Positions 1 to 64,000 of a stretch of 64,000 bases of DNA are shown here, one piece after another. The position numbers were made by a program, and so were the translations under genes. The stretch is taken from the NCBI GenBank assembly GCA_036339465.1, contig JAYZAY010000054.1, positions 24,872-88,871 on the forward strand, written 5' to 3'. This stretch comes from Myxococcota bacterium. GTDB lineage: Bacteria; Myxococcota; XYA12-FULL-58-9; JABJBS01. Under the pieces are notes generated by a model. That model searched no databases, had not been told where the DNA came from, and saw only the letters and a list, made by a program, of their open reading frames with translations. Numbering within the stretch: position 1 is the first letter of the stretch; each line of letters opens with the position of its first letter.

Positions 1-929
1 CTCGTTTGCGGGGCAGACCAAACGGCATCGCTGTAGGTCTTAATGTCGCGTAAGTAGGAGAATGTATTGAACCAAATTCCACGCATGCCAGCAGTCCTGG
101 TTGCTGGGAACTTTGCGGCCATACTGGCTTGTTTTAGGAGTACATTTTCTTTTTTGCTCAAGTCACCCTCTGAGCTTCCCAATAGTTGATAGACCGGGTC
201 GGTTCCCGCGCCAAGTCTCATATCGGGGGTCGTTGGGTTGTCGCCGGATTCCGCTTTTTTCCACTGGCAAAATGTAATGCTGCGATTCAAATTAGGAATC
301 TTTTTCCAGTCTTTGAGGGCATGAGACTTTCCACACACGAGAACACGTCCGCGAAGCTTACGAATTGGCTCCTTATCTATGTAATAGCAAAGCAAATCCC
401 CTGCTATTTGGGGGGCGGGATATTGGTCGTTCAATTCATCGTTGAGTATCGTCAACATTTCTGTCGTGTAGGTTTTCTGCTTATCAAGCTTTAGAATGAG
501 GAACTCTGATGGATTTTCGCTTATGAACTGAGCAATACCACGACAGATCCACGTCCATGTTTCGCCATACCGGCGTGCACCGGCAATGGTCTGAAGGACT
601 GATCCGTGATATGCTCGATAGGTTCCGGCGTGTTTTGTAATACGAAGATCGAGTTGTCTCGCCCCACGGATCAGCTGATTGTAGACATTGTAGATTTGAG
701 TGGTGAAGTTGTCATGAAACAACTGGTGGTCTCTATCGGAACTGAGTAAATCATCGATCCCGGCGATCGCACCCATAGCACCCGAAGCAAAGTATTGCAG
801 TGGGTTTAAGTATTGCTCGGCCCCGAGTATCTGAAAGCTCATACCGGTATCATGTGTTGCTGGAAGAACGATACTGTTTAGGAGGGCATCGTCAGGAAGG
901 TGGCTCATCCATGTTCTTAAGGAAGGCAT
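1..929 (-). CDS. Phosphatidylinositol-specific phospholipase C (PI-PLC X-domain) protein, 3' end beyond the window
   Basis: Translated by hand from ATG at 929 (GGAG upstream); open to base 1. Motifs WMSHLPDDALLNSIVLPATHDTG, TQ..VYNQLIRGARQLDLRI, AYHG, ENPSEFLIL and KLRGRVLV match the PI-PLC X-box. No signal peptide. Absent from the ORF track. Confidence 0.8.
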   Translation of the reverse strand, partial: MPSLRTWMSHLPDDALLNSIVLPATHDTGMSFQILGAEQYLNPLQYFASGAMGAIAGIDDLLSSDRDHQLFHDNFTTQIYNVYNQLIRGARQLDLRITKHAGTYRAYHGSVLQTIAGARRYGETWTWICRGIAQFISENPSEFLILKLDKQKTYTTEMLTILNDELNDQYPAPQIAGDLLCYYIDKEPIRKLRGRVLVCGKSHALKDWKKIPNLNRSITFCQWKKAESGDNPTTPDMRLGAGTDPVYQLLGSSEGDLSKKENVLLKQASMAAKFPATRTAGMRGIWFNTFSYLRDIKTYSDAVWSAPQT

Positions 930-1680
930 AATTGTGCTCACTCCGGGGGCTTTGGTTTAGATGGGGTGGGGGCGAGGATGCTGTCGGGTAGTCTGGGTAT
1001 TGTGCTGGAAAGATGCGCTGCTATCATGTTTATGTTTATCATGAGCATACTTCCCATTCCGCAACCCCAAGGTAGCTGCTAGCCTGTACTGGTTGAATTT
1101 TAAAGTCAAGCTTATGGTGCTTTTGGGGTTCCTAAATTTAATTCTACCCCAAGGTCTTCAGTTGGTCGTAGCTGAAAATTCTCGATTGTGCATTGGTTGA
1201 GGCGATGTCTTAAAATCGCACGGTCCCTGGGAAATTGGAAAGCGTGATATGCACAGAGGGGGAAAAGGATACGGAAGCCAGGGACCTTGGTGCCAAAACG
1301 ATGCGCACCAGGGGAGTGGTGAGTTATCGGTTGGGGGGGGCGTAAGGATGGCTTGAGGACATTGCGTGGGCCGGTTTGTTTTTAGTGCGCATGGTTTTGT
1401 CTTTTTGAAGTTTTTCGTCGAGATTTCGGAGAAGGTTTGGGGTGTGGGTGACTTAATTTGTTTTGGGGATTGGTTTGGAGCCACCAGAGATGCGTTCTTT
1501 CATTTTCATGGGGGAAGCAGTGTCGCCATGATTTTTTTGAATTTGGTTTTACCTTACGCCTTCGGCATTTTGGGCTCTCTTTCTTAATGATGAGCTTATG
1601 TAAGTGCGCGAGATTCTTGCTGTTTTTTAATTATCTAAGGATAGTTAAACCGATTGATTTTTGTCTGGGGGGGCGAATTC

Positions 1681-2079
1681 ATGAGGGAAACGGAATTTCA
1701 GAAAGTTCGCAAAGCCTTGGAGGTGCTCTTCGGTTGTGTTGATGTGCCCATGCCGGAAAGGGTTGATAAGGATATACTGAAGAGTGCCTACCGGGAAAGG
1801 GTTTTCCAATGTCATCCGGATCGTGCCGTAGCCCGTGGTGGCGTGGAACCCGGTGCGGAGTCGAAAACGAGGACCATCAATGTCGCGTATTCTATTCTCA
1901 AAAAGAAAATGGCCGAGGGTGAGATCACTACGAGGACATATTACCCACGAGGCCAAAGTAAAAGGAGAGAGACACGCTACCCCGCAGTGTCTCAAGATGG
2001 GGAAATTCAATTCACCAAGCAATATGTGAAGGAGTTGATGGAAGAAGAAGTTCATTTGGAAGCATTCAGAACTTGGTAG
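1681..2079 (+). CDS. Small J-domain (DnaJ-like) protein
   Basis: ILKSAYRERVFQCHPDR contains the HPD motif, followed by INVAYSIL; ATG at 1681 preferred to the ORF-track start at 1654. Confidence 0.7.
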   Translation: MRETEFQKVRKALEVLFGCVDVPMPERVDKDILKSAYRERVFQCHPDRAVARGGVEPGAESKTRTINVAYSILKKKMAEGEITTRTYYPRGQSKRRETRYPAVSQDGEIQFTKQYVKELMEEEVHLEAFRTW

Positions 2080-2213
2080 AAAAAGACAAAGAAATTGTCT
2101 CGCCCCTCCCAGTTGTTGCCACTGTGCGTTGCCTCAGGTTGATTGGAATCATTCAGCTTTAGGGTTGCTCTCTGAGGCTCGGCCGCTAAAGCAACCAACC
2201 AAGGTATGTTAAT

Positions 2214-2480
2214 ATGGGGCGTCCGAGTAAATTGAATGTTGCGCACCGGCGCTCAGCGATTCTAGGGGTGTTGAGTAGGAAGGAGTCAGGGGCGAAAACC
2301 ACCCGCCGTTACGGAGTTAGTGAACCGACACTTAATGGTGACGTGACGACTTCATCGGCAATGGGAAAGAGGATCTCAAAGGCAAGGTGGGGGCTTTGAA
2401 AATCACCATCGCGAAGAAAATGCTGAAAAAATTGCCCAGCACTCCAGCCCACCCAAAGAGCTTCCAAGAGCGGTAAGCGA
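2214..2480 (+). mobile_element. Degenerate IS3-family transposase OrfA remnant
   Basis: MGRPSKL...RRYGVSEPTL, then after a frameshift W*RDDFIGNGK...ITIAKKMLKK with an A6 run; resembles the IS3 OrfA HTH; interrupted. Confidence 0.5.
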
Positions 2481-2633
2481 AGAGCCTGCACGGCTTGCCG
2501 ATCTTGGTGTGTTGCTGTTTTTGTCGCAGCACAAAGCCAAGGGTCCCCAAAACTTTTACCGGCCAGGGCCCAGGCCCAAACGCCCCATAGGACCGGTTGC
2601 CAAGGAACAACCCATATGGGTTTCACTCCATTT

Positions 2634-2957
2634 CTACGTTGTTACTCGAGGAGGGGGGCAAAAGTAGATTTTACACGCCCGATACTGGGTCCGTTCACGG
2701 GGGCAGGAGCTCGGCTTACCTTCTGAGTTAGACAAACCCTTCACTTGGACAACCATCCGTGAGGGAAGCGGCATTTCGTTGGGGAGAGGAATCGTTGTTT
2801 TACTATCGGCTGCGGAATCGAGAATCGACTTAGGTTGGAAGAGGGAAGATTCATTTTGCCAATTTAGAACTTCTTCGCTGACCGGTGACCGGTCGGTGCG
2901 CCAAGGGGATGTGCTGGGAACGTGGATATACTTTGGGTCGTTGGCATTGGCCGTCAT
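2634..2957 (-). CDS. Hypothetical small protein downstream of tssK
   Basis: GGGAG RBS before the ATG, 24 bp after the tssK stop; no recognisable domain. Confidence 0.35.
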   Translation of the reverse strand: MTANANDPKYIHVPSTSPWRTDRSPVSEEVLNWQNESSLFQPKSILDSAADSKTTIPLPNEMPLPSRMVVQVKGLSNSEGKPSSCPRERTQYRACKIYFCPPPRVTT

Positions 2958-2981
2958 TGGGTTATGCTCCCAGCAAACACC

Positions 2982-4241
2982 TTAATCCACCCGCCAATAC
3001 ATGAATGACCGCGTGTTGGATAGTTCTGGGCGGTCAAAGAACGCCAGGGCTCCATCCCGCACCGCATAATCCCACTCTTCCCCGTCGTTGAGCTTATAGA
3101 ACTCAACCTCGGCGCCAAAAGTATGGTGAAACGGCGGCGTTTCGACCTTTTGAAGGGCGATACCCCCTAGAGAAAGCTGGTGAACCATTTGAATCCGACT
3201 CTCACCGGCCAACTTAAAGCCATTGAGATTCATCTGGCTGCCCACGCGCTCTTTTTGTAGGAGCCAGTAGACTTCTTTGGCCTTACTGGCCTCGGGAGGA
3301 AGCTTACAAACCAGGAGCCCCTGATTTATCTGAAACGGCGCATAGGGCATTTTCGTCCGTGAGGTTCGAATAAGGTTTTCAAGCTCATCCAACAATGTAT
3401 TGAAAAGCGGCCCTAAGCCCTGATGGTCATAAACGAGCTTCAACGAGGGAGGCTGTTTTTCCCGATAAATTGACACATCCAGGTAAAAACCATGCATTGC
3501 TCTGAAAATATCGTAGGGGTGGTAGCGAATATCCCCGTCTAAGTTCGCCAAAATGGCCTGGAATTCATAGAGCCCCCTTAAACATTGCTTCGCTGAAAAT
3601 AAACTTGCACCGCCCAAATAGTGTTCTTGGATATCGTCAACGAGGGCTTGATGAAACGCCTCTGTAATAGAATTGGCTTTTTCAAAGACATGGTCAAAGA
3701 ACGGGGAGCGTTGGGTAGACACGGTCGGAGGTATATATTCCTGGCTTAATGACCAAACCCCATCCACATCTTTTTCGAAATCCCCAAGTTTGAAGGAATG
3801 GAGGGAGGTTTCCGAGTAGGGGCTGGCTGATAACTGTATACGCTGAAGGATCTTGTCGATGCTCTCTTCATCTTCGGATTCCATGTCGCCAGAATGCAAT
3901 GTCTCAAACCCGGACTGGAGGTGTAAATAGAGAGAAACCTGTGAAGACCCAGCGATGTTCAAATTCATGGCATTGGGTTGTGTGTTTCCCGGGATATCCA
4001 CCAAAACGCCACTGGGTAAAACCAGGGTCAATTCCTTTAGGCTGACGATGCCCTCGAGAAATTGGAAAGGATCCCATTCAATACTTGCCAAACCCCATTG
4101 GGGGAGTGAAAAGTTTGTAAAACGAAGATTGCTTTCTTCCCGTAGAGAATGCTCTTGGGCATAGAAATGCTCTGGCAATAAGGCTTGCCCAATTTGCCAG
4201 TACACGCGTGCGGTCTGATGGTTGACTTTTCTTATAGCCAT
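2982..4241 (-). CDS. tssK: T6SS baseplate subunit TssK (IglD-like)
   Basis: ARVYWQIGQALLPEHFYAQE N-terminal motif, YIPP and YDHQ motifs; ATG at 4241 preferred because the ORF-track start lies inside a hairpin. Confidence 0.88.
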   Translation of the reverse strand: MAIRKVNHQTARVYWQIGQALLPEHFYAQEHSLREESNLRFTNFSLPQWGLASIEWDPFQFLEGIVSLKELTLVLPSGVLVDIPGNTQPNAMNLNIAGSSQVSLYLHLQSGFETLHSGDMESEDEESIDKILQRIQLSASPYSETSLHSFKLGDFEKDVDGVWSLSQEYIPPTVSTQRSPFFDHVFEKANSITEAFHQALVDDIQEHYLGGASLFSAKQCLRGLYEFQAILANLDGDIRYHPYDIFRAMHGFYLDVSIYREKQPPSLKLVYDHQGLGPLFNTLLDELENLIRTSRTKMPYAPFQINQGLLVCKLPPEASKAKEVYWLLQKERVGSQMNLNGFKLAGESRIQMVHQLSLGGIALQKVETPPFHHTFGAEVEFYKLNDGEEWDYAVRDGALAFFDRPELSNTRSFMYWRVD

Positions 4242-4301
4242 ATAGATGTAATGCCGATATTCGGGGTGTGGAGTCAATGGAAATCCGAAAGAGGAGAGAT
4301 G

Positions 4302-4329
4302 AAGTTCCCCACTCAAGGATGGGGAACTT
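4302..4329 (-). terminator. Stem-loop between hcp and tssK (terminator or mRNA-stability hairpin)
   Basis: Perfect 10-bp arms AAGTTCCCCA / TGGGGAACTT with an 8-nt loop, 16 bp after the hcp stop; no clean U-tract. Confidence 0.6.
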
Positions 4330-4345
4330 TAACGAGGTTAAGCTG

Positions 4346-4981
4346 CTAAGCTGCGTTAACCTTGATTCCCCAGCCCCAGCAGGTTTTACTGTTTTTGGCA
4401 GTTGCAAAGTTCAGCGCTGACATAACATTCGCATCGGGGACCACCTCAAAATACATGTTATACATGTCAATTTTGATGTTGGGTGCGATTTGAGTGGGAC
4501 TAGATGCCAATGTCATTTGGATCGTGCCACCTTGGTCATTGATCTTCCCTTGCAGCGCAACGGCAGGAAAGCAACGCTCGAACCAGTCGGCTTCTTCTTG
4601 ATCAAATTGGCATGCCCAATAGTTGAGGTTTGCGATGTCTGACGTACCCACTGAATCTGTCTTCTTAGCCGATAGCTGATTGAAGTTGGCACTCGAGACA
4701 TAAACAGAGAAGCGGAGCGCATCACCGGCTGCGCCTCCCCAGGAGTACGAGTCCAAAATTGCGGCCACGGTTCCTGTTTTCAAGCCGGTATCGTCATCAC
4801 CAGTCAAACTAAAGTCCGGGGCACTTGTGTCGTCGTACTTATAGGGAGAGTAGACAACAATATCCGGCTCCAGGGCATAATCCAGAATGGTAAGGGTAGG
4901 TAGATATCCTACGGTCTTGTTCTCGCTCCAGTTAGGTAGACACGCTTGTCTCCAATCACACTGAACATTTGTTAAACTCAT
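4346..4981 (-). CDS. hcp: Divergent Hcp/TssD tube protein (IglC position)
   Basis: 211 aa, beta-rich, between tssC and tssK exactly as iglC is; strong AAGGAG RBS; paralogue at 17681-18295. No canonical Hcp motif, so the call is positional. Confidence 0.7.
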   Translation of the reverse strand: MSLTNVQCDWRQACLPNWSENKTVGYLPTLTILDYALEPDIVVYSPYKYDDTSAPDFSLTGDDDTGLKTGTVAAILDSYSWGGAAGDALRFSVYVSSANFNQLSAKKTDSVGTSDIANLNYWACQFDQEEADWFERCFPAVALQGKINDQGGTIQMTLASSPTQIAPNIKIDMYNMYFEVVPDANVMSALNFATAKNSKTCWGWGIKVNAA

Positions 4982-5036
4982 TATAAGCTCCTTAAATGGA
5001 AAAGTTTTCGTTCAAATCACTGTATCTTTTGTGGGG

Positions 5037-6524
5037 TTAGCCCAAACGCGCATCCACTCGAAGGTCTACATCCATACCTTCAAACTGAATATGAGGGAGA
5101 ATGGAGAGGTTACAGTGATACCAACCCACACGGCCAGGAACTTCGTTGACTTCGAGGCTATAGGCCTTGAAGGGGTAATAACGAAGCGTTAGATCGTCGG
5201 GGTTGACCACAGTGGTGATATACTTCGAAATCCAATGGTCAATTTGGTTGTAGATATAGGGCGCATCGGCGGTGCTACCTATATTGTCTCGCATAATGCA
5301 CTTGAGATAGTGCGCAATGCGACTGATGGAAAATGTGTAGGAGAGATTTGACACCAGCTGGGAATTTTCAGAATCTTTTGGGTCCTTGAAGTTGTGAGAC
5401 TTCTTAATGGATTGCACACTGAAGAAAACCGCGTCTGACGAACCCTTCTTCTGGATGAGGGGAATCAAGCCACTGTTGGCCAGCTCAAGTTCTCGGTAGT
5501 CAGGCATGGTGACTTCACATGGAAGCTTGAGTTGGGTCTCTCCGCGAAATTCGAATTTATGGCTGGGTAGTCCAGCCACCAGGCCGCCGGCCTTTGGCCC
5601 ACGAATATGCTGGCACCATCCTGACGTTTCGAAGGATTTTGCCAGATTACGGCCCATCAACAACGAAGCAGGTGCCCAAAGATAATCACTGTCCTCATTG
5701 CCAACCCTTTCTTCGAATGACACACCCTCGGCAGGATTTGTTTCATCGCTATAGGGACGTCGAGCCAGGTAGCGTGGCATTGTCAGACCGATATAGGCTG
5801 CTTGTTCGGTTTCCCGAAGCTGATTCCATCCAGCGTATTTTGGTGTGTCGAGCATACCCTCGATGTCTCGCAAGTTATTCACTTCGGCCATGGTTTCGCA
5901 TCCAAAAAATTTGGGTGAAACCGAGCCAACGAAAGGGGCATGGGAAGCCGTGGCGACTTTACCCATGGCCTTGAGCCAGAGAAGATCCTTTGGCGTATTG
6001 TTGAAATCATAGAGACCGAGGACCGAACCCCAGGGTGCCCCACCATACTGGTCATATTCGGAAACATAGATTTTTTTGAAGAATTCGGAGCCAGCAATAT
6101 CAGCGGCGTTCATTTCGAGATCTTCAAAAGCTTCTTCTTTGGACACGTCCAAAAGCCCGAGTGATATGTCTGCTTTAAAATTGACGTTATTACAGAGATC
6201 CTCAATGCCTCTCCACACCGACTCCACTTCTTGGAACGCTTCAGCGTGGTAAACTTCGTTGAGTTGATCTTCGATAAGCACATCGACTTGATTCACGAGA
6301 TCTGCGATACGCTGCTTATCAAAGCGGACGCCACCTTCGTCCATGTTGTATACAATGGTTGCAAGACTCGAGAGAAAGCGGTCTTCCTCGCTTACGTCCT
6401 CAGCCAAATCATTCATATGATTGGTAAGCATGGGTATTGGGGATTCCACTTCGCTGCTGAGCTTCACACTCGATAAAAATGAAGGTAAGTCTAATGTGAC
6501 TTCGGTATCTGTTTGATCTGCCAT
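5037..6524 (-). CDS. tssC: T6SS contractile sheath large subunit TssC (IglB/VipB)
   Basis: FQEVESVWRG, EYDQYGGAP, ASHAPF, GWCQHIRGPKAGG, SRIAHYLK and PHIQFEG motifs. Confidence 0.97.
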   Translation of the reverse strand: MADQTDTEVTLDLPSFLSSVKLSSEVESPIPMLTNHMNDLAEDVSEEDRFLSSLATIVYNMDEGGVRFDKQRIADLVNQVDVLIEDQLNEVYHAEAFQEVESVWRGIEDLCNNVNFKADISLGLLDVSKEEAFEDLEMNAADIAGSEFFKKIYVSEYDQYGGAPWGSVLGLYDFNNTPKDLLWLKAMGKVATASHAPFVGSVSPKFFGCETMAEVNNLRDIEGMLDTPKYAGWNQLRETEQAAYIGLTMPRYLARRPYSDETNPAEGVSFEERVGNEDSDYLWAPASLLMGRNLAKSFETSGWCQHIRGPKAGGLVAGLPSHKFEFRGETQLKLPCEVTMPDYRELELANSGLIPLIQKKGSSDAVFFSVQSIKKSHNFKDPKDSENSQLVSNLSYTFSISRIAHYLKCIMRDNIGSTADAPYIYNQIDHWISKYITTVVNPDDLTLRYYPFKAYSLEVNEVPGRVGWYHCNLSILPHIQFEGMDVDLRVDARLG

Positions 6525-6567
6525 CTAATTTCTCCAATTCGTTCGATTAAAATTGTTGCGTTTGTTT

Positions 6568-7113
6568 TTATTCTGCTGCGGGTTCTTCTGCTGTGGCTAC
6601 AACTTTGGTTGGGACCTTAAAGCACGTGTGATCCTTAAGTGAACTCTGAAGAGCGGAAACCGCGTCAGGGCTATCGCTTAGAGCTTGCACCAAACGACGA
6701 AAATCTTTTCGGTTATCGAGGTTTGATTGTGCTTCCAGTAGTAGCTTCTTGAGCAACATCAATCCCTTCACTTTAGGAATGGCATTTCCCACCGCGAGTG
6801 GTTCAAAGGATTTCATGGATTCAATGGGGATTTCGATATCGAGACCCTCAGAATTTTCGGCATCGATTCTATTGGGCACAGTCATTTTAATGGAAACGCC
6901 CATATCTTTGAGAACCGCATTTAAATTGGTGCCATCGAGCTGGCGAATGTTACGAGCATCTAAATCGTTTGCCCGGTCGGTGGATGTTCCCGCAGATAAA
7001 TCACCCATCACCAGCATTCTGAAGGGCAATGTAACCTCTTCTTTTTGACCTTCTACCTGAGTTTTGTAAGTAAGAGTTAGTCTGGATTTTGGAATTTCTT
7101 GATTGATTGCCAT
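6568..7113 (-). CDS. tssB: T6SS contractile sheath small subunit TssB (IglA/VipA)
   Basis: IPKSRLTLTY...LPFRMLVMGDLS...SMKSFEP; directly upstream of tssC. Confidence 0.95.
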   Translation of the reverse strand: MAINQEIPKSRLTLTYKTQVEGQKEEVTLPFRMLVMGDLSAGTSTDRANDLDARNIRQLDGTNLNAVLKDMGVSIKMTVPNRIDAENSEGLDIEIPIESMKSFEPLAVGNAIPKVKGLMLLKKLLLEAQSNLDNRKDFRRLVQALSDSPDAVSALQSSLKDHTCFKVPTKVVATAEEPAAE

Positions 7114-7352
7114 CGGTTCCCCCAAGGCGTTTAGGACTCTAAGTCATTTATCTAAAATATGTTTAGGCAGTGACATTCTTACCACTCACCCACGATCCGA
7201 ACGGAGTTCATCCGAGCACACGCCCAGGCTTCGAGTCAAGAAATTTGTTCACCGGTTAGGAAGGCTTGAGGAGGGTATGGATAAGAAGGGGCGACTTGCT
7301 TACGCTCTCCAGCTTGAGTGACAGACACTCCATGGGGGGGCGGAGAGCATAC

Positions 7353-8243
7353 TCAACTTTTCTGAGCCGTGCTGCCGTTAAAGACAGTAATTTGGTGTTC
7401 AGAAACGCTAGAAGTTCTGATCTTTTCAAAACCGAGAAAGCCAGCGTTTCCGAGAGTCGCGGAACTGGCATGCTCTTCGACCACCAATACGACTTTCAGC
7501 CACAGTGGTGTTGCTTTTAATTTAGGAAGAAGTCGAGTGGACATGCGTTGTGTTACCAAGAGTGGCCAAGCAGATCCAGTCATCTGTTTTTCGTCCCGGG
7601 AATAGAGGATTATCAAAAAGCCACAGATGGTGGCATTGAAATGCTTACCCAAAGTGGAAGATCCATCCATGACGGAGTGCCCTGTTTGAGCGCCCGAATG
7701 GGGCAGCGCGTTTTTGAAACGTTGGCGCTCAACGACGACTTTGAGTTCGGGGAAATAGAGCGAGAAGAGCCAGCTAAGCCCACTGACGGAATCAAGACCG
7801 ACCATTTTTGCGTACGCGATTTTGTGAGCATCCCAGGATTCATAGAGATGTTGATCGAGTTCCACATAGAGTAGACTGATAAAGGATCGAAGGAGTTGAT
7901 TGTCAAAGAAACGAAGGAAATTGAAGAATGGATCTGGATTTTCCAGGCCTTCAGCAATCTGCATAAAGTAGGAAGGTAAGAGTCCCCGTTGATCGTGGAG
8001 CCCTAAATTTAGCCTCACCACCACATGCTTCGGTGGCCCGTCTTTGAAAATCACTTCGTGGACCAAGGCGTTAATCGACCCGCTATCCATATTGCTTTCG
8101 AATAAAATATCGTTCAATTCATAGCCGGCCCGAGCTAAGACGCGAATCAACGAAATCAAATCAAAATCTCGGGCCCGTCGAGTAATCCTATCCTGATTCG
8201 TGGCTCGTTTGTTGGGGCCTAAGGGGGCTGTCATGGACGCCAT
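7353..8243 (-). CDS. tssG: T6SS baseplate subunit TssG (IglJ-like)
   Basis: VRLNLGL...GLLPSYF, FLRFFDNQL and LGNAGFLG motifs typical of TssG. Confidence 0.8.
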   Translation of the reverse strand: MASMTAPLGPNKRATNQDRITRRARDFDLISLIRVLARAGYELNDILFESNMDSGSINALVHEVIFKDGPPKHVVVRLNLGLHDQRGLLPSYFMQIAEGLENPDPFFNFLRFFDNQLLRSFISLLYVELDQHLYESWDAHKIAYAKMVGLDSVSGLSWLFSLYFPELKVVVERQRFKNALPHSGAQTGHSVMDGSSTLGKHFNATICGFLIILYSRDEKQMTGSAWPLLVTQRMSTRLLPKLKATPLWLKVVLVVEEHASSATLGNAGFLGFEKIRTSSVSEHQITVFNGSTAQKS

Positions 8244-8289
8244 GAGATTTCAACTCTCCTTAATTTATTCCCAAATGACGGGATGGGGC

Positions 8290-9357
8290 CTACTGTGAAA
8301 TAAAGGATTCCAGATCCACTTCGTAAAATTGTCTTAAGGTTTCCCATTTTATCCCGTCTCGCTCTTGCCAATGTCCGGAGATGGTTTGAATATTTTTATT
8401 GAGGTCCCCATAGAAATTGGCGAAGAGGGCGGGAAAATATTTCCTGGGGTCAAAGTTTTGGATCAAACCGGAGACATCATCTCCGACCAAGGCAGCTCGG
8501 TCTAATTTTTTTGCTTCCACCAAGGATTGAAAGGCTTTGAGCTTTCGAATCAAAGCCAATAGTTCGGCTGATGGTCCCTGCGTGCCAAAAAGGATATCCA
8601 ATATTTCGGATGCATCGGAGAGTTTAGCCTGTGGACGTATGGTGTCTGGGGTTGAGGTCGGGGAAAAATCCCCTTGTGATTCGGTCGATGGTGGTTTGTT
8701 TTCCTCTGACACGGACACCTCAGCATTTTCTTTCGGATTCTCTAAGTGGTGACCTAGATTTCCGAGTTCCCGAGTTAAACTGCTAAATAGGGTTTTTAGG
8801 TCAGCGGAATTGAGCTTGTCAAAGAGCCATCCTTCCAGCTCGCACACTTGCTCCAAAACCATCTGAAGTTTTTTCTCAGAAAGTCCCAAGACCCATTCCT
8901 GCAACTGTTCATCCTTCTTTAAACGATGGTATTCGATATTGCGAATGAGTTTTTCTAGCAGTGTTGCAACTGATTTAACGACATGTCTGTTCTTTTGTTC
9001 AGTTGGGCCAAAACCATCCCATGAGGATTGGAGAAAGAGTCGGAATGCTTCGCAGTGTTGGCCAAAAACAACCACACTTTCTTGGAGGAATACGTGATAT
9101 AAGTCGAAGCATAACAGCCTTATATCGAGAATGTTTTTATCGACCAACGCTTGAATTTCTTCAGAGGCTTCGAGATAGCGTTCTGTCTCGTAGAGATCGC
9201 AAATCGATTGAAAGCGTGGGTCAAGGGAATCTAGTCCGCTGACCATTTCAGCAGAAGGCGGCGGGTTACGGAGAAATTTAAGAGCTAACGTCATTGGCCA
9301 TATTTCTAACCTTAGTTTTAGAGGCTGTCCAACTTTAACGGTCTCCTTAATCTCCAT
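8290..9357 (-). CDS. iglI: IglI-family / TssA-like T6SS protein
   Basis: All-helical, LDIRLL near the N-terminus, low-complexity linker, C-terminal FDPRKYFPALFANF; immediately upstream of tssG, as iglI is of iglJ. Alternative start at 9294. Confidence 0.6.
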   Translation of the reverse strand: MEIKETVKVGQPLKLRLEIWPMTLALKFLRNPPPSAEMVSGLDSLDPRFQSICDLYETERYLEASEEIQALVDKNILDIRLLCFDLYHVFLQESVVVFGQHCEAFRLFLQSSWDGFGPTEQKNRHVVKSVATLLEKLIRNIEYHRLKKDEQLQEWVLGLSEKKLQMVLEQVCELEGWLFDKLNSADLKTLFSSLTRELGNLGHHLENPKENAEVSVSEENKPPSTESQGDFSPTSTPDTIRPQAKLSDASEILDILFGTQGPSAELLALIRKLKAFQSLVEAKKLDRAALVGDDVSGLIQNFDPRKYFPALFANFYGDLNKNIQTISGHWQERDGIKWETLRQFYEVDLESFISQ

Positions 9358-9539
9358 TTTGCCTGAGATTTGGGACTTCTACTGGCCAACACCACCGTAT
9401 ACCCCTGCGTCCTCCTACAATACTCTGTTTTTTTGATAAGCGAATTCTTTTATTTTTTATAGACTTAGGGATAGATAGCCAAGGATATGAGCCACTGAAT
9501 TTTAACCCCCAAGAAAGCGGCGGGGCGAGGGGACGTTCC

Positions 9540-9923
9540 ATGTTTTTACATAAACATTTTATCGCGAGAGATGAGAAACCCGGCAATGTCATTGAGGATA
9601 TTTTGCGGAATCTTAAATGGATATTCCAGAGCAAGCGGGGTTGTGGGTATTTCATGGAAGAATTTGGTCTCAGTGATACGGGATTTCGAACCCCGGTGGA
9701 GATGGTCGAAATTCTCAGCGACGAGCTCAAAGAGAACATCAAATTATTTGAGCCGAGAATAGAATTGCTTGAAATTATCGATGACTATTGCCCTGAGACC
9801 GGCCGGGTTTGTTTGGAGCTCATCTGTCGATTTACACAGGAGAAGGACGTCCTTACCTTGAGACTCGATCCCAGAACCAGACAGATAGAAGTGGTTCCCC
9901 TCGAAGAACTTGAGAATCGTTAA
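9540..9923 (+). CDS. tssE: T6SS baseplate TssE (gp25-like)
   Basis: EDILRNLKWIFQSKRG...EFGLSD...IKLFEPRI gp25/TssE signature. Confidence 0.85.
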   Translation: MFLHKHFIARDEKPGNVIEDILRNLKWIFQSKRGCGYFMEEFGLSDTGFRTPVEMVEILSDELKENIKLFEPRIELLEIIDDYCPETGRVCLELICRFTQEKDVLTLRLDPRTRQIEVVPLEELENR

Positions 9924-9979
9924 CCATTGAAATATCGAGTTTCTTTGTCGTGCTTTCTTTAAGAGGATGAAAATATACC

Positions 9980-11599
9980 ATGTTTATCAATCGACTTATT
10001 GTAGACCTAACGCTCAAAATCGACGGCAAATCCTACAAGATAGAATCAGGTAATATTAAAAATCTAGATCTCAAGCTGAGTGCCTATGGTTATGAAGCGA
10101 CCTTGGATTGGTGGAAAATATGCTTAAACAAATCGAGTGAAGATACCATTAAGGCCGCTTTTATGAAAAATTCTCTGATCGAAGTCACCATGTCTATCGA
10201 TCGTTTTTTCGATAAAGGTGGTGAAGCGGCAGCTCCGATTAAACTGAAAGGAATTGTCACAACCAAGCGCTTCCATGCCAGAGCGTTCGAAGATGTTAGT
10301 GGGGAACCTGTTTTACACCGTCATTATTTTATCTCATTCAAAGACCCGGCCAGTGTCTTGTGGGGCCAGCACTTTCCATGTGATCTGTACACCAAGAAAT
10401 CGGTTAAAGATCTGATTGAAGATCATAAAACCTCGAATTTCTTACTCAGTTATGCTTGCACACCCATGACGACCAAGCACCCATTTCTTTTTCTTGGGCT
10501 GGGGCAAAAGGAGAGTTCCGCGAGTTTTTATGATTTTGTGATATGGTATTTGAAAAGCGAAAATGCAGGCATGTATTATAATGGGACAAAAAACACTTAC
10601 ACACTCACAACAAAAAAAGATACGAGTGCGAAAATAAAAGATTTTCCGGTAGCAGATGCTGATATTGTGAATATAGAATTCACCGAAACGCCACGTTACA
10701 GCGTCAATGTTTTGAACAGCTATGCGACTAAATCGACCACGGAAAAAGTTGCAAACAAAGATGAAGTGAAGGGGATTCGGAAGGATATTCTTATTGCATC
10801 CCCAATTGCCAGCACTTCAAAATCAATCAAGACAAATCAAACGAGTAAACTCGTCGATGAACAACCCTTTCTCACCATTGAATACGCTCGATATCCCACC
10901 GTCGATGCATTGCCTGGCACGATCTATCTTTTTAACAAGAGCGACTGGAGCAAAGAGCTATATCAATCCAACAAGAAATTCCGACTTCGAGAACTTCGAC
11001 TTTTGGCTGAAGCTGAATCTCAATTGGGCACCGATGATGCTGACGAGGATTCAAATTCGTACAAAATTCAACTGACTTCGGTTCTAGAAGAAAAAGAAGA
11101 AGTGCATCACCCGTTACCAGAATTTGTCACACCCTATTGGCCTGCCAAAGTTGAAGGGAAAATTGTCAGCGAAATAGGCAAGGAGACCGAAGAGACTTAC
11201 CAGCTTTACGAAGATGACTCTAAATCCCTGGAGCAGTATCACGTAGAGATCCCTCTTTGGAAGAAACAAAAAATAATGGTAAATCATGACCCAAATTTAT
11301 TTCCTGGGCATTTTTATTTCCCTCTTTATAAGGACCACCGAGTGCTGGTTGATATGTCGTTCAAAGAAGCATGGATTAAGCGGCACCTTGAATGGCGTGC
11401 AGGCGCCAAACTACCAAATGATAAACAGGCTAACCACATTCTCTTTGGCAAAAACCCCAAAGACAGCACTTCCATGGTGCATGCTTATAAAGAGAAGAAA
11501 CCTGTTTTTAGCATTACGCGTCTTTTGGATAAAGACACCCAACTCATTCAAGTTTCCGAGGGGGAAATTCTTATTGAAACCAAAGAAAATGAAAAGTAA
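9980..11599 (+). CDS. VgrG hub-only protein (PdpA/gp27-like), lacking the long beta-helix spike
   Basis: 539 aa following tssE; gp27-like pattern (KGIVTTKRF, YFISFKDP, SFYDFVIW), OB-fold-like VEGKIVSE...GHFYFPLYKDHRVLV, ends after only a few beta-strands. Confidence 0.6.
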   Translation: MFINRLIVDLTLKIDGKSYKIESGNIKNLDLKLSAYGYEATLDWWKICLNKSSEDTIKAAFMKNSLIEVTMSIDRFFDKGGEAAAPIKLKGIVTTKRFHARAFEDVSGEPVLHRHYFISFKDPASVLWGQHFPCDLYTKKSVKDLIEDHKTSNFLLSYACTPMTTKHPFLFLGLGQKESSASFYDFVIWYLKSENAGMYYNGTKNTYTLTTKKDTSAKIKDFPVADADIVNIEFTETPRYSVNVLNSYATKSTTEKVANKDEVKGIRKDILIASPIASTSKSIKTNQTSKLVDEQPFLTIEYARYPTVDALPGTIYLFNKSDWSKELYQSNKKFRLRELRLLAEAESQLGTDDADEDSNSYKIQLTSVLEEKEEVHHPLPEFVTPYWPAKVEGKIVSEIGKETEETYQLYEDDSKSLEQYHVEIPLWKKQKIMVNHDPNLFPGHFYFPLYKDHRVLVDMSFKEAWIKRHLEWRAGAKLPNDKQANHILFGKNPKDSTSMVHAYKEKKPVFSITRLLDKDTQLIQVSEGEILIETKENEK

Positions 11600-11607
11600 C
11601 CTCTAAA

Positions 11608-13365
11608 TTAGGTTCCTAATTCCTCGGCATCGCTTTCAACAACTTTTTCCATCAGCATCCTCAATTCGGACAATACAGGAAATACGGTTGATTGCTGTTT
11701 GATTTGGAGATACCCGCTTCGGTATTGTTCTTCACACCAAGAGAGGTCGATTTTCCCATCTTGTTTTTCAGGGTAAAGAGAATAGAGCTCAATTTGGCCG
11801 GGAATAAATTCTGAGCCGAGCTCCATGCTTAGGACTTGATAGATTTCGCTTCTGAACGAGTTTTTATTTTCATTGCTTAATGCACCAAAGATGCCCGCAT
11901 CGAGAAATATTAGTAAATTGATAGATCCCTGTTGATATCCCTTAGCATTTTGAGCATTCAAAACCACGCAGTCGTAAACTGCTTCAAATCGACAAACCAG
12001 ATTTTGAACCTCAGTTTTAGGATACGTTCGTGCACCACGTACACCGAACATGGTGCCCACAAAATAGTTTTCTCGATGGTTTGGACGATTGAGGATGCTC
12101 AACCCGTAATGGTGTTCGTTAAAATCGAGGGCGGGGGTGCCAAAAAATCCACTGCTATCCATTTGTGATTCGGCTCCACCGCCGAAATCCATGAGACTCC
12201 AGGGATTTCCCGGAGAAGGAAATATTCGCAAATGTGATACTGATTTTAACTTTTGTCCAAATAGGATGATACCTCCATAAGCGGAATTCGCCAGGATATT
12301 CATCGCCCATCGCATCTCATTGTTGAAAAACTTAGAGAAACGCTCCCATGACTCCCAATCCATGGGCATGGCCACGTCCTTAAACCAGAGCCGTATGGGC
12401 GCTGATTCAGTAGGAGGGCGACTCAATAGCCAATCGCGGGTCCTATGGTTAAGCCCAACAACCGTTACTTCGAAACCATCTGAACATTCTGCGTTTTCAA
12501 TCAAGTGGTCGGGGTCTGTCAAAACAAAAGTTGCTCCCGAGAATAAAGACACTAAGAAGAGCCACGGTTGATATTGCAGGTCATGAAAACCAGGGGCACT
12601 CAATTTATCCCCCTCTTGAAGGCCAAAGAGAAGAAAAGCATCGCTTAAGAGTCGATGATAAAGATCACTTGCTTTTAATTCTACCGGCTCTGTGGAATTG
12701 GTACTAAGTGGCGAAAAGAGGCGCATGACCACCTGTTCTGCCTCGTAACCATGAACTTCGTGGTGAATAGAACCAAATTCAATTTTAGGAAGAACGCCTG
12801 AGGGGAGTTGTTTGTCTGCAAAATCTCCGAGAAATACTTCATACTTATTCTCAGTCACCACAAAAGCCGGTTCCAATGTGCGCAAACGGTTCTTTACAAA
12901 AGTTCGGCCCTGGGGTGGAATAAACGAAAAGATGCCGCCTAATTTCAGCGTTGTGAGCATGGCGATCAGAAAATTCAGGCCAGGATGAAGAACCACGCAA
13001 ACCACACTCCCTACTTCAAAACCTTTGTCCAGCCATTCACTGGCAACTTGTGATGCTTGTGTGGTCAAATAATCAAACGAATATTCCTGCCATCCGTTGA
13101 TGGCATCATAGAGCCGAAGAGCGGGAAGTCCCTTTCCTTGATGTGGGTGTAGTAAATCCCAAGAAAACACATAATGTTCAAATATTGAAGATTTTCGGGC
13201 GCCATGGATGCTTTGAAACTCTTCAAATAATGAGGACCAAAACGACTCCGGTTCTGCATAACTTCGGTGTAGCCAATTTTGGGGTTGAATTGTGGGTACC
13301 TCAACCCGATCAGTACGCAAGCTCGACCTTATCTTACTAAAGTCAAATTGATACTCTATTGTCAT
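11608..13365 (-). CDS. Acyl-CoA synthetase (AMP-binding/ANL) fold protein with a degenerate catalytic signature
   Basis: ACS-like N-terminus (WLHRSYAEPESFW), GFEVGSVVCVVL..LTTLKLGGIF, C-terminal EVQNLV..AVYDCVV..LGSEFIP; the TSGSTGxPKG loop is replaced by FSPLSTNSTEP. Confidence 0.7.
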   Translation of the reverse strand: MTIEYQFDFSKIRSSLRTDRVEVPTIQPQNWLHRSYAEPESFWSSLFEEFQSIHGARKSSIFEHYVFSWDLLHPHQGKGLPALRLYDAINGWQEYSFDYLTTQASQVASEWLDKGFEVGSVVCVVLHPGLNFLIAMLTTLKLGGIFSFIPPQGRTFVKNRLRTLEPAFVVTENKYEVFLGDFADKQLPSGVLPKIEFGSIHHEVHGYEAEQVVMRLFSPLSTNSTEPVELKASDLYHRLLSDAFLLFGLQEGDKLSAPGFHDLQYQPWLFLVSLFSGATFVLTDPDHLIENAECSDGFEVTVVGLNHRTRDWLLSRPPTESAPIRLWFKDVAMPMDWESWERFSKFFNNEMRWAMNILANSAYGGIILFGQKLKSVSHLRIFPSPGNPWSLMDFGGGAESQMDSSGFFGTPALDFNEHHYGLSILNRPNHRENYFVGTMFGVRGARTYPKTEVQNLVCRFEAVYDCVVLNAQNAKGYQQGSINLLIFLDAGIFGALSNENKNSFRSEIYQVLSMELGSEFIPGQIELYSLYPEKQDGKIDLSWCEEQYRSGYLQIKQQSTVFPVLSELRMLMEKVVESDAEELGT

Positions 13366-13389
13366 GGAAGTAAAACCACCATGGATCGT

Positions 13390-13842
13390 TCATCGCCCCT
13401 GGACCGCAATTTTTTGGATTTCGTGGGCACCCAATGAAATCTTTGCTTCAGAGGGCAGGGGATTTCTAAACATATAATACCAATTAGGTCCGGGATCTGT
13501 GAATAAGAAATAAACGGCGATATTGTCTTCATCGGGCGTACGGATTTCAAGATGAGAGATTTGGCCAGGGAGAAGAACTTCTTTGGATAATACGGTGCTT
13601 TCTGCCGTTGAGCGGAAGACGTTGCTGGCGATACTCTTGTAATCACTCGAAGCCAAGGCATCGGAACCCGAGCTTCGAACTACGACGTAAAATGGCTCGC
13701 CGCCGTTGGTTGCTTGTGACGTTTTCACTTGGATTCGCATCATCGATGTACATCCCGACACACCTATCCAACCACAAAGAAGAGCTACAAGTGGCACCCA
13801 TGCACTTCGGCGAAAGCTCAAGTATTGTTGATAGTATCTCAT
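13390..13842 (-). CDS. tssJ: T6SS outer-membrane lipoprotein TssJ (IglE position)
   Basis: Lipobox VSGC, TNGGEPFYVVVR and VLLPGQ; ATGA overlap with tssM. Confidence 0.75.
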   Translation of the reverse strand: MRYYQQYLSFRRSAWVPLVALLCGWIGVSGCTSMMRIQVKTSQATNGGEPFYVVVRSSGSDALASSDYKSIASNVFRSTAESTVLSKEVLLPGQISHLEIRTPDEDNIAVYFLFTDPGPNWYYMFRNPLPSEAKISLGAHEIQKIAVQGR

Positions 13843-16800
13843 TGTTGGTCCCTATAGACGATTTTCCGAGTGTTGGGAAGAATTTCGAATAGAGTCCAAG
13901 GATTCTCATATAAGACAAAACTTGCCTCAATATTGACCCGAGAATCATCAGGAATAGGTAGATCCCAAGACCAAGTATTGTGGCTATCACGAGCCTGCTT
14001 GAGCAACTCATAGAAGCTCCAATAGGAATCTTGAGTCACCATGGGTTGCGGATAAGAAGGTTGACGATTTTCGACATCGGTAAATTGCGCTCCAAGTTGG
14101 GAAACATGCCGCATGGTCCAATCAAGGTTTACTTTGGATTGAAAGGGTTTTTGATTGATATTCACGAGGGAATTCTTGCCCCAACTGAGATAAACCAGAG
14201 TCAATGTGTCACTCTGACCTTTTACCATAGGGCCAAAGGGGACCGGCTCAATGGTGAATTCTAGGTCTTTGGGGTTACCCTCTGAGTCCCATAACCTTTT
14301 TGCCAATCGTGTGGTATTATTTAAGGCAGTGATCATGTCAGAGGGCAGATGAAGTCTCCGCAATAATGATGGTTTGGCCATATACTCGCCGCCCTTCAGA
14401 ACCGTGACCGGAAGCACGTATTGATCCACCAACTGGAAAAACCGACCTAAGGTGGGATGTAAATGAGCTTCGAGTTCCTGTGGGTCGACCTCTTCAGTGC
14501 CATTGTGGTCAAAAGGAAACTTTCTCAATACGGGTCGAATACTTGGGAGGAGGTCGTGGGCCCAAATTTTGGCGACGGTTGTTTCTAGTTCTCTGAGGCC
14601 AACCAAGTACAATTGATGGATAGGGGCTAAGAAGGGTTGCCTTAGCTCTTTTACAATGCCGACACTGTTGACCCATTGGTTCACAATGTTGAGATAGGTG
14701 CCGTCCTGCCTCATAAGGGTATCGAGGGCCTGGCTCCCCACCGGGTTTAACCGGGCTTTGAGCCCCACCGCAGTGGTTGAGGTTTCTTCTGTGGCCGAAG
14801 CTGTTTCAGTTGCTGTTAAGGTGCTATGCAACTGGTCCAAAATAGCCCGATACTTATCAAACTCAGGATAGACCCCATCGGTTCTCTTCATCACTGTATT
14901 AAAAGAGCGAAACCGAGCTAGGGCATTCACCATAGGGTCAAAGAGCTCGGTTCTCGATTTTTCAAAATTGATATTGGTATTCTTATGCACAAATTGAAGA
15001 AAAGTTGTATAAGGTGAGACGGGCTGCAAAATTTGCTTAATTGCGACCAACAGACCTTCCACCGACCCCACATTTAGACGAAAAGAATGATAATAATTTA
15101 ATGTTTGTCGAGCATACTCGGAAGCATATGCATCCATTTTCCGATAGATAAATTGCTTTAATTCCCATCGGTCCTGTGGGGCTAAATCAACCGCCCCTAA
15201 AAGTTGGTCAAATTCCATGATGGCGGGGCGAATTTCTTTATTAAAGGCTGCGTGAGTATAAATGCCCTCTACCTGAGTTTTGCCTAGGAAGAGGGAGTTC
15301 CCATTATTGGTAGGATTTAAAACCACGGCCGAGTACTGAGTTGGATCCGAAAAAAAGGTCGAACCGTTTCGAGTGGCATTATGGTCCATAAAGGATTTGA
15401 CGATGTGCCGGATCCGGCTAGTTTTCATGATCGCATACCAATCGATATTTCGAATCATGAATTGGGTATCTTGAATTTTGAACTCCCAGCTCCTTGGTTC
15501 AGCTTCTTCTGCACTCGGATACTGTTTGGCTTGTTTGATTAGCCCAATTAAATTTGGCAGGGTTTCTGGGGGAGATTGCAAATCTATAAAGCGACTGCCT
15601 ACAAAGAGCTGAAGAACGGCGCCTATTTTTTCGCTCATTTCGGGGGGCAAACTATTCTGTTGGATCTGCGGAAAGAACATTTGGTATTGCTTGGTATCGC
15701 TGGCAAAGGGCGAATCTTTTAAGAGCGTTAGAATTGTTGCACCATGTCTGAATCGCTTTGCGAAAGAAAGCTCATCTAAGAGGTCAGAACCAATGGCCTT
15801 ATGTTTCTCAAGTTGCGACTTTGTGACATACTTATTGCGCTTAATGAGTTCGCGATAGGTTGAAAATGCCAGACTCCACTTTTCTAGATCTTCAATTCCT
15901 TTAGATTTAAAGGTCGTAGGTAGGGTTTTCTCCGAAAGTTGTCCAGAATGGGGTTCGAGAGTATTTTCGATATAGACTTTGATGAGTTCAGCGGGAAGTC
16001 CCGAAGCTTTTTGCCAATCATCCAAATTCTGAGAAACAAATAATCCCATAGCGTTACTGCTGGAAGCTCGTACCAAGCCTTGTAAATACAACGTTTTCAA
16101 GTGCGGGTCACTGGATAGTAAGGCCTCTTGGTAGGCGGGTTTGATTTTTGTTTCGAGAATAATTTTGGATGCTTCTTCTCGAATATATTCTTGAGCCACC
16201 CCAAGAAATTCAGGCACAAGAACATCTCGTGCGGCATAGGAAGAAACACCGGTAAAATTGGAAACGGATGCCAAATCCTTTGCTGCAGCATCTGTTACCT
16301 TTGAAACGTTTAAAACCTCTAGGGCCCGGTCAGCACGCTGCCACAGGTTTCTTTCGTAGGAGTACAAACCTACCAGGAGTGCGATCATCACGCCTGTCAC
16401 TGCAGCGGCTAAACGGCGATGCCGCAGGAGGGGAGCATCCGCCTCTAGTCCGTAATGTTCTGAACCAGCGGCGAGAGGGTTGTTGGTATTGGAAGGATAG
16501 TCTTTTGAGGTGAAATATATTCCCCCAAGAGTGGGTAGATAAGAAAGGGATTCGGGTCTCAGAAGACTGTCTAAAACCTCTGATAGGGCTCGGAATGATT
16601 CCGGGGCCGCCTTCAAATACCGAACCACCTGTTTGAATTCGTCAGCGGTGCAACCACTGAGGGCAATGGGTAGATAGGTCCCACATTCATCAAATGCGCG
16701 CTGTATACTGCTTTCTGTGGTCGATTCCGGGTGAAGAACCGTGGGGATGGCTCGATTCTTGGTGAAGGCACTAAATTCAGCGTAGCCTTGGACTTTATCC

Positions 16801-17486
16801 ATTCCCGTGATGGCTAGCCGCACTTCGACACAACCCCCATGGGCCCAAGAAAGGAGGTTGAGTTTCCCACGTATCCTTTCGGCGATCTTTTCCCGTGCAT
16901 CGGGGGTTAACGCACCCAGCTCTTCAACTGACATCACCACCACTACAGTGGGTGGAGTATTCTTGAATAATTTTTTCCACAGACGAAGGATGGCCTGTCG
17001 GGTGGGTTTTGAAGTGTCGTTGAGAAGGGAAGCTGAGATTTCTTGTAAGACCGTTTTGGAACCCAAATAGATCTTCAAGTCGACATCTTGTTCATATTGG
17101 GTTAGGAATTGATTCGCCTGACGCTGCCAATCGGTACTCGAGTCAATTAGCGCGGATTTCCCACTCCCCGACGTCCCTAGAACCACGATGGGCTTGAATC
17201 GTTGGAGGCTTCGCTGAAAAGTTCTGGGTATTTCCCGTAAGAACCGATTCCAAATCCTAGTCAGTGCGTCTTTACGCATCTTAACCCCGGATATCGGTAC
17301 AACTGGCCGCTCTTCGCTCGTGGTTTGTTCTTGTTTTGCCTCTTTCTTTTTCTTTCGCCAGTACCAAATACCGACAATCAATGGGATGAGGAGAATAATC
17401 AGCTTGAGTACGGCAGGATGAATCTTCACACCAAAGCCCTTGAGTATTTTGAAGAATGCCTTGAGTTCTTTCACGTTTCCGACCAC
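13839..17486 (-). CDS. tssM: T6SS membrane subunit TssM (IcmF/PdpB-like)
   Basis: 1215 aa, N-terminal TM helix, Walker A GTSGSGKS, second TM near aa 360, KFPFD and SYWSFYELL C-terminal motifs. Confidence 0.9.
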   Translation of the reverse strand: MVGNVKELKAFFKILKGFGVKIHPAVLKLIILLIPLIVGIWYWRKKKKEAKQEQTTSEERPVVPISGVKMRKDALTRIWNRFLREIPRTFQRSLQRFKPIVVLGTSGSGKSALIDSSTDWQRQANQFLTQYEQDVDLKIYLGSKTVLQEISASLLNDTSKPTRQAILRLWKKLFKNTPPTVVVVMSVEELGALTPDAREKIAERIRGKLNLLSWAHGGCVEVRLAITGMDKVQGYAEFSAFTKNRAIPTVLHPESTTESSIQRAFDECGTYLPIALSGCTADEFKQVVRYLKAAPESFRALSEVLDSLLRPESLSYLPTLGGIYFTSKDYPSNTNNPLAAGSEHYGLEADAPLLRHRRLAAAVTGVMIALLVGLYSYERNLWQRADRALEVLNVSKVTDAAAKDLASVSNFTGVSSYAARDVLVPEFLGVAQEYIREEASKIILETKIKPAYQEALLSSDPHLKTLYLQGLVRASSSNAMGLFVSQNLDDWQKASGLPAELIKVYIENTLEPHSGQLSEKTLPTTFKSKGIEDLEKWSLAFSTYRELIKRNKYVTKSQLEKHKAIGSDLLDELSFAKRFRHGATILTLLKDSPFASDTKQYQMFFPQIQQNSLPPEMSEKIGAVLQLFVGSRFIDLQSPPETLPNLIGLIKQAKQYPSAEEAEPRSWEFKIQDTQFMIRNIDWYAIMKTSRIRHIVKSFMDHNATRNGSTFFSDPTQYSAVVLNPTNNGNSLFLGKTQVEGIYTHAAFNKEIRPAIMEFDQLLGAVDLAPQDRWELKQFIYRKMDAYASEYARQTLNYYHSFRLNVGSVEGLLVAIKQILQPVSPYTTFLQFVHKNTNINFEKSRTELFDPMVNALARFRSFNTVMKRTDGVYPEFDKYRAILDQLHSTLTATETASATEETSTTAVGLKARLNPVGSQALDTLMRQDGTYLNIVNQWVNSVGIVKELRQPFLAPIHQLYLVGLRELETTVAKIWAHDLLPSIRPVLRKFPFDHNGTEEVDPQELEAHLHPTLGRFFQLVDQYVLPVTVLKGGEYMAKPSLLRRLHLPSDMITALNNTTRLAKRLWDSEGNPKDLEFTIEPVPFGPMVKGQSDTLTLVYLSWGKNSLVNINQKPFQSKVNLDWTMRHVSQLGAQFTDVENRQPSYPQPMVTQDSYWSFYELLKQARDSHNTWSWDLPIPDDSRVNIEASFVLYENPWTLFEILPNTRKIVYRDQQ

Positions 17487-17680
17487 TTATGCAATTTGAT
17501 TGAGACCACTACGGGGCACTTTTGGGCAAACCCCGTCGCCAGCATAACCCGCTTTGCAATGGTACTCTAGAGGGGAGATTTATCAAGAAACTCGTAGGGC
17601 AAAAAGAACCAAATTCCCATTAAAAGAACGAGGTATTCTGATGGATTTCCACTCAACCATCCAATTCAACGAGGGGCCCC

Positions 17681-18295
17681 TTATTCACCCCATTGTTTCA
17701 CCAAATTCACGGTTTTTCCTAGGGAGACTTGAAGGTTCGATTTCTTTCCTTCTTGGGGAACAACTTCAAATTCCATGCGATAGACTCCAATATTGATGTT
17801 CTCGGAAATTGGGGTCGCGGTGGATTGGGTAAAAAGCTGCATCTCGCCACGGGTGGTGTTTAAGGTGGCGCTGGCTCCCGCCGAGGGTGACTTAACGTAG
17901 GCACCGTCATACCAGGAATTAACGTCTTTATCGAAGGAGCAAATGAAGTAGTCTAGTTTCAAATTGGTATTTCGAAGTCCCTGGCTGAGTTTTGATCGGA
18001 TGGAAGCACTGGTACTTGCACTTATGTAAGCAACGATTCGGATGGGGTCAAGTTCGCTCCCCCCGTATTCAAAACTCTCCATAACACCAACACATTTAAT
18101 CGAAGATCCCTTTTGAACTCTCGAATCGGGATAGGGGTTCCAAACCTCGATATCCTGTTTGAGGTTCAAGCCACCACAGCCACTCCACTTTACCACATAG
18201 CCTAGGGTGGTGGTTCTCGCGGGATTTCGGTTGAATGCCTCTGGCCAATCACACTCAAATTTTATGACATTACCGTCTGCCACGGTTACTCCCAC
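17681..18295 (-). CDS. hcp: Second divergent Hcp-like tube protein
   Basis: Shares CDW..A, T.GY, DI.V..PY, C.FD.....W, NI.I..Y.M.FEVVP and WG with 4346-4981. Confidence 0.65.
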   Translation of the reverse strand: MGVTVADGNVIKFECDWPEAFNRNPARTTTLGYVVKWSGCGGLNLKQDIEVWNPYPDSRVQKGSSIKCVGVMESFEYGGSELDPIRIVAYISASTSASIRSKLSQGLRNTNLKLDYFICSFDKDVNSWYDGAYVKSPSAGASATLNTTRGEMQLFTQSTATPISENINIGVYRMEFEVVPQEGKKSNLQVSLGKTVNLVKQWGE

Positions 18296-18476
18296 GGTGA
18301 AATACTGCGGCTCCTAAATTTCTCTGCCTCGGGGTTTGTATACCCAAACAGATCCGTTGAACAAGCTCGCTTAAACGATTGAACTTCGCAAACTACTAAG
18401 TTTTATGGACGAAGAATTAAAAAGAAGAGGTCAATTGCTCCCAAGGTACTTCGGGACAACGAGGCCAGGCACGATG

Positions 18477-18803
18477 CTAACAGGCAACCTTTGTCGGTGC
18501 CGGGTGTCGAGCGTAGGTGGGGCGGGCCGTTTTCACACTGGTTGTCCGCAAGCTTTCTGTATTGCAACCACCCAATCGCGTCACGCCCAGACGAGGCGGA
18601 ATAATAGTCATACCCATGGACTGATGGCGCTTAGGAAAAAGTTTGGCAACGTGGTACACCGAAAACAACGTACCGCCATTTTGCTGATTTTTCATGGGCA
18701 AATTGCCGCGTGCGCTGTATTTTAGGAGAGTATTGAGACCAACTTTGTAGTTCTTTTTAATCTCTTTTGCCGATAGCCACAGATTCATGAGACTCACCTC
18801 CAT
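18477..18803 (-). CDS. Small MerR/excisionase(BldC)-like HTH protein
   Basis: WLSAKEIKKNYKVGLNTLLKYSARGNLP...TLFSVYHVAKLF matches the HTH_17/Xis pattern. Confidence 0.6.
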   Translation of the reverse strand: MEVSLMNLWLSAKEIKKNYKVGLNTLLKYSARGNLPMKNQQNGGTLFSVYHVAKLFPKRHQSMGMTIIPPRLGVTRLGGCNTESLRTTSVKTARPTYARHPAPTKVAC

Positions 18804-18979
18804 CCCAAAAAAGAGTCATAGAGGTATTCTCCCCATGTGTCTCCGGATTGTCTAATTTCTCGCACTTATTCAGATATCTTAAAATATCGGCACATGGACG
18901 CATAAGTTGTTATAATTTATTGTCTTTTTGCGCAGGGCCGATCCAAAAGACGCGCGATGTTAGGAATAGAACTGTTTGA

Positions 18980-19858
18980 TCATTTTGGATCTGGGGATCC
19001 TTTGGGTTTTGCTGGCTCTAGTGTGGGATCCATTGGCGGCGTTGCCTGAGGTTTGTCAGATGCAGTCTCTGCTTGTTGGGGGTCAAGTGCAGCACTTAAA
19101 CCCGCGTCCTCAAACATTGAAGCCGCAAGGCGAGTCTTCCGGATTTCTTTTAAGGCATTTTTGATGCGCAACTGATTGTCAAGAATCTCGGTAGCATCAA
19201 CATCAGCTGATTCTATCACTTCAAATGCGTTGTCTTTGGGTCGCATTTCGAGATAATTTTCATCACTTGTGTCTAAAACAGCACGCCTTTGTTGCAAAGT
19301 GCAGTCATAGGTAATGTGATACTGATTTTCAATAATCCGGTAAATCTGTGATTCTGGTGCCAATAGGCCAGGTTTTTCATCCAAAGGTTTAGGGATAATC
19401 CGTCGGTCCATGCTTCCCATGAGTCGTGACATGGCATCGAAATAAAAATGCTGAAAAATGATTTCGGATTCATTGCGGCCGAAAACCTCGATTTTAAGGA
19501 GACGGCGCCGATAGAAGACGACGGTTGCTTGAGTCGTCCCTACAAATCCATCAACATCAGTGAGCTCATACTCTTCTTTTCCTATGTTGGGCGACTCTTG
19601 AAGGATTTCGATATTGCGACGCTCCTGGGCAATTTCTTTAAGCGAGGCCGGAGGGTCAGTCCTTTCCTCAGGGGAGATAAAACAGGTTCTATTTTCAGAT
19701 AGCTTGAGTGAATATAAATGGTTGGTGTGGATGGCTTGTCCGGTGTATTCCTGGGGCTGAAAGAGGCTACTTCCCAATAAGAAGACGAGGGCTATAACGA
19801 AGACGGCCGCCACCACCAGCCAAAATAGAATTTTCCAAAATTTAATTAAAGCTTCCAT
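18980..19858 (-). CDS. Membrane-anchored hypothetical protein
   Basis: 292 aa with an N-terminal hydrophobic helix and a Pro-rich tail. Confidence 0.7.
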   Translation of the reverse strand: MEALIKFWKILFWLVVAAVFVIALVFLLGSSLFQPQEYTGQAIHTNHLYSLKLSENRTCFISPEERTDPPASLKEIAQERRNIEILQESPNIGKEEYELTDVDGFVGTTQATVVFYRRRLLKIEVFGRNESEIIFQHFYFDAMSRLMGSMDRRIIPKPLDEKPGLLAPESQIYRIIENQYHITYDCTLQQRRAVLDTSDENYLEMRPKDNAFEVIESADVDATEILDNQLRIKNALKEIRKTRLAASMFEDAGLSAALDPQQAETASDKPQATPPMDPTLEPAKPKGSPDPK

Positions 19859-19950
19859 GAAACAATCGTAATATACAAACAGAACCAGAATTGATAATGA
19901 TGTTGAAGTTTATATCTCAATAGCTTTGCTCTCAAGATTCATGCTTACTC

Positions 19951-20337
19951 TTATCTACCATCCCTGGCAAACCAATACTCGATGCCTTGTATGAGGAGGT
20001 TCTTATTGACGGGCTTGATTATCCAGGCGGTTGCACCAGCTTGACGCCCTCGCCCTGACACTACGGGGGACCCTTCGGTTGTGAGGACAAAAATGGGGGT
20101 TTTTGTGTGCAGAGGAAGCATACGAACCTCCTCAATGAGTTCCAAACCACTCATATTGGGCATATTCATATCCGTTATGATTAAATCAATGGCATCGTTG
20201 TTTCGAGCCAGGTTCAATCCATCACCGCCATCCACCGCTTCCAATATGGTGTGTCCTACGGGCTCCAAAATATTTCTAAGCTTGTTTCTCACGACCGACT
20301 GGTCGTCCACTACCAAGATGGTCTTCGCTAACATCAA
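19951..20337 (-). CDS. Single-domain response regulator (CheY-like receiver)
   Basis: ILVVDD, IITDMNMPNMSG, LTT and IIKP receiver motifs. Confidence 0.93.
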   Translation of the reverse strand: MMLAKTILVVDDQSVVRNKLRNILEPVGHTILEAVDGGDGLNLARNNDAIDLIITDMNMPNMSGLELIEEVRMLPLHTKTPIFVLTTEGSPVVSGRGRQAGATAWIIKPVNKNLLIQGIEYWFARDGR

Positions 20338-20400
20338 CTACCCTCTTTAAATATTATGGGACCAATGACCCACTCAATTTCTTTTGTCTAGGCTTTTAGT

Positions 20401-20946
20401 CTAAGAGTCGTGTTCACATCTGGTATTGAGGGGTAAAAGCTGATGATTCAAAGACAAACTAGATTTTAGGGTTCTCAAAATTTGTTTTCCACAGATCATG
20501 CGCTTTATCGGCAAATAGAGCAAAGCCACAATGACCAATTCCTCAATGATCCAAGCACTGGATAGCAAGGATAGGTTTTGGTCGTCATTCGCTTGTAAGA
20601 GCACCATCCGGGGAATCGGGTCTTCTTCACAAAATTGTTCAAGAAAAGGGGCGGAAAAGTGGTCGTTGCGCATTTCAAAAGCCTTTATGAGGGAAGAATA
20701 ATGCGCATCGATGGAATCGAGATTCCCAGGTTGGGCACTCAGCTGCAAGGTTTGGGGGAATTGGACGTTATCTTTCTTGTTACATTGGGCAGAAATGGCC
20801 CTCGAAGGATCACCGGACATGTCGATGCTCCCAAATGTGCTCAGACAGAGGGTGAGGGGGTAGTTTACCCACTGAGATGCTTCGGGAATGACGTGAAATT
20901 CACCGGGCAACTCCAAACAGAGTCCACCGTATTCTCGAATGTTCAT
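20401..20946 (-). CDS. Hypothetical protein
   Basis: 181 aa; ATGA overlap with the methyltransferase stop. Confidence 0.6.
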   Translation of the reverse strand: MNIREYGGLCLELPGEFHVIPEASQWVNYPLTLCLSTFGSIDMSGDPSRAISAQCNKKDNVQFPQTLQLSAQPGNLDSIDAHYSSLIKAFEMRNDHFSAPFLEQFCEEDPIPRMVLLQANDDQNLSLLSSAWIIEELVIVALLYLPIKRMICGKQILRTLKSSLSLNHQLLPLNTRCEHDS

Positions 20947-22040
20947 GCCTCTTCTTTTGCTTTTGGTGGCTGTTTTCGAGCCATTGCCAGCCGAGAAAGA
21001 TATTGGATGGTGTTTCTGGCGTGGACTCTCACGTCCCAGGGAATATCCAACTCTTCCTCAACCCTGAGCGATTCACCATTGGACAATTGCAAGGCCTGAA
21101 TTAATTCGAGAAAAACCTGCTCACTGGAGCCTTCACAATTGGTTCGCTGGGAATGTCCGCCCAACCATCCGGCCATGGGCGTTGCTTGGGCTGACCAGTC
21201 AAATGGCGTTGAAAGATAAAGGGGGCTATGGACTTTCAGCACTCTCAACAATTCGTGAATATGGTTTGCCGGAGCGCTGACACAATCGAGTAAATTTAAA
21301 CTCAAGGCCGCGCCCACACTGCCGCCGGAGAAAGGTAGAGCCATGGCATCACAAGCCCAAAAATCTACCCGCTCCATGCCCACTGACTTATAATGAATGT
21401 CATGGGTGTCATAAACTACCCCCACCCGTTTTCGAGGATAAGAAGCACGCCCGGTGGAGATGAGTTTCTGAGCAAATCGAAGCATCGTAAAATTTAAGTC
21501 GATTCCCAAAACCGGTTGAGCTGATTTCACCCGAGCCGCGATTTCAAAGGTGGCTCGCCCCAATGCACAACCAACATCTATAAGCGGACTATCGAGGGGT
21601 AGTGCTTCTCGAGCAAACAACGGTTCCAAGAATGCAGAGATTGGAGACACCGAATCCGATTGATTCAAATCAAGATCAAACTCTCGATAGTGGCCATCGG
21701 CGTACGCACTTAGATAATGCCGGCCTACGTCAAATGCCGCACCGGGCCCCAAACAATCACCGATAAGCCCTGTGGTGAGAGAACCTAAGTCTTCACGCCA
21801 TAATATCTCATGGGCATGTTCCGATACATAGTCACGAAGATTGGGGACAATAATCGGAATGCCATCGATAATGGGGTATTCTGAGCGACATTCAGAATCC
21901 TCGCAAATCAAAAGCCCCTCTTCAATGCCCAAAGATGATGACTTTGACACCGACCCTATTTTCAGGGGGGTTTCTCGTTCGAAACGCTGCCGACAATTGG
22001 GACATACGGGGCGAAAAATCTCAAAGTGCAACGATTTCAT
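20943..22040 (-). CDS. Class I SAM-dependent methyltransferase with an N-terminal Trm112-like zinc knuckle
   Basis: CPNC...GLLICEDSECRSEYPIIDGIPII, then IDVGCALG, GIDLN, CDAMALPF and ELLRVLK. Confidence 0.88.
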   Translation of the reverse strand: MKSLHFEIFRPVCPNCRQRFERETPLKIGSVSKSSSLGIEEGLLICEDSECRSEYPIIDGIPIIVPNLRDYVSEHAHEILWREDLGSLTTGLIGDCLGPGAAFDVGRHYLSAYADGHYREFDLDLNQSDSVSPISAFLEPLFAREALPLDSPLIDVGCALGRATFEIAARVKSAQPVLGIDLNFTMLRFAQKLISTGRASYPRKRVGVVYDTHDIHYKSVGMERVDFWACDAMALPFSGGSVGAALSLNLLDCVSAPANHIHELLRVLKVHSPLYLSTPFDWSAQATPMAGWLGGHSQRTNCEGSSEQVFLELIQALQLSNGESLRVEEELDIPWDVRVHARNTIQYLSRLAMARKQPPKAKEEA

Positions 22041-22058
22041 TCCACCATTCTCCGGATT

Positions 22059-22439
22059 CTAATTGATTTTGACCGTAGGACATCCGGGCGCTTGGATCTT
22101 TCCCAAAGGGGAAGGGATGGGGGCCACACAGGTGAGATGGGCGGTCTTATCTCCCACACGCGCTGCGGGAAGGCCGTAGATTTTGACCTTCTTTGAACCA
22201 TCCACCACAAGCCCTGGTCCCCCCGGAACACAGGGACCCAATAGGCAAGGTGTGGTAACACTTCCGACAATCGCCGCAGGCTGGCCACCAATCAAGACAT
22301 TGGGCACCCCAACGACAATGGGCAAGGGTAAGGGAGAATGGGGGACTGGGGTTGGTACTGGAGCAGGTGGGTGAATTGGCGCATGACAGTGGGGGCTGGC
22401 CTGTTTAACTAAATCACCAACTCGAGCGGCATTGGGCAT
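22059..22439 (-). CDS. PAAR-repeat spike-tip protein
   Basis: NAARVGD, PAAIVG and PAARVGD repeats with metal-type Cys/His residues. Confidence 0.95.
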   Translation of the reverse strand: MPNAARVGDLVKQASPHCHAPIHPPAPVPTPVPHSPLPLPIVVGVPNVLIGGQPAAIVGSVTTPCLLGPCVPGGPGLVVDGSKKVKIYGLPAARVGDKTAHLTCVAPIPSPLGKIQAPGCPTVKIN

Positions 22440-22471
22440 TTCTCACTCCAAAATTAAGCAGGTCGAAAAAA

Positions 22472-22858
22472 TTAATTGAGATGAATCATCTTACCTCGGA
22501 CGCGAACCTCTCCCAGGCCTGTCACTTCAACATCCTCACCGGCTTCCAATTTCATGGATTTCGCACTTTTCACCACGCAACCTTCCTCAGCCTCAAGGGT
22601 GATATTCTTGGCGCAGAGGTGAAGGTGCTCGCCACCTTCAAGCCGTAGTTTTGAAGAGGCTATAGCAATGGTGGGGCCAGATTCTTCCATGGTGATTTTT
22701 AGTATCACGCTTTTTTGGGGGATCTCAGAAACCATTGCTTGGGTTTGAATTTCAAGATTGAGGGTATCGCCTGGGGCAATCTCCACCCGCTGACTTCGGC
22801 TCGAAGAATCGACTTCATGAAGAATAGATTTCTCTTTGGGTAAAATAAGAGCAGACAT
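22472..22858 (-). CDS. Short gp5/VgrG C-terminal-like mini-spike protein
   Basis: 128 aa with serial beta-strands (LHLCAKNITLEAEEGCVVKSAKSMKLEAG) ending RVRGKMIHLN; directly upstream of PAAR. Confidence 0.5.
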   Translation of the reverse strand: MSALILPKEKSILHEVDSSSRSQRVEIAPGDTLNLEIQTQAMVSEIPQKSVILKITMEESGPTIAIASSKLRLEGGEHLHLCAKNITLEAEEGCVVKSAKSMKLEAGEDVEVTGLGEVRVRGKMIHLN

Positions 22859-22933
22859 CGTTCCCCCACTTTCTCTTGTGGCTGTCCCGTAGCACGGCCA
22901 AGTCCAATGGGCAATTGAGCGAAAGCAATGTCT

Positions 22934-25552
22934 CTATTTTTCTTTAGAAATTTCAGCGTCTTGGGAAATAGCATCGCTTGTGGGTGGCTTTTGGATATCC
23001 AATTTTAGTTGACCCTCTAATTTTTGGACATGGACCACGTCCAGTTCCTCAACATCCCCTTGCACAATCAGCTCCGCAATGGGGTCTTGGAGTTCCCGCT
23101 GAATACACCGCTTGAGGGGCCTTGCACCATAGGCTGGGTTGTAACCCAATTGGGCTAAATGGGTGACTGCTTCGTCGGAAACGACAAGGGTTATCTTCCT
23201 CTCTTCCAAGAGTTTTGCCACCCGTTTTACCTGAATTTTCACAATGGGTTGCATAGCGGTGCGGGTGAGGGGACGAAAAATCAGTAAATCATCCAATCGA
23301 TTGATGAATTCTGGTCTGAAATGGTCCTTCACCGCCTTATTTATGGAGGATTTCAGACGCTTGTAAACGGCGCTTGTATCTTCAAGATCCTCAGGTAAAT
23401 CAGAGATGGCGGATCCTAGATTGGATGTCAAAAGAAGAATCGTGTTCTTGAAATTGATGGTTTGACCTTGACTATCGGTCAAGTGACCATCGTCTAAGAC
23501 TTGGAGTAGAAGGTTGAATACGTCCCCATGTGCCTTCTCTACTTCGTCCAATAGGACGACGCTATATGGTTTTCGTTTCACTTGATTGGTGAGTACACCA
23601 CCTTCCTCGTAACCGACATAACCAGGGGGGGAGCCGATCAATCGAGCCACTGAGTGCTTCTCCATGTACTCACTCATATCGATCCGAATGAGGGACCGCT
23701 CATCACTGAACATGAAAGCGGCCAAGGTCTTTGCCAGCTCTGTCTTACCGACTCCTGTGGGCCCAAGCATCAAAAATGAGGCTAAGGGGCGATTGGGGTC
23801 TTGTACCCCGGCTCGTGAGCGGCGGATTGCTTTGGCAACTGCGGCTACCCCTTCTTGCTGCCCCACAACCCGCTCTGTTAATTCCGACTCCAAATTCATG
23901 AGCCGCTGGCTCTCTTCATCCATCAGCTTTTTAACGGGAATGCCGGTCATATGGGCAATGGTTTCTGCGATGTCCTCTGGTGTGATTTCTTGGCGCAAAA
24001 AATGCGTTTCATCGGGGGAAATTTCTTCACAGTCACCAACTCTTGTTTCCAGATCAGGGATAATTTTGTATTGGAGTTGGGCGACCCTTGCAAAATCTTC
24101 GTCGCGTATTTTCTGTTCCATTTCGCGACGAGCGTCCTCCAGCTCTTGTTTGAGATTTTGCGAATTCAGAATACTCGCCTTCTCTTTTTCCCACCGTTGT
24201 AGCATGGTCGCATATTCGCGGTGCAGCTCATCTAGGCTTTCTCGTAACTTTTCAGACTCGGGGGTAGGGCGATTGTCGTTGTCTTGTTCAAGGGCCCTAA
24301 TTCCAATTTCTTGATGAACAATCTTCTCATTGAGATTTTCAATTTCGATGGGTTTGGAAGCCAATTCCATCCGAACATTGGCTGCGGCTTGGTCGATGAG
24401 GTCGATGGCCTTATCTGGAAGATATTTTTCCGTCAGGTATCGGTCTGAGAGGGAAACTGCGGCATGAATCGCGGAATCGAGAATACGAACCCCATGATGC
24501 AATTCGTAAATTTCCCGTAGGCCTCGTAAAATGGTTGTGGCTTGCTCTAGAGTAGGTTCTTCCACGAGCACCATTTGAAAACGTCGATTTAATGCGGCGT
24601 CGGTTTCGATTTTTTTGCGGTATTCTGTGGTGGTGGTGGCTCCCAAACACCTAAATTCGCCTCGGCTTAGGGCAGGCTTTAATAAATTCGATGCATCCGC
24701 AGCTCCCTCAGCGGCACCAGCGCCCACCAGCATATGAAGCTCGTCAATAAATAGAAGAATGTTTCCCGCATGAGAAGCCTCAGCCAAAACGGTCTTCAAT
24801 CGCTCTTCAAACTCCCCACGAAATTTCGCCCCCGCAATAAGCTGCCCGAGATCCAGTGCCAAAACACGGTGACCCAATAGTGTATCTGGTACGTCGCCAT
24901 CGGAAATTTTTTGGGCCAACCCCTCGACGAGCGCCGTTTTTCCAACGCCAGGTTCACCGACAATCGCTGGGTTGTTCTTCAAACGCCGACTCAATATTTG
25001 GATGACTGCTCGAATTTCAGAGTCGCGCCCCAAAATGGGATCAATCTTTCCTTCTTGGGCCCGTTTGGTTAAATCTGAGGTATATTTCGAGAGCGTTTCA
25101 AATGCACCTGCATCGGATGTATCTCCAACGGTTTCCAAGGCTCGTTCAAGTTCTAGGGAGTCGGTCCCCGCTTCCACCAAGCTATTTTGAATCGACTCCT
25201 CTTGGATCAGGGCATGGAGGACCTGTTGATTGGATATCTTTTTGAGTTTTTTCTGTTGGGCATATTCATGGGCACGAATTAGAATTGCTTCCAGACTTCG
25301 ATTAACCGGGGTTTGGGTTTGTTCGGTGGTCGCTTTTGGAACGGCTTGAAAATTGTCTTTTAAGTTGGTTCGAAGCCGTTCCCTATCTACTGAAGTAATG
25401 TCAAAATACTTTTGAGCCCCCAAATCACTATTCTCTAAATAGGCATGTAAAAGATGGTGAGGGCTCACGTATTGATGCTCTAGGGAAAGAGCATACCGGC
25501 ATGCTGTTTCAATTGCCTTTTGCGCACTTAGATTAAAATTCTCAATTCTCAT
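22934..25552 (-). CDS. clpB: ClpB-type AAA+ ATPase inside the T6SS locus (functional TssH/ClpV candidate)
   Basis: Clp-N domain, GEPGVGKT and GPTGVGKT Walker A motifs, full coiled-coil M-domain with [24 protein letters not shown]. Confidence 0.9.
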
Positions 25553-25664
25553 GGTTGAATCCTATGGGGATAGCCCTTTATATCATTGATATATCTCGAT
25601 GCTTCTCTGCTCAACATGAGATTTATTGCAGCCGAGAATAAAAAATTGTTGCTTAGGAGGCAAA

Positions 25665-26174
25665 TCAACGCTGCCAGGATATTTTATCGATGACCAAATA
25701 AACATCGAGAAGTGCACTGATTTGCTCAAGGGCTTCCCTTAATGCCTCGTGGGGTTCTTCCGACACCAAAAGAACTTCCCTTGGGCCTTCGTCTTGTTCG
25801 ACTTGATCTTGTTCGACTTGATCTTGTTCGACTTGTTCGACTTGGTGTTTCTCAGGTTTCGAATCGGTTCCCGATTCAGGGGAGGTGGGCTGGAAATTTT
25901 CCGGCTTTGAATCTTCGGGATCACGTGATTTGTTCTGGGGCAAATAAAGCACCCTCAACAGAGCCTCCACTTTTTCTAGGCGTTCGCCGAAAACTTCCAT
26001 TTCTCGGGGCAATTGCAGGGTGATTTCCCGTCGAAGAGTGGCCACAAGTTCCAATGCGCGTTCATAGGGAGTTCGCGTGTCAATCTCAGGAAGCGACTTG
26101 AGTTGAGGACGCGTGGAAACCTCCTCAAATAGCCAATTTTCGCGAAGTCGCTCAATGTCGAAAATATAGGACAC
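25665..26174 (-). CDS. Hypothetical T6SS-locus protein with a QVEQD repeat linker
   Basis: GTG start at 26174 after GGAG, 16 bp past the tssL stop, in frame with ORF 25665-26246. Confidence 0.65.
   Translation of the reverse strand: MSYIFDIERLRENWLFEEVSTRPQLKSLPEIDTRTPYERALELVATLRREITLQLPREMEVFGERLEKVEALLRVLYLPQNKSRDPEDSKPENFQPTSPESGTDSKPEKHQVEQVEQDQVEQDQVEQDEGPREVLLVSEEPHEALREALEQISALLDVYLVIDKISWQR
25792..25844. repeat. 15-bp coding tandem repeat (TCTTGTTCGACTTGA), about 3.5 copies
   Basis: Read directly; encodes QVEQD repeats. Confidence 0.9.
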
Positions 26175-26190
26175 CCAGACCCACTCCCCC

Positions 26191-26886
26191 TCAAAAATTC
26201 GTAGAAAAATCGATGTAGCCCACCAAAAAGAGCAAGCAATAGACACCCAACACAGTCCCTAAGCCAAAAACGTAGTATCGCCACGGAAAATCAACAAGCT
26301 CCACGCCTTGGTCATCCATGGCCTCTCTTGTTGCCGGGGTGAAATTTGGGAGGGGTATTTTGGCTTCTAGGCGGGCGAGATAATCCCCGAGACGGGCTTC
26401 TGTGTTGATGAACGCGCCCTTAAAACCATTTCGTAAACAAAAATAGAAAACTTCGAAAACCAAGGGTAGGGTCTGGGGGCGTCGCAGCAGTTCATCGGCA
26501 GTGGTGAAAAATATTTCTCCACCATTGTCAATATTGAACAATTCCTTTTGAAGTGGAGACCAGATCCGAGCCTTATCGGATAAATATTGATGCACCATCT
26601 CATCGAAATGAATGGTTAGTGGAAAGAGACAATAATAAACTTCACGTTCGGTGAGTTCTATGGAAAGCTGTTGCTTCAACCACCCGAGTCGACTTCGAAT
26701 CAACGAGCGTAGTTTGACAATATCCGCTCCTTCAGATGTCCCGTCGAGGTATTTTCCGCCGGGAAGTGAAGCCGCTTCACCTTGTAAACGTAGAAACTGC
26801 TTTTCTTCAATCAGAGCTTCTCTGCAGGCAGTCTCGGTTTCGGTTACGACCTGCTCGATTATAAACCATAGCTGTTCACCACTCAT
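26191..26886 (-). CDS. tssL: T6SS TssL/DotU
   Basis: HFDE, WSPLQKELF..DNGGEIFF, EVFYFCLRNGFKG and a C-terminal TM helix. Confidence 0.93.
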   Translation of the reverse strand: MSGEQLWFIIEQVVTETETACREALIEEKQFLRLQGEAASLPGGKYLDGTSEGADIVKLRSLIRSRLGWLKQQLSIELTEREVYYCLFPLTIHFDEMVHQYLSDKARIWSPLQKELFNIDNGGEIFFTTADELLRRPQTLPLVFEVFYFCLRNGFKGAFINTEARLGDYLARLEAKIPLPNFTPATREAMDDQGVELVDFPWRYYVFGLGTVLGVYCLLFLVGYIDFSTNF

Positions 26887-26902
26887 CTTTGATCCTTAGA
26901 CC

Positions 26903-28561
26903 CTAGCGATACACAAATCGCTCCCCTAGGGCTGGAATATTCATTGTAAGTTCAACAACTTCTTCACTATTCCAAACCTTCAAAATATCCAAGATTTCTG
27001 CGCCCAAGAGATGGGTGACTGGCAATAGATTCATATCCAATTGTCCAAAGGTGAGGCAATACACATATTTCATGCCGGCACTCGCGCGTGCGTAGGGAGT
27101 ATGCTCTACGGTCAAAGATTCCAATGACTGAACCGATTTCGTAAAAAATCCGCGGGCATGAACATTCACAGATTCGAGGAGTAAAATGAGGTCTTGGAGG
27201 GTCAATTGCTTCTTATGTTTAATGGACAAAATATTGATTAACTTATTGATATCTTGGTCAATATCACTACGGACGACGGGGAAAATACCGGCGCTTTTTT
27301 TCCAAGCAACACCTTCAAGATGACGGTCATAGAGTTTGACGTCCCACTCGAAACGCTGGAACTGAGTGGGATCAGCATTGTACCATAGGGCATCCACCGC
27401 CACGGTTTGAGGATCCTCGAAAGCATTTTCCAGTTGTAGGTAAAGCCAGGTATCCCGCCTATTATTGATTTGTTCCCATTCTAATTCATAACAATCAACG
27501 CTCTCTTCCACGACCCCAGGCGCAATGGGATCCAATTGATCGGCCTCTGCCCGGTAGACACCGAGGATTGATTGAACCTCAGAATCATCCCCACCATCGG
27601 AGGCACGGACTTTGTATCGCTCTTTGGTGCCGTCACAGAGAATAGGGTTTGCCAAGGTACGATTTAGGTTTGCGATGGGAGTGGTATTTAACCGAAAGGT
27701 ATCGGCAGAAAAACGCAGTTGCTGGGGCCAATTTGAATCAAGCTCCAGAGAAATGGCAAAGTTTTGCCATTCAGAAGGTGTCGATTCTGGTGTGATGTTG
27801 AGGTAAAGGTCCTGTTGGGGAAAGCTGAAGAACGACCGAGAACGCTCCAAAGGTCTGCCCAAAATTCGGTCTTTTTGGGGCGGATTCGGTGCGGAAAAAT
27901 TGATTTCGCAAGCAAGGCTCTCAGCCCCTTCGGTCACTTTTTGATCGAAATAGATTCGCGAGCCCAGGAGATGTTTGCGAAGATAGTACCGGACTGCGGC
28001 CGAAGCCATGAAATCATTGTGATGATTGATATAGAGATTCAGCGTATCCAAAGTTTCGCGTCGAGAAAAGTCCGCGCCAAAACTTAGAACCAGTCGGTAG
28101 CCTTGGTTGGGGCGGCGATAAATATTCACGGAATCCAAATAAATAGGTAAAACCCGCAAGGGATAGAGCGTCTTAAATTGGAGTGGCTCCACGCTCGGAT
28201 AAATTGAATCCTTTGGCTTTGAAGGTTGCAACAAGACCCCAGTCGCTGTGGGGAGCGTCGAAACATCCACAAACCGAGGGGTGGTGGTGGCCTCCAATAA
28301 GCTCATGGGGGGAATTGGGTCTAAGAGGTAGGGGAAATGTTGTTGAAACATTCGGACATGACTGCGGCGAATGCTGCGTTCACCCACGACCCGAGTCCGG
28401 GCACTAAACATGGCCATGGCTTCAATAAGACGCCGAATGTCTGGGTCGTCTCGATTCAAGATAGAATCAGGATAAACCCCTAGGTGCGTAATCCTAAATT
28501 TTTCAAGCTCTTGTAGCTCTTTTAGGAACTCTTCGTAGAGTAAATCGCTGTTGGACTCCAT
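26903..28561 (-). CDS. tssF: T6SS baseplate subunit TssF (IglH-like)
   Basis: YEEFLKEL, DDPDIRRLIEAMAMFSAR, FPYLLDPIP, FFSFPQ and FRLNTTPIANL. Confidence 0.93.
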   Translation of the reverse strand: MESNSDLLYEEFLKELQELEKFRITHLGVYPDSILNRDDPDIRRLIEAMAMFSARTRVVGERSIRRSHVRMFQQHFPYLLDPIPPMSLLEATTTPRFVDVSTLPTATGVLLQPSKPKDSIYPSVEPLQFKTLYPLRVLPIYLDSVNIYRRPNQGYRLVLSFGADFSRRETLDTLNLYINHHNDFMASAAVRYYLRKHLLGSRIYFDQKVTEGAESLACEINFSAPNPPQKDRILGRPLERSRSFFSFPQQDLYLNITPESTPSEWQNFAISLELDSNWPQQLRFSADTFRLNTTPIANLNRTLANPILCDGTKERYKVRASDGGDDSEVQSILGVYRAEADQLDPIAPGVVEESVDCYELEWEQINNRRDTWLYLQLENAFEDPQTVAVDALWYNADPTQFQRFEWDVKLYDRHLEGVAWKKSAGIFPVVRSDIDQDINKLINILSIKHKKQLTLQDLILLLESVNVHARGFFTKSVQSLESLTVEHTPYARASAGMKYVYCLTFGQLDMNLLPVTHLLGAEILDILKVWNSEEVVELTMNIPALGERFVYR

Positions 28562-28966
28562 ACACTCGAACCTTCCACTCTAACTGGGCACACCACACTG
28601 CATGCATTTCGCATGCGAACTCCTACCACAAGCAGAGGGTCTCTGCTACTTATCCTCGTATGGCGAAGTTCGGTCTATGTGAGGGGCATTGTGGTGTTTT
28701 TAACGGCGATAGCCACTGGCTTATGGTTTGCCCAATAATAAAGCGAGATAAAAAGCCCAAAATAGTGTCTTCGGTTTCCATCGATTACTTCTTCAAGACC
28801 GGTTTACGCAGCCCCTCGGCTAAAACTGCTTACAATTTGTTTCCTTGGATGCTCAATGGTAGCGTCTATCGAAAAATTCAGGGCTTTAAATCTCTCGGGC
28901 CAAGAGAGTCTATAGAGAAAAAACGACAGGTCCTATTGGAAAGAAACAAGGGAAATAGAGTCACCC

Positions 28967-29629
28967 ATGGCCAGCTCCAGTAAACCGTTTGTATGTCGTG
29001 TTCTGGTGAGCAAAACCAGCGGCGTGAAAATCGAAGTCGAAAATGAGAGTGGTAAAATCACCCAAACAGTCCATATGGACGGAACCAAAATCGAAACCAC
29101 GGTTAAGGGAGAGAAAAAGACCAGTACGATTACCCAAAAAGACGGCAGTTTCGTTTTTAAAGTGAAGGGTGACAAGGAAACCAGCACCATCACCCAAACC
29201 GATGAAAAAGTTACCATCGAATGCAAAGACTACACGGTGGATGCTGAAACCATCACCATGAAATCAAAAAAGGAATTCAAGCAGGAGAGCAAAGACATCT
29301 ACTCGGCGAGTAGTACCAAAGCACTCACCGTGAAGTCCTCATCCACGGCCACGATTCAAAGCTCCAAAACCATGACCCTTAAGTCCAGTGCGGCCCTCAA
29401 TGTACAAGCGACCAGTGCCTTAGCGCTCAAGGGGCGTACTGCACAGATAAAAGCTTCTCAAAAAGCGACTATTGATGGGGGGTTGCAAGGGGAGCTTAAG
29501 GGCACTTCGGTTAAAGTGAGTGGGAAAAGCACCAATGTCAGTGGTGATATGACCCAAATCAAAGGTAAAATCACCAAGATTCAGGGGACGGCGGTGGCTA
29601 TTTCTGGTCCCGCGATCAAAATAGGATAA
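28967..29629 (+). CDS. vgrG: Short spike-only VgrG (gp5 beta-helix), Francisella-VgrG-like
   Basis: 220 aa made almost entirely of short Lys/Ser/Thr-rich beta-strand repeats, ending ISGPAIKIG; no hub domain. Confidence 0.7.
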   Translation: MASSSKPFVCRVLVSKTSGVKIEVENESGKITQTVHMDGTKIETTVKGEKKTSTITQKDGSFVFKVKGDKETSTITQTDEKVTIECKDYTVDAETITMKSKKEFKQESKDIYSASSTKALTVKSSSTATIQSSKTMTLKSSAALNVQATSALALKGRTAQIKASQKATIDGGLQGELKGTSVKVSGKSTNVSGDMTQIKGKITKIQGTAVAISGPAIKIG

Positions 29630-29632
29630 CCC

Positions 29633-30463
29633 CTAGTCTTCAAATTCCCGACGCAGGGCTTCAAGCTTTTTTCGATGCCGACCCCGTGCCACCAACAAAG
29701 CGCTTTGGATATCTGAAACAACACAAGGATGGCAGATATTGAACCCCTCGACACTTTGTAAGTTCTGATTGGAAGCAATTCGAGAACAGCTTTCGCACTC
29801 TAGGGACTCGGTTTTGGATAGATTGGGCGTGTTGGTGATACCAGGCTGTTTACCCTCGGAGTCGGTGGGTTTCGAAGTCGCTTTTGAAACCTCTTCCGGA
29901 CGCACTTCATTGACACAAATGGGGCACCAGGGTTCACAGTCGATCATTCGGTAGCCGCCGGGTTCAATCAGTCCTCGATGGCAATGGGTGCATCGTTTTG
30001 CACCCAAGGTTCCGGGCCGGATTTCGGATTGTTCGGGTTCAAGCAATGGTGTGGCCTGAGGTTTAGGATCTGAAGAAAGGGGACTCGGCGCTTGGGCTTG
30101 AATGGTTTTTTTTCGCGGTGCTTCGGCGATTCCATCCACGCAATTGCGGCAGAACTTAATCTCCCCCAGGGTTTTGTAGGGTTGACCTAGGACCTCAGCT
30201 TGACAGATGAAGCACTGAAAAGATGCTTTTGCTGGTTTGGGCACTTGGGTCGATTGGGCGCCTTTGAGCATGTCGACCCCGGTTGCGGGAGGGGGGATCT
30301 TTTGGGGGGCCTCCATGAGTTTTTCAAAACAGGTCAAACAAAACTTCCATTGTCCCACCTGTCGTTCACCGGCTGAAAAGTCCTTGGTGCCACAGCTCTT
30401 ACAGGAGTCGGAGTTGAGTGGGGTGGGTTGATTCATCGTCGTATCCTTTATGAAGCCTGCCAT
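29633..30463 (-). CDS. Protein with four CxxC...CxxC zinc-finger modules
   Basis: CKSC/CLTC, CFIC/CRNC, CTHC/CPIC and CESC/CHPC pairs joined by Pro-rich linkers. Confidence 0.75.
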   Translation of the reverse strand: MAGFIKDTTMNQPTPLNSDSCKSCGTKDFSAGERQVGQWKFCLTCFEKLMEAPQKIPPPATGVDMLKGAQSTQVPKPAKASFQCFICQAEVLGQPYKTLGEIKFCRNCVDGIAEAPRKKTIQAQAPSPLSSDPKPQATPLLEPEQSEIRPGTLGAKRCTHCHRGLIEPGGYRMIDCEPWCPICVNEVRPEEVSKATSKPTDSEGKQPGITNTPNLSKTESLECESCSRIASNQNLQSVEGFNICHPCVVSDIQSALLVARGRHRKKLEALRREFED

Positions 30464-30501
30464 AGGGTCATACCCAGACCACGCCTACGGTCGGGACGGG
30501 G

Positions 30502-32163
30502 TTATTGTTCACCGGTGTGGTTGACGCAGGTGAGGGTGGAGGCGCTTGGAACACTGGAAGTATCGGTTGAGGTATCGGTTGAGGTATCGGTTGAGGTATC
30601 GGCGATCCTACATTTGGCAAATCCTCCATTGCGGTCGAGGCTCACATACATGGAGGTTCCATTGATACTCATCTCATATGGAAAAGGGCGCATGGTGCCT
30701 TCCGCATTGGGAGATGCCGTGGCTTCATTGTTGATATACCAATCAGGATAGCGCTCAGAGCAGCTTTCAACCACGCATAACCCTTCTCCAAGAGCACAAG
30801 CGACGGTGGGGTTGAGAAGGGCTTCTTCAGCGCCCAAAACCCAATCGAAGATATAACCCGTTTCCCAGCTGGCCACATAGATATTCGAGTCTGTGACTGC
30901 CAAACCTTTGAAGCCAAGGTTGGCTGGTTTTTTTATGCAATCAGCGTAGGGTTGATACCCGGTTACGCCGTAACTTTGGGTCAAAGTCAGTAGGGAATTG
31001 GTTCCACCATTGTCAAAAGAGAATGATTCAACTGAATTGTGACATCGACTCGTAACAAAAACATCCTTAACGACTGTGCTGGAAGTCGTCACTGGAATTG
31101 CCACATCCCATGCTCCCTTTAGGGTTGGTACATACCCACAGCCTTTTGACAAAGAACATTCGTAATTTGTTTCGAATCCACTTCTAAGTTCTTGGAGTAT
31201 CTCAATACTGTCGTCGGTCAAGTCATGGCGCGCCACGGTCAGAAAATCCGTGCGACTCGTGCAAGAGGCTTTGCCATTGGAACCTAGAATAAAGAGATAA
31301 ATCGCGGTTGGATCGGTTGCCGGTGAGGGAACTAAGGCCAATTTCGAAGGAGAAGAAAGAGGGCCTATACCCCCCACATAAGTTAGATCGATACTTTTGA
31401 TATCATTGTTTGTCACCTCCGCAGCCCTAAAGAGACTGACTTGGCTACTCCCGCTCGCCGCGACGTAAATATAGGTGACATTTTTCTCATTCAGGGTCAC
31501 CTCGACACTTTCAATATCTTTCGGCTGCTTTAATATATTTAGGAGCGTGGTTGGCTTTCCGGGAGATGGAATAGAGGCAAGCGTTGAATTCCTGTAAATT
31601 TTACTCCCAGCCTTTTCGACCATCTCCTTGTAACAGCAACTCGCGAGACTCGGTTCTGCACCCAGCGTAAAGCCTTCGCAACTGTCTGCTAAGCATGCTT
31701 GATACACTGAAAATGCATTGCTCTCTGTGGAATTGCCAATGGGGAAAACCCCCAAACTATTTTCTAAGTAGCCTGTTGCATAAAGATAATCCCCACGTAT
31801 GTGAACATCCCATGCGCCCCAAAGGTCGCGATGGGCATCGGAGGGCACCGAAGCGGCAGTCGGCAATTGTTGAATTCCGTTTTTATCAACCCTCACAATG
31901 GCGTCGGATGCCCAACCACTCGAATAAAGGGTCTGATTCTCGGCCGAACCTGAAAGCGCGATGTTTCGGGGGTAGAATGAACAATAATTCGAACTCGTTG
32001 AAGTGGCACCATAATCACAGTAACTCACGTCATCGGAACAACTCATCCCCAGGGTCAACACCACCAACACCACCGTGATGTTGTTTAATAGAATCCAACG
32101 CTTTTGTCTCATGCTTTGTCCGAACACTCCTGAGGGAATACAACTAGAATCATTCTGCTTCAT
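30502..32163 (-). CDS. Cys-rich beta-propeller lipoprotein
   Basis: Hydrophobic stretch and lipobox GMSC; repeated blades (YLYATG, YIYVAAS, NIYVASW, SMYVSL). Confidence 0.7.
   Translation of the reverse strand: MKQNDSSCIPSGVFGQSMRQKRWILLNNITVVLVVLTLGMSCSDDVSYCDYGATSTSSNYCSFYPRNIALSGSAENQTLYSSGWASDAIVRVDKNGIQQLPTAASVPSDAHRDLWGAWDVHIRGDYLYATGYLENSLGVFPIGNSTESNAFSVYQACLADSCEGFTLGAEPSLASCCYKEMVEKAGSKIYRNSTLASIPSPGKPTTLLNILKQPKDIESVEVTLNEKNVTYIYVAASGSSQVSLFRAAEVTNNDIKSIDLTYVGGIGPLSSPSKLALVPSPATDPTAIYLFILGSNGKASCTSRTDFLTVARHDLTDDSIEILQELRSGFETNYECSLSKGCGYVPTLKGAWDVAIPVTTSSTVVKDVFVTSRCHNSVESFSFDNGGTNSLLTLTQSYGVTGYQPYADCIKKPANLGFKGLAVTDSNIYVASWETGYIFDWVLGAEEALLNPTVACALGEGLCVVESCSERYPDWYINNEATASPNAEGTMRPFPYEMSINGTSMYVSLDRNGGFAKCRIADTSTDTSTDTSTDTSSVPSASTLTCVNHTGEQ
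30560..30602. repeat. 12-bp coding tandem repeat (GTATCGGTTGAG), about 3.5 copies
   Basis: Read directly; encodes DTST repeats. Confidence 0.9.
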
Positions 32164-32235
32164 CGCAACTTGCGCCTTTCTATCACACCCCTGCTCAAGA
32201 TCGAAGAGATTTGCGTCAAGGGATACTCTCCTAGA

Positions 32236-35200
32236 TTAGAACCAAGTAAACTCCTCCAAACTTGGCTCTAATTTATCACAAAGTTCCGATAAAAAATTGA
32301 GGACACAACCGATGGATGTGGCATTACGCCAGCCAATTTCATCCAAGATCTCCACCGGCACGGCCAATAGAGTACAAGACGTTGCCGCCACCGCATCGGT
32401 CACCATATTGCGGTCGGCTTGGAGGGTGTATTGCCCAAAAATCTCCCCTCGATTAAGCTCACAGGCCAATTTCTCCGCGCGTTTTAGGTGGATACGGCCG
32501 CGGAACACAACATAAAGCATGTCAACGGTATCATCTCCTCGAAAAATTGTTTCTCCCTCGCCGAATTTTGTCACCTCAATTTCTGGTAAAATCTCATCTA
32601 AGAAAGCTACGGGTAAACCAGTGAAAAGAGGATTTAGTTCCATGCAAATTTTCATGTCCACAAATCCGATTTTCTGATCGGGGTCTTGGGTCTCGGAACC
32701 GGTCGAAGTCATTTCCTTGGGTTCGGTTTCACGTTGGCCGAGAAGCCTGGTAACCTTAAGACCAAGATATTCGAGGATTTCTTGGTAGAGTGAAAAATTC
32801 CGTTCCAACATACAAAGAAAGTCGGATCTTGTGAGAGCATAGAGGACAACGATACCCTTGGCTTGAAGGTCATGATTTGCAATCTCCGAATGGATAATTG
32901 CATTTTGAAAGATGACATCACCTCGGTGGTATCTTTCTTTGCCGTAAAGAACTTCCCCCGAATCAACGACGTAAAGAACAGGCACTTCCACCTTGGCGAG
33001 GGAGAGGATTTCGTCTGGTTCAAGAACGACTTCTCGCATGCACATGGCGATTTCCGCGCGTGTCATCTCGGAGGTCTTATGGAAGAAATCGATTTTGGCC
33101 ACATTGCCAATCATTGCATCAATATCGAGTTGATTTTCATTAAATTCCCCGGCCAACAATTGGTCAAAATCAGAAAACGATTCTTTCTTGTTTCTTTCGG
33201 ATAAACTTTCCAGGTATTTGGAGGCGCGGGACTTTAGCCACTGGTTACTCAGTGGAAATTCCTCCGACACTAGATTGCTGAGGAGTTCTAAGGAAGAGCC
33301 AACAATACTTCCCATAGATTCTTCAATAATCCGGATTTGACTCTCAGGGTCTCGAGTATCAAAGAATGGCACAACCAACTTTGCATGTCTCGGCTTGAGG
33401 GTTTCACCAAGTAATTCACAACAAAAAGCAGTTTCTTTGCGAGAGCGGCCATGGATGATGTGTCTTAATCTGGTGATGGGTAAGTCTTGATACGTGGAAC
33501 TTAGAATTAGGAGGAGGCGCTCCATCGCAATTGTATATTCCTGATCCAACGCTTCCATTAGGGTTTGGCCTGTTTCTTCTCGACTTGCGGCCAATAAAGA
33601 GCGTGTTTTCAAGAGGACCAGCGCCAGTGATGCTTCCTCTGTCAATTTTAGGTCGAAAGTTTTTTTCTCTCGTCTCAAAAGGCTTGGAGACAGCCTTCCT
33701 ATGGAATGATAAGCCTCCAATCGAAGACGGGAATTTGAAGAGGAAGTTCCTGATAGGAGCACAGGATAGGCTGCGTCATCTCCTATTTGCCCCAAAACCC
33801 AAAAATACCGTAGCCGAAGGGAGTCTGGTACCATATGGTTGGGCATCTTCTCAAAATAATCGACAAGGGGGCCAACGGCACTCGCACCGGTTTTGATGAG
33901 GCCATTGATTGTGACTCTCTCACGATGGGCGAGATTCAAGTTTGCGATCACGGCGGGCCAGAGATGGGGGCTGTTGATTCGGAAAGCCGCATCTAAGGCT
34001 GCGTGAAAGACCTTTTCCTCCTTACTTTTTAAATGAACAATCACATTGCGGTAAAACGAAGCATTACCGATCTCACCTATGGCTTCAATGGCAAGGATCC
34101 TATCTTTGGAGTCACTCGACGCGAGGAGTTGTAATATCCGGTTCCCTGCTACCACCACTGAACTCAATCCACCGTCTTTAATGAGCGCGACCATGGCGGC
34201 CTTACGAAGTCTGGGATGTTGTGATTCAAGGTATTCGGTAAGAATATCAAAAACGTCCTCTTCCGGTATACTCGCGATGGCCATCAAGAGCTCACTTTTT
34301 ACCTTAGGAGAGCTTTCTTGTTCCAAGTATTGACTGACAAAGTCCAAGTCTTTCGAATTCAGAAAGCCTTCCAAACTGCGGGCTGCGAGACTCCGAACCC
34401 CAGAATCAGGATGGGACAAGAGCGCGACACTTAGGGAGTGTAATTCCGGAATTTGAAGATTTCTTAAGGTCTCCAATGAATTGATAACTTCTTGAGGATA
34501 CTTGGATTTGAGGCCTAACTTCACCAACGCAATGGATTCGGGTGTGGTGAGATCGATATTCAGATCAGCGATAGAGTGGGCACCTAAGGCATCACTGAGC
34601 ATTTCCGGATAGTCTTGAACCGTCAAGATTCCGTATGCGATGGTGCAAAGAGCCACTGCGAAGGCAATGAGCAAAAAGCACAGTGTTGGTTCGGGGAATT
34701 GGCGATTTACAAAGATGAGAATCACGCCCATCAGCCCTCCTGCAATAGGGCCCGCCACGGTAATTGCCATATTTTGAGACCACCGACCGACGAGGGCAGG
34801 AAGGGGTTGAAAGAGCGAAAAATAAGATGAGACAAAGAGGGTGGGTGTCAAAGTGCGCTCTGTTACCATAATGATTGTTAGGCCAGTCAGAAGCCAGGGT
34901 CCATCACCGAATTTTACGATGATTAAGCAAGTCAAAACGACACATATTGCCGTAAAGAATGGAGATGCAATCAAGGGTTTAAGGGTTCCCAAGTCCCCCA
35001 TTAATCGTCTATTTTTCAGCATATTTATTAATATGACCGCAATGGCGATAATGCCGGATGTAAGCGCAAAATAGGATGCAATTTCATCTTGACTGACCGA
35101 AGTTCTTCTTAGTTCTAATAGGAACGCATTATCCAAGGGGAAATACATCGCAGTCATGAGCGTTTGGATTAAAAAGAGTTTAAAAATGTAGCTTCGAGAC

Positions 35201-35889
35201 CGAGAATCCTTCATGGGCAAAGGAGCCTCTTGCCGTGATTGTTTGTAGGTGGGTGCAGGTTCCTCAATAGGTGCTAAGGATAGAATTCGTTTCTGGTTGA
35301 AGTAGGCGCAAACAATGGCTCCTAGAGAAATGAATAATAGATTCTTGGTACCCATAAGTCCGATGAGTATGGGGGCCAAAAGTCCACAAATAAACTGGGC
35401 AACCCTTTCGACGGAGGCGAAGGTCCCAAATAATCTTTTGCTTTGGCGTACATTGAAAACTTGGTTTGCGGTTCCCCAGACGACCACCGAAAGAAATCGG
35501 AAGGCGGTAAGATAGACCAGAGGCAAGGCAAAAGCTGCGAACTTATGGAGGCTAGGGACATCCAAAATAAGTCGAAATCCGATTACAAACACTGCGAGGC
35601 TTAGGAGAATCCATAGGTAGCTCTGTCGACTGTTATATTTCGACTCCACCTTCGTGAACCCGCCGCCAAGTAAGGGGATAATGATCCCCGAAGCAACGTA
35701 AACCCAGGGCAACTCTTCAGCACCAAAGACAGTGACGAAAATCGCAAAGACGGCAGTGCTCATAAATAGGTTTTGAGCACCGACAAATAAGGATTGGAGG
35801 GCAGAAGCTAGGACAAGTTCTTGTTCGTCTTGCTGAATTTCAAGAGCACTGACAATACGTGCATGTGCTTTATCGGATAAATAACCCAT
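32236..35889 (-). CDS. TLC/NTT-like MFS transporter fused to HEAT repeats and two cNMP-binding domains
   Basis: About 12 TM helices with FNVRQSKRLFG, HEAT repeats (LLSHPDSGVRSLAARSL), cNMP folds (LYVVDSGEV; GETIFRGDD..LYVVFRGRI..GEIFGQ). Confidence 0.85.
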   Translation of the reverse strand: MGYLSDKAHARIVSALEIQQDEQELVLASALQSLFVGAQNLFMSTAVFAIFVTVFGAEELPWVYVASGIIIPLLGGGFTKVESKYNSRQSYLWILLSLAVFVIGFRLILDVPSLHKFAAFALPLVYLTAFRFLSVVVWGTANQVFNVRQSKRLFGTFASVERVAQFICGLLAPILIGLMGTKNLLFISLGAIVCAYFNQKRILSLAPIEEPAPTYKQSRQEAPLPMKDSRSRSYIFKLFLIQTLMTAMYFPLDNAFLLELRRTSVSQDEIASYFALTSGIIAIAVILINMLKNRRLMGDLGTLKPLIASPFFTAICVVLTCLIIVKFGDGPWLLTGLTIIMVTERTLTPTLFVSSYFSLFQPLPALVGRWSQNMAITVAGPIAGGLMGVILIFVNRQFPEPTLCFLLIAFAVALCTIAYGILTVQDYPEMLSDALGAHSIADLNIDLTTPESIALVKLGLKSKYPQEVINSLETLRNLQIPELHSLSVALLSHPDSGVRSLAARSLEGFLNSKDLDFVSQYLEQESSPKVKSELLMAIASIPEEDVFDILTEYLESQHPRLRKAAMVALIKDGGLSSVVVAGNRILQLLASSDSKDRILAIEAIGEIGNASFYRNVIVHLKSKEEKVFHAALDAAFRINSPHLWPAVIANLNLAHRERVTINGLIKTGASAVGPLVDYFEKMPNHMVPDSLRLRYFWVLGQIGDDAAYPVLLSGTSSSNSRLRLEAYHSIGRLSPSLLRREKKTFDLKLTEEASLALVLLKTRSLLAASREETGQTLMEALDQEYTIAMERLLLILSSTYQDLPITRLRHIIHGRSRKETAFCCELLGETLKPRHAKLVVPFFDTRDPESQIRIIEESMGSIVGSSLELLSNLVSEEFPLSNQWLKSRASKYLESLSERNKKESFSDFDQLLAGEFNENQLDIDAMIGNVAKIDFFHKTSEMTRAEIAMCMREVVLEPDEILSLAKVEVPVLYVVDSGEVLYGKERYHRGDVIFQNAIIHSEIANHDLQAKGIVVLYALTRSDFLCMLERNFSLYQEILEYLGLKVTRLLGQRETEPKEMTSTGSETQDPDQKIGFVDMKICMELNPLFTGLPVAFLDEILPEIEVTKFGEGETIFRGDDTVDMLYVVFRGRIHLKRAEKLACELNRGEIFGQYTLQADRNMVTDAVAATSCTLLAVPVEILDEIGWRNATSIGCVLNFLSELCDKLEPSLEEFTWF

Positions 35890-35903
35890 GAAAGATGAAA
35901 GAC

Positions 35904-38231
35904 TCAGTCAAAATTGGTCGTTAAAAGAATTTGGTAACTCCGACCAGGTTGTGGGTGGATGGATGAATTTCCTGCTGAACTTCCTGACCAATTCTCATCG
36001 TCCCAATAGCCGGGGATTTGGCCCGCTGAAGCCTCATTAATTCCTGGGTGCGAATACTTTGTGCCCAAGAGATTGTTTATTTTAAAGCTGATGTCTAATC
36101 CAGGCATCACAAAGTCTCGAAACAGAACATTGGTGTCAAGCACAAAGTAAGGGTCTATTTTCCAGATGGGATTACTGGAAACAGTGACGCGTTTTGAAAC
36201 AGCACGGCCGTAAGCGGTGATTAAAAGCCTCGGCAGAGGCAATACTGTGGCCCCGACCCAAAGCTTGAGGGGAGCAATATCACCCACCCAACATTCTCGG
36301 TCTAATTTAGGAATGCCGTTGAGACTCTGCTGGAAATAGTCGAAACGTCCTAAGTTTCCACAGCGGGGATCTAGGTCATCATCAAGTTTCATTGCCCATG
36401 GAATATAGGAGGCATAAGCCCAAAGTTTAACCCGGTAGAAATTCGGCACCGGGATGGATGCTACCCACCCCAAATCGATGCCCAAGGTCTCCTGATCATA
36501 GGCGTTCTTATAGGCATTGTTGACCAGGTTGATTACCCCATTGTCTCGTACCCAGTAAGTGCTCACGTGGAGGTTCATGATTTCGGTTTGGTAGGTTAGG
36601 TCGAACTCGATGGTCGTGGCTTTTTCTGCGGTTAGATTGGAGTCAGAGGCGACGAGTCCGCTAAAACGCGATTCGCGGATACTGGGTTCCATAAAGGCAT
36701 AGCCCCCCATGAACTTCAATGTTAACCCCGCGGCGATTTCAGTGACGTAGGCAACTCGGAATGACGTATTGAGGCCGCCGCGGTTATCGGAGAGGCGAAA
36801 TCCGAGGTCCAAATTATGGTGGGTCAGAAAACGGTATTTTGTTAAGAAATAGAGGGCGTAAAATTGCTGAAAAATTCTCTGTCCTGAATTGGTGGAATTG
36901 CTCGCAACATCCGTGTCAAAATCCATTGAAGGAATATCGGTATCGGATTGAACTGTGTAGGCCGCCTTCGTCCAATTTTTAGCGGTGTGTTGCCCCTTAT
37001 AACGCAGGCCACTGATTAAGATTAGACGGTCGTTCCCAAAAAGATGGTCGGGTACAAACCAACTTAATTGATAATTGCCTTCAATTCCGTAGTTTTCCGC
37101 CTCATAAAACTGGAGCATGGGCCCTCCTGTGGTGCGAAAGAGCAGTGAATTGGACTCCGGCCATTCACTTGCCAACAACCGAACCATGGCTTCGGACCTC
37201 AAGGACTGATAGTGGGTGGAATATTTTAGGAAGGCCGCATAAAATTTATCTGACCAGATACTCCTATTTTGAAAACGGTCGCCCACAAATTGGGTCCCCA
37301 AGCCTCGGTCTCGAGCGTAATACTGAGCTCCCAATTCTAGGGTATCGGTGGAATAGCGGATATCGAGCCCTAAATTTTGATGGGGCGATTGGAAAGCTCC
37401 GGCTAAGTTTGAATAGCTGGCAAGGAGATTTGGGGTCCAAAGTTTTTCATCCGAAAAATACTTGGCGTCCAAATACTCGTAGTTATCGGTCACAGAAGGA
37501 TCGACAAAACCGTGCTCATATCGAAGAGCCACATTTAGATTGAATTCCTTACCTTTGTAGATACTGCTAATATCCGCCAAATAACGAAAGTGGTTGGGGG
37601 TGCCCAACTGGCTCTCTGGGGCTCGTAGTCCCGTGAGCGCCGATAGATGAAGTCCCGGCTCATCGGTTTGTTTTTTCGTAATCACGTTGATTAAACCCAT
37701 GAGGGCGTTTGAGCCAAACATAAGCGAACCAGGCCCATAAACGATCTCCACTCTTTCAATGTTGGAGATCGGAATTTCGGTCTGCTCCATATTGTAGACA
37801 TGTCCGTGCCACTCAAGATTGTCGATCATGAAGAGAAATTGCGGACCAAAGGAACTTCGTCGTCCGCGCCAATAACTCTTGGTTGCTGTGGCGCCGCGGG
37901 GCCTCGAAATATCCATGGCCGGCAAGTCGCTGAAGAGTTCTGAGAGTTCCATGTAGCCGCGTTCTTTAAGCTCTTCTCCCGTGATGGAGATAACCCAGGC
38001 CGGCGCCTCCGTTGCTTTCTCTGAAATTCGAGATGCTGATTCCACCGCAGGATTTACCAATTCTTCAATGGTGATCTCTTTGTATTCATCTTCAACCTCC
38101 AATGCCTCGACTTTGGGATTCAATAGCTCATCGAGAAACTCAGGTGGCGTGGTTTCTTGGGGAACAGAGGCAAAAACGGTGTTAAAATGGCAACATACAA
38201 AGACTGCTATCGCCAGGCAATATTTTTTGAT
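35904..38231 (-). CDS. TonB-dependent outer-membrane receptor
   Basis: Plug motifs APAWVISITGEEL and IERVEIVYGPGSLMFGSNALMGLINVITK; barrel end NNLL...PGRSY. The frame extends 36 codons upstream of 38123 to an ATC preceded by AAGGAGG and encodes a signal peptide. Confidence 0.92.
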   Translation of the reverse strand: MKKYCLAIAVFVCCHFNTVFASVPQETTPPEFLDELLNPKVEALEVEDEYKEITIEELVNPAVESASRISEKATEAPAWVISITGEELKERGYMELSELFSDLPAMDISRPRGATATKSYWRGRRSSFGPQFLFMIDNLEWHGHVYNMEQTEIPISNIERVEIVYGPGSLMFGSNALMGLINVITKKQTDEPGLHLSALTGLRAPESQLGTPNHFRYLADISSIYKGKEFNLNVALRYEHGFVDPSVTDNYEYLDAKYFSDEKLWTPNLLASYSNLAGAFQSPHQNLGLDIRYSTDTLELGAQYYARDRGLGTQFVGDRFQNRSIWSDKFYAAFLKYSTHYQSLRSEAMVRLLASEWPESNSLLFRTTGGPMLQFYEAENYGIEGNYQLSWFVPDHLFGNDRLILISGLRYKGQHTAKNWTKAAYTVQSDTDIPSMDFDTDVASNSTNSGQRIFQQFYALYFLTKYRFLTHHNLDLGFRLSDNRGGLNTSFRVAYVTEIAAGLTLKFMGGYAFMEPSIRESRFSGLVASDSNLTAEKATTIEFDLTYQTEIMNLHVSTYWVRDNGVINLVNNAYKNAYDQETLGIDLGWVASIPVPNFYRVKLWAYASYIPWAMKLDDDLDPRCGNLGRFDYFQQSLNGIPKLDRECWVGDIAPLKLWVGATVLPLPRLLITAYGRAVSKRVTVSSNPIWKIDPYFVLDTNVLFRDFVMPGLDISFKINNLLGTKYSHPGINEASAGQIPGYWDDENWSGSSAGNSSIHPQPGRSYQILLTTNFD

Positions 38232-38512
38232 GGCTCTGTCCTCCTTGGCCGACGATAGCTTATTTCGAAGATTTTACCAAGTTTCCAATCAACCCGAGAT
38301 TTGGTTTTTAAGGAGTGTCACCTGGCGGCTCAGGCCTCTCCAAATCGGTTTAAAGAGCGCTTTAACGCTAGAAAGAGAGGAGCGCAAATTTCTATGGAAT
38401 TGGGATAAGCGAACTTGCCTTTGGGGGATATGGATGTCACTTGAAGAATTTAAGCTACCAATTGAAATGGTAATAAACGTTCTGCGATAATGACAACAGC
38501 GAGTGGGGGGGT

Positions 38513-39271
38513 ATGGATATATTGGATAGCTCAAAGCATGTTTGGGAGCGTGAATCCCCTTGGGTCAAAGTATGGCTTGTAGAGGATAGGCCAATGTTGA
38601 AAGTTGAGCACACCATCACCTCAGATGTGTGCCAAAGGCACGGGGTCAATATCAGAAAAGTAACCCCCGGCTTAAGCCACTATGGGGGATTGGAAACCAC
38701 CGGTATTTCCTACGCCCAATTTACGGTGATGTATGCGTTTATTGCTTTGGCACAAAACAACTTTAGGCCCACCGGGGTTTCTCATGATGATTTTGACGAT
38801 TTTCTAGCGCTTCGAGACATCTTCCTGCTTTTCGACTCCACCAAGAGTCAGAAAATCCCTATCGGATTCGCAATTCAAGAGCTCTACCAGCAAAAATCCC
38901 ATGAAACTTCCGGTTTGGAGAGGGAATTTAAGGTAGCCATCAATCAGCCCGTCTACTTTCTCCATAGTTTCGCCCTCGAAGCAGGCAATCTGGGACGGGG
39001 CTATGGAAAATATTTTGCCGATTGTGTTCTGGGGCTTGGTCGGGAGCGCTATGGCCAAAATTATACTCGGTTGCTGGTCACTGGAGAACCTAACCAATTC
39101 GAGGGAGGAGCCCCGGTGCTCAGTTTTTACGAAAACATGGGCATGAAAATTATCGGGGAAAGAGAGGCCCATGTTTCTGAATTCCAAGCTCGACGAAACT
39201 ATATTGAAAGCCGAACTCGGACGGAGTGGCTTGATTTGATGGCGACTGTATTTGAAACGCAGCCAGGCTAG
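38513..39271 (+). CDS. GNAT-family acetyltransferase-like protein
   Basis: FLHSFALEAGNLGRGYGK (motif A) and LSFYENMGM (motif B). Confidence 0.65.
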   Translation: MDILDSSKHVWERESPWVKVWLVEDRPMLKVEHTITSDVCQRHGVNIRKVTPGLSHYGGLETTGISYAQFTVMYAFIALAQNNFRPTGVSHDDFDDFLALRDIFLLFDSTKSQKIPIGFAIQELYQQKSHETSGLEREFKVAINQPVYFLHSFALEAGNLGRGYGKYFADCVLGLGRERYGQNYTRLLVTGEPNQFEGGAPVLSFYENMGMKIIGEREAHVSEFQARRNYIESRTRTEWLDLMATVFETQPG

Positions 39272-39305
39272 CGAGGGGTGACGATTCCAGTCTATCGGTG
39301 CAAAT

Positions 39306-39536
39306 TCAATTCAGACTTTTGATTTTGTTTAGAATCTCGACATTGGCTTTCTCTAAATCCACCTTCATCTTTTCGAGCTGTTGCGTCAGAGGATTGGTTT
39401 TGCCAAAAAGCTGGGTTGCTATTTCGAGCGCCTCGCGGATCTCCTCAAGTGCTTTGATATATCGCCCCTGTTCAAGCATCTTTTTGCTCATCAAACAAAT
39501 CCAGAAATCGGTGGATGGGAATTGACCCCACTTCAA
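39306..39536 (-). CDS. Small single-TPR protein or gene fragment
   Basis: EQGRYIKALEEIREALEIATQLFGKTNPLT resembles a kinesin-light-chain-type TPR. Confidence 0.4.
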   Translation of the reverse strand: MKWGQFPSTDFWICLMSKKMLEQGRYIKALEEIREALEIATQLFGKTNPLTQQLEKMKVDLEKANVEILNKIKSLN

Positions 39537-39674
39537 TCAGTGTAACATAAATGTGATATTCTTTCTTGGGATTTACCCAAAACAGCCTAATATATTTAGA
39601 TGTTTTCTGGTTTAAGGCGCTGGGTGATGGTTTTTCTCCTGCGAATTAGCCGTTTTGTCTTTTGCACGCTTTCT

Positions 39675-41006
39675 TTAACCCGTGGATGCCAAGGCTTGGA
39701 TTTGTTGCTTCACGGTGGCTTGGCCTGCTTCATTGAGTTGTTGCCCATAACGACGAAGGTAATCAGCCTCTCTGACTTTCGTGAATTTTTCATAATAGGT
39801 GTCGATGTCGGCGGTGGTTAAGTTGTCGTGTTTTAGGACGCTTTGTCGGTGATTGGCAGGAAGGGTTTCGAAGTTGTCGGGAAGGAGTCCGCGTGTTTTG
39901 CAAGTATGATAAAGGGGTGTGCCGGGATAGGGATAAAAGACGAAATAGCCGAAGTCGTCGGGTGCTAAATCGTGATGAAGCTCTAGGGTAGCCTCAATGT
40001 CGTCGACAGTTTCTGTGGGAGTGCCAAGGATATAGTTTGCGGTGGTGAGAATGCCCGCTGCTTTCGACCACCGAAACGCATCGATGAGCCGTTCGTTGGA
40101 GACTCGGCGGTCCATGATTTCTCGCCGAACCCGTTCTGAGCCAGACTCAACCCCAAAGGTGATATGGGCGCAGCCGGCCTGAGCAAGTTGTTGGAGCATG
40201 GCTTCGTTGATGGTTTCGGCTCGGGCATGGAGGGAAAAGGGGGCGCCAACTTCCCGGGGATAGGTTTCGCAAAATTCACGGACCCATTTGTGGTGGATGG
40301 TGAAGGTGTCGTCGAGAAAAATGACGTAGTTGAGGGGGCCTTTTTGGACAATATCTTGAAGTTCTGCCACGACGTTGTCGACGGATCGACGTCGGCCGTA
40401 GTTGGGGTAGAGTTCGTGGTACATCCGGGCGGCGCAATAAGTACAGGGAAATGGGCATCCTCGTTGTGTGGTCATATTGACCACACCGTATTTTTCGTTG
40501 AGCATGTCCCGGGCCATGAAGGGTAGGGTGTCTATGGGGGAGAAGGCGGGTCTTAAGGTGGGCCGCTGACCATCTTGGCACCAGATGTTTTGGATTTGGC
40601 CCTCTCTCACTTCGCCTTCCCGTTCGAGGGTATCGAGAAATTCGACAAAAGCGCCTTCCCCTTCGCCCAGACATACATAATCAAACCCCGCGTGGGCGAG
40701 CACACTTTCGGCGGCGAAGGTGGGATGGAGTCCGCCTGCGATGGTGGGGATGATACGTTTTTTTCGGATGGCGGCGGCAATATCCCGGGCCCGAAGCCAT
40801 TGGCGGGAGGTGAGGGAGAAGGCAAGCACATCTGGTTTGTGCCCCAGGACTTTTTTGACAATGGTGGGGATGGACGTTTCTATCTTAAGGTGCAGAATCT
40901 CGATGGTGTGCCCGTATTGCCGGGCATAGGCAGCCAGGAAGGCGGGTCCAATGGAGGCTACGGCCCAATCACGTTCCATTTCAACTTCTAAAAATAGGGT
41001 TTTCAC
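39675..41006 (-). CDS. Cobalamin-binding radical SAM enzyme
   Basis: B12-domain (GGLHPT, GEGE), RGCPFPCTYC, DDTF, GVESGS and PYPGT motifs. Confidence 0.93.
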   Translation of the reverse strand: MKTLFLEVEMERDWAVASIGPAFLAAYARQYGHTIEILHLKIETSIPTIVKKVLGHKPDVLAFSLTSRQWLRARDIAAAIRKKRIIPTIAGGLHPTFAAESVLAHAGFDYVCLGEGEGAFVEFLDTLEREGEVREGQIQNIWCQDGQRPTLRPAFSPIDTLPFMARDMLNEKYGVVNMTTQRGCPFPCTYCAARMYHELYPNYGRRRSVDNVVAELQDIVQKGPLNYVIFLDDTFTIHHKWVREFCETYPREVGAPFSLHARAETINEAMLQQLAQAGCAHITFGVESGSERVRREIMDRRVSNERLIDAFRWSKAAGILTTANYILGTPTETVDDIEATLELHHDLAPDDFGYFVFYPYPGTPLYHTCKTRGLLPDNFETLPANHRQSVLKHDNLTTADIDTYYEKFTKVREADYLRRYGQQLNEAGQATVKQQIQALASTG

Positions 41007-41210
41007 GGGGTTTCTTGTAGCTCAACACCAAAACAAATGCCAACGGCCTTGGTGTTTGTGCCAGGAAGTATCCTCAAAAACCCTCGGCGGTGGCATCAAA
41101 CCAAAAATCAACTTGAGATTCTATGTGCGGAGATCTTCCCAAAGACAGCCAAATCCTTGATGCCTTTTGCCAAAAATTCCTTTCAAGAAGTTTTGGAGGC
41201 GGCGTTAGTG

Positions 41211-41720
41211 CTACCTTAGGCTAGATTGAATTCGGTAGTCCCAAGGAAATCCGCATAGGTGGTCCTTACCACCCGAGAAAACCCTTAGGTAGTAGGAGCC
41301 CTCATCTTCAACCTTGAGCACCACGCGATAGCCAATGACGTAACTTTGGCTGTCTTCAACCTCTTGGAGGCTAGCGCCCCCTAACTCGGGGGGGCATTCG
41401 GTGGCCGCAGCTCCACAGCGTTTTGGCTCGATCTTAACTTCACCGGGGCCGTAGATTTCAAAGATCCCTCCCACATTATAGCCTTCTGTTTGACTGTCTA
41501 CCTGAATGAGGATTTCTTCTGAAGAAGAGGCCTCGATGACGAAAAAGTCAGAGTCTGCTTGGTCTACGGAAGTTTCGATGGCTTCACTTGTGGTTAGAGG
41601 AATGGATTGCTCGAAGCTATTGTTAGGCTCTAGATGTTGACTCAACTCGCCGCAGAGTGTTCTGCAAGATGGCGTTAAGGTGAGAGAGGCGATGAATAAC
41701 AAGGGTATATATCGATTCAT
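41211..41720 (-). CDS. Lipoprotein with a PPC-like beta-sandwich (candidate immunity/partner protein)
   Basis: MNRYIPLLFIASLTLTPSC lipobox after GGAG; EPNNSFEQS...DSDFF...GSYYLRV. Confidence 0.7.
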   Translation of the reverse strand: MNRYIPLLFIASLTLTPSCRTLCGELSQHLEPNNSFEQSIPLTTSEAIETSVDQADSDFFVIEASSSEEILIQVDSQTEGYNVGGIFEIYGPGEVKIEPKRCGAAATECPPELGGASLQEVEDSQSYVIGYRVVLKVEDEGSYYLRVFSGGKDHLCGFPWDYRIQSSLR

Positions 41721-41750
41721 TCTTAAACTCCGTTGCATGTTGTTGGCTTC

Positions 41751-43553
41751 TTAAGGGGCACCGTTGCCTGCGCGAATCATTTTGAGAGCTGCTTGATAAT
41801 ATGCCCACTTTTCAGACGACATACCAGAAGCATTGAAGGTATTATTTTGCATGGCCAGAGCCATATCTTCCATAAGCGCTGCTTGCTGTTCGGGGTTGAG
41901 TTCTTGAAAGCTAAGGCCCGCGTTCATGGCTTCTTCCCAATTGTAGGCTCCGTTTCGGCTTCCGCTTCCGACCGCCGCAGCGAATTGTGAGGCCAAGGCC
42001 TTGTGAATATAGTCACCGCCGCCGTTTTGGTTTTGCCAGACGTGGCCCATTTCATGAGCTAAGGTTTCACGACCGCGTTCATTAAGCTTACCGTTGGCAC
42101 CGTAGCAATCGTCTGCTAGATAGATGGTGTTTCCGACGGTCTTAGATGCTCCAAGGGAGACGGGGCTACCCCGTTTTACTTGTACAAGATCCAAATTCAC
42201 AGAGTCGCCGTAGAGTTCTCTGAATTGACATTTTTCCTTGTTGCTGAGTTCACGGCTCGGAGGTTCTAGCCCTAGCACGGTCGATCCTGAACTAACCAAA
42301 GCTGCTACCCCGCGCATAACGGCATCGACGGCTCCACCGAGTAACCGGCCTGCCGCATTGACATACGACATTCCAAAGTGTTTGAAGGCTTGTCCAAAGT
42401 TTCCCTTAAAGAGTTCTTTGAATCCGTTGAAATTGTTTTTGAGGAAATCTGCTGCCATTTCGATGGGGGTTCTGACGATGTCTCGGACTATTCCCGCGGC
42501 GGCGGAAGTAATGGTGCGTCCTGCATCGAAGATGCGATGACCAATAATTTTAAAGGGTTTACCTAGGGGGCCCAAAAGCCCTCCCACTCCATCGACGAGG
42601 TGTTTGGCGCCATCGAAGAGACCATCTAAGAGTCGACCCGGTGCTTGAAGAATGCCGCGGTCTAAGCCTTGTCCGAGTTCCTTAAAGGCCTGGCCTATTT
42701 TGCCTTTGACGATATTGCTACAGAATCCGCCTACGCCTTCTGCGACCCCCTTTATTGCACCGCCTATGGCGCTTCCAATTCCCTTGAGTACGGATCCAGC
42801 TGCTTTAACGGTGGACTTGGCGGCCTTACCCAGAGCTTTACCCACTGCTTTACCTGCTTTCTTGATACCATTCCACGCGGCTTTGAAGGGATTCCAGAAT
42901 TCTACCTCCACTTCTTTTCCGTCGACACGGATCACGCCCTTGTCATTTTCGTTTTGAATATCTTTGATTTGAGCTTGGCTGAGTTTTTCGCCACCGAGGA
43001 TGCGCCGGAACATTTCGCCTTCATCTCCAGCGGTATCTGCTTTATTTAGGGCATTATCTAGGTGATGCCCTGCCTCTTCCACGAAAGTTTCTGCCGCAAG
43101 CTTTGGATTAGAAAGGAGATTTATGTTGAGATAAACGGTTTCTTTTTCTGAATCATAGGCTCCGTGAGCACCTTGTAGCACCGAGTTATTAACGAATTGG
43201 ATTGGTGGTAGAAATGAGAAATTACCATGAAGGGCTTGATTGCGGAATTGCTCGGCCTTTGCCCGGTCGTAGTTGGCGCCGAAAACTTGCTTCATGAAGG
43301 CATGAAACTCTTTTGGGTTTTTGGCTTTGGCGCTAAATTGTTGCTTGAAGGTTTCTTGGAATTGCTTATATCCCGAAGTGGTGGTTGTCGATTGCCGAAA
43401 GCATCGGAGATTGTCGAGGGCGCTTGTGGATTGGTTGGGGTTGGCTTCTCTCTTTTCTGTGGTTACCTGTTCGGATTTGGCATGAGCACCTTCGATTTTA
43501 CTAAGATTGGGACGGGGAATGGATTGACTGGTGGTTATTAGGGCTGAGCGCAT
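41751..43553 (-). CDS. Secreted-type protein with two zincin-like domains (EEAGH..GDEG and DUF4157-like HEXXH) flanking a Gly/Ala-rich region
   Basis: GAY..VYLN..EEAGHHLD..DTAGDEG; amphipathic Gly/Ala-rich middle; TVGNTIY..TLAHEMGHVWQ..NPEQQA. Confidence 0.75.
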   Translation of the reverse strand: MRSALITTSQSIPRPNLSKIEGAHAKSEQVTTEKREANPNQSTSALDNLRCFRQSTTTTSGYKQFQETFKQQFSAKAKNPKEFHAFMKQVFGANYDRAKAEQFRNQALHGNFSFLPPIQFVNNSVLQGAHGAYDSEKETVYLNINLLSNPKLAAETFVEEAGHHLDNALNKADTAGDEGEMFRRILGGEKLSQAQIKDIQNENDKGVIRVDGKEVEVEFWNPFKAAWNGIKKAGKAVGKALGKAAKSTVKAAGSVLKGIGSAIGGAIKGVAEGVGGFCSNIVKGKIGQAFKELGQGLDRGILQAPGRLLDGLFDGAKHLVDGVGGLLGPLGKPFKIIGHRIFDAGRTITSAAAGIVRDIVRTPIEMAADFLKNNFNGFKELFKGNFGQAFKHFGMSYVNAAGRLLGGAVDAVMRGVAALVSSGSTVLGLEPPSRELSNKEKCQFRELYGDSVNLDLVQVKRGSPVSLGASKTVGNTIYLADDCYGANGKLNERGRETLAHEMGHVWQNQNGGGDYIHKALASQFAAAVGSGSRNGAYNWEEAMNAGLSFQELNPEQQAALMEDMALAMQNNTFNASGMSSEKWAYYQAALKMIRAGNGAP

Positions 43554-43909
43554 GGTTTATTCCTATCATAGTTAGTGTGTAGTGATTTGGGATGCCTTAA
43601 CTTTAAAGTGAACTCTACGGCCTGGGTCTTTGATTTTATGGGTCTACAGTTGAACGGATGACGGTGGTTATTTTTGTGGGTGATCGTCATCACTTTTTGT
43701 CGATTTTTATGGGTTGTTAGGAGGCCTGATTACATCGTGTTGAAAAAGCACCGCGTATGACGTCACTTTTTCTTGCTCTTGTTTCGGGATTTCCGATGAT
43801 GGGATTGGGTTGTGATAACAGGGATGGCATACAAATTTCGCTTGGTTGCTCAGGCTCTTGAGCGCCAGGTCGTTGCTTCGTTATCCTTAGTCTTGGTATT
43901 TTTACCACG

Positions 43910-44085
43910 GAGTAGTGCCCCGCATACTGATATAAATTGAGCTCACCGCCTTTTTGGGTGTCGAGTTTTGGGTTGGCCCTGAAGAGTGGGTTAGGTGAGA
44001 GCCCTCTGCTTAGGGTGGGGTCGTAAACCCACTTGCGAAAATGGCACAATCCCGTGGCTTTGTCTGGCTTGTGGTCCGCGAGCAA
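43910..44085 (-). pseudogene. Degenerate Rhs repeat-associated core remnant
   Basis: DKATGLCHFRKWVYDPTLSRGLSPNPLF...LNLYQYAG aligns by eye with the Rhs consensus D.ETGLYY.GARYYDP..GRF.S.DP...NLY.Y. Confidence 0.65.
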
Positions 44086-44317
44086 TTGCGTATCGAACCT
44101 TTGCTTCCTGCCCAGATTGTAGTTTTACTGTTTTTCTTAAGCTTCTCAAAACTGTATGTTTATCAAGCTTTCCAAATATCCTTGCTAGATGCAAAAGACC
44201 AGTAATAGCAGCAGAAGCCCACTTATCCTCATAAGTTATGAAAGATAGATATATTTCTTGAACCCATTTCCAGTCATCTAGTTCGCTGATTTATTTTAGG
44301 AACTGGTCTTCTAGGCT

Positions 44318-44851
44318 TCAACGAACCAGTGCCAGGGCTAAGACCGCCAGTAACAAAGGAATCGTTACCCCAAACGTCATTTGAACGCCGTAGCGTCGCC
44401 CAGTGGTGCCTTCTTGCAAATACCCCCACCAGTAAACGAACCGCGCAATACAAAAATAGACAGCCAGTATGGGGACTAGGTGCAATTGGTCGCTACGAAG
44501 AAGGCTGGCTAAGGTCACCAAACAGGTGGCAAACCAGATGAATTGCTCAAGGTGATTTTGCATTACACGACAATGAATGAGCAAGGTAACGCTCGGTTTA
44601 TCAGAGATGGGGTTGTGGGCCCCTTCGTTGAGCCGTAAGTGCAATATATAAGTGCAAACAGCTGCGTATGGAACCAGGGCAATGAGCATCCATGGGAGCG
44701 AGAAAACGACCCGCTCGGCTGCCGTAAGCTCTGTGGTTAGAGCGCCGATACCAAGTGCATATGCACCCCAAATCACCGCAAAAGTTCCGGGAAGGGTGAA
44801 GCCAACGGACGAAAGGATGCGCGCCTTTCTTTGGGATTTCATTTCATTCAT
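44318..44851 (-). CDS. MAPEG-family membrane protein
   Basis: Four TM helices with RVMQNHLEQ and ARFVYWWGY. Confidence 0.8.
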   Translation of the reverse strand: MNEMKSQRKARILSSVGFTLPGTFAVIWGAYALGIGALTTELTAAERVVFSLPWMLIALVPYAAVCTYILHLRLNEGAHNPISDKPSVTLLIHCRVMQNHLEQFIWFATCLVTLASLLRSDQLHLVPILAVYFCIARFVYWWGYLQEGTTGRRYGVQMTFGVTIPLLLAVLALALVR

Positions 44852-44977
44852 GAGGGAGTTTTAACAGAGCCCTCAAGCTTGGCCTAGGGGATTTTTTTAA
44901 GCTTGCCAGACTTTGGGGTTGGGATCGCTCGCCGGTGAGGTTCGTGCTTCTCGTGTGTCGAAATCCATGCCGCCAAC

Positions 44978-45029
44978 CACGCTGCTTTAATGTGGCTTGG
45001 CTTAAGGGGAGCCACATTAAAGCAGCGTG
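44978..45029. repeat. Perfect 20-bp inverted repeat with a 12-nt loop
   Basis: CACGCTGCTTTAATGTGGCT (44978-44997) and AGCCACATTAAAGCAGCGTG (45010-45029). Confidence 0.92.
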
Positions 45030-45639
45030 CCCTCGTCGTGTCTTCTTTCCACAGAATTCAAAAACTTCACCATCCGCGGTTTGGCAGGCATTGTGGCGGT
45101 GGGGGGGGGATTGGTCGAGGATGTCTCTCTGCGGTTTGCCCACCTTGGATTGAACTATGGTCTCCAATTTTTGCTCCGATTGGATCGCAATTTGGTCAAA
45201 TAGGTCGATTCGGGTGCTTTGGAACGTTGGTGTTGAATTTGTGGTAGAACTCTTCTTTTTTTCTCTGGCCCTCACGGGTCTTTGGGGCGGAGTTTGTTTT
45301 GGGCGGTGGTCGGCTTGGTTGGTAAGTGTTTCTGGTGCGCACCGTGTCAGGTCGACAATTGAGACTGAGGAAAAGTGGCTTGTGCCTCCTCTATCGAACG
45401 ACGCTTCGAAGCAGACGTCTAGATTTTGGTCATTCCAATGGGCAGGCAATAGAGCGTGAAACGGTCGCGTTTGTCCCCGAAGAGGGTTTGGTGGCTAGGT
45501 TTAATGGCAAAATCCAAGACAAGTTGCCGCCCCTCCTTGATGCTCTTTCCCTCAAAACGCAACATTTTTCCGCCCGCCCCGATAAACCTTAAAAGATGCG
45601 ATAAGTGCCTGTAATAAAGGATAAAAGTACATTCTGAAA

Positions 45640-47403
45640 ATGGGGGGAACCATGAAGATAGATCAATCACCAGCCAGTTATGCAAAGAGCCCAACCATCC
45701 CTCGCTCCGTTACTACCGCGCAAGAGATCGAACCTCGGCCCCTAGGACTTCTATCCGTGTCAATGCCCTCGAGTGATAGAGTTAAACCCACAAAAGTGAA
45801 GCCCGAAATCCAAGCATTGGTAACTCCATCGCAGAGTGTGCGAGCAAATCTACTCAAACCAATTCCATTGACAGCCGAAGAAATGATGGCAGCTCGGGAA
45901 GCGGCCGACGAAATTTATTCAGCCCTCGATCCATTCGATGCCTACTGTGTTAAACCCGCAGATTCCAACACTGTGCTCGAAGTACTTCAAAGTCTCAGCG
46001 CATCCGAAATCATGGCGTTAAAGCGAGTATTTAGAAAAGAACACGGCGGAGATATGGGTTCGCTGCGGTCTGCATTCAACACCTCGATGTCAGGGAGAAG
46101 CCTCTCAAAAGCACTCTCCCTCCTCGATCGGGCTGCTGCCTCAAGCCTGCGACAAAATTCACTGCCTCTTCACGATTTTTCTGTCGATCCTTCCGGACTC
46201 AAAGGAGCCTGTTCCGACGGTCGACTCAGAGCCGAAATTCAAAAGGTCGTTGAATTACGCCAGGATGGAAGAACCTCTTCTTACGACTTACACTCTTCTC
46301 ATGAAGCAACATCAAACAACCGCATGCGCTTGTTGGTCGACGGCGATGAGGCCTATCCAGTATTATTCGATGCGATTGGAAGCGCCAAAGAGTCGGTCCA
46401 TATTTCTTATTTTCAATTTCGCGACGATGAAACAGGAAAAGCTCTTGCTGACCTCTTGGCCCAAAGGGCCCAAGCCGGTGTCAAAGTAAGACTCATGATG
46501 GACCAGTCCGCAAGACTTCAAAAAGGCCAAAATAATGCTCTTTTTGTGGGTATGCAAACCCAAGGGGTTGAAGTCATTGAAAACCGACTATGGAAAGCAC
46601 GTTTAGACACCGATAAAATTCTGAGTAGACCAGACCACCGAAAGATGGTCATTATCGACGGTCAAACCGCCTTCACAGGCGGCATGAATATTGGCGATAA
46701 ATACCGATTTCACTATCACGACATCATGGTCATGCTCCAAGGAAATATTGTTAATCAATTGCAATGTGAATGGATTAAGTCATGGTTCTACCGCGAAGGT
46801 ACCATCGACCCATCCTTGTCCCCCCAGGAATTTGTTGAGAATTACTTTCCAAAAGCCAAAACAACCGGTGCCATGAAAATCAAACCGGCCCAACACATTC
46901 CATCCACGCACAGTGAGATACGTGATACCTATTTGCAGATGATCGCCGAAGCCCAAGAATCAATCTACCTGCAAACCCCCTACTTCACAGTCCCTAAAAT
47001 GAAGCAAGCTCTCCTCGATGCTGCTAAACGAGGGGTGCCCGTTCATGTGGTTATCCCGGGAGAAAATGATGTAGCCCAATGTGCCTATGCCTGCTCTTCA
47101 ATGTACGAAGAACTCGTCAGGGGCGGTGTCCATCTTTATGAGTATCCCGGCTTTAACCACTGCAAGTTCATCATTACCGATGAAAAAAGAGTGAGCCTTG
47201 GAAGTTCTAATTTTGACGGATTGTCGCTCAACCATATTTACGAAACAAACCTAAATATTGAAGACCCAGAATTTGCCAAAGAAATGCTCACGCGCTTTGT
47301 GCTTGAAGACACCCACAGGTCAAAAGAGATATCGATTGCAGATGGTATCAAAGCCAATACCCTTTGGAATAGATTCTGGGGTTGGTTCGGTAACTATCTT
47401 TAA
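45640..47403 (+). CDS. Phospholipase D / cardiolipin-synthase-like enzyme with an N-terminal annexin-like repeat
   Basis: Two HKD motifs (DHRKMVIIDG, NHCKFIITDE), GGMNIG and GSSNFD; no N-terminal TM helices; annexin-like segment at aa ~88-162. Start may be 45652. Confidence 0.88.
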   Translation: MGGTMKIDQSPASYAKSPTIPRSVTTAQEIEPRPLGLLSVSMPSSDRVKPTKVKPEIQALVTPSQSVRANLLKPIPLTAEEMMAAREAADEIYSALDPFDAYCVKPADSNTVLEVLQSLSASEIMALKRVFRKEHGGDMGSLRSAFNTSMSGRSLSKALSLLDRAAASSLRQNSLPLHDFSVDPSGLKGACSDGRLRAEIQKVVELRQDGRTSSYDLHSSHEATSNNRMRLLVDGDEAYPVLFDAIGSAKESVHISYFQFRDDETGKALADLLAQRAQAGVKVRLMMDQSARLQKGQNNALFVGMQTQGVEVIENRLWKARLDTDKILSRPDHRKMVIIDGQTAFTGGMNIGDKYRFHYHDIMVMLQGNIVNQLQCEWIKSWFYREGTIDPSLSPQEFVENYFPKAKTTGAMKIKPAQHIPSTHSEIRDTYLQMIAEAQESIYLQTPYFTVPKMKQALLDAAKRGVPVHVVIPGENDVAQCAYACSSMYEELVRGGVHLYEYPGFNHCKFIITDEKRVSLGSSNFDGLSLNHIYETNLNIEDPEFAKEMLTRFVLEDTHRSKEISIADGIKANTLWNRFWGWFGNYL

Positions 47404-48247
47404 CTTAGAGCGGCTTTCGCCGTTTATGAACATTCCTGACGAAAATCCATCATCCGTCTTCTCGGTATCCAATATTTACATTTCAATCATGGAAAATCCC
47501 TCCGGACATTCTGCGGAATTGAAACTCACCCCCCGCCAATGTTCGAAAGAAGGCTCATCCCACTAAGAGCGCCAGGTCTTTCTTTGCATTTTGAGAAAAG
47601 CAAACCAGATACGCAATGGATGCGCTCTCAAAAACACCGGGGCTGCCGTTTCAGGGGGAGGTTGCAAACCGGTTTTTTTTGAGAACCTGTTCAGCCTTCA
47701 CGATGGGGGCATAATTCACGCCCAGGCCCACAAGGAAATTGAGGAGTTTCTCCGTTATCTTTTGTGTGTACCGGTTTCCCAGCTGAGGAAGTAGGCGGTG
47801 ACCAAAGCAACCAAATCCGAGAAGGTGGATGGGAGTAAGAACGCCAAGGGATGCAGTAAAAAGCCCATGGGTCGAAACCGGTTGATGCGCCGGGTGACTG
47901 GCATTAAGGTTGGTTAAGGTCTCCAAGTTCGAGGTCCGGGTGAGCAACGTTGAGTTTATCATTTGGGGAAGCTGATGGCTTGGTTTATTGTGTCTTAGGG
48001 TGAATTGTTTCGTGGCGAGCTTTTGTCCCTATAATGCGACTTGTCTTGTTTTAGTTTAAAATGAAATGAGTTGCTTGAGCCGTGGGGATAAAAATGGACG
48101 ACGTGGCTTAAATTAGAATAGTAAGACAAGGGGGATTGGAATAGGTGTTTGGCTTGCGCTGCTCTTGATTAAGTTCTAGAATCTCAATAGGAGACCTATT
48201 TCTCAGTTTGCCTATGAAGTGAACATGATTCACGCGGTCCTACACAC

Positions 48248-48562
48248 CTAGTCGACGATTCTGAATACTTCCCAGCGCGTAGATCCAGAGACGACCACTT
48301 CGCTCATCTTCTTACCCCAGTCTTGATGCATCGATATAGAGGCAATTTTGTCAAAGAACTTCTGCAAATCATCGAGCCCCGAAATCTCGGTCTCCATCTC
48401 AACCAAGGCTTCACTCGCCCCAACAGATCCAGTGAGTATTCGTGACCGCGTGATATCAAAATCAGTCTGCGCTCCAATTTCCTTATTCCATTCCTTGAGT
48501 AGATTGATTGCTTCGTTCTTATGGCCAAAGCGGGCCTGAAACTGCCAACGTGCGAGCATCAT
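48248..48562 (-). CDS. Small dimeric alpha/beta-barrel (NIPSNAP/ABM-like) protein
   Basis: AGGAG RBS; ARWQFQARFGHKNEA...VVSGSTRWEVFRIV ferredoxin-like pattern. Confidence 0.7.
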   Translation of the reverse strand: MMLARWQFQARFGHKNEAINLLKEWNKEIGAQTDFDITRSRILTGSVGASEALVEMETEISGLDDLQKFFDKIASISMHQDWGKKMSEVVVSGSTRWEVFRIVD

Positions 48563-50131
48563 ATCGAACAACTCTCCTGTAATAGTCTGCTCGAAAGCAA
48601 ATGGCTCTCAACCAGAGGTTGCATTGTAAAATTTATCTAATAGGGCATAGAGCGAACAATGCAACTTTTTTTATTTTTCGCCTCTCATGCTTAGACTCGG
48701 CCGGTTATGCAGGAAACCCAAACCAAACCTTAAAGCCCTTGAATGCCGGTCTCTTAAGTATATCGCCATGGAATGGATTTGTTATATAAAACCCACACCC
48801 GGAATTAGGCGCACTTGTTACTTGTGAATCCTCGGAGCTATCTCAAGGCCTTAAAGTTTAGCATGTGGAGAAGAGGAGGCACTGGCTCCGATCGCATTTG
48901 GTGGTTTCTCTTTCACCTGTCGATGGTCTTTCAGTTATGTTATTGAGGTGTATATACTTCGTCATTTCTCTCGTTGCTCGAGCACTCCTTGCCCTAAACT
49001 GAGAAAACTACGGTATTGGCACCGCTCTTAGCTATAGAGATTTTCACAGGGTTGCCGTTGTTGGAGGTGGCTTGGGGTAAAAAAGGTTGAGCCACTTTGG
49101 AATCTAAAGGCATTTCCACTGACCGCGTTCTTTGAGGTGGGTGTGCTAGAAGTGCCAACGAACACGACGGTGTTTTTTTTATCCTGGAATGACGTCGCCA
49201 ATAAGGGTGTGTATGAGACCATTCGGCGATTAACCGTTCAATGGTCTACATGGATAAGACCACGGGCAATCAGATCTTCAATATTGCGATAGCTGAGGTT
49301 TTAGAGAATATGCCACCGAATCGAGGGAAATATGATGTCTTTGGAAAAATGACGGGTTGGAAATTTCATGTAGAAAGTTAAGCGTTGTCATGGGTTCTAG
49401 CCAGTTTGCGCAAGAACAGCATCGCAACGCAGCGTGGCTAGATTCCCCCCGGTCTACTGTCATCATTCCACATGGTAATCCACCGGGCGCAAGCACCTCG
49501 CTACGGTGAAATCCGGCAATGCGCTGAATGATTTTGTTGTGACAATAATCGCAATTTGGTCGCTTTCTTCGCATCTAGTCTCGTGTGAAAAATTGCCACA
49601 GGAACCATATTTTTGGCGACCCTATTAAGACCCTGTGTCATATGTTCTAGACCGCACAGCGTCGGCTTATGCTATGTGAGTCCTGATTCCACCGACCACC
49701 CAATTGCCAACATTGGACGCTGCGCCGTGCGCGCTTGCTGGCATCTGGCGCGTTGGGAGGGTTGCAAGTGAGCGTGCCACTTGGTGTTCGTTTTGCCAAG
49801 GATTTTGCCCGTGGTCTGTTGGCTGATTACACTCTATTCGCCTCATTGACCTCGGCGATCTCTAATTGCAAATGGATGTATAGGTTTGTGGCGTTAAAGT
49901 AGACCTTCCCCGACGATTGAAGGTAGTTGACCGGCGCGGCAATAAAGCGGCGGGGCGTCTGACAGAAAAGTCCCGGGCTGGCTTCTTTTTTGTTAAAAAT
50001 GGCACTTCTGTGGTGATTGCTGTCGAAATCTTCCAAACAAGAATTAAGTTATGTCGTTTTTTGCACGGTCACTCCCCTAGGGACGGAGAATTTAGGCCTT
50101 GGCAAGGTATTATGCTATTTCTTGCTCAAAT

Positions 50132-52408
50132 CTATGGGTTTCCGAGAAGCCACTCGATCCCATTTTCAAACAGGCGGTTTAGCTTTAACAGACCTTGAGG
50201 ATTTGAAACGCTGCAGTAATTTTCGGTGGTCAAGATGTTCGCGTTAAGATAGAGCGTGCGCTGGGGAGGTGCTCCATTTGTTTCTGTTGCGAAGACAGCC
50301 GGTGTTGTGCCCGATTCTCTATCCGGGTAACCATCCACGCCATCAACGACGCAGCCTTCCCCTTCCATGAGCAGAACGATATTCTTGGCGGGTGTGCTGG
50401 TTGGTATCGAGATTATGTCGGAATCGTCATAGTATTCAAATTGCTCTACTGTTCCGTGTTCGCCCACGATGACGGGGTGAGTACTCGCATCTGTGTCAAC
50501 ACGAAATGTAAAGCCTTCGGAATGGGCACAGTTGTGGGTATACTCAGTAATAGAATAGAAATTGAAGAAGGTGCTTTCTTCTTCGTTGTGTTCGTCGCTG
50601 GTTTTTTTGGCCTCATAGCCTAGGTCATCTCCCAAGAAGAAGAGCGCCTGACCGTTGTCAGAAGCGTTTTTTAGCGCCTGGGGCAGTGAGTCGGAGCTCG
50701 CTTGGGCATAACCTCCGTTGTGGTAGATAACGATGGGGGAGTGTTTAATATCATCGTATACCACTCCCTGCTCTTCATCCGTGTCGTAAATAAGGGTTAG
50801 GCTTAGACCCAGATCAGTTAGGAGAGCGTTAATCTGCCCGATTTCCCGATCTTGTAATGAAACACCTTCACAAGTTAGAGTGACACCCGCATCATCTTGT
50901 CTTTCATTCATCTTCTTGAGGCCCTTGGAGATGATCAGCACCACTTCTGCGCAGTCGGCTATCTCATTATTATTCAAGTTGGGGAGGGTTGTGTCGCTCT
51001 GTTCACAGCATGGGCCACCCATTGTTTCGGAATGTCCATATACGGGATTGCAGCTGCACGTATAATTACCGTCCGTGTTCTCGCAGGTGCCTCCTGGGCC
51101 ACAATCAATCGTTGTACATTCATTAATGTCAGAACAACCGTTTTCCCCTTTTCCTGTTCCCTCATACCCTTCCTTGCAAGTGCAGGTAGGCGCTGCTTTC
51201 AGATTATTGACGCAGTTGGCCTGGCTGTGACACCCACCGTTTTCGTCTTCGCATTGGTCGATATCGGCGCAGGAGGGAGCCGCACCATGATTGTTTGTGC
51301 AGGCGGAATAGGTGGCATCTCCGCACCCACCATTCTCGGTTTGGCATTCGTCGACATCTATGCATTCGCTACTGCCGGGGAGATTATGGCAAGTGAGATA
51401 GAGATAGGCACATCCACCGTTATCTTCGAGGCATTCGTTAATGTCAGTACAACCGTTTTCTCCTTTTCCATTTCCCTCATACCCTTCCTTGCAAGTGCAA
51501 GTCGGTGCTGCTTTCGGGTGATTGACGCAGTCGGCCTGGCTGTGACACCCACCGTTACCTATGAGGCATTCGTTAATGTCAGTACAACCGTTTTCTCCTT
51601 CTCCATTTCCCTCAAACCATTCCTTGCAAGTGCAGGTCGCCGATTCCCCCACGTTGTTGGTGCAAGAAGCATCGGTATGGCACCCACCGTTACCTATGAG
51701 GCATTCGTCGATATCTGCGCAGGTGGGAGCCGCACCATGATTGTTTGTGCAGGTGTAATAGATGGCGTCTCCGCACCCACCGTTACCTATGAGGCATTCG
51801 TTCATGTCAGTACAACCGTTTTCTCCTTCTCCATTTCCCTCAAACCATTCCTTGCAAGTGCAGGTCGCCGATTTCCCCACGTTGTTGGTGCAAGAAGCAT
51901 CGGCATGGCACCCACCGTTCGCTATGAGGCATTCGTCGATATCTGCGCAGGTGGGAGCCGCACCATGATTGTTTGTGCAGGTGTAATAGGTGGCGTCTCC
52001 GCACCCACCGTTCGCTATGAGGCATTCGTCAATGTCATCACATTTCGTGTCCTCTCCTAAAACATTATCGCCAGCAACGTTTGTGGTGCCAGCTTCGCAA
52101 GTCACACAAATGTTGCTTATTACCTTCTGGTTTTGGCTACATTCCTTTGGGTCGCAGGTGGGCTCATCACCGTACCAAGTGTCGTGCTGACAGCGGATTC
52201 GGATGTCGCCGTTGAGCACGTAGCCATTGTTACATGAAAAAGTGGCTAGCAATCCATAGGCTTGGTTATCGTAGGTCACCGATCCATTTCTGATTTCTAA
52301 TTCAGGACATTCTGTTTCGTCCGAGTCCTGTATTCCGCAGCTTGTCCCAAAGGACGCCACACAGACTAAGTTTAAGATAGTCCACAATTTCCGCCCTCCT
52401 AAACTCAT
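50132..52408 (-). CDS. Lipoprotein with a Sushi/CCP domain and nine calcium-binding EGF-like modules
   Basis: Lipobox GTSC; CPELEIRNG..ATFSCNNGYVLNG..C..W..PTC Sushi domain; D(I/V/M)(D/N)(E/Q)C EGF repeats; globular C-terminal domain. Confidence 0.9.
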   Translation of the reverse strand: MSLGGRKLWTILNLVCVASFGTSCGIQDSDETECPELEIRNGSVTYDNQAYGLLATFSCNNGYVLNGDIRIRCQHDTWYGDEPTCDPKECSQNQKVISNICVTCEAGTTNVAGDNVLGEDTKCDDIDECLIANGGCGDATYYTCTNNHGAAPTCADIDECLIANGGCHADASCTNNVGKSATCTCKEWFEGNGEGENGCTDMNECLIGNGGCGDAIYYTCTNNHGAAPTCADIDECLIGNGGCHTDASCTNNVGESATCTCKEWFEGNGEGENGCTDINECLIGNGGCHSQADCVNHPKAAPTCTCKEGYEGNGKGENGCTDINECLEDNGGCAYLYLTCHNLPGSSECIDVDECQTENGGCGDATYSACTNNHGAAPSCADIDQCEDENGGCHSQANCVNNLKAAPTCTCKEGYEGTGKGENGCSDINECTTIDCGPGGTCENTDGNYTCSCNPVYGHSETMGGPCCEQSDTTLPNLNNNEIADCAEVVLIISKGLKKMNERQDDAGVTLTCEGVSLQDREIGQINALLTDLGLSLTLIYDTDEEQGVVYDDIKHSPIVIYHNGGYAQASSDSLPQALKNASDNGQALFFLGDDLGYEAKKTSDEHNEEESTFFNFYSITEYTHNCAHSEGFTFRVDTDASTHPVIVGEHGTVEQFEYYDDSDIISIPTSTPAKNIVLLMEGEGCVVDGVDGYPDRESGTTPAVFATETNGAPPQRTLYLNANILTTENYCSVSNPQGLLKLNRLFENGIEWLLGNP
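51010..52040. repeat. Near-identical coding repeats (93- and 135-bp modules; 228-bp higher-order period)
   Basis: GCATTCGTCGATATCTGCGCAGGTGGGAGCCGCACCATGA occurs at 51701 and 51929. Confidence 0.88.
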
Positions 52409-52599
52409 CGTTAGCCCCCCCCCTTATTTAGCAAGGTATTAATCTAATTCTATGGTTGTAGGTAGTCCGGCGCAACGACTATCCAGCTCAGATCGGTAAC
52501 CACAGAAAATGAACGAATTCCTATCGGCAATGGACTCGTCAACAAGTTTCCTGGATTTTGCAGCAAAACCACGAGGTGTGGCCGATAGACTTGCGAGCT

Positions 52600-52760
52600 T
52601 TTCAGGGAAACCTTCGCATTCACACCCTGATTCTAGACGGTGTTCAACGTCCTCCGAAAAGGGGAGTGGATAGACGATGCCTCAGAAACTGCGACCACCG
52701 ACGACCGATGACTGCTTGATGAGTGTGCCCTGGTTTCTGTGTGACATGATTTTCTTCGAG
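52600..52760 (+). mobile_element. Possible IS91-family transposase remnant (HUH region)
   Basis: GNLRIHTLILDGV at 52606 resembles NLN.HFH.L.LDGV, followed after a frameshift by RPPTTDD; short and decayed. Confidence 0.3.
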
Positions 52761-53174
52761 GGCGGATTTCACCTTGGTTTGATACCGGCGCCCAATGCCT
52801 AAAACAGATATCAAGCACCTGGGTCTGCCTGGTGATTCTCCAAGATTGAGCCCGCCGAGAGTTAAGAAGACCTGTTTTGAAGATTGATGACCGCTATCCA
52901 GTAGTGGCTTTGGGCCGATGCGTTTTGCCTCGTTATTTTGTCGGCATTTTGATGTCTTTAGAGAAGGTTGCGAATAAGGGTGGGGTTATTTTTTTGCAGG
53001 GATACGGGGCGTGAGTGGATTCGTTACATTGCCTTTGGTGGAAATGGGGGTTTGAAATCCCTAGGGATCTCAAGCGGCTTACGCGACGCACTAGAAACAC
53101 GAGCATGTGGTCGAAGCTCTAAGGTTATTTAAGCAGACTTGGCATAGCTCTTTATGGGATTTTGGGTTTTCGTT

Positions 53175-54765
53175 TTAGCCGCGCATATACCCAAGAAGTC
53201 CCTGGACACCCATCTCCATAATCTCTTCTCGCCGCACCTCTTGCTCGCCCCCAAGCAGAACATAGGCCATGGCTCTCCCGAGCTCTCGGTCAACCTCCCG
53301 TCCCTGCCACCAGGTATCCTCACCGAAGCACGCCGCATACACAAAGGTTGCGACCTTCGAGCGATGGTAATCTCCGGTGGTATCGGAAAAACTCGGAATA
53401 TCACCCTTGTAGCCTTGAAACTCCCGATAGTGGGCGATTTGGGCGTGATGTCGACGACTGCGATACGCAGCATGGAGGCCTAAATGCCACAGACTCCACC
53501 CGCAATTTGCACCGGCCCCGTCGATAACCTACTGCCTGCTCGGTATTTTCTGCGTCGGATTTTATAGCAGACCTTGCGGAAGTGGTACATGCTAGGGTTG
53601 GCTCGAAGGGCCACGGGAAAAACTTCATCGGATTCTTTTTTTTCGGCCCACCGTTTATGAATGGTGTTTAGCTCGCTGAATCATTCCAGCCTCGATAGGT
53701 GTTCTAAGCGCCCCCAGGATATTGACACCACCACCCGCCACATCCAGAGCAGTTCCTGTGGCTGTGCTGGCGCCATTTGAGGCCACGTTGACCCCCCAAT
53801 GGGCAGTTTCAGGCCCCGCTGCACTCAAATCGATGATGGCTTCCCCCAGATTACGTCGGAACTCCCGACGTGGTACTGTGGGATCGTTTCGGGCGTGAAT
53901 GACCATACCCAATGTTGCCCTCGAACTTGTTAGGCCGGCAAGGGATGCCCAATTACTATGAGTAAGCAGCCCTTGTCCTGTATTTTGGGCACCGACGCCC
54001 AGGAAATGATTGGTGACAATGGCGTCAGCGGCTGCGACTAAATCATGATAGGGAGGTCCGATGGTACTAAGCGTATCGCCATATTCTTCCATGAAGCCGC
54101 TTGGGTCTTCACTGAGCATCCCTTTTTGTACGGCAACGATCTTAGCGACAGCTTCGTCCTTATTGTTATTGCAGCTTTCAACCACCCTTTGGATCGCGGT
54201 GTTTGTGTCGGTTGCAACGTCCCTTTGAGGGGCAAAGCTGACATGAGCCGATGAAGCATTGAGGAGTGAGGGTTGCGAGAGTTCTTTGTCTTCCTTTGCC
54301 GGAAGTTCCTCGATGTTGAAGCCGGGTTCCAAACTTGAATAGAAGGCCCTATCCTAGTCGGGGCTCCCGTTATTGACATATCGCTGAACATTGACATCTT
54401 TTAAGTAGAGATCGACTTGATTTGAGTACATCCAAGCAAAGGTCTTGCCAAACTTAAAGAGTTCTCCAATAAAATTCACTTTACGCCTTTGGTTGCTTCT
54501 GAGTTCCCCATAGAGGTCCCACATTGGATAAGGGAAGAGTTGTTGGTTAAAATTTTGGATGAGCCTTTGGTTGGTAGTGAAATCCCTCGTATTTGGGGTT
54601 CGCCAAAGCCAAAGGATGATTGCCTCGTATAGGTCGAAAAGCGCCATCGGTCGGTGATTGCGGTTCGTAAACCGGATCATGATGGGAATTTCTTTCTTCA
54701 TTAAGGTAATCAAGCTTGAATAATTCCTCCGTGAATTCGATTCCCAAAGTACGACGATTAATCAA
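53175..54765 (-). pseudogene. Fragmented gene of unknown function
   Basis: ORFs 54354-54713 and 53655-54332 are in frame, separated by one TAG; further protein-like segments in shifted frames end GLLGYMRG* at 53175. Confidence 0.5.
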
Positions 54766-55330
54766 TCAAGCTTTTTTGTCGTTTGATTTTCGGATATCTT
54801 TTCCTTCTCGGGGCAACTTTGCGAGGGTTGTGTCGCCGGATTCCTGTGGTGTGAGATAGGATAGAGTCGCGTATTGTCTGTGGTCCCAATGTTGCTCCAT
54901 GGAAGCGAAAAAAATCATTCTTAATGATGAACCAAATGTTCTCGCAAAGCATCCAGGGATATTCTCTCATTCGGAAACTCGATGGTGCACTTGAAAGCAG
55001 TTGTCTTGGCATCTTTAAACTCCCACAGCCATGATTATAGTTGCCGGTTTATTCGCAGCATCTAAAGATTAAAGCCGAGTAAAGGGCAAGTTCGCTTGCT
55101 TGGAATGGAGTTAGTGGGTTTGTCACGGCAGTATTCAGGCCAAACACCGAGCAAACTATCTTTTAGGTGAAAAGAAAATGTTCCAGTCTCGCGCCAAATT
55201 AGATCCATCGTATCCGAACGCCGCGCCCGGTGCGAGAGGCACACCTTTCTGATTCATCTATTCGCTCCAACCTTCTTTTCGCACTATTTTTCGCAACCTT
55301 CTGCAATGCCACCCGATAAGAGTTCGTACT
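54758..55330 (-). mobile_element. Degenerate IS4-family transposase remnant
   Basis: GRGVRI/DGSNL near 55200 resembles the first catalytic Asp region; RHNPRKVAPRRKRYPKIK resembles the IS4 C-terminal tail. Confidence 0.4.
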
Positions 55331-55502
55331 GTTGGTTTGCTTGAGAGAACGAGTTTTTCTAGGCGTTTAGATTAGATACGAAAACAACAAGTACTTCACG
55401 CCCATACGAAGAGTAGTGGCCGAACATGATAGCCGAAGATGGTAAACCATCCCACAAAAAAAACTGTGCCAAAAAGGCACGCATGGAGCTTGGAGTGAAT
55501 AA

Positions 55503-56912
55503 ATGCTAAAACGGTCCGTGTCGCTTCCATTCCTACCGCCTGCGTCGCATGATTCTCCGCAAGTATGGACGAACTTCGTTCCCGAAAAAGAACGGAGCCA
55601 CCCATTGCCAAAATCCCTCTTTGAGGACACCGCTGCAGTGAGGGCCTACGTTAAAAAGACTCCGCTCCAACCGTTAGAGAAGATCAGCAAGCTGACATCA
55701 TACCCAGTATTCTTGAAAAATGAAGCAGAACAGCGCGGCCCGTCGGCCATCGCCGGAATCCCACTCGGCGGGTCGTTCAAAAGTCGTGGTGTGTTCATGG
55801 AAGTGTACCGAGCATTCGAAGAAGTGATGAAGTCCCCGAATCGACGCACTGTTTTCGAAAAGGGGTTAAGAATCGTAACTCAATCAACCGGCAATCACGG
55901 CATCGCGATGATTTACGCCACCGCCGCTGCAGCAACGCTTTTTGCTCGAAGCGTCCAATCTTCTGACCCCGAATTAGCCAAAGCTATCTACAACACCGAA
56001 CCCATGATCTTTACCCTCGCAGGGCTTCCAGATATCAAACTCAACGGAATGAAAGATGCACTTGAATCCTATCGACAATGCATCAAGCGCCCTCATCAAG
56101 GACAAATCGACAACCAATATCCGAGTTACGAAGATGCCCTCAATGCTAGACAAGCTTTTTTGAATACGCAGAGCGAACAAGCCCGGTACATGGACCACGG
56201 TGGCCAAGATATCATGGTGGGCCATGGAACCGCCGGGTTAGAAATCCATGAACAACTCAAGCTCGTGGGCTTGAACTCCACAAAAAAGGTAGCCGTACTT
56301 TTACCCGTTGGGGCGGGAGGACCATTGGGTATCGCTGCAGCCCTTAAAGAGTCGCGACCGAATGTGATTACCATTATGGTTCAACCGAAGGGATATGACG
56401 CTTTCGTCCGCACTTTGCGCAAAGGGAGTATGCAAAAAAATATCAAGAGTCCCCCCCCAACTGAAACCGTCCAATGCGGTAACGAAAAAATAGATATTGT
56501 CTTTCCCGACGGCGTGGCCGTCGACGCTCCTGAATCTGCGGCAGTTCCGATTGCTCATGCCTACCTAGACGGAGCCGTTAGTGTTGATGAAGTCCAAGCG
56601 TATAACCAAAGCGGGGTTATTCTTCTCCACGACGTGGGAGACCACTACCCCAACCGAAAAGACGCGAAAGTTGGCGGAACGACCGCAATTACCGCGGAAG
56701 CTCTTCTTCAATTAACCAAAAGCCAAAATCGGTTGTTAGCCGGAGTGGATGCTGCGGTCCTCTTGGGGACAGAAGGAAACGTCTCGCATATTGTGGACGC
56801 TCACTTAAAGGCAAGACTTCCCAACGTTAACACCATTACCGAATCATCAACCTATCGAGCACGGCCTCTGCTTCGTCGAACCAAGACCTTGGGGAATCAC
56901 AACACGATATAG
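55503..56912 (+). CDS. PLP-dependent fold-type II enzyme (threonine/serine dehydratase-like)
   Basis: TPL, VFLKNE, GSFKSRG (PLP lysine), STGNHG, GHGTAGLEI, PVGAGG and DGVAV. Confidence 0.88.
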   Translation: MLKRSVSLPFLPPASHDSPQVWTNFVPEKERSHPLPKSLFEDTAAVRAYVKKTPLQPLEKISKLTSYPVFLKNEAEQRGPSAIAGIPLGGSFKSRGVFMEVYRAFEEVMKSPNRRTVFEKGLRIVTQSTGNHGIAMIYATAAAATLFARSVQSSDPELAKAIYNTEPMIFTLAGLPDIKLNGMKDALESYRQCIKRPHQGQIDNQYPSYEDALNARQAFLNTQSEQARYMDHGGQDIMVGHGTAGLEIHEQLKLVGLNSTKKVAVLLPVGAGGPLGIAAALKESRPNVITIMVQPKGYDAFVRTLRKGSMQKNIKSPPPTETVQCGNEKIDIVFPDGVAVDAPESAAVPIAHAYLDGAVSVDEVQAYNQSGVILLHDVGDHYPNRKDAKVGGTTAITAEALLQLTKSQNRLLAGVDAAVLLGTEGNVSHIVDAHLKARLPNVNTITESSTYRARPLLRRTKTLGNHNTI

Positions 56913-57332
56913 GACGGAAAATCCAGGTAGTACGAGACCAACTCTGGAGGTTCAGAGGCGTGAAAGTCAGGTCATGAAGACCCACTGCGGTCTTAAACTT
57001 GAGACGGTGCTACAATTGCTGGCACAAATGTCATCAATCAATCTCAGTAAATCCAAAGAGACCGATTATCAACGTCGAGCCTCCAATGAAGAAATCACCC
57101 ATTTGTCTGCAGGCGTCGATGTCATTATTACATTCGTTATCATCCTTGCTGTAATCGGGGCCGGCAAACCTAAAGCGTGACTAGATTTCCATCGCTGATT
57201 ACGAGGGGCTGAGCAGTAACCCTCGCGACAGGCCCCCCCCACACAACTCCGTCGCCTCCGGCCAAGGTTGGACCAGCCGCCTTTTTTACGTTACTAGCGC
57301 TCTGGCCCACATCTCTGGCTGAGGTACACGTT

Positions 57333-59495
57333 ATGAAGAGACCACACATCCGACACCCTGCACTATGGCGTGTCGTCGCCGTCTTCTTGCTTCTGGGCTG
57401 CAGCTGCGCCAGGCCGGCGGACCGGATGGCCATCGAAGTCACCGATCTTGGGATAGGCAAAGAAGGCATCCAGATAGCAGCGGGCACCGTGATGCCCCTG
57501 GCCGAAGCCCCACCATGGGGTGATGACACCACTCTGGTCGGCACATTCAACGCCAAAAGAACGACCACCCCCAAGAAGGCTTGGGCCACCTTACCGATCC
57601 AAGGTGTTTCGGCCCACATCACCGTGGCTCAGGTCACGCTTCACCCGCTCCCTGACAAAAAAGATACGCAATACCCATCGTTCGAGTTTGCCGACACCGT
57701 CACCGTGCACCGCGCCCCCGAGTCATTTGGGGAGTCGCCTTTTGCTTTGCTGGTGGTTCTAGAGCGCGGGCTACCCATTGGTATTCTCGAAGCCCGCCAC
57801 GCACGAAGTGCTCCCTACACGGCTCAAGAGCTATTTGACCTCGCCCTCGGGCACGTGAAGGCTTTCAGACTCCCCGAGGCGAATCAGACCGCAGCCATTG
57901 CCACCAAGCTAGACCCAACCCATCAAGATGCCCTGGCATTGGCCGCAGCCCTCTTGGATAAAGACAGCCCCGAGCAAGCAAAGACCCTGCGGAAAAAGAT
58001 GACTCGAAATCCTACCACCTTGGCCGTGCCTGCCAATCTTCCAGATGAGGTTGCCTGGTTGATGGATCACGGGCTGAAAGCCAAGCGTTATGGATTGGTG
58101 GTCACCGCCATCTACAAACAACAAATCGAACGCGACACCCCAAGTGATGTAACAGCCATCTGGCAATATCTCACCACTGGCGAGCCCATGGGCCCGAGTG
58201 ACCAAGGCGGGCCACCCGAGCTTACGGCCCAAGGTGAAGTGCATACCTGGTTGCCCGGGCGGGGGTTGCGCGGTCTCTGGAACAAGGTGAGCACTCGGCT
58301 CGATCTGAGCGCCCTCGAAATCCTTAGTGGCGTCCCCATATTTGTGTCGGGGCCCCACCGGGGCAATCGGCTCAATATCAATTCGGGACCCACCTTTGGT
58401 CACTACAACCCAGCGTTTATCACTTGGTTTCGAGAAACCATCATCCCGATTCTCACCTCAGATGCGGTCTACAAAGCCGTCGACGGCGGTTATGGCCGGA
58501 GCTTGAAGAACCTGGGGCGTGCGTTTGCAGCGGCCTATGGTCACGTGGCGAGCGACAGAGAACTTTGGGGGCGGATTGCTCGTGAGTACCACCGCAAATT
58601 CGAGAGTGCGCCGCCCACTGGAGGGAATGCGGGTATGCATCTCCAAGAGCGGTTCCGAGCCTTCAGCGACCGACAAAACCGAGAGGGGCTCGATTGGTAC
58701 GAGACCAACGTTGCCGCCGGCTTCTGGATCCGCCGCTACATCGACGGCACCCATGCCAGCATCCACCGAGGCTTGATGGAGCTGCTAAAAGTCTACGATC
58801 CCCAGACCTACTCGAAGTACCACAAAGATTTTGGGCCCGAAGTAGACGGCGCCTGCATGAGCAGGTGCATAGATACATGCATGGCAACCTGCGTAGACGA
58901 AGGCTTTGGCGACAACTGCGGCGGAGGCTGCCAGGACAGCTGCCTGAGTGATAAGTGCGCGCTGCCAACCGGCGTGCCCACGCTCACACCCCACGAGACC
59001 CATCCGCACCCAGGCACCTGCCACAAAGAGAAAGTTCAGCGGAATATCTTCGGCGAAGAGATTCGGCGTGAGGAATGGATAGCCAACGATACGCCGCCAG
59101 CTAAAACCAAGGTGCGCATGTGTGAATCGGCCGACACAGAGGCCATTCGCAAGCACCCCGATGTGCTACCCAGCCTCGATGAGGCCAAGACCTCGTTTGT
59201 GCGCTGCTCGGTGGTCGCATTTGAAGGCGAGCCCAACCACAACCTATTGCTCGAGTTTGGTGAAGATACCTTCAGCACGCACACAGTGATGGCCGTGGAG
59301 GTCAAGCCAGATGCTCCGCCCCAGCTGGTGTTTTCTACCCATGAGAACGGAGACGGCAGAACGGTCTCGGTGAGAACGCTCTGCGATACCGATGGTGACG
59401 GCAAAACCGAGGTGCTTACGGTGTCCCAAACATGGAAAACCTTGCCAGAGGTCACCGTGCATACGTTTGGGCCGGCCCAAACTCAGGCGCCTTGA
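57333..59495 (+). CDS. Multidomain secreted or lipoprotein of unknown function
   Basis: Signal with LLGC lipobox; FVSGPH..FGHYNP and GFWIRR..DGT block; Cys-rich segment; DTDGDGKTE motif; visibly GC-richer than its surroundings. Confidence 0.8.
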   Translation: MKRPHIRHPALWRVVAVFLLLGCSCARPADRMAIEVTDLGIGKEGIQIAAGTVMPLAEAPPWGDDTTLVGTFNAKRTTTPKKAWATLPIQGVSAHITVAQVTLHPLPDKKDTQYPSFEFADTVTVHRAPESFGESPFALLVVLERGLPIGILEARHARSAPYTAQELFDLALGHVKAFRLPEANQTAAIATKLDPTHQDALALAAALLDKDSPEQAKTLRKKMTRNPTTLAVPANLPDEVAWLMDHGLKAKRYGLVVTAIYKQQIERDTPSDVTAIWQYLTTGEPMGPSDQGGPPELTAQGEVHTWLPGRGLRGLWNKVSTRLDLSALEILSGVPIFVSGPHRGNRLNINSGPTFGHYNPAFITWFRETIIPILTSDAVYKAVDGGYGRSLKNLGRAFAAAYGHVASDRELWGRIAREYHRKFESAPPTGGNAGMHLQERFRAFSDRQNREGLDWYETNVAAGFWIRRYIDGTHASIHRGLMELLKVYDPQTYSKYHKDFGPEVDGACMSRCIDTCMATCVDEGFGDNCGGGCQDSCLSDKCALPTGVPTLTPHETHPHPGTCHKEKVQRNIFGEEIRREEWIANDTPPAKTKVRMCESADTEAIRKHPDVLPSLDEAKTSFVRCSVVAFEGEPNHNLLLEFGEDTFSTHTVMAVEVKPDAPPQLVFSTHENGDGRTVSVRTLCDTDGDGKTEVLTVSQTWKTLPEVTVHTFGPAQTQAP

Positions 59496-60148
59496 GGCTC
59501 CGAGCGCTCCAATCATCAACCTACGGCTTTGGCTGTCACAGTTACATCGGTGTTTGATTTCTGAGCAACGGCGACCCCATAATCGGACGACTGCGTTTCC
59601 CTAAGCGGGCTCCGTAGTCCCCGGCACAAGCGCTTCGGCGGAAAACCGAAAGACGATAAACTAGCCGCCTGTATCTTTAATTTTAATTGAAAACTCGGCA
59701 CTGGGTAGTGCGTTGATTTTGGATTTGGTTAGGGTAAATGCGTCCCAACTTGAGGCGGTATCCAAGTGCACGAATGAATCAGTATCACTGAGGGCATCAA
59801 GGCGTGCGAGCTTGGATGCCTCGTCCCAAAATGTCATGGTGGGGATGGGGTTGGTGGTGCTGTTTAGGCGGGCCGCCAAGGCAATGTCTTCGATGGATAA
59901 AGGCGAGTTTTCAGGGGCGGTGGGTTACAGTAGCCCCTTTGTTCTTCTGTATGGCCGCTTTAATGGTTGGGGTGGGCTTAACTTCGGTGGGGCCTCCGAG
60001 GGCAAATCCGAGCAAGGCGCCGTCACTTTGGCCATTGCCCCAAACAACATGGTCTCAAACGGCAAGAGGCCCCCATGACCGATTCCATAGTAGACTCCTG
60101 TGCTGATTCCGCAGACGGTAAAGGGTTTATGTCGTCGCGGCCTTGGCG

Positions 60149-60742
60149 CTATTCGTCGTAACCGGTTTTGGCGCTTTTGATGGCGTCCAATAAGTGGTGT
60201 AGGTCTTTGTGGAGGGATGAAGTATCGAGCCCTGGGTTCTCTGCAATCAGTTGAATGGCATCCAAGAATTTTATGGCCAGCAATGGATTTTCTCGAATAT
60301 TTCCATCATCGGCATTGAGGGCGTTGGTGTAGTCACGGTTGATGGTGTTGAGTTTCTGCTGCGGGGCAGAGGCGGACGAGTCACCCAAGGTGGCCACATC
60401 ATCGAGTTGTCCTAAATCCAAGGGAGCGGGTGGGGGCACAGGGGAAATGGCGTGATGGCCCATACGCGCCATGACCGGTGATGATAATTCGAGGGCCGGG
60501 GCGGATGGGTTTCTGAGGAAGGTCAAGGAGATGTCCCGGTCCATATCCAGGGAGAAGGATGTGTGGGCAGAAATATCTTGTCCTAAAACGAGTTTCAGAG
60601 TTTCTTCGAGTTGGATGAATTGCAGGGTGTCGAGATCCATCTGTTCGCCGAGTTCTAGGGCGATATCTGTGGCCGAATCTGCCGGGTCCATGGAGTCCAC
60701 TTGAAAGGTGGTTTGATTGATATGAATGGGGATCAGTGGCAT
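60149..60742 (-). CDS. Hypothetical protein, possibly the 5' part of a broken gene extending to ~59661
   Basis: 197-aa ORF with AGGAG upstream; protein-like fragments continue downstream in other frames. Confidence 0.55.
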   Translation of the reverse strand: MPLIPIHINQTTFQVDSMDPADSATDIALELGEQMDLDTLQFIQLEETLKLVLGQDISAHTSFSLDMDRDISLTFLRNPSAPALELSSPVMARMGHHAISPVPPPAPLDLGQLDDVATLGDSSASAPQQKLNTINRDYTNALNADDGNIRENPLLAIKFLDAIQLIAENPGLDTSSLHKDLHHLLDAIKSAKTGYDE

Positions 60743-61007
60743 TGGATGTGGTCATCTCCTCATATGTGTCGTCGGGAAAGAGCCTCTTCTATTATGATGA
60801 TGGATTGTGCGGTTTTGGGCAACGACGCACTGGACTTAATTTGAGGATAATTTGTCCCCGGAAGCTCTGTCGTCAAGCCTACATGGGAGTTTTTGGGCTT
60901 GCATTCAGGTGAGGGGAATGGGGAAGGTTGGGTCTGTGAAAATTCGTTGTGTATTGTTCGCTTGTCTTTTCCTCTTGGGGGCTCCTAAACCCGGCATGGA
61001 GGTTTTG

Positions 61008-61500
61008 ATGCCCACCCGGGTTGTTACATCCTCAAGTGTACAAGCTCCGCGGTGTGGAAAAGATGCCGCTCTACCAAATGCTTTAGTCCCATCTAGAAAC
61101 CTTCCGCTGAGAACTTGAATCCACCGGCCAGAGTCTTGCGCACTTTGTGTGGCAAGAGTTTTTCTTCTTTTTTCGGTTGTGTGGCATCATGGTCCACGGC
61201 TTTTCCCGTGTGGTTTGTTTTGGCTGCCGTCCCTAATACCAGGCGGTTTTTTGCTTCAAGGGACGTGAACTTTGCCTAAGCTTTGGCGGTCGTCGGATGG
61301 CTTATTTGGCAGCGCACCTAAGAGGCAGGGTCGAGCCTTTCTTTTCCCGGGTTCCCATGGGGCAATGGGTGCTGTCTTTTTGCGTAGTCCTCCACTGTGG
61401 CCTCTCTTGCGATAGCGACTTCAAAAGTCATTTTCTAAAGCGCTTTACTGGGGAGGTCTTTAGTTTGCAACGCCGCCAAGTCAAAATGAGATCGTCCTAA
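61008..61500 (+). mobile_element. IS91-family transposase pseudogene (N-terminal zinc-binding part)
   Basis: From 61039: YKLRGVEKMPLYQML*SHLETFR*...HFVWQEF...CGIMVHGFSRVVCFGCRP*..FCFKGRELCLSFGGRRMAYLAAHL...PMGQWVLSF; three in-frame stops. Confidence 0.8.
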
Positions 61501-61915
61501 ACTTCGTGCGTGATGAGGTTGCTTGGGGATTCTTCTGACCTAAGCCCTTCGAGATTAAAATAAATGGGTTTTGAGTGTGTGTGAGGCTCTTTGAAACATG
61601 GTGATGGAACGCTGTGTCTTGGCTCGTTTTTCTATTCACTTTTTGACGTTTTTGGTCGAGATTTCGGTTAATGAGTGTTTGTTTTGGGTCTGGCGGTTTA
61701 GAGGAATGAATTTTTTTTGCTCTGCTTAAAAACGAAACAGGGGTTTGATAATCCTAGGCATAGTCAACTTACCAAGGATGCTTCTGATCTAATTTGAGCT
61801 TTAAGTGAGTGGGGATTTTCTATACAGTGACAATTGAAGCTCCTGCCGTGTTTAGGTAGGTTTTGGGCTCTTCGAATCTTCTCTGATATTGCTCGTATGA
61901 CTCTGGAGTCACGTT

Positions 61916-62548
61916 ATGCTTAAGGAAATACTACCACCCATTTTGTTCTTGTTTAGCAGCCTAGTGACAGATCTCGCTTTGGCTTGCTCCAGCGATATGG
62001 AATGTAAGGGGAATCGTGTGTGTGAGGCTTCGCAATGTGTTTCTCCGGTCAGCATTGGTCAACCAGTTTCGGCGAATTCGCCGAACGACGTGGAGCATGA
62101 TGCTAGTTTCAATATGAATGTTTTGGGTTTATTGCAGTTTGGTTTAACTCCCACTTGGGAATGGGGAGGTAGGACTTCGGGGCTATTGCGATTTCGACTG
62201 ACGAATACGGGCGCCTTAAGTTATATTATTGCAGCGGGGGAAGACGAAACCCATTACGGTGGGATTGGGGTAGCCACGGGCTTTAGATATTATGTCCAAG
62301 GGAATCAAAGTGGTTACTATTTTGGTGCTTTGGGGGAATATATCTTTTCTTTGAGTGCCAGTAGCAAGGTTTGGATGACCCACCAAATAGCTCCCCAGAT
62401 CGAAGCAGGTTATCGTTGGCCCGACGTTAATGGGTTTTCTGGTGTGGGGATTTTTGCCGGCGTCGGTATTCCCATAATCGCGAATTACGAAGACACCGAA
62501 ACCATGGTGGTGGCAGGTTTGACCTGGGATTTAGGTTGGTGGTTATAG
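61916..62548 (+). CDS. Outer-membrane beta-barrel protein with an N-terminal Cys motif
   Basis: Signal peptide, CSSDMECKGNRVCEASQC, amphipathic strands (GFRYY, AGYRW) and an aromatic C-terminus. Confidence 0.8.
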   Translation: MLKEILPPILFLFSSLVTDLALACSSDMECKGNRVCEASQCVSPVSIGQPVSANSPNDVEHDASFNMNVLGLLQFGLTPTWEWGGRTSGLLRFRLTNTGALSYIIAAGEDETHYGGIGVATGFRYYVQGNQSGYYFGALGEYIFSLSASSKVWMTHQIAPQIEAGYRWPDVNGFSGVGIFAGVGIPIIANYEDTETMVVAGLTWDLGWWL

Positions 62549-62646
62549 CGGCCTTTTACTGATGGTGCATTCCATGCCCAAAGCCCTCTATGAGACCTTC
62601 AGGGAGTCGCTAAATTTCCTGTTTTTTTCAATTTCGCCATCCTCGA

Positions 62647-63651
62647 TTAGGGTTTCCAGGTCTGCTCGGCAATGCCGTACATATTCAAGCCCACGATTTG
62701 ATCGACCTCCGACTCCGAGAAGCCCAGCTTCGATAGCCCCTCTATAATTTCCGGAAAAGACTCAGGTTGGATAAAGGTCATCTTGGGAAGTTCGGCTTTG
62801 TAATCTTCAGGGGGCCACCAATAATGTGCGTCGAAGTTGGGAGGGGTGTCATCAATACCCTCTTGTTGGAACATGGTGTCGATGCCCAGGCCGACGTGCT
62901 CGGTTCCGATGAGTTCGGCAACGTAGGTGACATGTCGCAGGAGTGGGGCGATACCGAGTTCGCGGGTACCTAAGAAGCGCCCAACCCCATTGAGGCACAC
63001 CACCCCACCGGTCGAGGCACATCCTTTCATTTGTTCATCGGTAATATTTCGTCGATGGTGAAGTAAGGCGTCGGGGTTTGAATGACTAAAGACCACCGGG
63101 GTTTCTGAGCACGCAAAAATATCCAGGGTGGTGGTATAACCGGTGTGAGAAACATCAATAATCATTCCCGCTTGATTAATGGCCGAGACCATACGGCGAC
63201 CGAGGTCGGTCAGCCCGGTATCCTCGTCATGGCAGCCGCCAGCGACGGCGTTGTTGCGGTTGTAGGCCAGATGAATCTGTCTGACGCCCAGGTCATAGTA
63301 GAGTTCGACCATCTCAGGTCTTTCTAGTAGAGGAATTGCTCCCTCGAGATCAAAGGCGATGGCCAGTTTACGGTCTTGGTGGGCACGTTCTACATCGGAA
63401 ATGGACTCAACTTGTATCATTTTAGGGTGGGTCGCAATCTGTTTTCTGAACGAAGAGATCACCGCCATGATTTGCTCGATGGGGTTCATATCCATCCCGA
63501 CATTAACCGATACAAAGGATGTTCCTGAATCGAGGTGTCTCTCCAGAATACCGATATCAACGTCTGGGTGAAGGGGAAGGCAGGTATGGGAATCCCATAT
63601 CAATTTACGCTGCATCGATACCTTCTCGCTGGATGAAAAAAGGGACACCAT
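62647..63651 (-). CDS. Membrane dipeptidase (peptidase M19)
   Basis: DSH, LEG, YNRNN, IIDVSH, SHSN, RNITD and HVGLGID; start may be 63615. Confidence 0.92.
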   Translation of the reverse strand: MVSLFSSSEKVSMQRKLIWDSHTCLPLHPDVDIGILERHLDSGTSFVSVNVGMDMNPIEQIMAVISSFRKQIATHPKMIQVESISDVERAHQDRKLAIAFDLEGAIPLLERPEMVELYYDLGVRQIHLAYNRNNAVAGGCHDEDTGLTDLGRRMVSAINQAGMIIDVSHTGYTTTLDIFACSETPVVFSHSNPDALLHHRRNITDEQMKGCASTGGVVCLNGVGRFLGTRELGIAPLLRHVTYVAELIGTEHVGLGIDTMFQQEGIDDTPPNFDAHYWWPPEDYKAELPKMTFIQPESFPEIIEGLSKLGFSESEVDQIVGLNMYGIAEQTWKP

Positions 63652-63891
63652 GAGAAGGAAAAAGATGACTTGTTTCGGAGTCCATGACTCCTTGATTCTA
63701 CACTGGAACGGGTGTGTTGGGAACTCCTCGTGGTCTGATTTGCGTTTTTCATTTCGGAGTGTATGAGGGTTTTCTTAGGATATGAGACAATTCGAATAAT
63801 CCAAGAGTAGAATCACTACTGGATTGCGCCTTTTCTAGGCACGCTTGCACTCGCCCCGCCTCAAGTATCCTATGATTTAAGTCATACATAC

Positions 63892-64000
63892 CGTTTGTCG
63901 TTTGTCGTGTGTCGTTTGTCGTTTGTCGTTTGTCGTTTGTCGTTTGTCGTTTGTCGTTTGTCGTTTGTCGTTTGTCGTTTGTCGTTTGTCGTTTGTCGTT
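63892..64000. repeat. Heptanucleotide tandem repeat (CGTTTGT)n, at least 15 copies, running off the window
   Basis: Read directly; one variant unit CGTGTGT. Confidence 0.97.

Follow-up and report, generated by a model that had tools for sequence, protein, structure and literature searches.

Two divergent IglC-like genes in a Francisella-type injection cluster of probable Myxococcota: possible major and minor subunits of one tube

The Francisella FPI T6SS (T6SS-ii) comprises an IglA/B sheath, an IglC tube, PdpA together with a short VgrG, IglE and IglI, and is placed in Francisella alone in a 2026 review (PMC13584744). In the IglC crystal form the N-terminal extension would block ring closure. 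As a ring cannot close in this form, the 2018 review that describes it could report no structure of the assembled IglC tube. In the T6SS-iii of Bacteroides fragilis GA3 there are five Hcps. The minor Hcps of Bacteroides form heterohexamers (PMC13035841, PMC13213661), for GA3 an Hcp2-Hcp3 ring (PDB 9vnd), in which minor is mixed with minor and not with the major Hcp; they are variable and linked to neighbouring effectors. The canonical T6SS of Myxococcus xanthus (MXAN_4800-4813) comes from the same probable phylum as the DNA described here and has a contractile TssBC sheath. The Francisella-type injector is known mainly from Francisella; here we describe one with two different tube genes, A and B. 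Our preferred reading, to which we assign a probability of about 0.43, is that one tube is built from A as its main and B as a dedicated minor subunit.

The injection-system cluster

Both tube genes are on the minus strand of the window, the whole stretch of 64,000 nucleotides that was analysed. Tube gene A (4346..4981) codes for 211 amino acids and is the probable main tube subunit. It directly follows tssC and precedes tssK. Tube gene B (17681..18283), a probable minor companion subunit, lies 195 bp upstream of tssM on the same strand. This placement agrees with what had been noted earlier from the sequence.

The sheath genes, also on the minus strand, are tssC (5037..6524), whose product appeared by sequence to have IglB as its closest solved relative (431 bits, 342 for the next), and tssB (6568..7125; TIGR03358, E 9e-39). 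The same strand carries tssK in the IglD position (2982..4316, likely start at 4241; TIGR03353, E 4e-94) and an IglI-family gene (8290..9357; NF041244, 217 bits, cut-off 100). A conserved gene for 296 amino acids (7353..8243, minus strand) is kept in related clusters and may be TssG/IglJ, judging from size and position only; its product matched no family in Pfam or NCBIfam. On the plus strand are tssE (gp25-like, 9540..9923; PF04965 over cut-off), the gene for a 539-aa PdpA-like hub (9980..11599) and that for a short VgrG of 220 aa, the putative needle half (28967..29629; NF041249, Francisella-type TssI, E 2.7e-5, below cut-off). The hub probably represents the gp27-like and OB half of a split VgrG: its Atlas model reached a TM of 0.73 to VgrG clusters, and the best PDB match of its profile was PdpA (E 3.6e-5).

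The remaining genes are all on the minus strand. They code for an AMP-binding-enzyme-like protein that is kept in both kinds of related cluster (11608..13365; PF00501, E 2e-8), an IglE-like lipoprotein in the TssJ role (13390..13842; PF22361 over and NF041245 below cut-off), TssM (13839..17486; TIGR03348, E 1e-18, below cut-off), a PAAR protein (22059..22439; PF05488, E 1.5e-12), a ClpB/ClpV-type ATPase with a higher score for ClpB than for ClpV, both below cut-off (22934..25552), TssL/DotU (26191..26886; PF09850) and TssF/IglH (26903..28561; IglH model below cut-off). A small basic protein (18477..18803), assigned a helix-turn-helix (HTH) look by eye, matched no family in Pfam, NCBIfam or PHROG.

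In the genome, which is 92.8% complete, neither the TssA domain (PF06812) nor canonical Hcp (PF05638) was found, and A and B themselves did not match PF05638, in agreement with the earlier observation that canonical Hcp motifs were missing. Relatives carry an IglG-type DUF4280 tip protein; with the DUF4280 protein of one relative as query, tblastn gave no match in this genome, where a PAAR protein is present instead. IglF, PdpC, PdpD and PdpE had no NCBIfam match among the 25 cluster proteins.

Sequence and predicted fold of A and B

A and B are intact reading frames with 26% identity over 203 columns (BLASTP, E 4e-23), a likeness far beyond chance, and a profile search of the genome returned exactly these two full copies. 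The description of the two as divergent paralogues is thereby borne out. The motifs quoted for them in the earlier note were present, except that C.FD..W should read C.FD.....W. Its coordinates for A were correct; the start of B, given as 18295, is most likely the GTG at 18283, 12 bases further inside. The latter start is preceded by GGGAG at 5 nt and agrees both with the N-termini of homologues and with the database protein P0237 (200 aa), and we therefore placed it there, which gives B 200 aa rather than the 204 aa counted from the GTG at 18295. A starts with ATG, with AAGGAG 6 nt before. The codon score of A was in the 84th percentile and that of B in the 36th, a contrast that, like the start codons, favours A as the major subunit but that we regard as a weak signal. 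A scan for promoters and terminators around B gave chance level.

A W-x-I-x-x-x-D...K-x-W-x-E hairpin is common to both proteins, as are core motifs. R86, Q153, F155, E175 and Q177 are fixed in B alone (78–92% of 113 sequences, numbered from 18295) and fall on alternating strand positions. By analogy with Hcp these residues would presumably face the lumen. B is less acidic than A (median pI 7.3, for A 5.1) and has 2–6 residues after the last W, against 6–14 in A.

The structures of A and B were predicted models (pLDDT 95). They matched IglC (PDB 2qwu) along the whole length, A with Z 15.9 (rmsd 2.9, 183 aligned) and B with Z 14.4 (rmsd 3.6, 185 aligned), and Foldseek gave TM values to IglC of 0.66 and 0.65. 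For Hcp the Z was about 8, roughly half that for IglC, and canonical Hcp 5urw reached 7.2–7.6 against 14–16. We concluded that the models of A and B adopt an IglC-like fold with a long N-terminal extension, in line with the tube-like fold proposed earlier. In the structural alignment 13–16% of residues were identical to IglC. By sequence the family was not linked to any described one: A and B had no match at a meaningful level in Pfam or NCBIfam; the Pfam model of IglC, PF11550, matched neither A, B nor the 106 aligned members at E 0.1, nor anything in the whole genome at E 1; and the profile of the A/B family found no solved relative, no PHROG family and, at E 0.001, none among viral structures. 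A word-indexed sequence search with A alone returned only A itself, and the single-sequence Atlas model of A had a pLDDT of 0.27.

The pair in relatives and the possible roles of B

Related clusters, from probable Myxococcota, were of two kinds, with one tube gene or with A after tssC and B elsewhere. The slot next to tssC is occupied by A in two-tube clusters and by the single tube gene in one-tube clusters, and both versions often occur in the same genome. Two-tube (20) and one-tube (6) clusters separated in the TssC tree with support 100, and all 20 B rows of known context fell on one side of a branch with an SH-aLRT of 100. Among 80 family-positive genomes B was found in 19 of the 19 that carry A, 10 of which are one genus. 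In a second sample, from a second class, it was found in 6 of 7; the draft genome G725 had A without a detected B.

The one-tube clusters and G725 would agree with B being a dispensable leftover of duplication. This explanation was largely refuted and we consider it extremely improbable, since a single B clade has been kept through many rearrangements in at least three distant groups and the dN/dS of B was well under 1 (0.11–0.45, dS being saturated in two B-only pairs) and below that of A in all five pairs. Furthermore, B was the better conserved of the two in 57 of 66 cluster pairs. On these sequence comparisons B is under purifying selection.

Identified neighbours of B were core genes, a Clp gene or the HTH-like gene, with a few loci unannotated on one side, and no effector cassette was seen beside it. 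In the fetched loci, homologues of the HTH-like gene occurred solely next to B genes. B is often in its own orientation. Between close relatives this orientation was flipped; flanking inverted repeats that would indicate an invertible switch did not stand out, and the flip was thus taken as an old inversion. Apparent fusions of B with a regulator (P0290, P0091, P0052) were set aside as they look like chimeric assemblies. Contigs from RNA libraries of relatives covered gene A of a related cluster in four of four runs and covered gene B wholly or for the most part in two of four. That stretch had, however, served to choose the runs, DNA may be the source and contigs cannot rank genes, so that no conclusion on expression follows.

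Branch rates of A and B covaried with r 0.80, the first rank among 28 gene pairs, and the known partners TssB and TssC used as control gave 0.76. In a set of 10 clusters with A and B at separate positions the value was 0.70 (rank 2 of 10). The A-B covariation decreased to 0.41 when the three strongest branches were removed, and was 0.53 in a non-adjacent set of 7 clusters and 0.19 there minus one branch. The covariation is in part joint gene replacement, because the dS of TssC was exceeded by that of B in three of three pairs and by that of A in two of three. The covariation nevertheless bears on the suggestion that A and B form separate tubes in one sheath, used alternatively for different cargo or under different conditions. 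B retains the whole fold and the common hairpin, as such a tube would, and often has its own direction of transcription, yet independent tubes need not change together. As the two genes also share one cluster and one sheath, and stand-alone extra copies were of type A (G056, G422) with none of type B seen, this suggestion is disfavoured and we hold it to be very unlikely.

According to another explanation B would not be fired but serve as an assembly factor or cap, bound to monomers of A or to the end of the tube. It could, for instance, deal with the N-terminal extension that blocks the ring, or halt growth, and it may be co-regulated with the HTH-like gene. B covaries with A and not with the sheath (B-TssC -0.08), which would fit, but covariation of A itself with the sheath was also absent (-0.32), so this comparison cannot discriminate. 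The lower acidity of B, its frequent own orientation and its position beside the HTH-like gene point the same way; however, no HTH-like gene turned up in those fetched clusters that have A next to B. The short C-terminal tail might suggest that B does not polymerise, but this is a weak argument, since the tail ends near IglC's own C-terminal end (B aligned to IglC residue 207, A to 209). Overall we consider such a factor quite unlikely.

An initiator or adaptor ring was part of the earlier proposal; one B homohexamer would sit on the PdpA-like hub and seed the A tube, in the role of T4 gp48/gp54. An adaptor would be expected to have a conserved side and a side that covaries with A, and the mean identity of B (0.52) equals that of hub and baseplate genes (0.51–0.54), with A at 0.42. 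In G101 the hub gene is followed at once by B, with a few bases between them, and with no TssA domain found another primer may be needed. The rate of B, however, tracks A and not the hub: B-hub covariation was -0.33 and B-TssF -0.10, both residuals being biased down by the presence of A in the background set. B was also no closer than A to tube-like chains of eCIS and phage baseplates (Z about 4–6 for both), one-tube clusters have the same hub without B, and the minor rings of Bacteroides did not bind VgrG. Specific support for an eCIS-style initiator was thus not obtained, and this role seems rather unlikely. The broader idea that went with it, a major tube protein plus a second specialised ring protein, fits the evidence.

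Since A and B are kept together and change together in relatives, we prefer one tube of two subunits, a reading in line with fold, gene context, the single B clade, co-occurrence, selection and rate covariation. Against it stands that one-tube clusters and Francisella manage with one IglC-type gene. In the proposed two-subunit tube the cluster would encode a T6SS-ii-like contractile injector, with A as bulk tube subunit within the TssBC sheath. B would have arisen once by duplication and become a fixed minor subunit that co-assembles with A in mixed or occasional rings and contributes a conserved inner surface, which is missing from A. We infer ring formation, direct A-B contact, the major and minor roles and any cargo role. 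Given that the extension of IglC would block ring closure in the crystal form, the conserved residues of B may instead pack against the extension. A more far-reaching form, which we regard as doubtful, is that an obligate A-B pair with two roles builds the tube in one subtype of a widespread, unrecognised myxobacterial Francisella-type injector. A would then be the fast-changing subunit, swapped between strains, and the conserved B might allow the self-blocking IglC fold to close into a ring, or load a conserved cargo into the lumen.

Comparison with known systems

The cluster resembles T6SS-ii in the predicted IglC fold with N-terminal extension, the apparent closeness of TssC to IglB, the split spike of hub and short VgrG (both matches weak in sequence), IglI over its cut-off and IglE over that of Pfam with the IglH model below, the lack of a detected TssA domain and the IglG-type tip of relatives. 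It differs from Francisella in its two IglC-type genes, which are without a Pfam IglC match and of low identity to IglC, and in a clear tssE, a Clp ATPase in the cluster, a true PAAR and the conserved AMP-binding-like gene. From the M. xanthus T6SS it is set apart by the canonical Hcp there (5urw) and by TssC, which scored 330 bits to that system and 431 to IglB. The assembly of an IglC-type tube becomes testable here, since hundreds of sequences with the IglC fold belong to this family, many of them from named culturable soil myxobacteria that would serve as harmless hosts, in one-tube and two-tube versions. All named B homologues were annotated 'hypothetical protein', and these tube genes have therefore been missed by standard annotation.

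B resembles the eCIS and T4 initiators in adding a further tube-fold gene to a contractile system, but differs from them as a recent-type paralogue of the gene for the main tube. With Bacteroides GA3 the cluster has in common several tube paralogues per locus and co-evolving pairs (PMC13035841, PMC13213661). Unlike GA3 it has two tube genes of the IglC-type fold, the second more conserved than the first and with core genes as neighbours. The Bacteroidales minor hcp genes are adjacent to effector genes and vary with them, which was not found for B, and 9vnd matched the models of A and B with only Z 4.3–4.9. We conclude that this is a probable second, independent case of labour division among tube paralogues. 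An obligate pair, if true, would make a contractile tube of two subunits that differs from the single-Hcp tubes as well as from the cargo rings of Bacteroides.

Gene coordinates, paralogy and fold

The type VI secretion cluster extends over about 3 to 30 kb of the window and contains two tube genes. Gene A (4346-4981, minus strand, 211 aa) lies between tssB-tssC and tssK, and gene B (listed as 17681-18295, minus strand) lies 195 bp upstream of tssM, as the earlier note had described in assigning one to the sheath operon and the other to the region before tssM. Its coordinates were retained for A and for B with the exception of the end at 18295: a GTG at 18283, preceded by GGGAG at a spacing of 5 nt, is the likely start instead. 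The database protein P0237 (200 aa) is 100% identical to B. A and B share 26% identity over 203 columns (E 4e-23), and both have the IglC-type fold, in support of the proposal of two divergent paralogous tube genes. A genome-wide profile search found A and B as the full tube-gene copies and one further junk match.

The genome, at 92.8% completeness, yielded no canonical Hcp (PF05638), TssA (PF06812) or Pfam IglC (PF11550), in line with the lack of canonical Hcp motifs noticed earlier in both genes. B as query against 1.84 billion representatives gave 182 matches at E 0.001, of which the best 150 were detailed. In a family alignment of 106 sequences of 180-300 aa, including A and B, no tube family of Pfam or NCBIfam was matched, except Phage_tube once at E 0.07. 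AlphaFold2 models had a mean pLDDT of 95.4 (A) and 95.1 (B). Foldseek, suggested beforehand as a check against Hcp, IglC and gp19, returned Francisella IglC (2qwu) as the sole match under E 0.001 for A (TM 0.66) and B (TM 0.65), and the expected tube-like fold was recovered. Among 48,161 chains, IglC was aligned to A over 183 residues (Z 15.9, rmsd 2.9) and to B over 185 (Z 14.4, rmsd 3.6), followed by Hcps at Z 8.4 and 8.3, respectively; tube and baseplate chains of eCIS and phages reached Z of about 4-6 for A and B alike. Because IglC outscored the Hcp, eCIS and phage chains, we concluded that the predicted structures of A and B are IglC-type by fold, including the N-terminal extension, while lying outside the Pfam IglC family.

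Distribution and descent

Named B homologues came from Archangium, Vitiosangium, Melittangium, Corallococcus, Sorangium, Minicystis and Labilithrix, all annotated as 'hypothetical', and on this ground the window's phylum would probably be Myxococcota. Matches to the family profile were obtained in 80 of the 401 genomes that sampled this phylum, in 2/22 of the window's class and in 43/351 of the class of genome G403, counts that include some stand-alone exported family members. The fetched contexts revealed two kinds of cluster with common core genes, either with a single tube gene after tssC (one-tube) or with A after tssC and B elsewhere (two-tube). With the B profile, 21 of the 80 family-positive genomes showed a B-type match (at least 180 bits) and 19 a match in the A-type range (79-175 bits); each of the 19 also carried B. 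Ten of these 19 belong to one genus, and 14 were inspected for adjacency to tssC. The two genomes with B only reflect contig breaks: in G101 a fragment of A follows tssC where the contig stops, and in G125 B itself is cut by the contig end. In the class of G403, where the B-profile search covered 5 of 43 genomes, A-type genes occurred in seven genomes and B was found in six; in the seventh, the draft G725, no B was found, and its close relative G645 has B on another contig. Three of the 36 lower-scoring genomes of this class were inspected, and all had one-tube clusters.

A quick, unrooted tree was made from a set of 163 rows seeded by the B query; in it, a branch with SH-aLRT 100 divides all 20 B rows of known context from 16 A rows and 6 one-tube rows. 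The TssC tree likewise separated 20 two-tube from 6 one-tube clusters (support 100). The site of B differs among clusters: ahead of tssB or of tssM, behind the hub gene, beside the Clp ATPase gene, or adjoining A in either orientation. That B forms an alternative tube is improbable in our judgement.

B alone was flipped between close relatives (loci L054 and L055 vs L053 and L040), with no flanking inverted repeats. Extra stand-alone A-type copies were present at L035:9634-10287 and L116:268-936, and in genome G056 such a copy lies upstream of genes for a 686-aa protein and a 2110-aa pentapeptide-repeat protein, resembling an orphan hcp island. A small basic HTH-looking protein without a family match (18477-18803, minus strand) has homologues (L034:2816-3169, L115:191-535, L117:4886-5281, L062-L064, L066-L070) that in all fetched loci are confined to about 1 kb around B genes; it was not found in fetched clusters with A and B adjacent, and is possibly a local regulator. 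Apparent Tat, Sec or lipoprotein signals, repeats or InlB-like domains occur in a large branch of the IglC-fold family (P0032, P0038, P0050, P0068, P0060; L051:10462-12402, L052:10115-10786). The context is known for two members, neither of which belongs to a T6SS cluster, and in our reading exported proteins have here adopted the tube fold for another use.

Evolution of A and B and the role of B

Of 66 pairs from 12 clusters, 57 showed stronger conservation of B than of A (mean identity 0.52 vs 0.42). B had dN/dS values of 0.11-0.45; those of A ranged over 0.19-0.92 and exceeded those of B in 5/5 pairs, and TssC had 0.23-0.51 (three pairs). B is a working gene, and its reading as a relic is hardly credible. 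Between the close relatives L054 (A at 9245-9895) and L055 (A at 9242-9895), A had a dN of 0.17 and dN/dS of 0.92, far above tssB, tssC and B (dN 0.01-0.02), which suggests that the main tube gene is either swapped or under diversifying selection.

To follow rate covariation, branch lengths of 8 genes (28 gene pairs) were estimated while a tree of 16 clusters and 29 branches was kept fixed; all figures are given without p-values. A-B had the highest residual correlation of the 28 pairs (r 0.80), followed by the known or expected partners TssB-TssC (0.76) and putative TssG-TssF (0.57). A showed bursts on four separate branches, one of them the window's genome, each with a smaller burst of B. 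Removal of the three strongest branches lowered r to 0.41. For clusters with A and B apart from each other, r was 0.70 in 10 clusters (rank 2/10) and 0.53 in 7 clusters (rank 3/28), the latter falling to 0.19 after one branch was dropped. Synonymous distances at A and B were often above that of tssC, so part of the covariation is due to joint replacement of both genes. Correlations were -0.08 for B-TssC, -0.32 for A-TssC and -0.33 for B-hub; B as the first ring on the hub is a reading that we consider doubtful.

The sequence anatomy was compared in 34 A and 113 B sequences, dereplicated at 85%. Both share the CDW start, GY, G-x-D-P, the W-x-I...D...K-x-W-x-E hairpin, a P and a final W. Fixed in B alone are N22, R86, Q153, F155, E175, Q177 and E189 (R86 to Q177 counted from the GTG at 18295), several of them at alternating strand positions where A is variable. 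By analogy with Hcp these residues would line the lumen, or else they could be packed against the N-terminal extension. The median pI was acidic for A (5.1, n=16) and nearer neutral for B (7.3, n=20, range 4.9-9.5). The start signal was stronger in A than in B, and codon scores lay at the 84th and 36th percentile, respectively, a weak bias relative to a reference set of 11 ORFs chosen by their motifs. A very probably forms the main tube. B could be an assembly factor or cap that is not fired, which we think rather unlikely. The reading we favour, at a probability of roughly 0.43, is that B would join A in a common tube as its minor subunit, with ring formation and binding presumed.

Relation to known injection systems

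Among solved relatives, TssC was closest to IglB (431 bits; runner-up 342). The 539-aa hub gene corresponds to the half of VgrG that comprises the gp27-like and OB parts (Atlas TM 0.73), and its 14-sequence profile gave PdpA as top match (E 3.6e-5). The 220-aa gene matched the short Francisella VgrG model weakly, IglI scored above its cut-off and IglE above that of Pfam. An IglG-type DUF4280 tip is present in relatives, and PAAR takes its place in the window's genome. The cluster is T6SS-ii-like, sharing with Francisella the IglB-like TssC, PdpA-like hub, short VgrG, IglI and IglE, with some T6SS-i traits, namely tssE and a Clp ATPase inside the cluster.

An AMP-binding-enzyme-like gene (11608-13365, minus strand) is kept in one-tube and two-tube clusters and often adjoins iglE or the DUF4280 gene. 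After the Clp ATPase gene follow a methyltransferase, PAAR and a 128-aa needle-like gene (20943-22858, minus strand). The flank at 29633-38123 holds zinc-finger-like (276 aa), HEAT/cNMP (1217 aa) and TonB-plug genes, and the clusters of genomes G059 and G056 have similar flanking genes. Elsewhere in the window's genome, a partial second tssK lies in two pieces (G000:C57:4118-4538, 61-78% identity). In L040 and L043 vs L038 and the window, tssK, tssL, tssM and iglE have a history apparently unlike that of the sheath and baseplate genes, as if this membrane module had been exchanged.

T6SS-ii is described as restricted to Francisella (10.1101/031039; PMC13584744), and the IglC tube is treated in PMC5924787; the literature consulted also comprised PMC5349215, PMC8651086, PMC9600919, 10.1101/108233 and PMC5801462. 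In searches for IglC, T6SS-ii or Francisella with myxobacteria or 'outside Francisella', over a library with few subscription papers, no title or opening abstract described such a system or a second IglC. The broad IglI-family model of NCBIfam suggests that curators have met such clusters. The two-tube system of A and B is real and conserved, and apparently undescribed in the literature searched. Tube paralogues with divided roles were already known before it from Bacteroides (PMC13035841; PMC13213661).

Follow-up and report, generated by a model that had tools for sequence, protein, structure and literature searches.

A predicted acyl-CoA-synthetase-like pseudoenzyme encoded in Francisella-type T6SS loci of myxobacteria and its possible role at the spike tip

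T6SSii is given as confined to Francisella in the available text of two 2026 papers (PMC12955703, PMC13584744), and NCBIfam already has an IglI 'family' model. The accessible parts of other work place the nearest DotU homologues in Stigmatella, Haliangium and Desulfonatronospira (PMC3326028) and report homologues of IglG and IglI outside the genus Francisella (PMC7431613). The FPI has iglF flanked by vgrG and iglG, and IglG is a binding partner of IglF (PMC5349215; also excerpts of PMC5014421), the target being the N-terminal (helical) extension of IglG according to the same excerpts of PMC5014421. In the available portions of the respective papers, deletion of iglF cuts sheath assembly to about one sheath per 400 cells (PMC5481754), the mass of IglF is 65.0 or 67.9 kDa (PMC3502320, PMC5924787), and the protein is secreted and a proposed effector (PMC5014421, PMC3502320) or is regarded as a cargo bound to the tip, its role being unclear (PMC8651086, PMC13669386). 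The FNI-type island of Francisella, going by an excerpt with Table 5 of PMC4230796, has a DUF4280 gene directly after dotU and no gene of ~570 aa. For other tips, DUF2169 was reported to shield hydrophobic PIPY tips (excerpts of PMC11883445), and the thiolase-like TvpD is a proposed PAAR co-chaperone (excerpts of PMC13373197).

The T6SS locus of the window

The window, a stretch of 64,000 nucleotides from a Myxococcota bacterium (assembly GCA_036339465.1, contig JAYZAY010000054.1), carries between positions 2982 and 29629 the full set of genes for a Francisella-type T6SS, here outside Francisella, spread over both strands and including TssE and a Clp ATPase. On the reverse strand lie genes for TssK/IglD (2982..4316; TIGR03353, E 4e-94), an IglC-fold tube protein (4346..4981), the sheath proteins TssC/IglB (5037..6524; top PDB match IglB at E 6e-128, the next at 5e-101) and TssB/IglA (6568..7125; PF05591, E 2e-36), a weakly assigned TssG/IglJ-like protein (7353..8243; no match of its own, the homologue L001:13551-14417 matching TIGR03347 at E 1.8e-4) and an IglI family protein (8290..9357; NF041244, E 6e-64, above cut-off). 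These are followed on the forward strand by genes for a TssE/gp25-like protein (9540..9923; PF04965, E 1.3e-6; present in 23 of the 27 homologous loci described below) and a PdpA-like spike hub (9980..11599; family profile against PdpA 6u9e, E 1.1e-6). Upstream of the gene under study, and like it on the reverse strand, are an IglE/TssJ-type lipoprotein gene (13390..13842; PF22361, E 6e-18; NF041245, E 6e-14, 52 bits against a cut-off of 75), tssM/pdpB (13839..17486; PF14331, E 8e-9; TIGR03348, E 1e-18) and a second IglC-like tube paralogue (17681..18295; profile shared with 4346-4981, E 1e-44). Two such paralogues per locus were also seen in L005, L006, L010 and L026, and one in the other loci. 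The reverse strand further encodes a Clp-type unfoldase (ClpB or ClpV; 22934..25552; Pfam), DotU/TssL (26191..26886; PF09850, E 3e-16) and TssF/IglH (26903..28561; PF05947, E 1e-24; NF041246, E 2e-9), and the forward strand a short Francisella-type VgrG needle (28967..29629; NF041249, E 3e-5, under cut-off; homologue in 18/27 loci).

The tube protein at 4346..4981 was recognized by fold alone, its sequence profile giving no PDB match; its model (pLDDT 87) superposed on IglC 2qwu with a VIA Z of 15.2 (rmsd 3.2, 184 aligned), the next match being Hcp at Z 8.0. Among the Francisella-type NCBIfam models matched in the window, that for IglI alone was above cut-off, and those for IglE, IglH and the short VgrG were below. 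The sole tip gene of the window encodes a PAAR protein (22059..22439, reverse strand; PF05488, E 1.5e-12), and a six-frame search of the window detected no DUF4280 (best E 0.5). Next to it on the same strand is a weak, short VgrG-like fragment (22472..22858; NF041249, E 0.0025). Together with a Trm112-like and SAM methyltransferase protein (TIGR04345, E 8e-23, under cut-off) these genes make up a possible tip/effector module at 20943-22858, for which no homologues were found in the 27 loci. A second, weak IglI-like gene (25665-26246; NF041244, E 0.0012) lies between dotU and the Clp gene. Elsewhere in the window we noted a 600-aa, effector-like protein (41751-43553) with an eCIS-core-like domain (PF13699, E 1e-5) and a Gly/Ala-rich hydrophobic middle, a phospholipase D family protein with a long N-terminal extension (45640-47403), and a eukaryote-like protein with Sushi and repeated EGF domains and a lipoprotein-like start (50132-52408).

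The IglC-fold tube, PdpA-like hub, short VgrG, IglE and IglI identify the machine as a Francisella-type, T6SSii-like system, and not the ordinary T6SS that the initial annotation had taken it for. FPI counterparts in loci of this type are IglA, B, C, D, E, G, H and I, DotU, PdpA, PdpB and the short VgrG, with IglJ matched weakly, so that all structural FPI genes but iglF are represented; the IglG-type gene (DUF4280) belongs to the related loci and not to the window. The FPI is without TssE (available text of PMC9600919) and without ClpV (excerpts of PMC5481754), whereas a TssE-like and a Clp ATPase gene are present here, so that the locus is a T6SSii-like sister system rather than the FPI itself. 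The right comparison therefore shifts to IglF and IglG. The gene under study is one of the few conserved locus genes without an FPI name.

Fold and catalytic residues of the encoded protein

The open reading frame at 11608..13365 on the reverse strand (585 aa, 66.7 kDa, ATG start) begins 24 bp after the stop of the gene at 13390-13842 and ends 8 bp from the convergent gene 9980-11599, and its GC of 0.44 lies between those of its neighbours (0.41-0.47). Its position 24 bp after tssJ on the same strand was thus correctly described in the initial annotation, the upstream gene being IglE-type and preceded by tssM/pdpB. A promoter/terminator scan gave counts at or under those of shuffled sequence. 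AMP-binding (PF00501, E 2e-8) was the sole family returned by a Pfam scan of the protein, so that DUF2169, PRK06147 and DUF1795 domains are absent, and the NCBIfam ligase models all scored far under their cut-offs (best 30 bits against 639). The family profile matched Salmonella Acs 2p2f with E 5e-24 over profile positions 61-534 of 573. An AlphaFold2 model built from 148 sequences (pLDDT 93, pTM 0.93) had acetyl-CoA synthetase as its top Foldseek match (E 3e-25, TM 0.68), and VIA matched it to ANL enzymes generally (Z 29.1, rmsd 3.0, 348 aligned). Profile, model, Foldseek and VIA all bear out the ACS-like framework throughout that had been noticed initially, and the whole chain is predicted to adopt the ANL fold, with large N-terminal and small C-terminal adenylation domains.

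A phmmer scan detected 493 clusters at E<=1e-3, of which 228 remained at E<=1e-30; among the best 150, most were full length, with 25-34% identity to the window protein. The alignment used here (A2, n=148) holds the window protein, three other hits and 144 of the 149 non-self sequences among those best 150, three long and two fragmentary rows being left out. The median length of the family is 575 aa and the median mass 62.9 kDa (10th-90th percentile 60-65 kDa); no signal peptide-like N-terminus was found in it. The nearest Atlas cluster is mostly from Myxococcota and automatically named long-chain fatty acid-CoA ligase. In a quick tree of 47 rows a fully supported branch separated 38 family rows from nine ordinary ANLs, with the window protein and that of L026 as deep branches. 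Most likely the protein descends from an enzyme of the acetate-CoA-ligase type and is catalytically dead.

The catalytic motifs were compared with Acs column by column, taking the Acs residues there to have the roles commonly assigned to them, K609 being additionally flagged in PDB titles. At the A3/P-loop (12685..12717, reverse strand; residues 217-227) the window protein reads FSPLSTNSTEP, which aligns column for column with Acs YTSGSTGKPKG in the family profile against 2p2f. This replacement, already pointed out in the initial annotation, is family-wide: the strict P-loop pattern was matched by 0/148 family members and 0/27 locus proteins as against 8/12 ordinary ANL controls (returned, along with four family members, by a word-index search with A2), and in the columns S265 is Pro in 123/148, G266 is kept in one and K272 in eight. 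At the degenerate A5 segment (12271..12300, reverse strand; residues 356-365) Acs WWQTETGG aligns with ILANSAYGG; the GG is retained, the E417 column is Ala in the window copy, and across the family T416 is kept in 4/148 and E417 in 1/148. At the degenerate A7/A8 hairpin (12052..12096, reverse strand; residues 424-438) the D500 and R515 columns, placed by hand from the family profile-Acs alignment and the strands of the model because the profile alignment is ragged there, are kept in 0/148. The absence of YGxTE and TGD motifs noted at the outset therefore holds for the window protein, and reflects a loss throughout the family. The A5 and A7 patterns were each matched by 11 of the 12 controls; unanchored, they occur anywhere in the chain in nine (A5) and 14 (A7) of the 148 members.

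The A10 segment (11746..11772, reverse strand; residues 532-540) reads PEKQDGK538ID in the window copy, so that Lys538, the counterpart of Acs K609, is still present; the initial annotation was right about the motif loss and overlooked this residue, which is Lys in 14/148 of the family. A family-specific helix motif, DxxWCxxQYxxGxL, follows directly. The adenine loop GEP is retained in part (E388 in 91/148, P389 in 61/148, with Met at the Glu position of the window copy), the hinge Gly is kept in 120/148, and the chain has ~34 residues fewer than Acs near the R191/R194 region, which presumably serves CoA. Conservation peaks mostly at Gly, Pro, Trp and other hydrophobic residues, and the strongly conserved polar residues are D70 (93%), D242 (95%), R310 (89%), D540 (91%) and C544 (78%). 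Over nine catalytic columns, 116 of the 148 members keep none, 29 keep one and three keep two. With these columns lost, we are confident that canonical adenylation is very unlikely in the family, although residual ligand binding may be conceivable. By their aligned sequences the members are pseudoenzymes in which the ATP-, Mg- and ribose-binding residues have been lost family-wide. An alignment to ACS/ANL structures, suggested with the initial annotation, thus gave a fold match with degenerate catalytic motifs; its readings as a pseudoenzyme and as a repurposed scaffold are supported, and an ordinary active CoA ligase is contradicted by the lost motif columns.

Genomic linkage of the family

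Two peptide patterns, taken from 12 similar members, were scanned against GTDB and yielded 241 candidate stretches and 27 confirmed loci; since the patterns were drawn from similar sequences, the sample comes mostly from one sub-clade. For the deep sub-clades, the evidence of linkage comes from the window, L026 and three read-through proteins. By title, 25 of the loci are from myxobacteria, one from a delta proteobacterium MAG and one from a MAG titled Pseudomonadota. The next gene was a T6SS gene in all 27, namely DUF4280 (IglG-type PAAR-like) in 23 and iglI in four, which confirms the T6SS linkage originally proposed; no homologue in this sample stood apart from such genes. In the loci sampled the family is a steady part of the Francisella-type T6SS, and its tightest gene coupling is to the tip gene. 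The two genes are within 34 nt of each other or overlap in 19 of the 23 loci, and in the remaining four the gaps of 192-874 nt contain no evident gene in the forward frames. The 874-nt gap (L003:1904-2777) apparently consists of short tandem-like repeats, judging from translations. DUF4280 was inside the fetched DNA in 26/27 loci and is absent from the window, where the PAAR gene lies 8.7 kb upstream of the pseudoenzyme gene. The end of a tssM-tssJ operon, as the gene's position was first described, is true of the window; as a conserved position it recurs in one locus only (L026), and there DUF4280 comes next.

In most loci iglI and a tssG-like gene lie one or two genes further on. L005, L006 and L010 keep the pseudoenzyme-DUF4280 pair intact with a 1-nt overlap and have the other genes, including iglI and tssG, on the opposite strand. 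TssC was found in 24/27 loci and the PdpA-like gene in 23/27, the remainder being short contigs or beyond the flank. There is one pseudoenzyme copy per locus, of uniform length, and the neighbour clusters contain no conserved small immunity-like gene and no carrier protein, thioesterase or other biosynthetic gene. L018 and L021 are near-identical loci on different contigs of one MAG, a duplication or a binning artefact. Pairwise identities of the pseudoenzyme track those of ten T6SS genes at similar divergence (Spearman 0.55-0.82), as for a structural part; the values are highest for TssF (0.82) and TssK (0.75) and among the lowest for DUF4280 (0.56). Correlation with all ten genes indicates co-inheritance and picks out no single partner, and shared ancestry alone suffices for correlations of this size.

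In the DUF4280 proteins of the loci, two conserved Cys enclose a 24-residue, Ala-rich insert that is free of charged residues in 24/24 sequences; the proteins of 128 aa match NF041248 only from position 53-56 onward. Three unnamed proteins continue from the pseudoenzyme family into DUF4280, P0139 in frame and P0105 and P0224 through frameshifted calls. The in-frame fusion may be a gene-calling artefact. We did not take fusion as strong evidence, since among the 120 longer DUF4280 proteins listed there was one family fragment (P0224, frameshifted). The same 120 include P0251, an ordinary ANL with an intact P-loop and a frameshift read-through into DUF4280, an adjacency due to chance or perhaps a hint at an ancestral pairing. 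The tail of P0030 did not map to DUF4280. Complex prediction for the L007 family protein (residues 1-565) with its DUF4280 protein gave 0.02 twice, against a mark of 0.32 and with no controls folded, a score that speaks neither for nor against an interaction.

A possible role at the spike tip

We propose, at about an even chance, that the pseudoenzyme is a chaperone or adaptor of the spike tip that matches IglF in gene slot and size class. A dead ANL scaffold would have become a dedicated part of the Francisella-type T6SS, encoded together with the structural genes and keeping pace with them in divergence, in most of the sampled loci immediately ahead of the tip gene, DUF4280. In the cytoplasm it might bind the nascent tip, that is the PAAR-like cone, possibly together with the short VgrG and PdpA, and shield the uncharged, Ala-rich cone insert up to the point at which the baseplate receives the spike. 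Through such binding and shielding it would be needed for efficient sheath assembly, with release or co-ejection at firing, as reported for IglF of Francisella. The partner in the genome of the window could be the PAAR protein of 22059-22439 or a DUF4280 protein encoded elsewhere in the genome. Tip shielding is favoured by the lack of charge in the DUF4280 insert, the kind of surface that DUF2169 covers on PIPY tips (excerpts of PMC11883445). Against the tip reading speak the window itself, with no DUF4280 and its tip gene apart from the pseudoenzyme gene, iglI as the next gene in four of the 27 loci, the low identity correlation with DUF4280, the absence here of the IglG extension bound by IglF, the tip gene of the FNI-type island without such a neighbour (accessible part of PMC4230796), and the wide occurrence of DUF4280 proteins without a reported partner of this kind.

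T6SS effectors are usually patchy and variable. A secreted cargo, in which the dead scaffold travels on the tip and exerts its effect inside the target cell, where it could for instance bind CoA, acyl chains or a metabolic partner, would fit a gene adjoining the tip gene and the proposed effector role of secreted IglF (available text of PMC5014421 and PMC3502320); the single copy of uniform length per locus, a divergence like that of structural genes and the lack of a conserved immunity-like neighbour make it unlikely. An assembly factor away from the tip, working with IglI, TssG, TssF or TssK at baseplate or sheath initiation and replacing, for example, TssA, which T6SSii lacks according to the accessible text of PMC13584744, would account for the proximity of iglI and tssG-like genes in most loci, with iglI next in 4/27, and for the top identity correlations with TssF and TssK. 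It is likewise unlikely, as the rearranged L005, L006 and L010 keep the DUF4280 coupling with iglI and tssG on the other strand.

The initial annotation had offered, as one of its options, a ligand sensor gating the machine; acting through TssM, TssL or TssK, such a sensor would bind AMP, a nucleotide or acyl-CoA and gate firing via the membrane complex according to metabolic state. The retained hinge Gly, A5 GG and GEP Glu (91/148) are compatible with this, as is the tssM-iglE-pseudoenzyme order shared by two deep branches, the window and L026. That order, however, is found in 1/27 loci as against DUF4280 as conserved neighbour in 23/27, and the pocket is not conserved: the ribose Asp and Arg columns stand at 0/148, the P-loop is rigidified by Pro, ~34 residues are gone near Acs R191/R194, and the window copy has lost the GEP Glu. 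We found no specific support for gating and regard it as quite unlikely. Very improbable is an unusual enzyme, still active through a rebuilt site, that would acylate or adenylate a component of the T6SS: strong conservation of D70, D242, R310, D540 and C544 and the Lys538 of the window copy could be cited for it, but all phosphate-, Mg- and ribose-binding columns are lost, Lys538 is unconserved (14/148) and no biosynthetic genes are clustered. For a CoA ligase of the usual kind, or a pseudogene in decay whose place in the operon is accidental, there is the automatic cluster name long-chain fatty acid-CoA ligase; motif loss, the T6SS linkage of 27/27 loci, the NCBIfam score (30 bits against 639) and an intact, uniform family of hundreds of clusters largely refute it, leaving a negligible probability.

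Taken together, our results point to an accessory subunit that is real, conserved and, it appears, of a kind undescribed so far, in a branch of a known machine that is itself new. In the openly accessible literature surveyed, we found no description of an AMP-binding-fold T6SS component or of this myxobacterial locus, and acyl-CoA, AMP-binding, IglF and Myxococc- do not occur in the available text of a 2026 review of T6SS accessory factors (PMC13584744). The new part would be a stand-alone ANL pseudoenzyme with hundreds of members, mislabelled as fatty-acid-CoA ligases in databases. It marks Francisella-type T6SSs in cultivable Corallococcus, Pyxidicoccus, Myxococcus, Nannocystis and Sorangium, hosts that offer a safe route to working out the assembly of a split PdpA-VgrG-DUF4280 spike.

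With Salmonella Acs and other ANL enzymes the pseudoenzyme has in common the ACS-type N-terminal arm, the small C-terminal domain and structural Gly, Pro and Trp residues. It differs from Acs in the replacement of the P-loop, A5 Thr/Glu, A7 Asp, A8 Arg and, across the family, A10 Lys, in being ~34 residues shorter on the CoA side, in its own WCxxQYxxGxL motif and in its T6SS context. ANL folds without catalysis are known from the inactive adenylation domains of NRPS modules, such as FmoA3. These sit inside biosynthetic megaenzymes, whereas the pseudoenzyme is stand-alone and encoded in a secretion locus. DUF2169 (TvpA) and TvpD (PRK06147) are likewise products of accessory genes beside a non-canonical PAAR-like tip, and TvpD is a metabolic-enzyme fold reused at the tip, as we propose for the pseudoenzyme; however, their folds are unrelated to it, and their tips are DUF4150/PIPY in T6SSi rather than DUF4280 in a T6SSii-like core locus. 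The likeness to the chaperones DUF2169, TvpD and Eag is thus one of presumed working only.

The likeness to IglF lies in the slot directly before the DUF4280 tip gene, held in 23/27 loci though not in the window, and in size, IglF having 65.0-67.9 kDa, the family 60-65 kDa (10th-90th percentile) and the window copy 66.7 kDa. In Francisella, IglG has the extension that IglF binds, whereas the DUF4280 proteins here are without it. For the window protein and 18 of the 148 members no match named IglF was among those listed from NCBIfam, which may hold no IglF model; none was among the PDB sequence and fold matches listed, where ANL enzymes filled the lists. An Atlas search with ANL families excluded gave scores under 0.9 only, and tblastn against plasmids found three partial ordinary ligases and no IglF. 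The link between the pseudoenzyme and IglF is thus inferred from gene slot and size. A bolder and doubtful reading is that Francisella IglF is an eroded member of the pseudoenzyme family and that the FPI branched off from an ancient and widespread T6SSii lineage found in myxobacteria and their relatives; on the same tentative reading, the spike of that lineage would have a dead acyl-CoA synthetase as a core subunit. If this were true, IglF would gain a fold and become studiable in harmless soil bacteria, and the gene-slot match offers a concrete idea for IglF that can be tested cheaply.

Follow-up and report, generated by a model that had tools for sequence, protein, structure and literature searches.

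The gene at positions 11608–13365 (minus strand) of the window, by which we mean the whole stretch of 64,000 nucleotides of myxococcotal DNA analysed here, encodes a 585-residue protein with the fold of acetyl-CoA synthetase (Acs) and related ANL enzymes. Judged from its sequences, the protein family has lost the determinants for ATP, adenylate and CoA, and it co-occurs strictly, with one copy per system, with a type VI secretion system (T6SS) of the IglE/IglI/PdpA kind. With chances that we put at about even, the protein is a subunit at the injection spike, an adaptor or cargo without catalytic activity. The secretion system is of a known kind with a kind of subunit so far unreported: in full-text searches that covered mainly the main texts of openly accessible papers, we found no description of an acyl-CoA-synthetase-like T6SS component or of a Francisella-like subtype in myxobacteria. 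Curators may already know such loci, because these proteins pass the cut-off of the NCBIfam IglI model.

We confirmed the open reading frame at these coordinates. As placed by the initial annotation, it starts 24 bp past the stop of a 150-residue lipoprotein gene on the same strand (13390–13842, minus), which in turn comes after tssM (13839–17486, minus; PF14331; TIGR03348 E 1.3e-18), in whose product a Walker A-like motif, GTSGSGKS, can be read. The label tssJ for the lipoprotein gene has to be replaced, since its product is the IglE-type counterpart of TssJ (PF22361 E 6.1e-18; NF041245 E 5.7e-14, below cut-off). The gene had also been described as the end of its operon, which holds in the window, where the next gene is convergent and 8 bp away, but not in relatives, where a DUF4280 gene mostly follows. 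Pfam assigns only AMP-binding to the protein, and weakly (PF00501 E 2.3e-8). Contigs from four public marine runs are letter-identical to the window wherever they cover 11608–13365, which rules out an assembly error for the covered parts of the gene; the P-loop codons are covered by two of the four runs, one run reaches across the intergenic space into the upstream gene, one spans the junction with the convergent gene, and the best of the four may itself be the source sample. A membrane protein is unlikely, as the sole hydrophobic peak (Kyte-Doolittle 1.89, residues 118–136) sits within the ANL core. Promoter and terminator scans gave scores at or below chance, and no RNA run was listed as a holder of the gene.

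The structure model of the protein is confident (pLDDT 93.3, pTM 0.93) and comprises a complete ANL fold, with both the large N-terminal adenylation domain and the small C-terminal subdomain; a model from a four-sequence alignment was dropped (pLDDT 38). The top Foldseek matches are Acs (TM 0.68), and among the 50 fold matches shown there is no solved T6SS protein, which excludes nothing. Alignment by hhalign to 11 Acs sequences is collinear from end to end (probability 99.87, 563 columns, 14% identity), so the ACS-like framework recognized in the initial annotation does extend throughout. Profile searches return Acs as the best match both in the PDB (2p2f, E 1.9e-23) and in the protein's own genome (E 2.6e-17, versus 1e-7 for the next ANL protein). 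In a tree built quickly from 46 rows, the family joins Acs with a support of 71 only, and in VIA-align other CoA ligases rank level with or above Acs. The family is probably an old, catalytically dead ANL-fold derivative that arose from acetyl-CoA synthetase.

Active ANL enzymes carry a P-loop, (S/T)(S/G)G(S/T)TGxPK, as motif A3 and a Thr-Glu in motif A5, whose glutamate binds Mg; motif names A3, A5, A7, A8 and A10 and residue roles follow standard ANL nomenclature. We mapped each residue by profile alignment, using the Acs numbering of L127. The P-loop pattern is found in none of 143 family members, compared with 16 of 19 control ANL proteins of the same genome, and no member has more than three of the five motif patterns, compared with four or five in 15 of the 19 controls. 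In the window's protein, FSPLSTNSTEP (residues 217–227; 12685–12717, minus; family consensus LFSPL..P) aligns on the Acs P-loop YTSGSTG--KP, and NILANSAYGG (residues 356–365; 12271–12300, minus) aligns on DTWWQTETGG, with Ser/Ala-Ala in place of Thr-Glu and Gly-Gly retained. The TGD of A7 (Acs FTGDG) falls in a deletion of the family that includes D495. The replaced P-loop and the lack of YGxTE and TGD, all noted from the letters at the outset, are each upheld by this alignment; what that survey overlooked is the A10 lysine (K606), which the window's protein retains in G537-K538-I-D (residues 537–540; 11746–11757, minus).

Across the family, the P-loop Gly and Lys are retained in 0–6% of members, D405 in 1%, the A5 glutamate E411 in 0% (Ala in 72%), the A8 arginine R510 (GRxDD) in 0%, the CoA hairpin GRRGG in 0–13%, an R584-like arginine in 22% and the A10 lysine in 12%; 83% of members have a proline within the old P-loop. 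Only seven of the 71 Acs-invariant polar or charged positions are retained in half or more of the family. Conserved residues of the family's own lie at 58–70, 241–242, 266–267, 327–329, 370 and 540–569, where D540 (91%) opens a family-specific D..WC..Q motif, and, by consensus, Q264, Q266, R329, N356 and S370 are newly conserved polar positions surrounding the former pocket. The designation as a pseudoenzyme is well supported by these comparisons, and with motif loss extending through the family an ordinary active CoA ligase is not to be expected. An atypical adenylating enzyme that is still active, acylating a T6SS part or making a small molecule, is very improbable: the A10 lysine of the window's protein and the names of its homologues ('AMP-binding protein' or 'Acetyl-coenzyme A synthetase') would speak for it, but the P-loop and motif counts and the poor conservation of that lysine argue against it, and the modifying enzyme offered as an option in the initial annotation is disfavoured likewise. 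The database names probably denote the wrong function.

The same residues bear on a further option, a ligand sensor (for AMP, acyl-CoA or another metabolite) that would gate assembly via ANL domain rotation. Both ANL subdomains are retained, as are Acs residues E382, W389, G413-G414, G519 and E526, and the model is nearer to the Salmonella Acs entries (TM 0.67–0.68) than to the Cryptococcus entries (TM 0.55–0.57), which we take to be the thioester-forming and adenylate-forming states, respectively. Because the residues lining the Acs ATP and CoA sites are lost too, and a proline mostly occupies the old P-loop, we consider a sensor quite unlikely and its earlier form, a sensor of nucleotide or acyl-CoA, weak; the new polar pocket residues leave some room for it.

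A full HMMER scan retrieved 331 family representatives at 50% identity (E up to 1e-30). Word-index searches had found just four proteins and are hence too blunt for this family, the fusion search included. Across 31 homologues dN/dS has a median of 0.40 and a maximum of 0.67 (386 of 465 pairs with usable dS; 0.20 for DUF4280, for comparison), which indicates at the codon level that purifying selection acts on the family. We rejected a decaying pseudogene, with intact frames in 68 of 68 matches and dN/dS below 0.68 in all 386 scored pairs; motif loss, conserved residues of its own and dN/dS together identify a maintained pseudoenzyme family. Measured against the window's copy, the family has diverged to a similar degree (median 29.7% identity) as TssK (31.3) and the IglJ-like protein (30.1) have. 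Covariation over 143 sequences was too noisy for contact mapping. Named homologue records come from Corallococcus, Pyxidicoccus, Myxococcus and other Myxococcota, one Desulfobacterales and one Uabimicrobium; the last (P0065) is from Candidatus Uabimicrobium amorphum, a prey-engulfing planctomycete. Two family proteins, P0051 (825 residues) and P0122 (744 residues), bear a Pro/Glu-rich tail of 170–250 residues ending in a common ESDVM(L/I)(L/I)xDD motif, as if a short binding peptide were held on a tether.

The surrounding T6SS cluster, the only one found in this genome (92.8% complete), contains TssB, C, E, F, K, L and M, a classical PAAR, a ClpB-type ATPase, the IglE lipoprotein and IglI. Convergent with the pseudoenzyme gene lies the gene of a 539-residue PdpA-like spike hub (9980–11599, plus), for which a profile of 18 homologues gave one PDB match, Francisella PdpA (6u9e, E 4.6e-7). 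Beyond it follow TssE/gp25-like (9540–9923, plus; PF04965 E 1.3e-6), an IglI-family protein (8290–9357, minus; NF041244 216.6 bits, cut-off 100) and a probable TssG/IglJ-like baseplate protein (7353–8243, minus), assigned mainly by position; its homologue in G001 (35% identical) matches TIGR03347 (E 0.005), and the IglJ model NF041243 gave no match. TssB (6568–7125, minus; PF05591, TIGR03358), TssC (5037–6524, minus; TIGR03355) and TssK (2982–4316, minus; TIGR03353, 316 bits) are clear, with TssC in a divergent score class of 477–510 bits, versus 535–736 for other full-length proteins. A probable Hcp/IglC-like tube protein (4346–4981, minus) is placed by position, after tssC as in most loci, and had no significant PDB match; a second Hcp-like paralogue (17681–18295, minus) is 26% identical to it (E 3e-21), and divergent pairs of this sort recur in many related loci.

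On the other side of tssM lie a classical PAAR, the sole tip protein found in the genome's cluster (22059–22439, minus; PF05488 E 1.5e-12), a weakly matched 128-residue VgrG-needle-like protein (22472–22858, minus; NF041249 E 0.0025), the ClpB-type ATPase (22934–25552, minus; TIGR03346 1087 bits versus 777 for the ClpV model TIGR03345, both below cut-off; 1093 versus 785 bits in G001, again both below cut-off), TssL/DotU (26191–26886, minus; PF09850), TssF with a weak IglH match (26903–28561, minus; PF05947; TIGR03359, NF041246) and a small VgrG-like protein of 220 residues (28967–29629, plus), whose G001 homologue (45% identical) matches NF041249 (E 2.3e-4). The initial annotation saw a T6SS here correctly and missed both its Francisella-like nature and the iglF position of the gene; markers of subtype T6SSii that we found are IglE, IglI, PdpA, a small VgrG (weak) and ClpB in place of ClpV.

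Several neighbours of the cluster deserve mention. The block past clpB (20401–22858, minus) holds the small VgrG-like gene, the classical PAAR, a Trm112-like and methyltransferase fusion with a weak OvoA C-terminal match and a 181-residue protein without assignment, and is possibly a tip and cargo module replacing DUF4280 here. A HEAT and cNMP-binding protein of 1216–1217 residues lies near or inside the T6SS locus both in the window (32236–35889, minus), where it adjoins a TonB-dependent receptor, and in L095 (13519–17169), where it has a TLC transporter match. A 600-residue protein with a weak eCIS-core (DUF4157) match (41751–43553, minus) and a phospholipase D-family protein (45640–47403, plus), 12–17 kb from the cluster, are possible cargo. 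A 758-residue protein with Sushi and several EGF-like repeats is encoded at 50132–52408 (minus). Another contig of the genome (G000:C57:4118–4372) has a further tssK-like stretch, which is partial and 78% identical across 85 residues, and long apolipoprotein-like helical repeat proteins stand at the cluster edge in G001 (L009:7493–9121) and G029 (L008:11413–13539).

Among 301 genomes of the phylum, the pseudoenzyme family is present in 54, and the independent IglI model matches the same 54; the 14 genomes that have the one in two copies also have the other in two. TssC occurs in 98 genomes, and the 44 of these without IglI also have no member of the family. The split stands at 50 of 115 in the largest genome family, and many carriers have a second, higher-scoring TssC. 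These counts include kin, are not independent and are given without a statistic. We fetched 44 loci (13 named, 20 chosen across genera from 68 matches and 11 metagenomic), mostly close kin and some possibly the same place fetched twice; in 43 of them one or more further genes of the system are present, and the remaining one is a 2.5-kb contig. The T6SS linkage proposed from the window alone is thereby carried over to the homologues.

The next gene encodes a DUF4280 PAAR-like tip protein in 36 of the 44 loci, another gene follows in five (L084, L091, L101, L105, L109) and the contig ends in three. The pair stays intact even where the remaining cluster is inverted. One protein, P0094, holds an ANL-like domain, a 100-residue linker and DUF4280 in a single chain; it is one cluster member on two contigs and may be a read-through, and no second fusion was seen among 27 extended DUF4280 proteins. 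By eye, the tails of P0111 and P0018 resemble out-of-frame read-through into the downstream DUF4280 gene. DUF4280 was not found in the window's genome, though the pseudoenzyme gene is present, and 20 records of a plasmid collection carry close DUF4280 proteins; the pseudoenzyme family was not found in that collection, so DUF4280 does not need the family. Taken together, the neighbours of the gene favour the spike tip (DUF4280) over the cytoplasmic TssM, TssL and TssK. The order tssM-iglE-pseudoenzyme in the window, G001, L094, L095 and L096, persisting in the window without DUF4280, would suit a scaffold that sits on the cytoplasmic side of the membrane complex of TssM, TssL and IglE and docks the baseplate there; since most other loci have no tssM-iglE upstream, yet DUF4280 downstream, such a scaffold is decidedly unlikely.

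The pseudoenzyme could also be a conserved effector that is secreted on the PAAR-like tip and acts in prey via a new activity or binding site of the remodelled pocket. Effectors are expected to show patchy spread, and one copy per system in all 54 IglI-positive genomes therefore counts against this; nor was any candidate immunity gene, or any small gene, seen in the gaps inspected between the pseudoenzyme gene and DUF4280, and the divergence resembles that of baseplate parts. The DUF4280 adjacency, the one fusion to a PAAR-like cargo carrier and the new conserved polar residues at the old pocket favour it, as does Francisella IglF, called a secreted, putative effector in the accessible text of PMC5924787, PMC5349215 and PMC5014421. 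We rate an effector as rather unlikely.

The spike-subunit reading assumes that an Acs-fold protein was recruited as a one-per-system subunit of the IglE/IglI/PdpA T6SS, and makes a repurposed scaffold, given the motif loss and T6SS linkage, the best-fitting of the options first offered. In the cytoplasm, the pseudoenzyme would bind a putative partner, the PAAR-like tip or the PdpA/VgrG spike, fill the baseplate cavity and help sheath assembly to begin, the role reported for Francisella IglF, and may then be fired out together with the spike. Conservation suggests a new binding or locking surface formed by (i) N-terminal residues 58–70, (ii) R241-D242 and (iii) the C-terminal D540-W543-C544-Q547...R569. 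Because no DUF4280 was detected in the window's genome, the partner's place there would fall to the classical PAAR or to the spike.

In G001, L094 and L095 the gene order is tssM-iglE-pseudoenzyme-DUF4280-iglI-(iglJ-like), which we take to match the Francisella island order, with the pseudoenzyme gene in the iglF place. In the parts of the literature available to us, iglF lies between vgrG and iglG, and IglF binds the DUF4280 protein IglG via an N-terminal extension of IglG (PMC5014421, PMC5349215); deletion of iglF or iglG lowers sheath assembly to about 1 per 400–500 cells (PMC5481754). IglF resembles the pseudoenzyme in standing directly upstream of the DUF4280/IglG tip gene (so in 36 of 44 related loci, not in the window), in size (67.9 kDa, PMC5924787, versus 585 residues) and in a system that shares IglE, IglI and PdpA. 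It differs in its partner: the 128-residue DUF4280 proteins of our family are without the IglG-type extension, so the IglF–IglG interface cannot simply carry over. Once ANL families were excluded, a protein atlas search returned no match above 0.87, a result that is silent on IglF homology. By analogy of position, we tentatively raise the possibility, at well below even chances, that the pseudoenzyme family and IglF are one lineage, IglF being a further-eroded Acs fold and the dead enzyme a subunit that loads the spike and is conserved in every T6SSii-like machine. If so, the Francisella-type system would be a weapon common among free-living Myxococcota and others, and harmless, culturable myxobacteria would make it accessible to study. 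The T6SS parts list would gain a subunit type, a metabolic enzyme fold without catalysis in every copy of the subtype examined; a second phylum is added to the range of Francisella-like T6SSs, with 54 of its 301 sampled genomes as carriers, culturable non-pathogens included; and the unexplained FPI genes iglF, iglI and iglJ obtain a tractable model along with a specific guess at the IglF fold.

Compared with Acs, the family has the whole-length fold, the Acs-type N-terminal segment and the best profile match in common; it differs in the loss of the CoA hairpin and of the catalytic residues of motifs A3, A5, A7, A8 and A10, in its new N- and C-terminal motifs and in always lying in a T6SS locus. 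The DUF4123, DUF2169 and DUF1795 adaptors are likewise non-catalytic, are encoded beside PAAR/VgrG and load spike cargo (PMC8651086, accessible part), whereas the pseudoenzyme has a metabolic-enzyme fold and is tied to the core cluster, not to one effector; these Pfam families had no match in 20 family members scanned. That source, in the same part, discusses DUF4280 neighbours without mention of the pseudoenzyme family, which its data sets could list. The T6SS of Myxococcus xanthus DK1622 (MXAN_4800-4813), from the same bacterial group, differs in its set of 13 core genes, which has tssJ, tagF and a standard VgrG, and the available portions of its descriptions mention no acyl-CoA-synthetase-like gene (PMC5801462, bioRxiv 10.1101/108233, PMC6627406, PMC6880969). 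On a Francisella novicida plasmid (L110, NZ_CP010104.1) solitary genes of the IglI and IglJ families lie amid insertion sequences, and no IglF was found. A paper of 2026 (PMC12955703) terms T6SSii exclusive to Francisella, and IglF has been called unique to the FPI in comparison with the FNI island (PMC5014421), both as far as the accessible text goes. The FPI itself has a TssM without Walker A and no clear TssE, according to the parts of PMC5014421 and PMC5481754 at hand. The window's system, by contrast, has a clear TssE/gp25, a Walker A-like TssM motif, an in-cluster ClpB and a non-Francisella host; with the Francisella T6SSii systems (FPI, FNI) it shares IglE, IglI, PdpA, a small VgrG-like protein and a ClpB-type unfoldase, to which its relatives add the DUF4280 tip.
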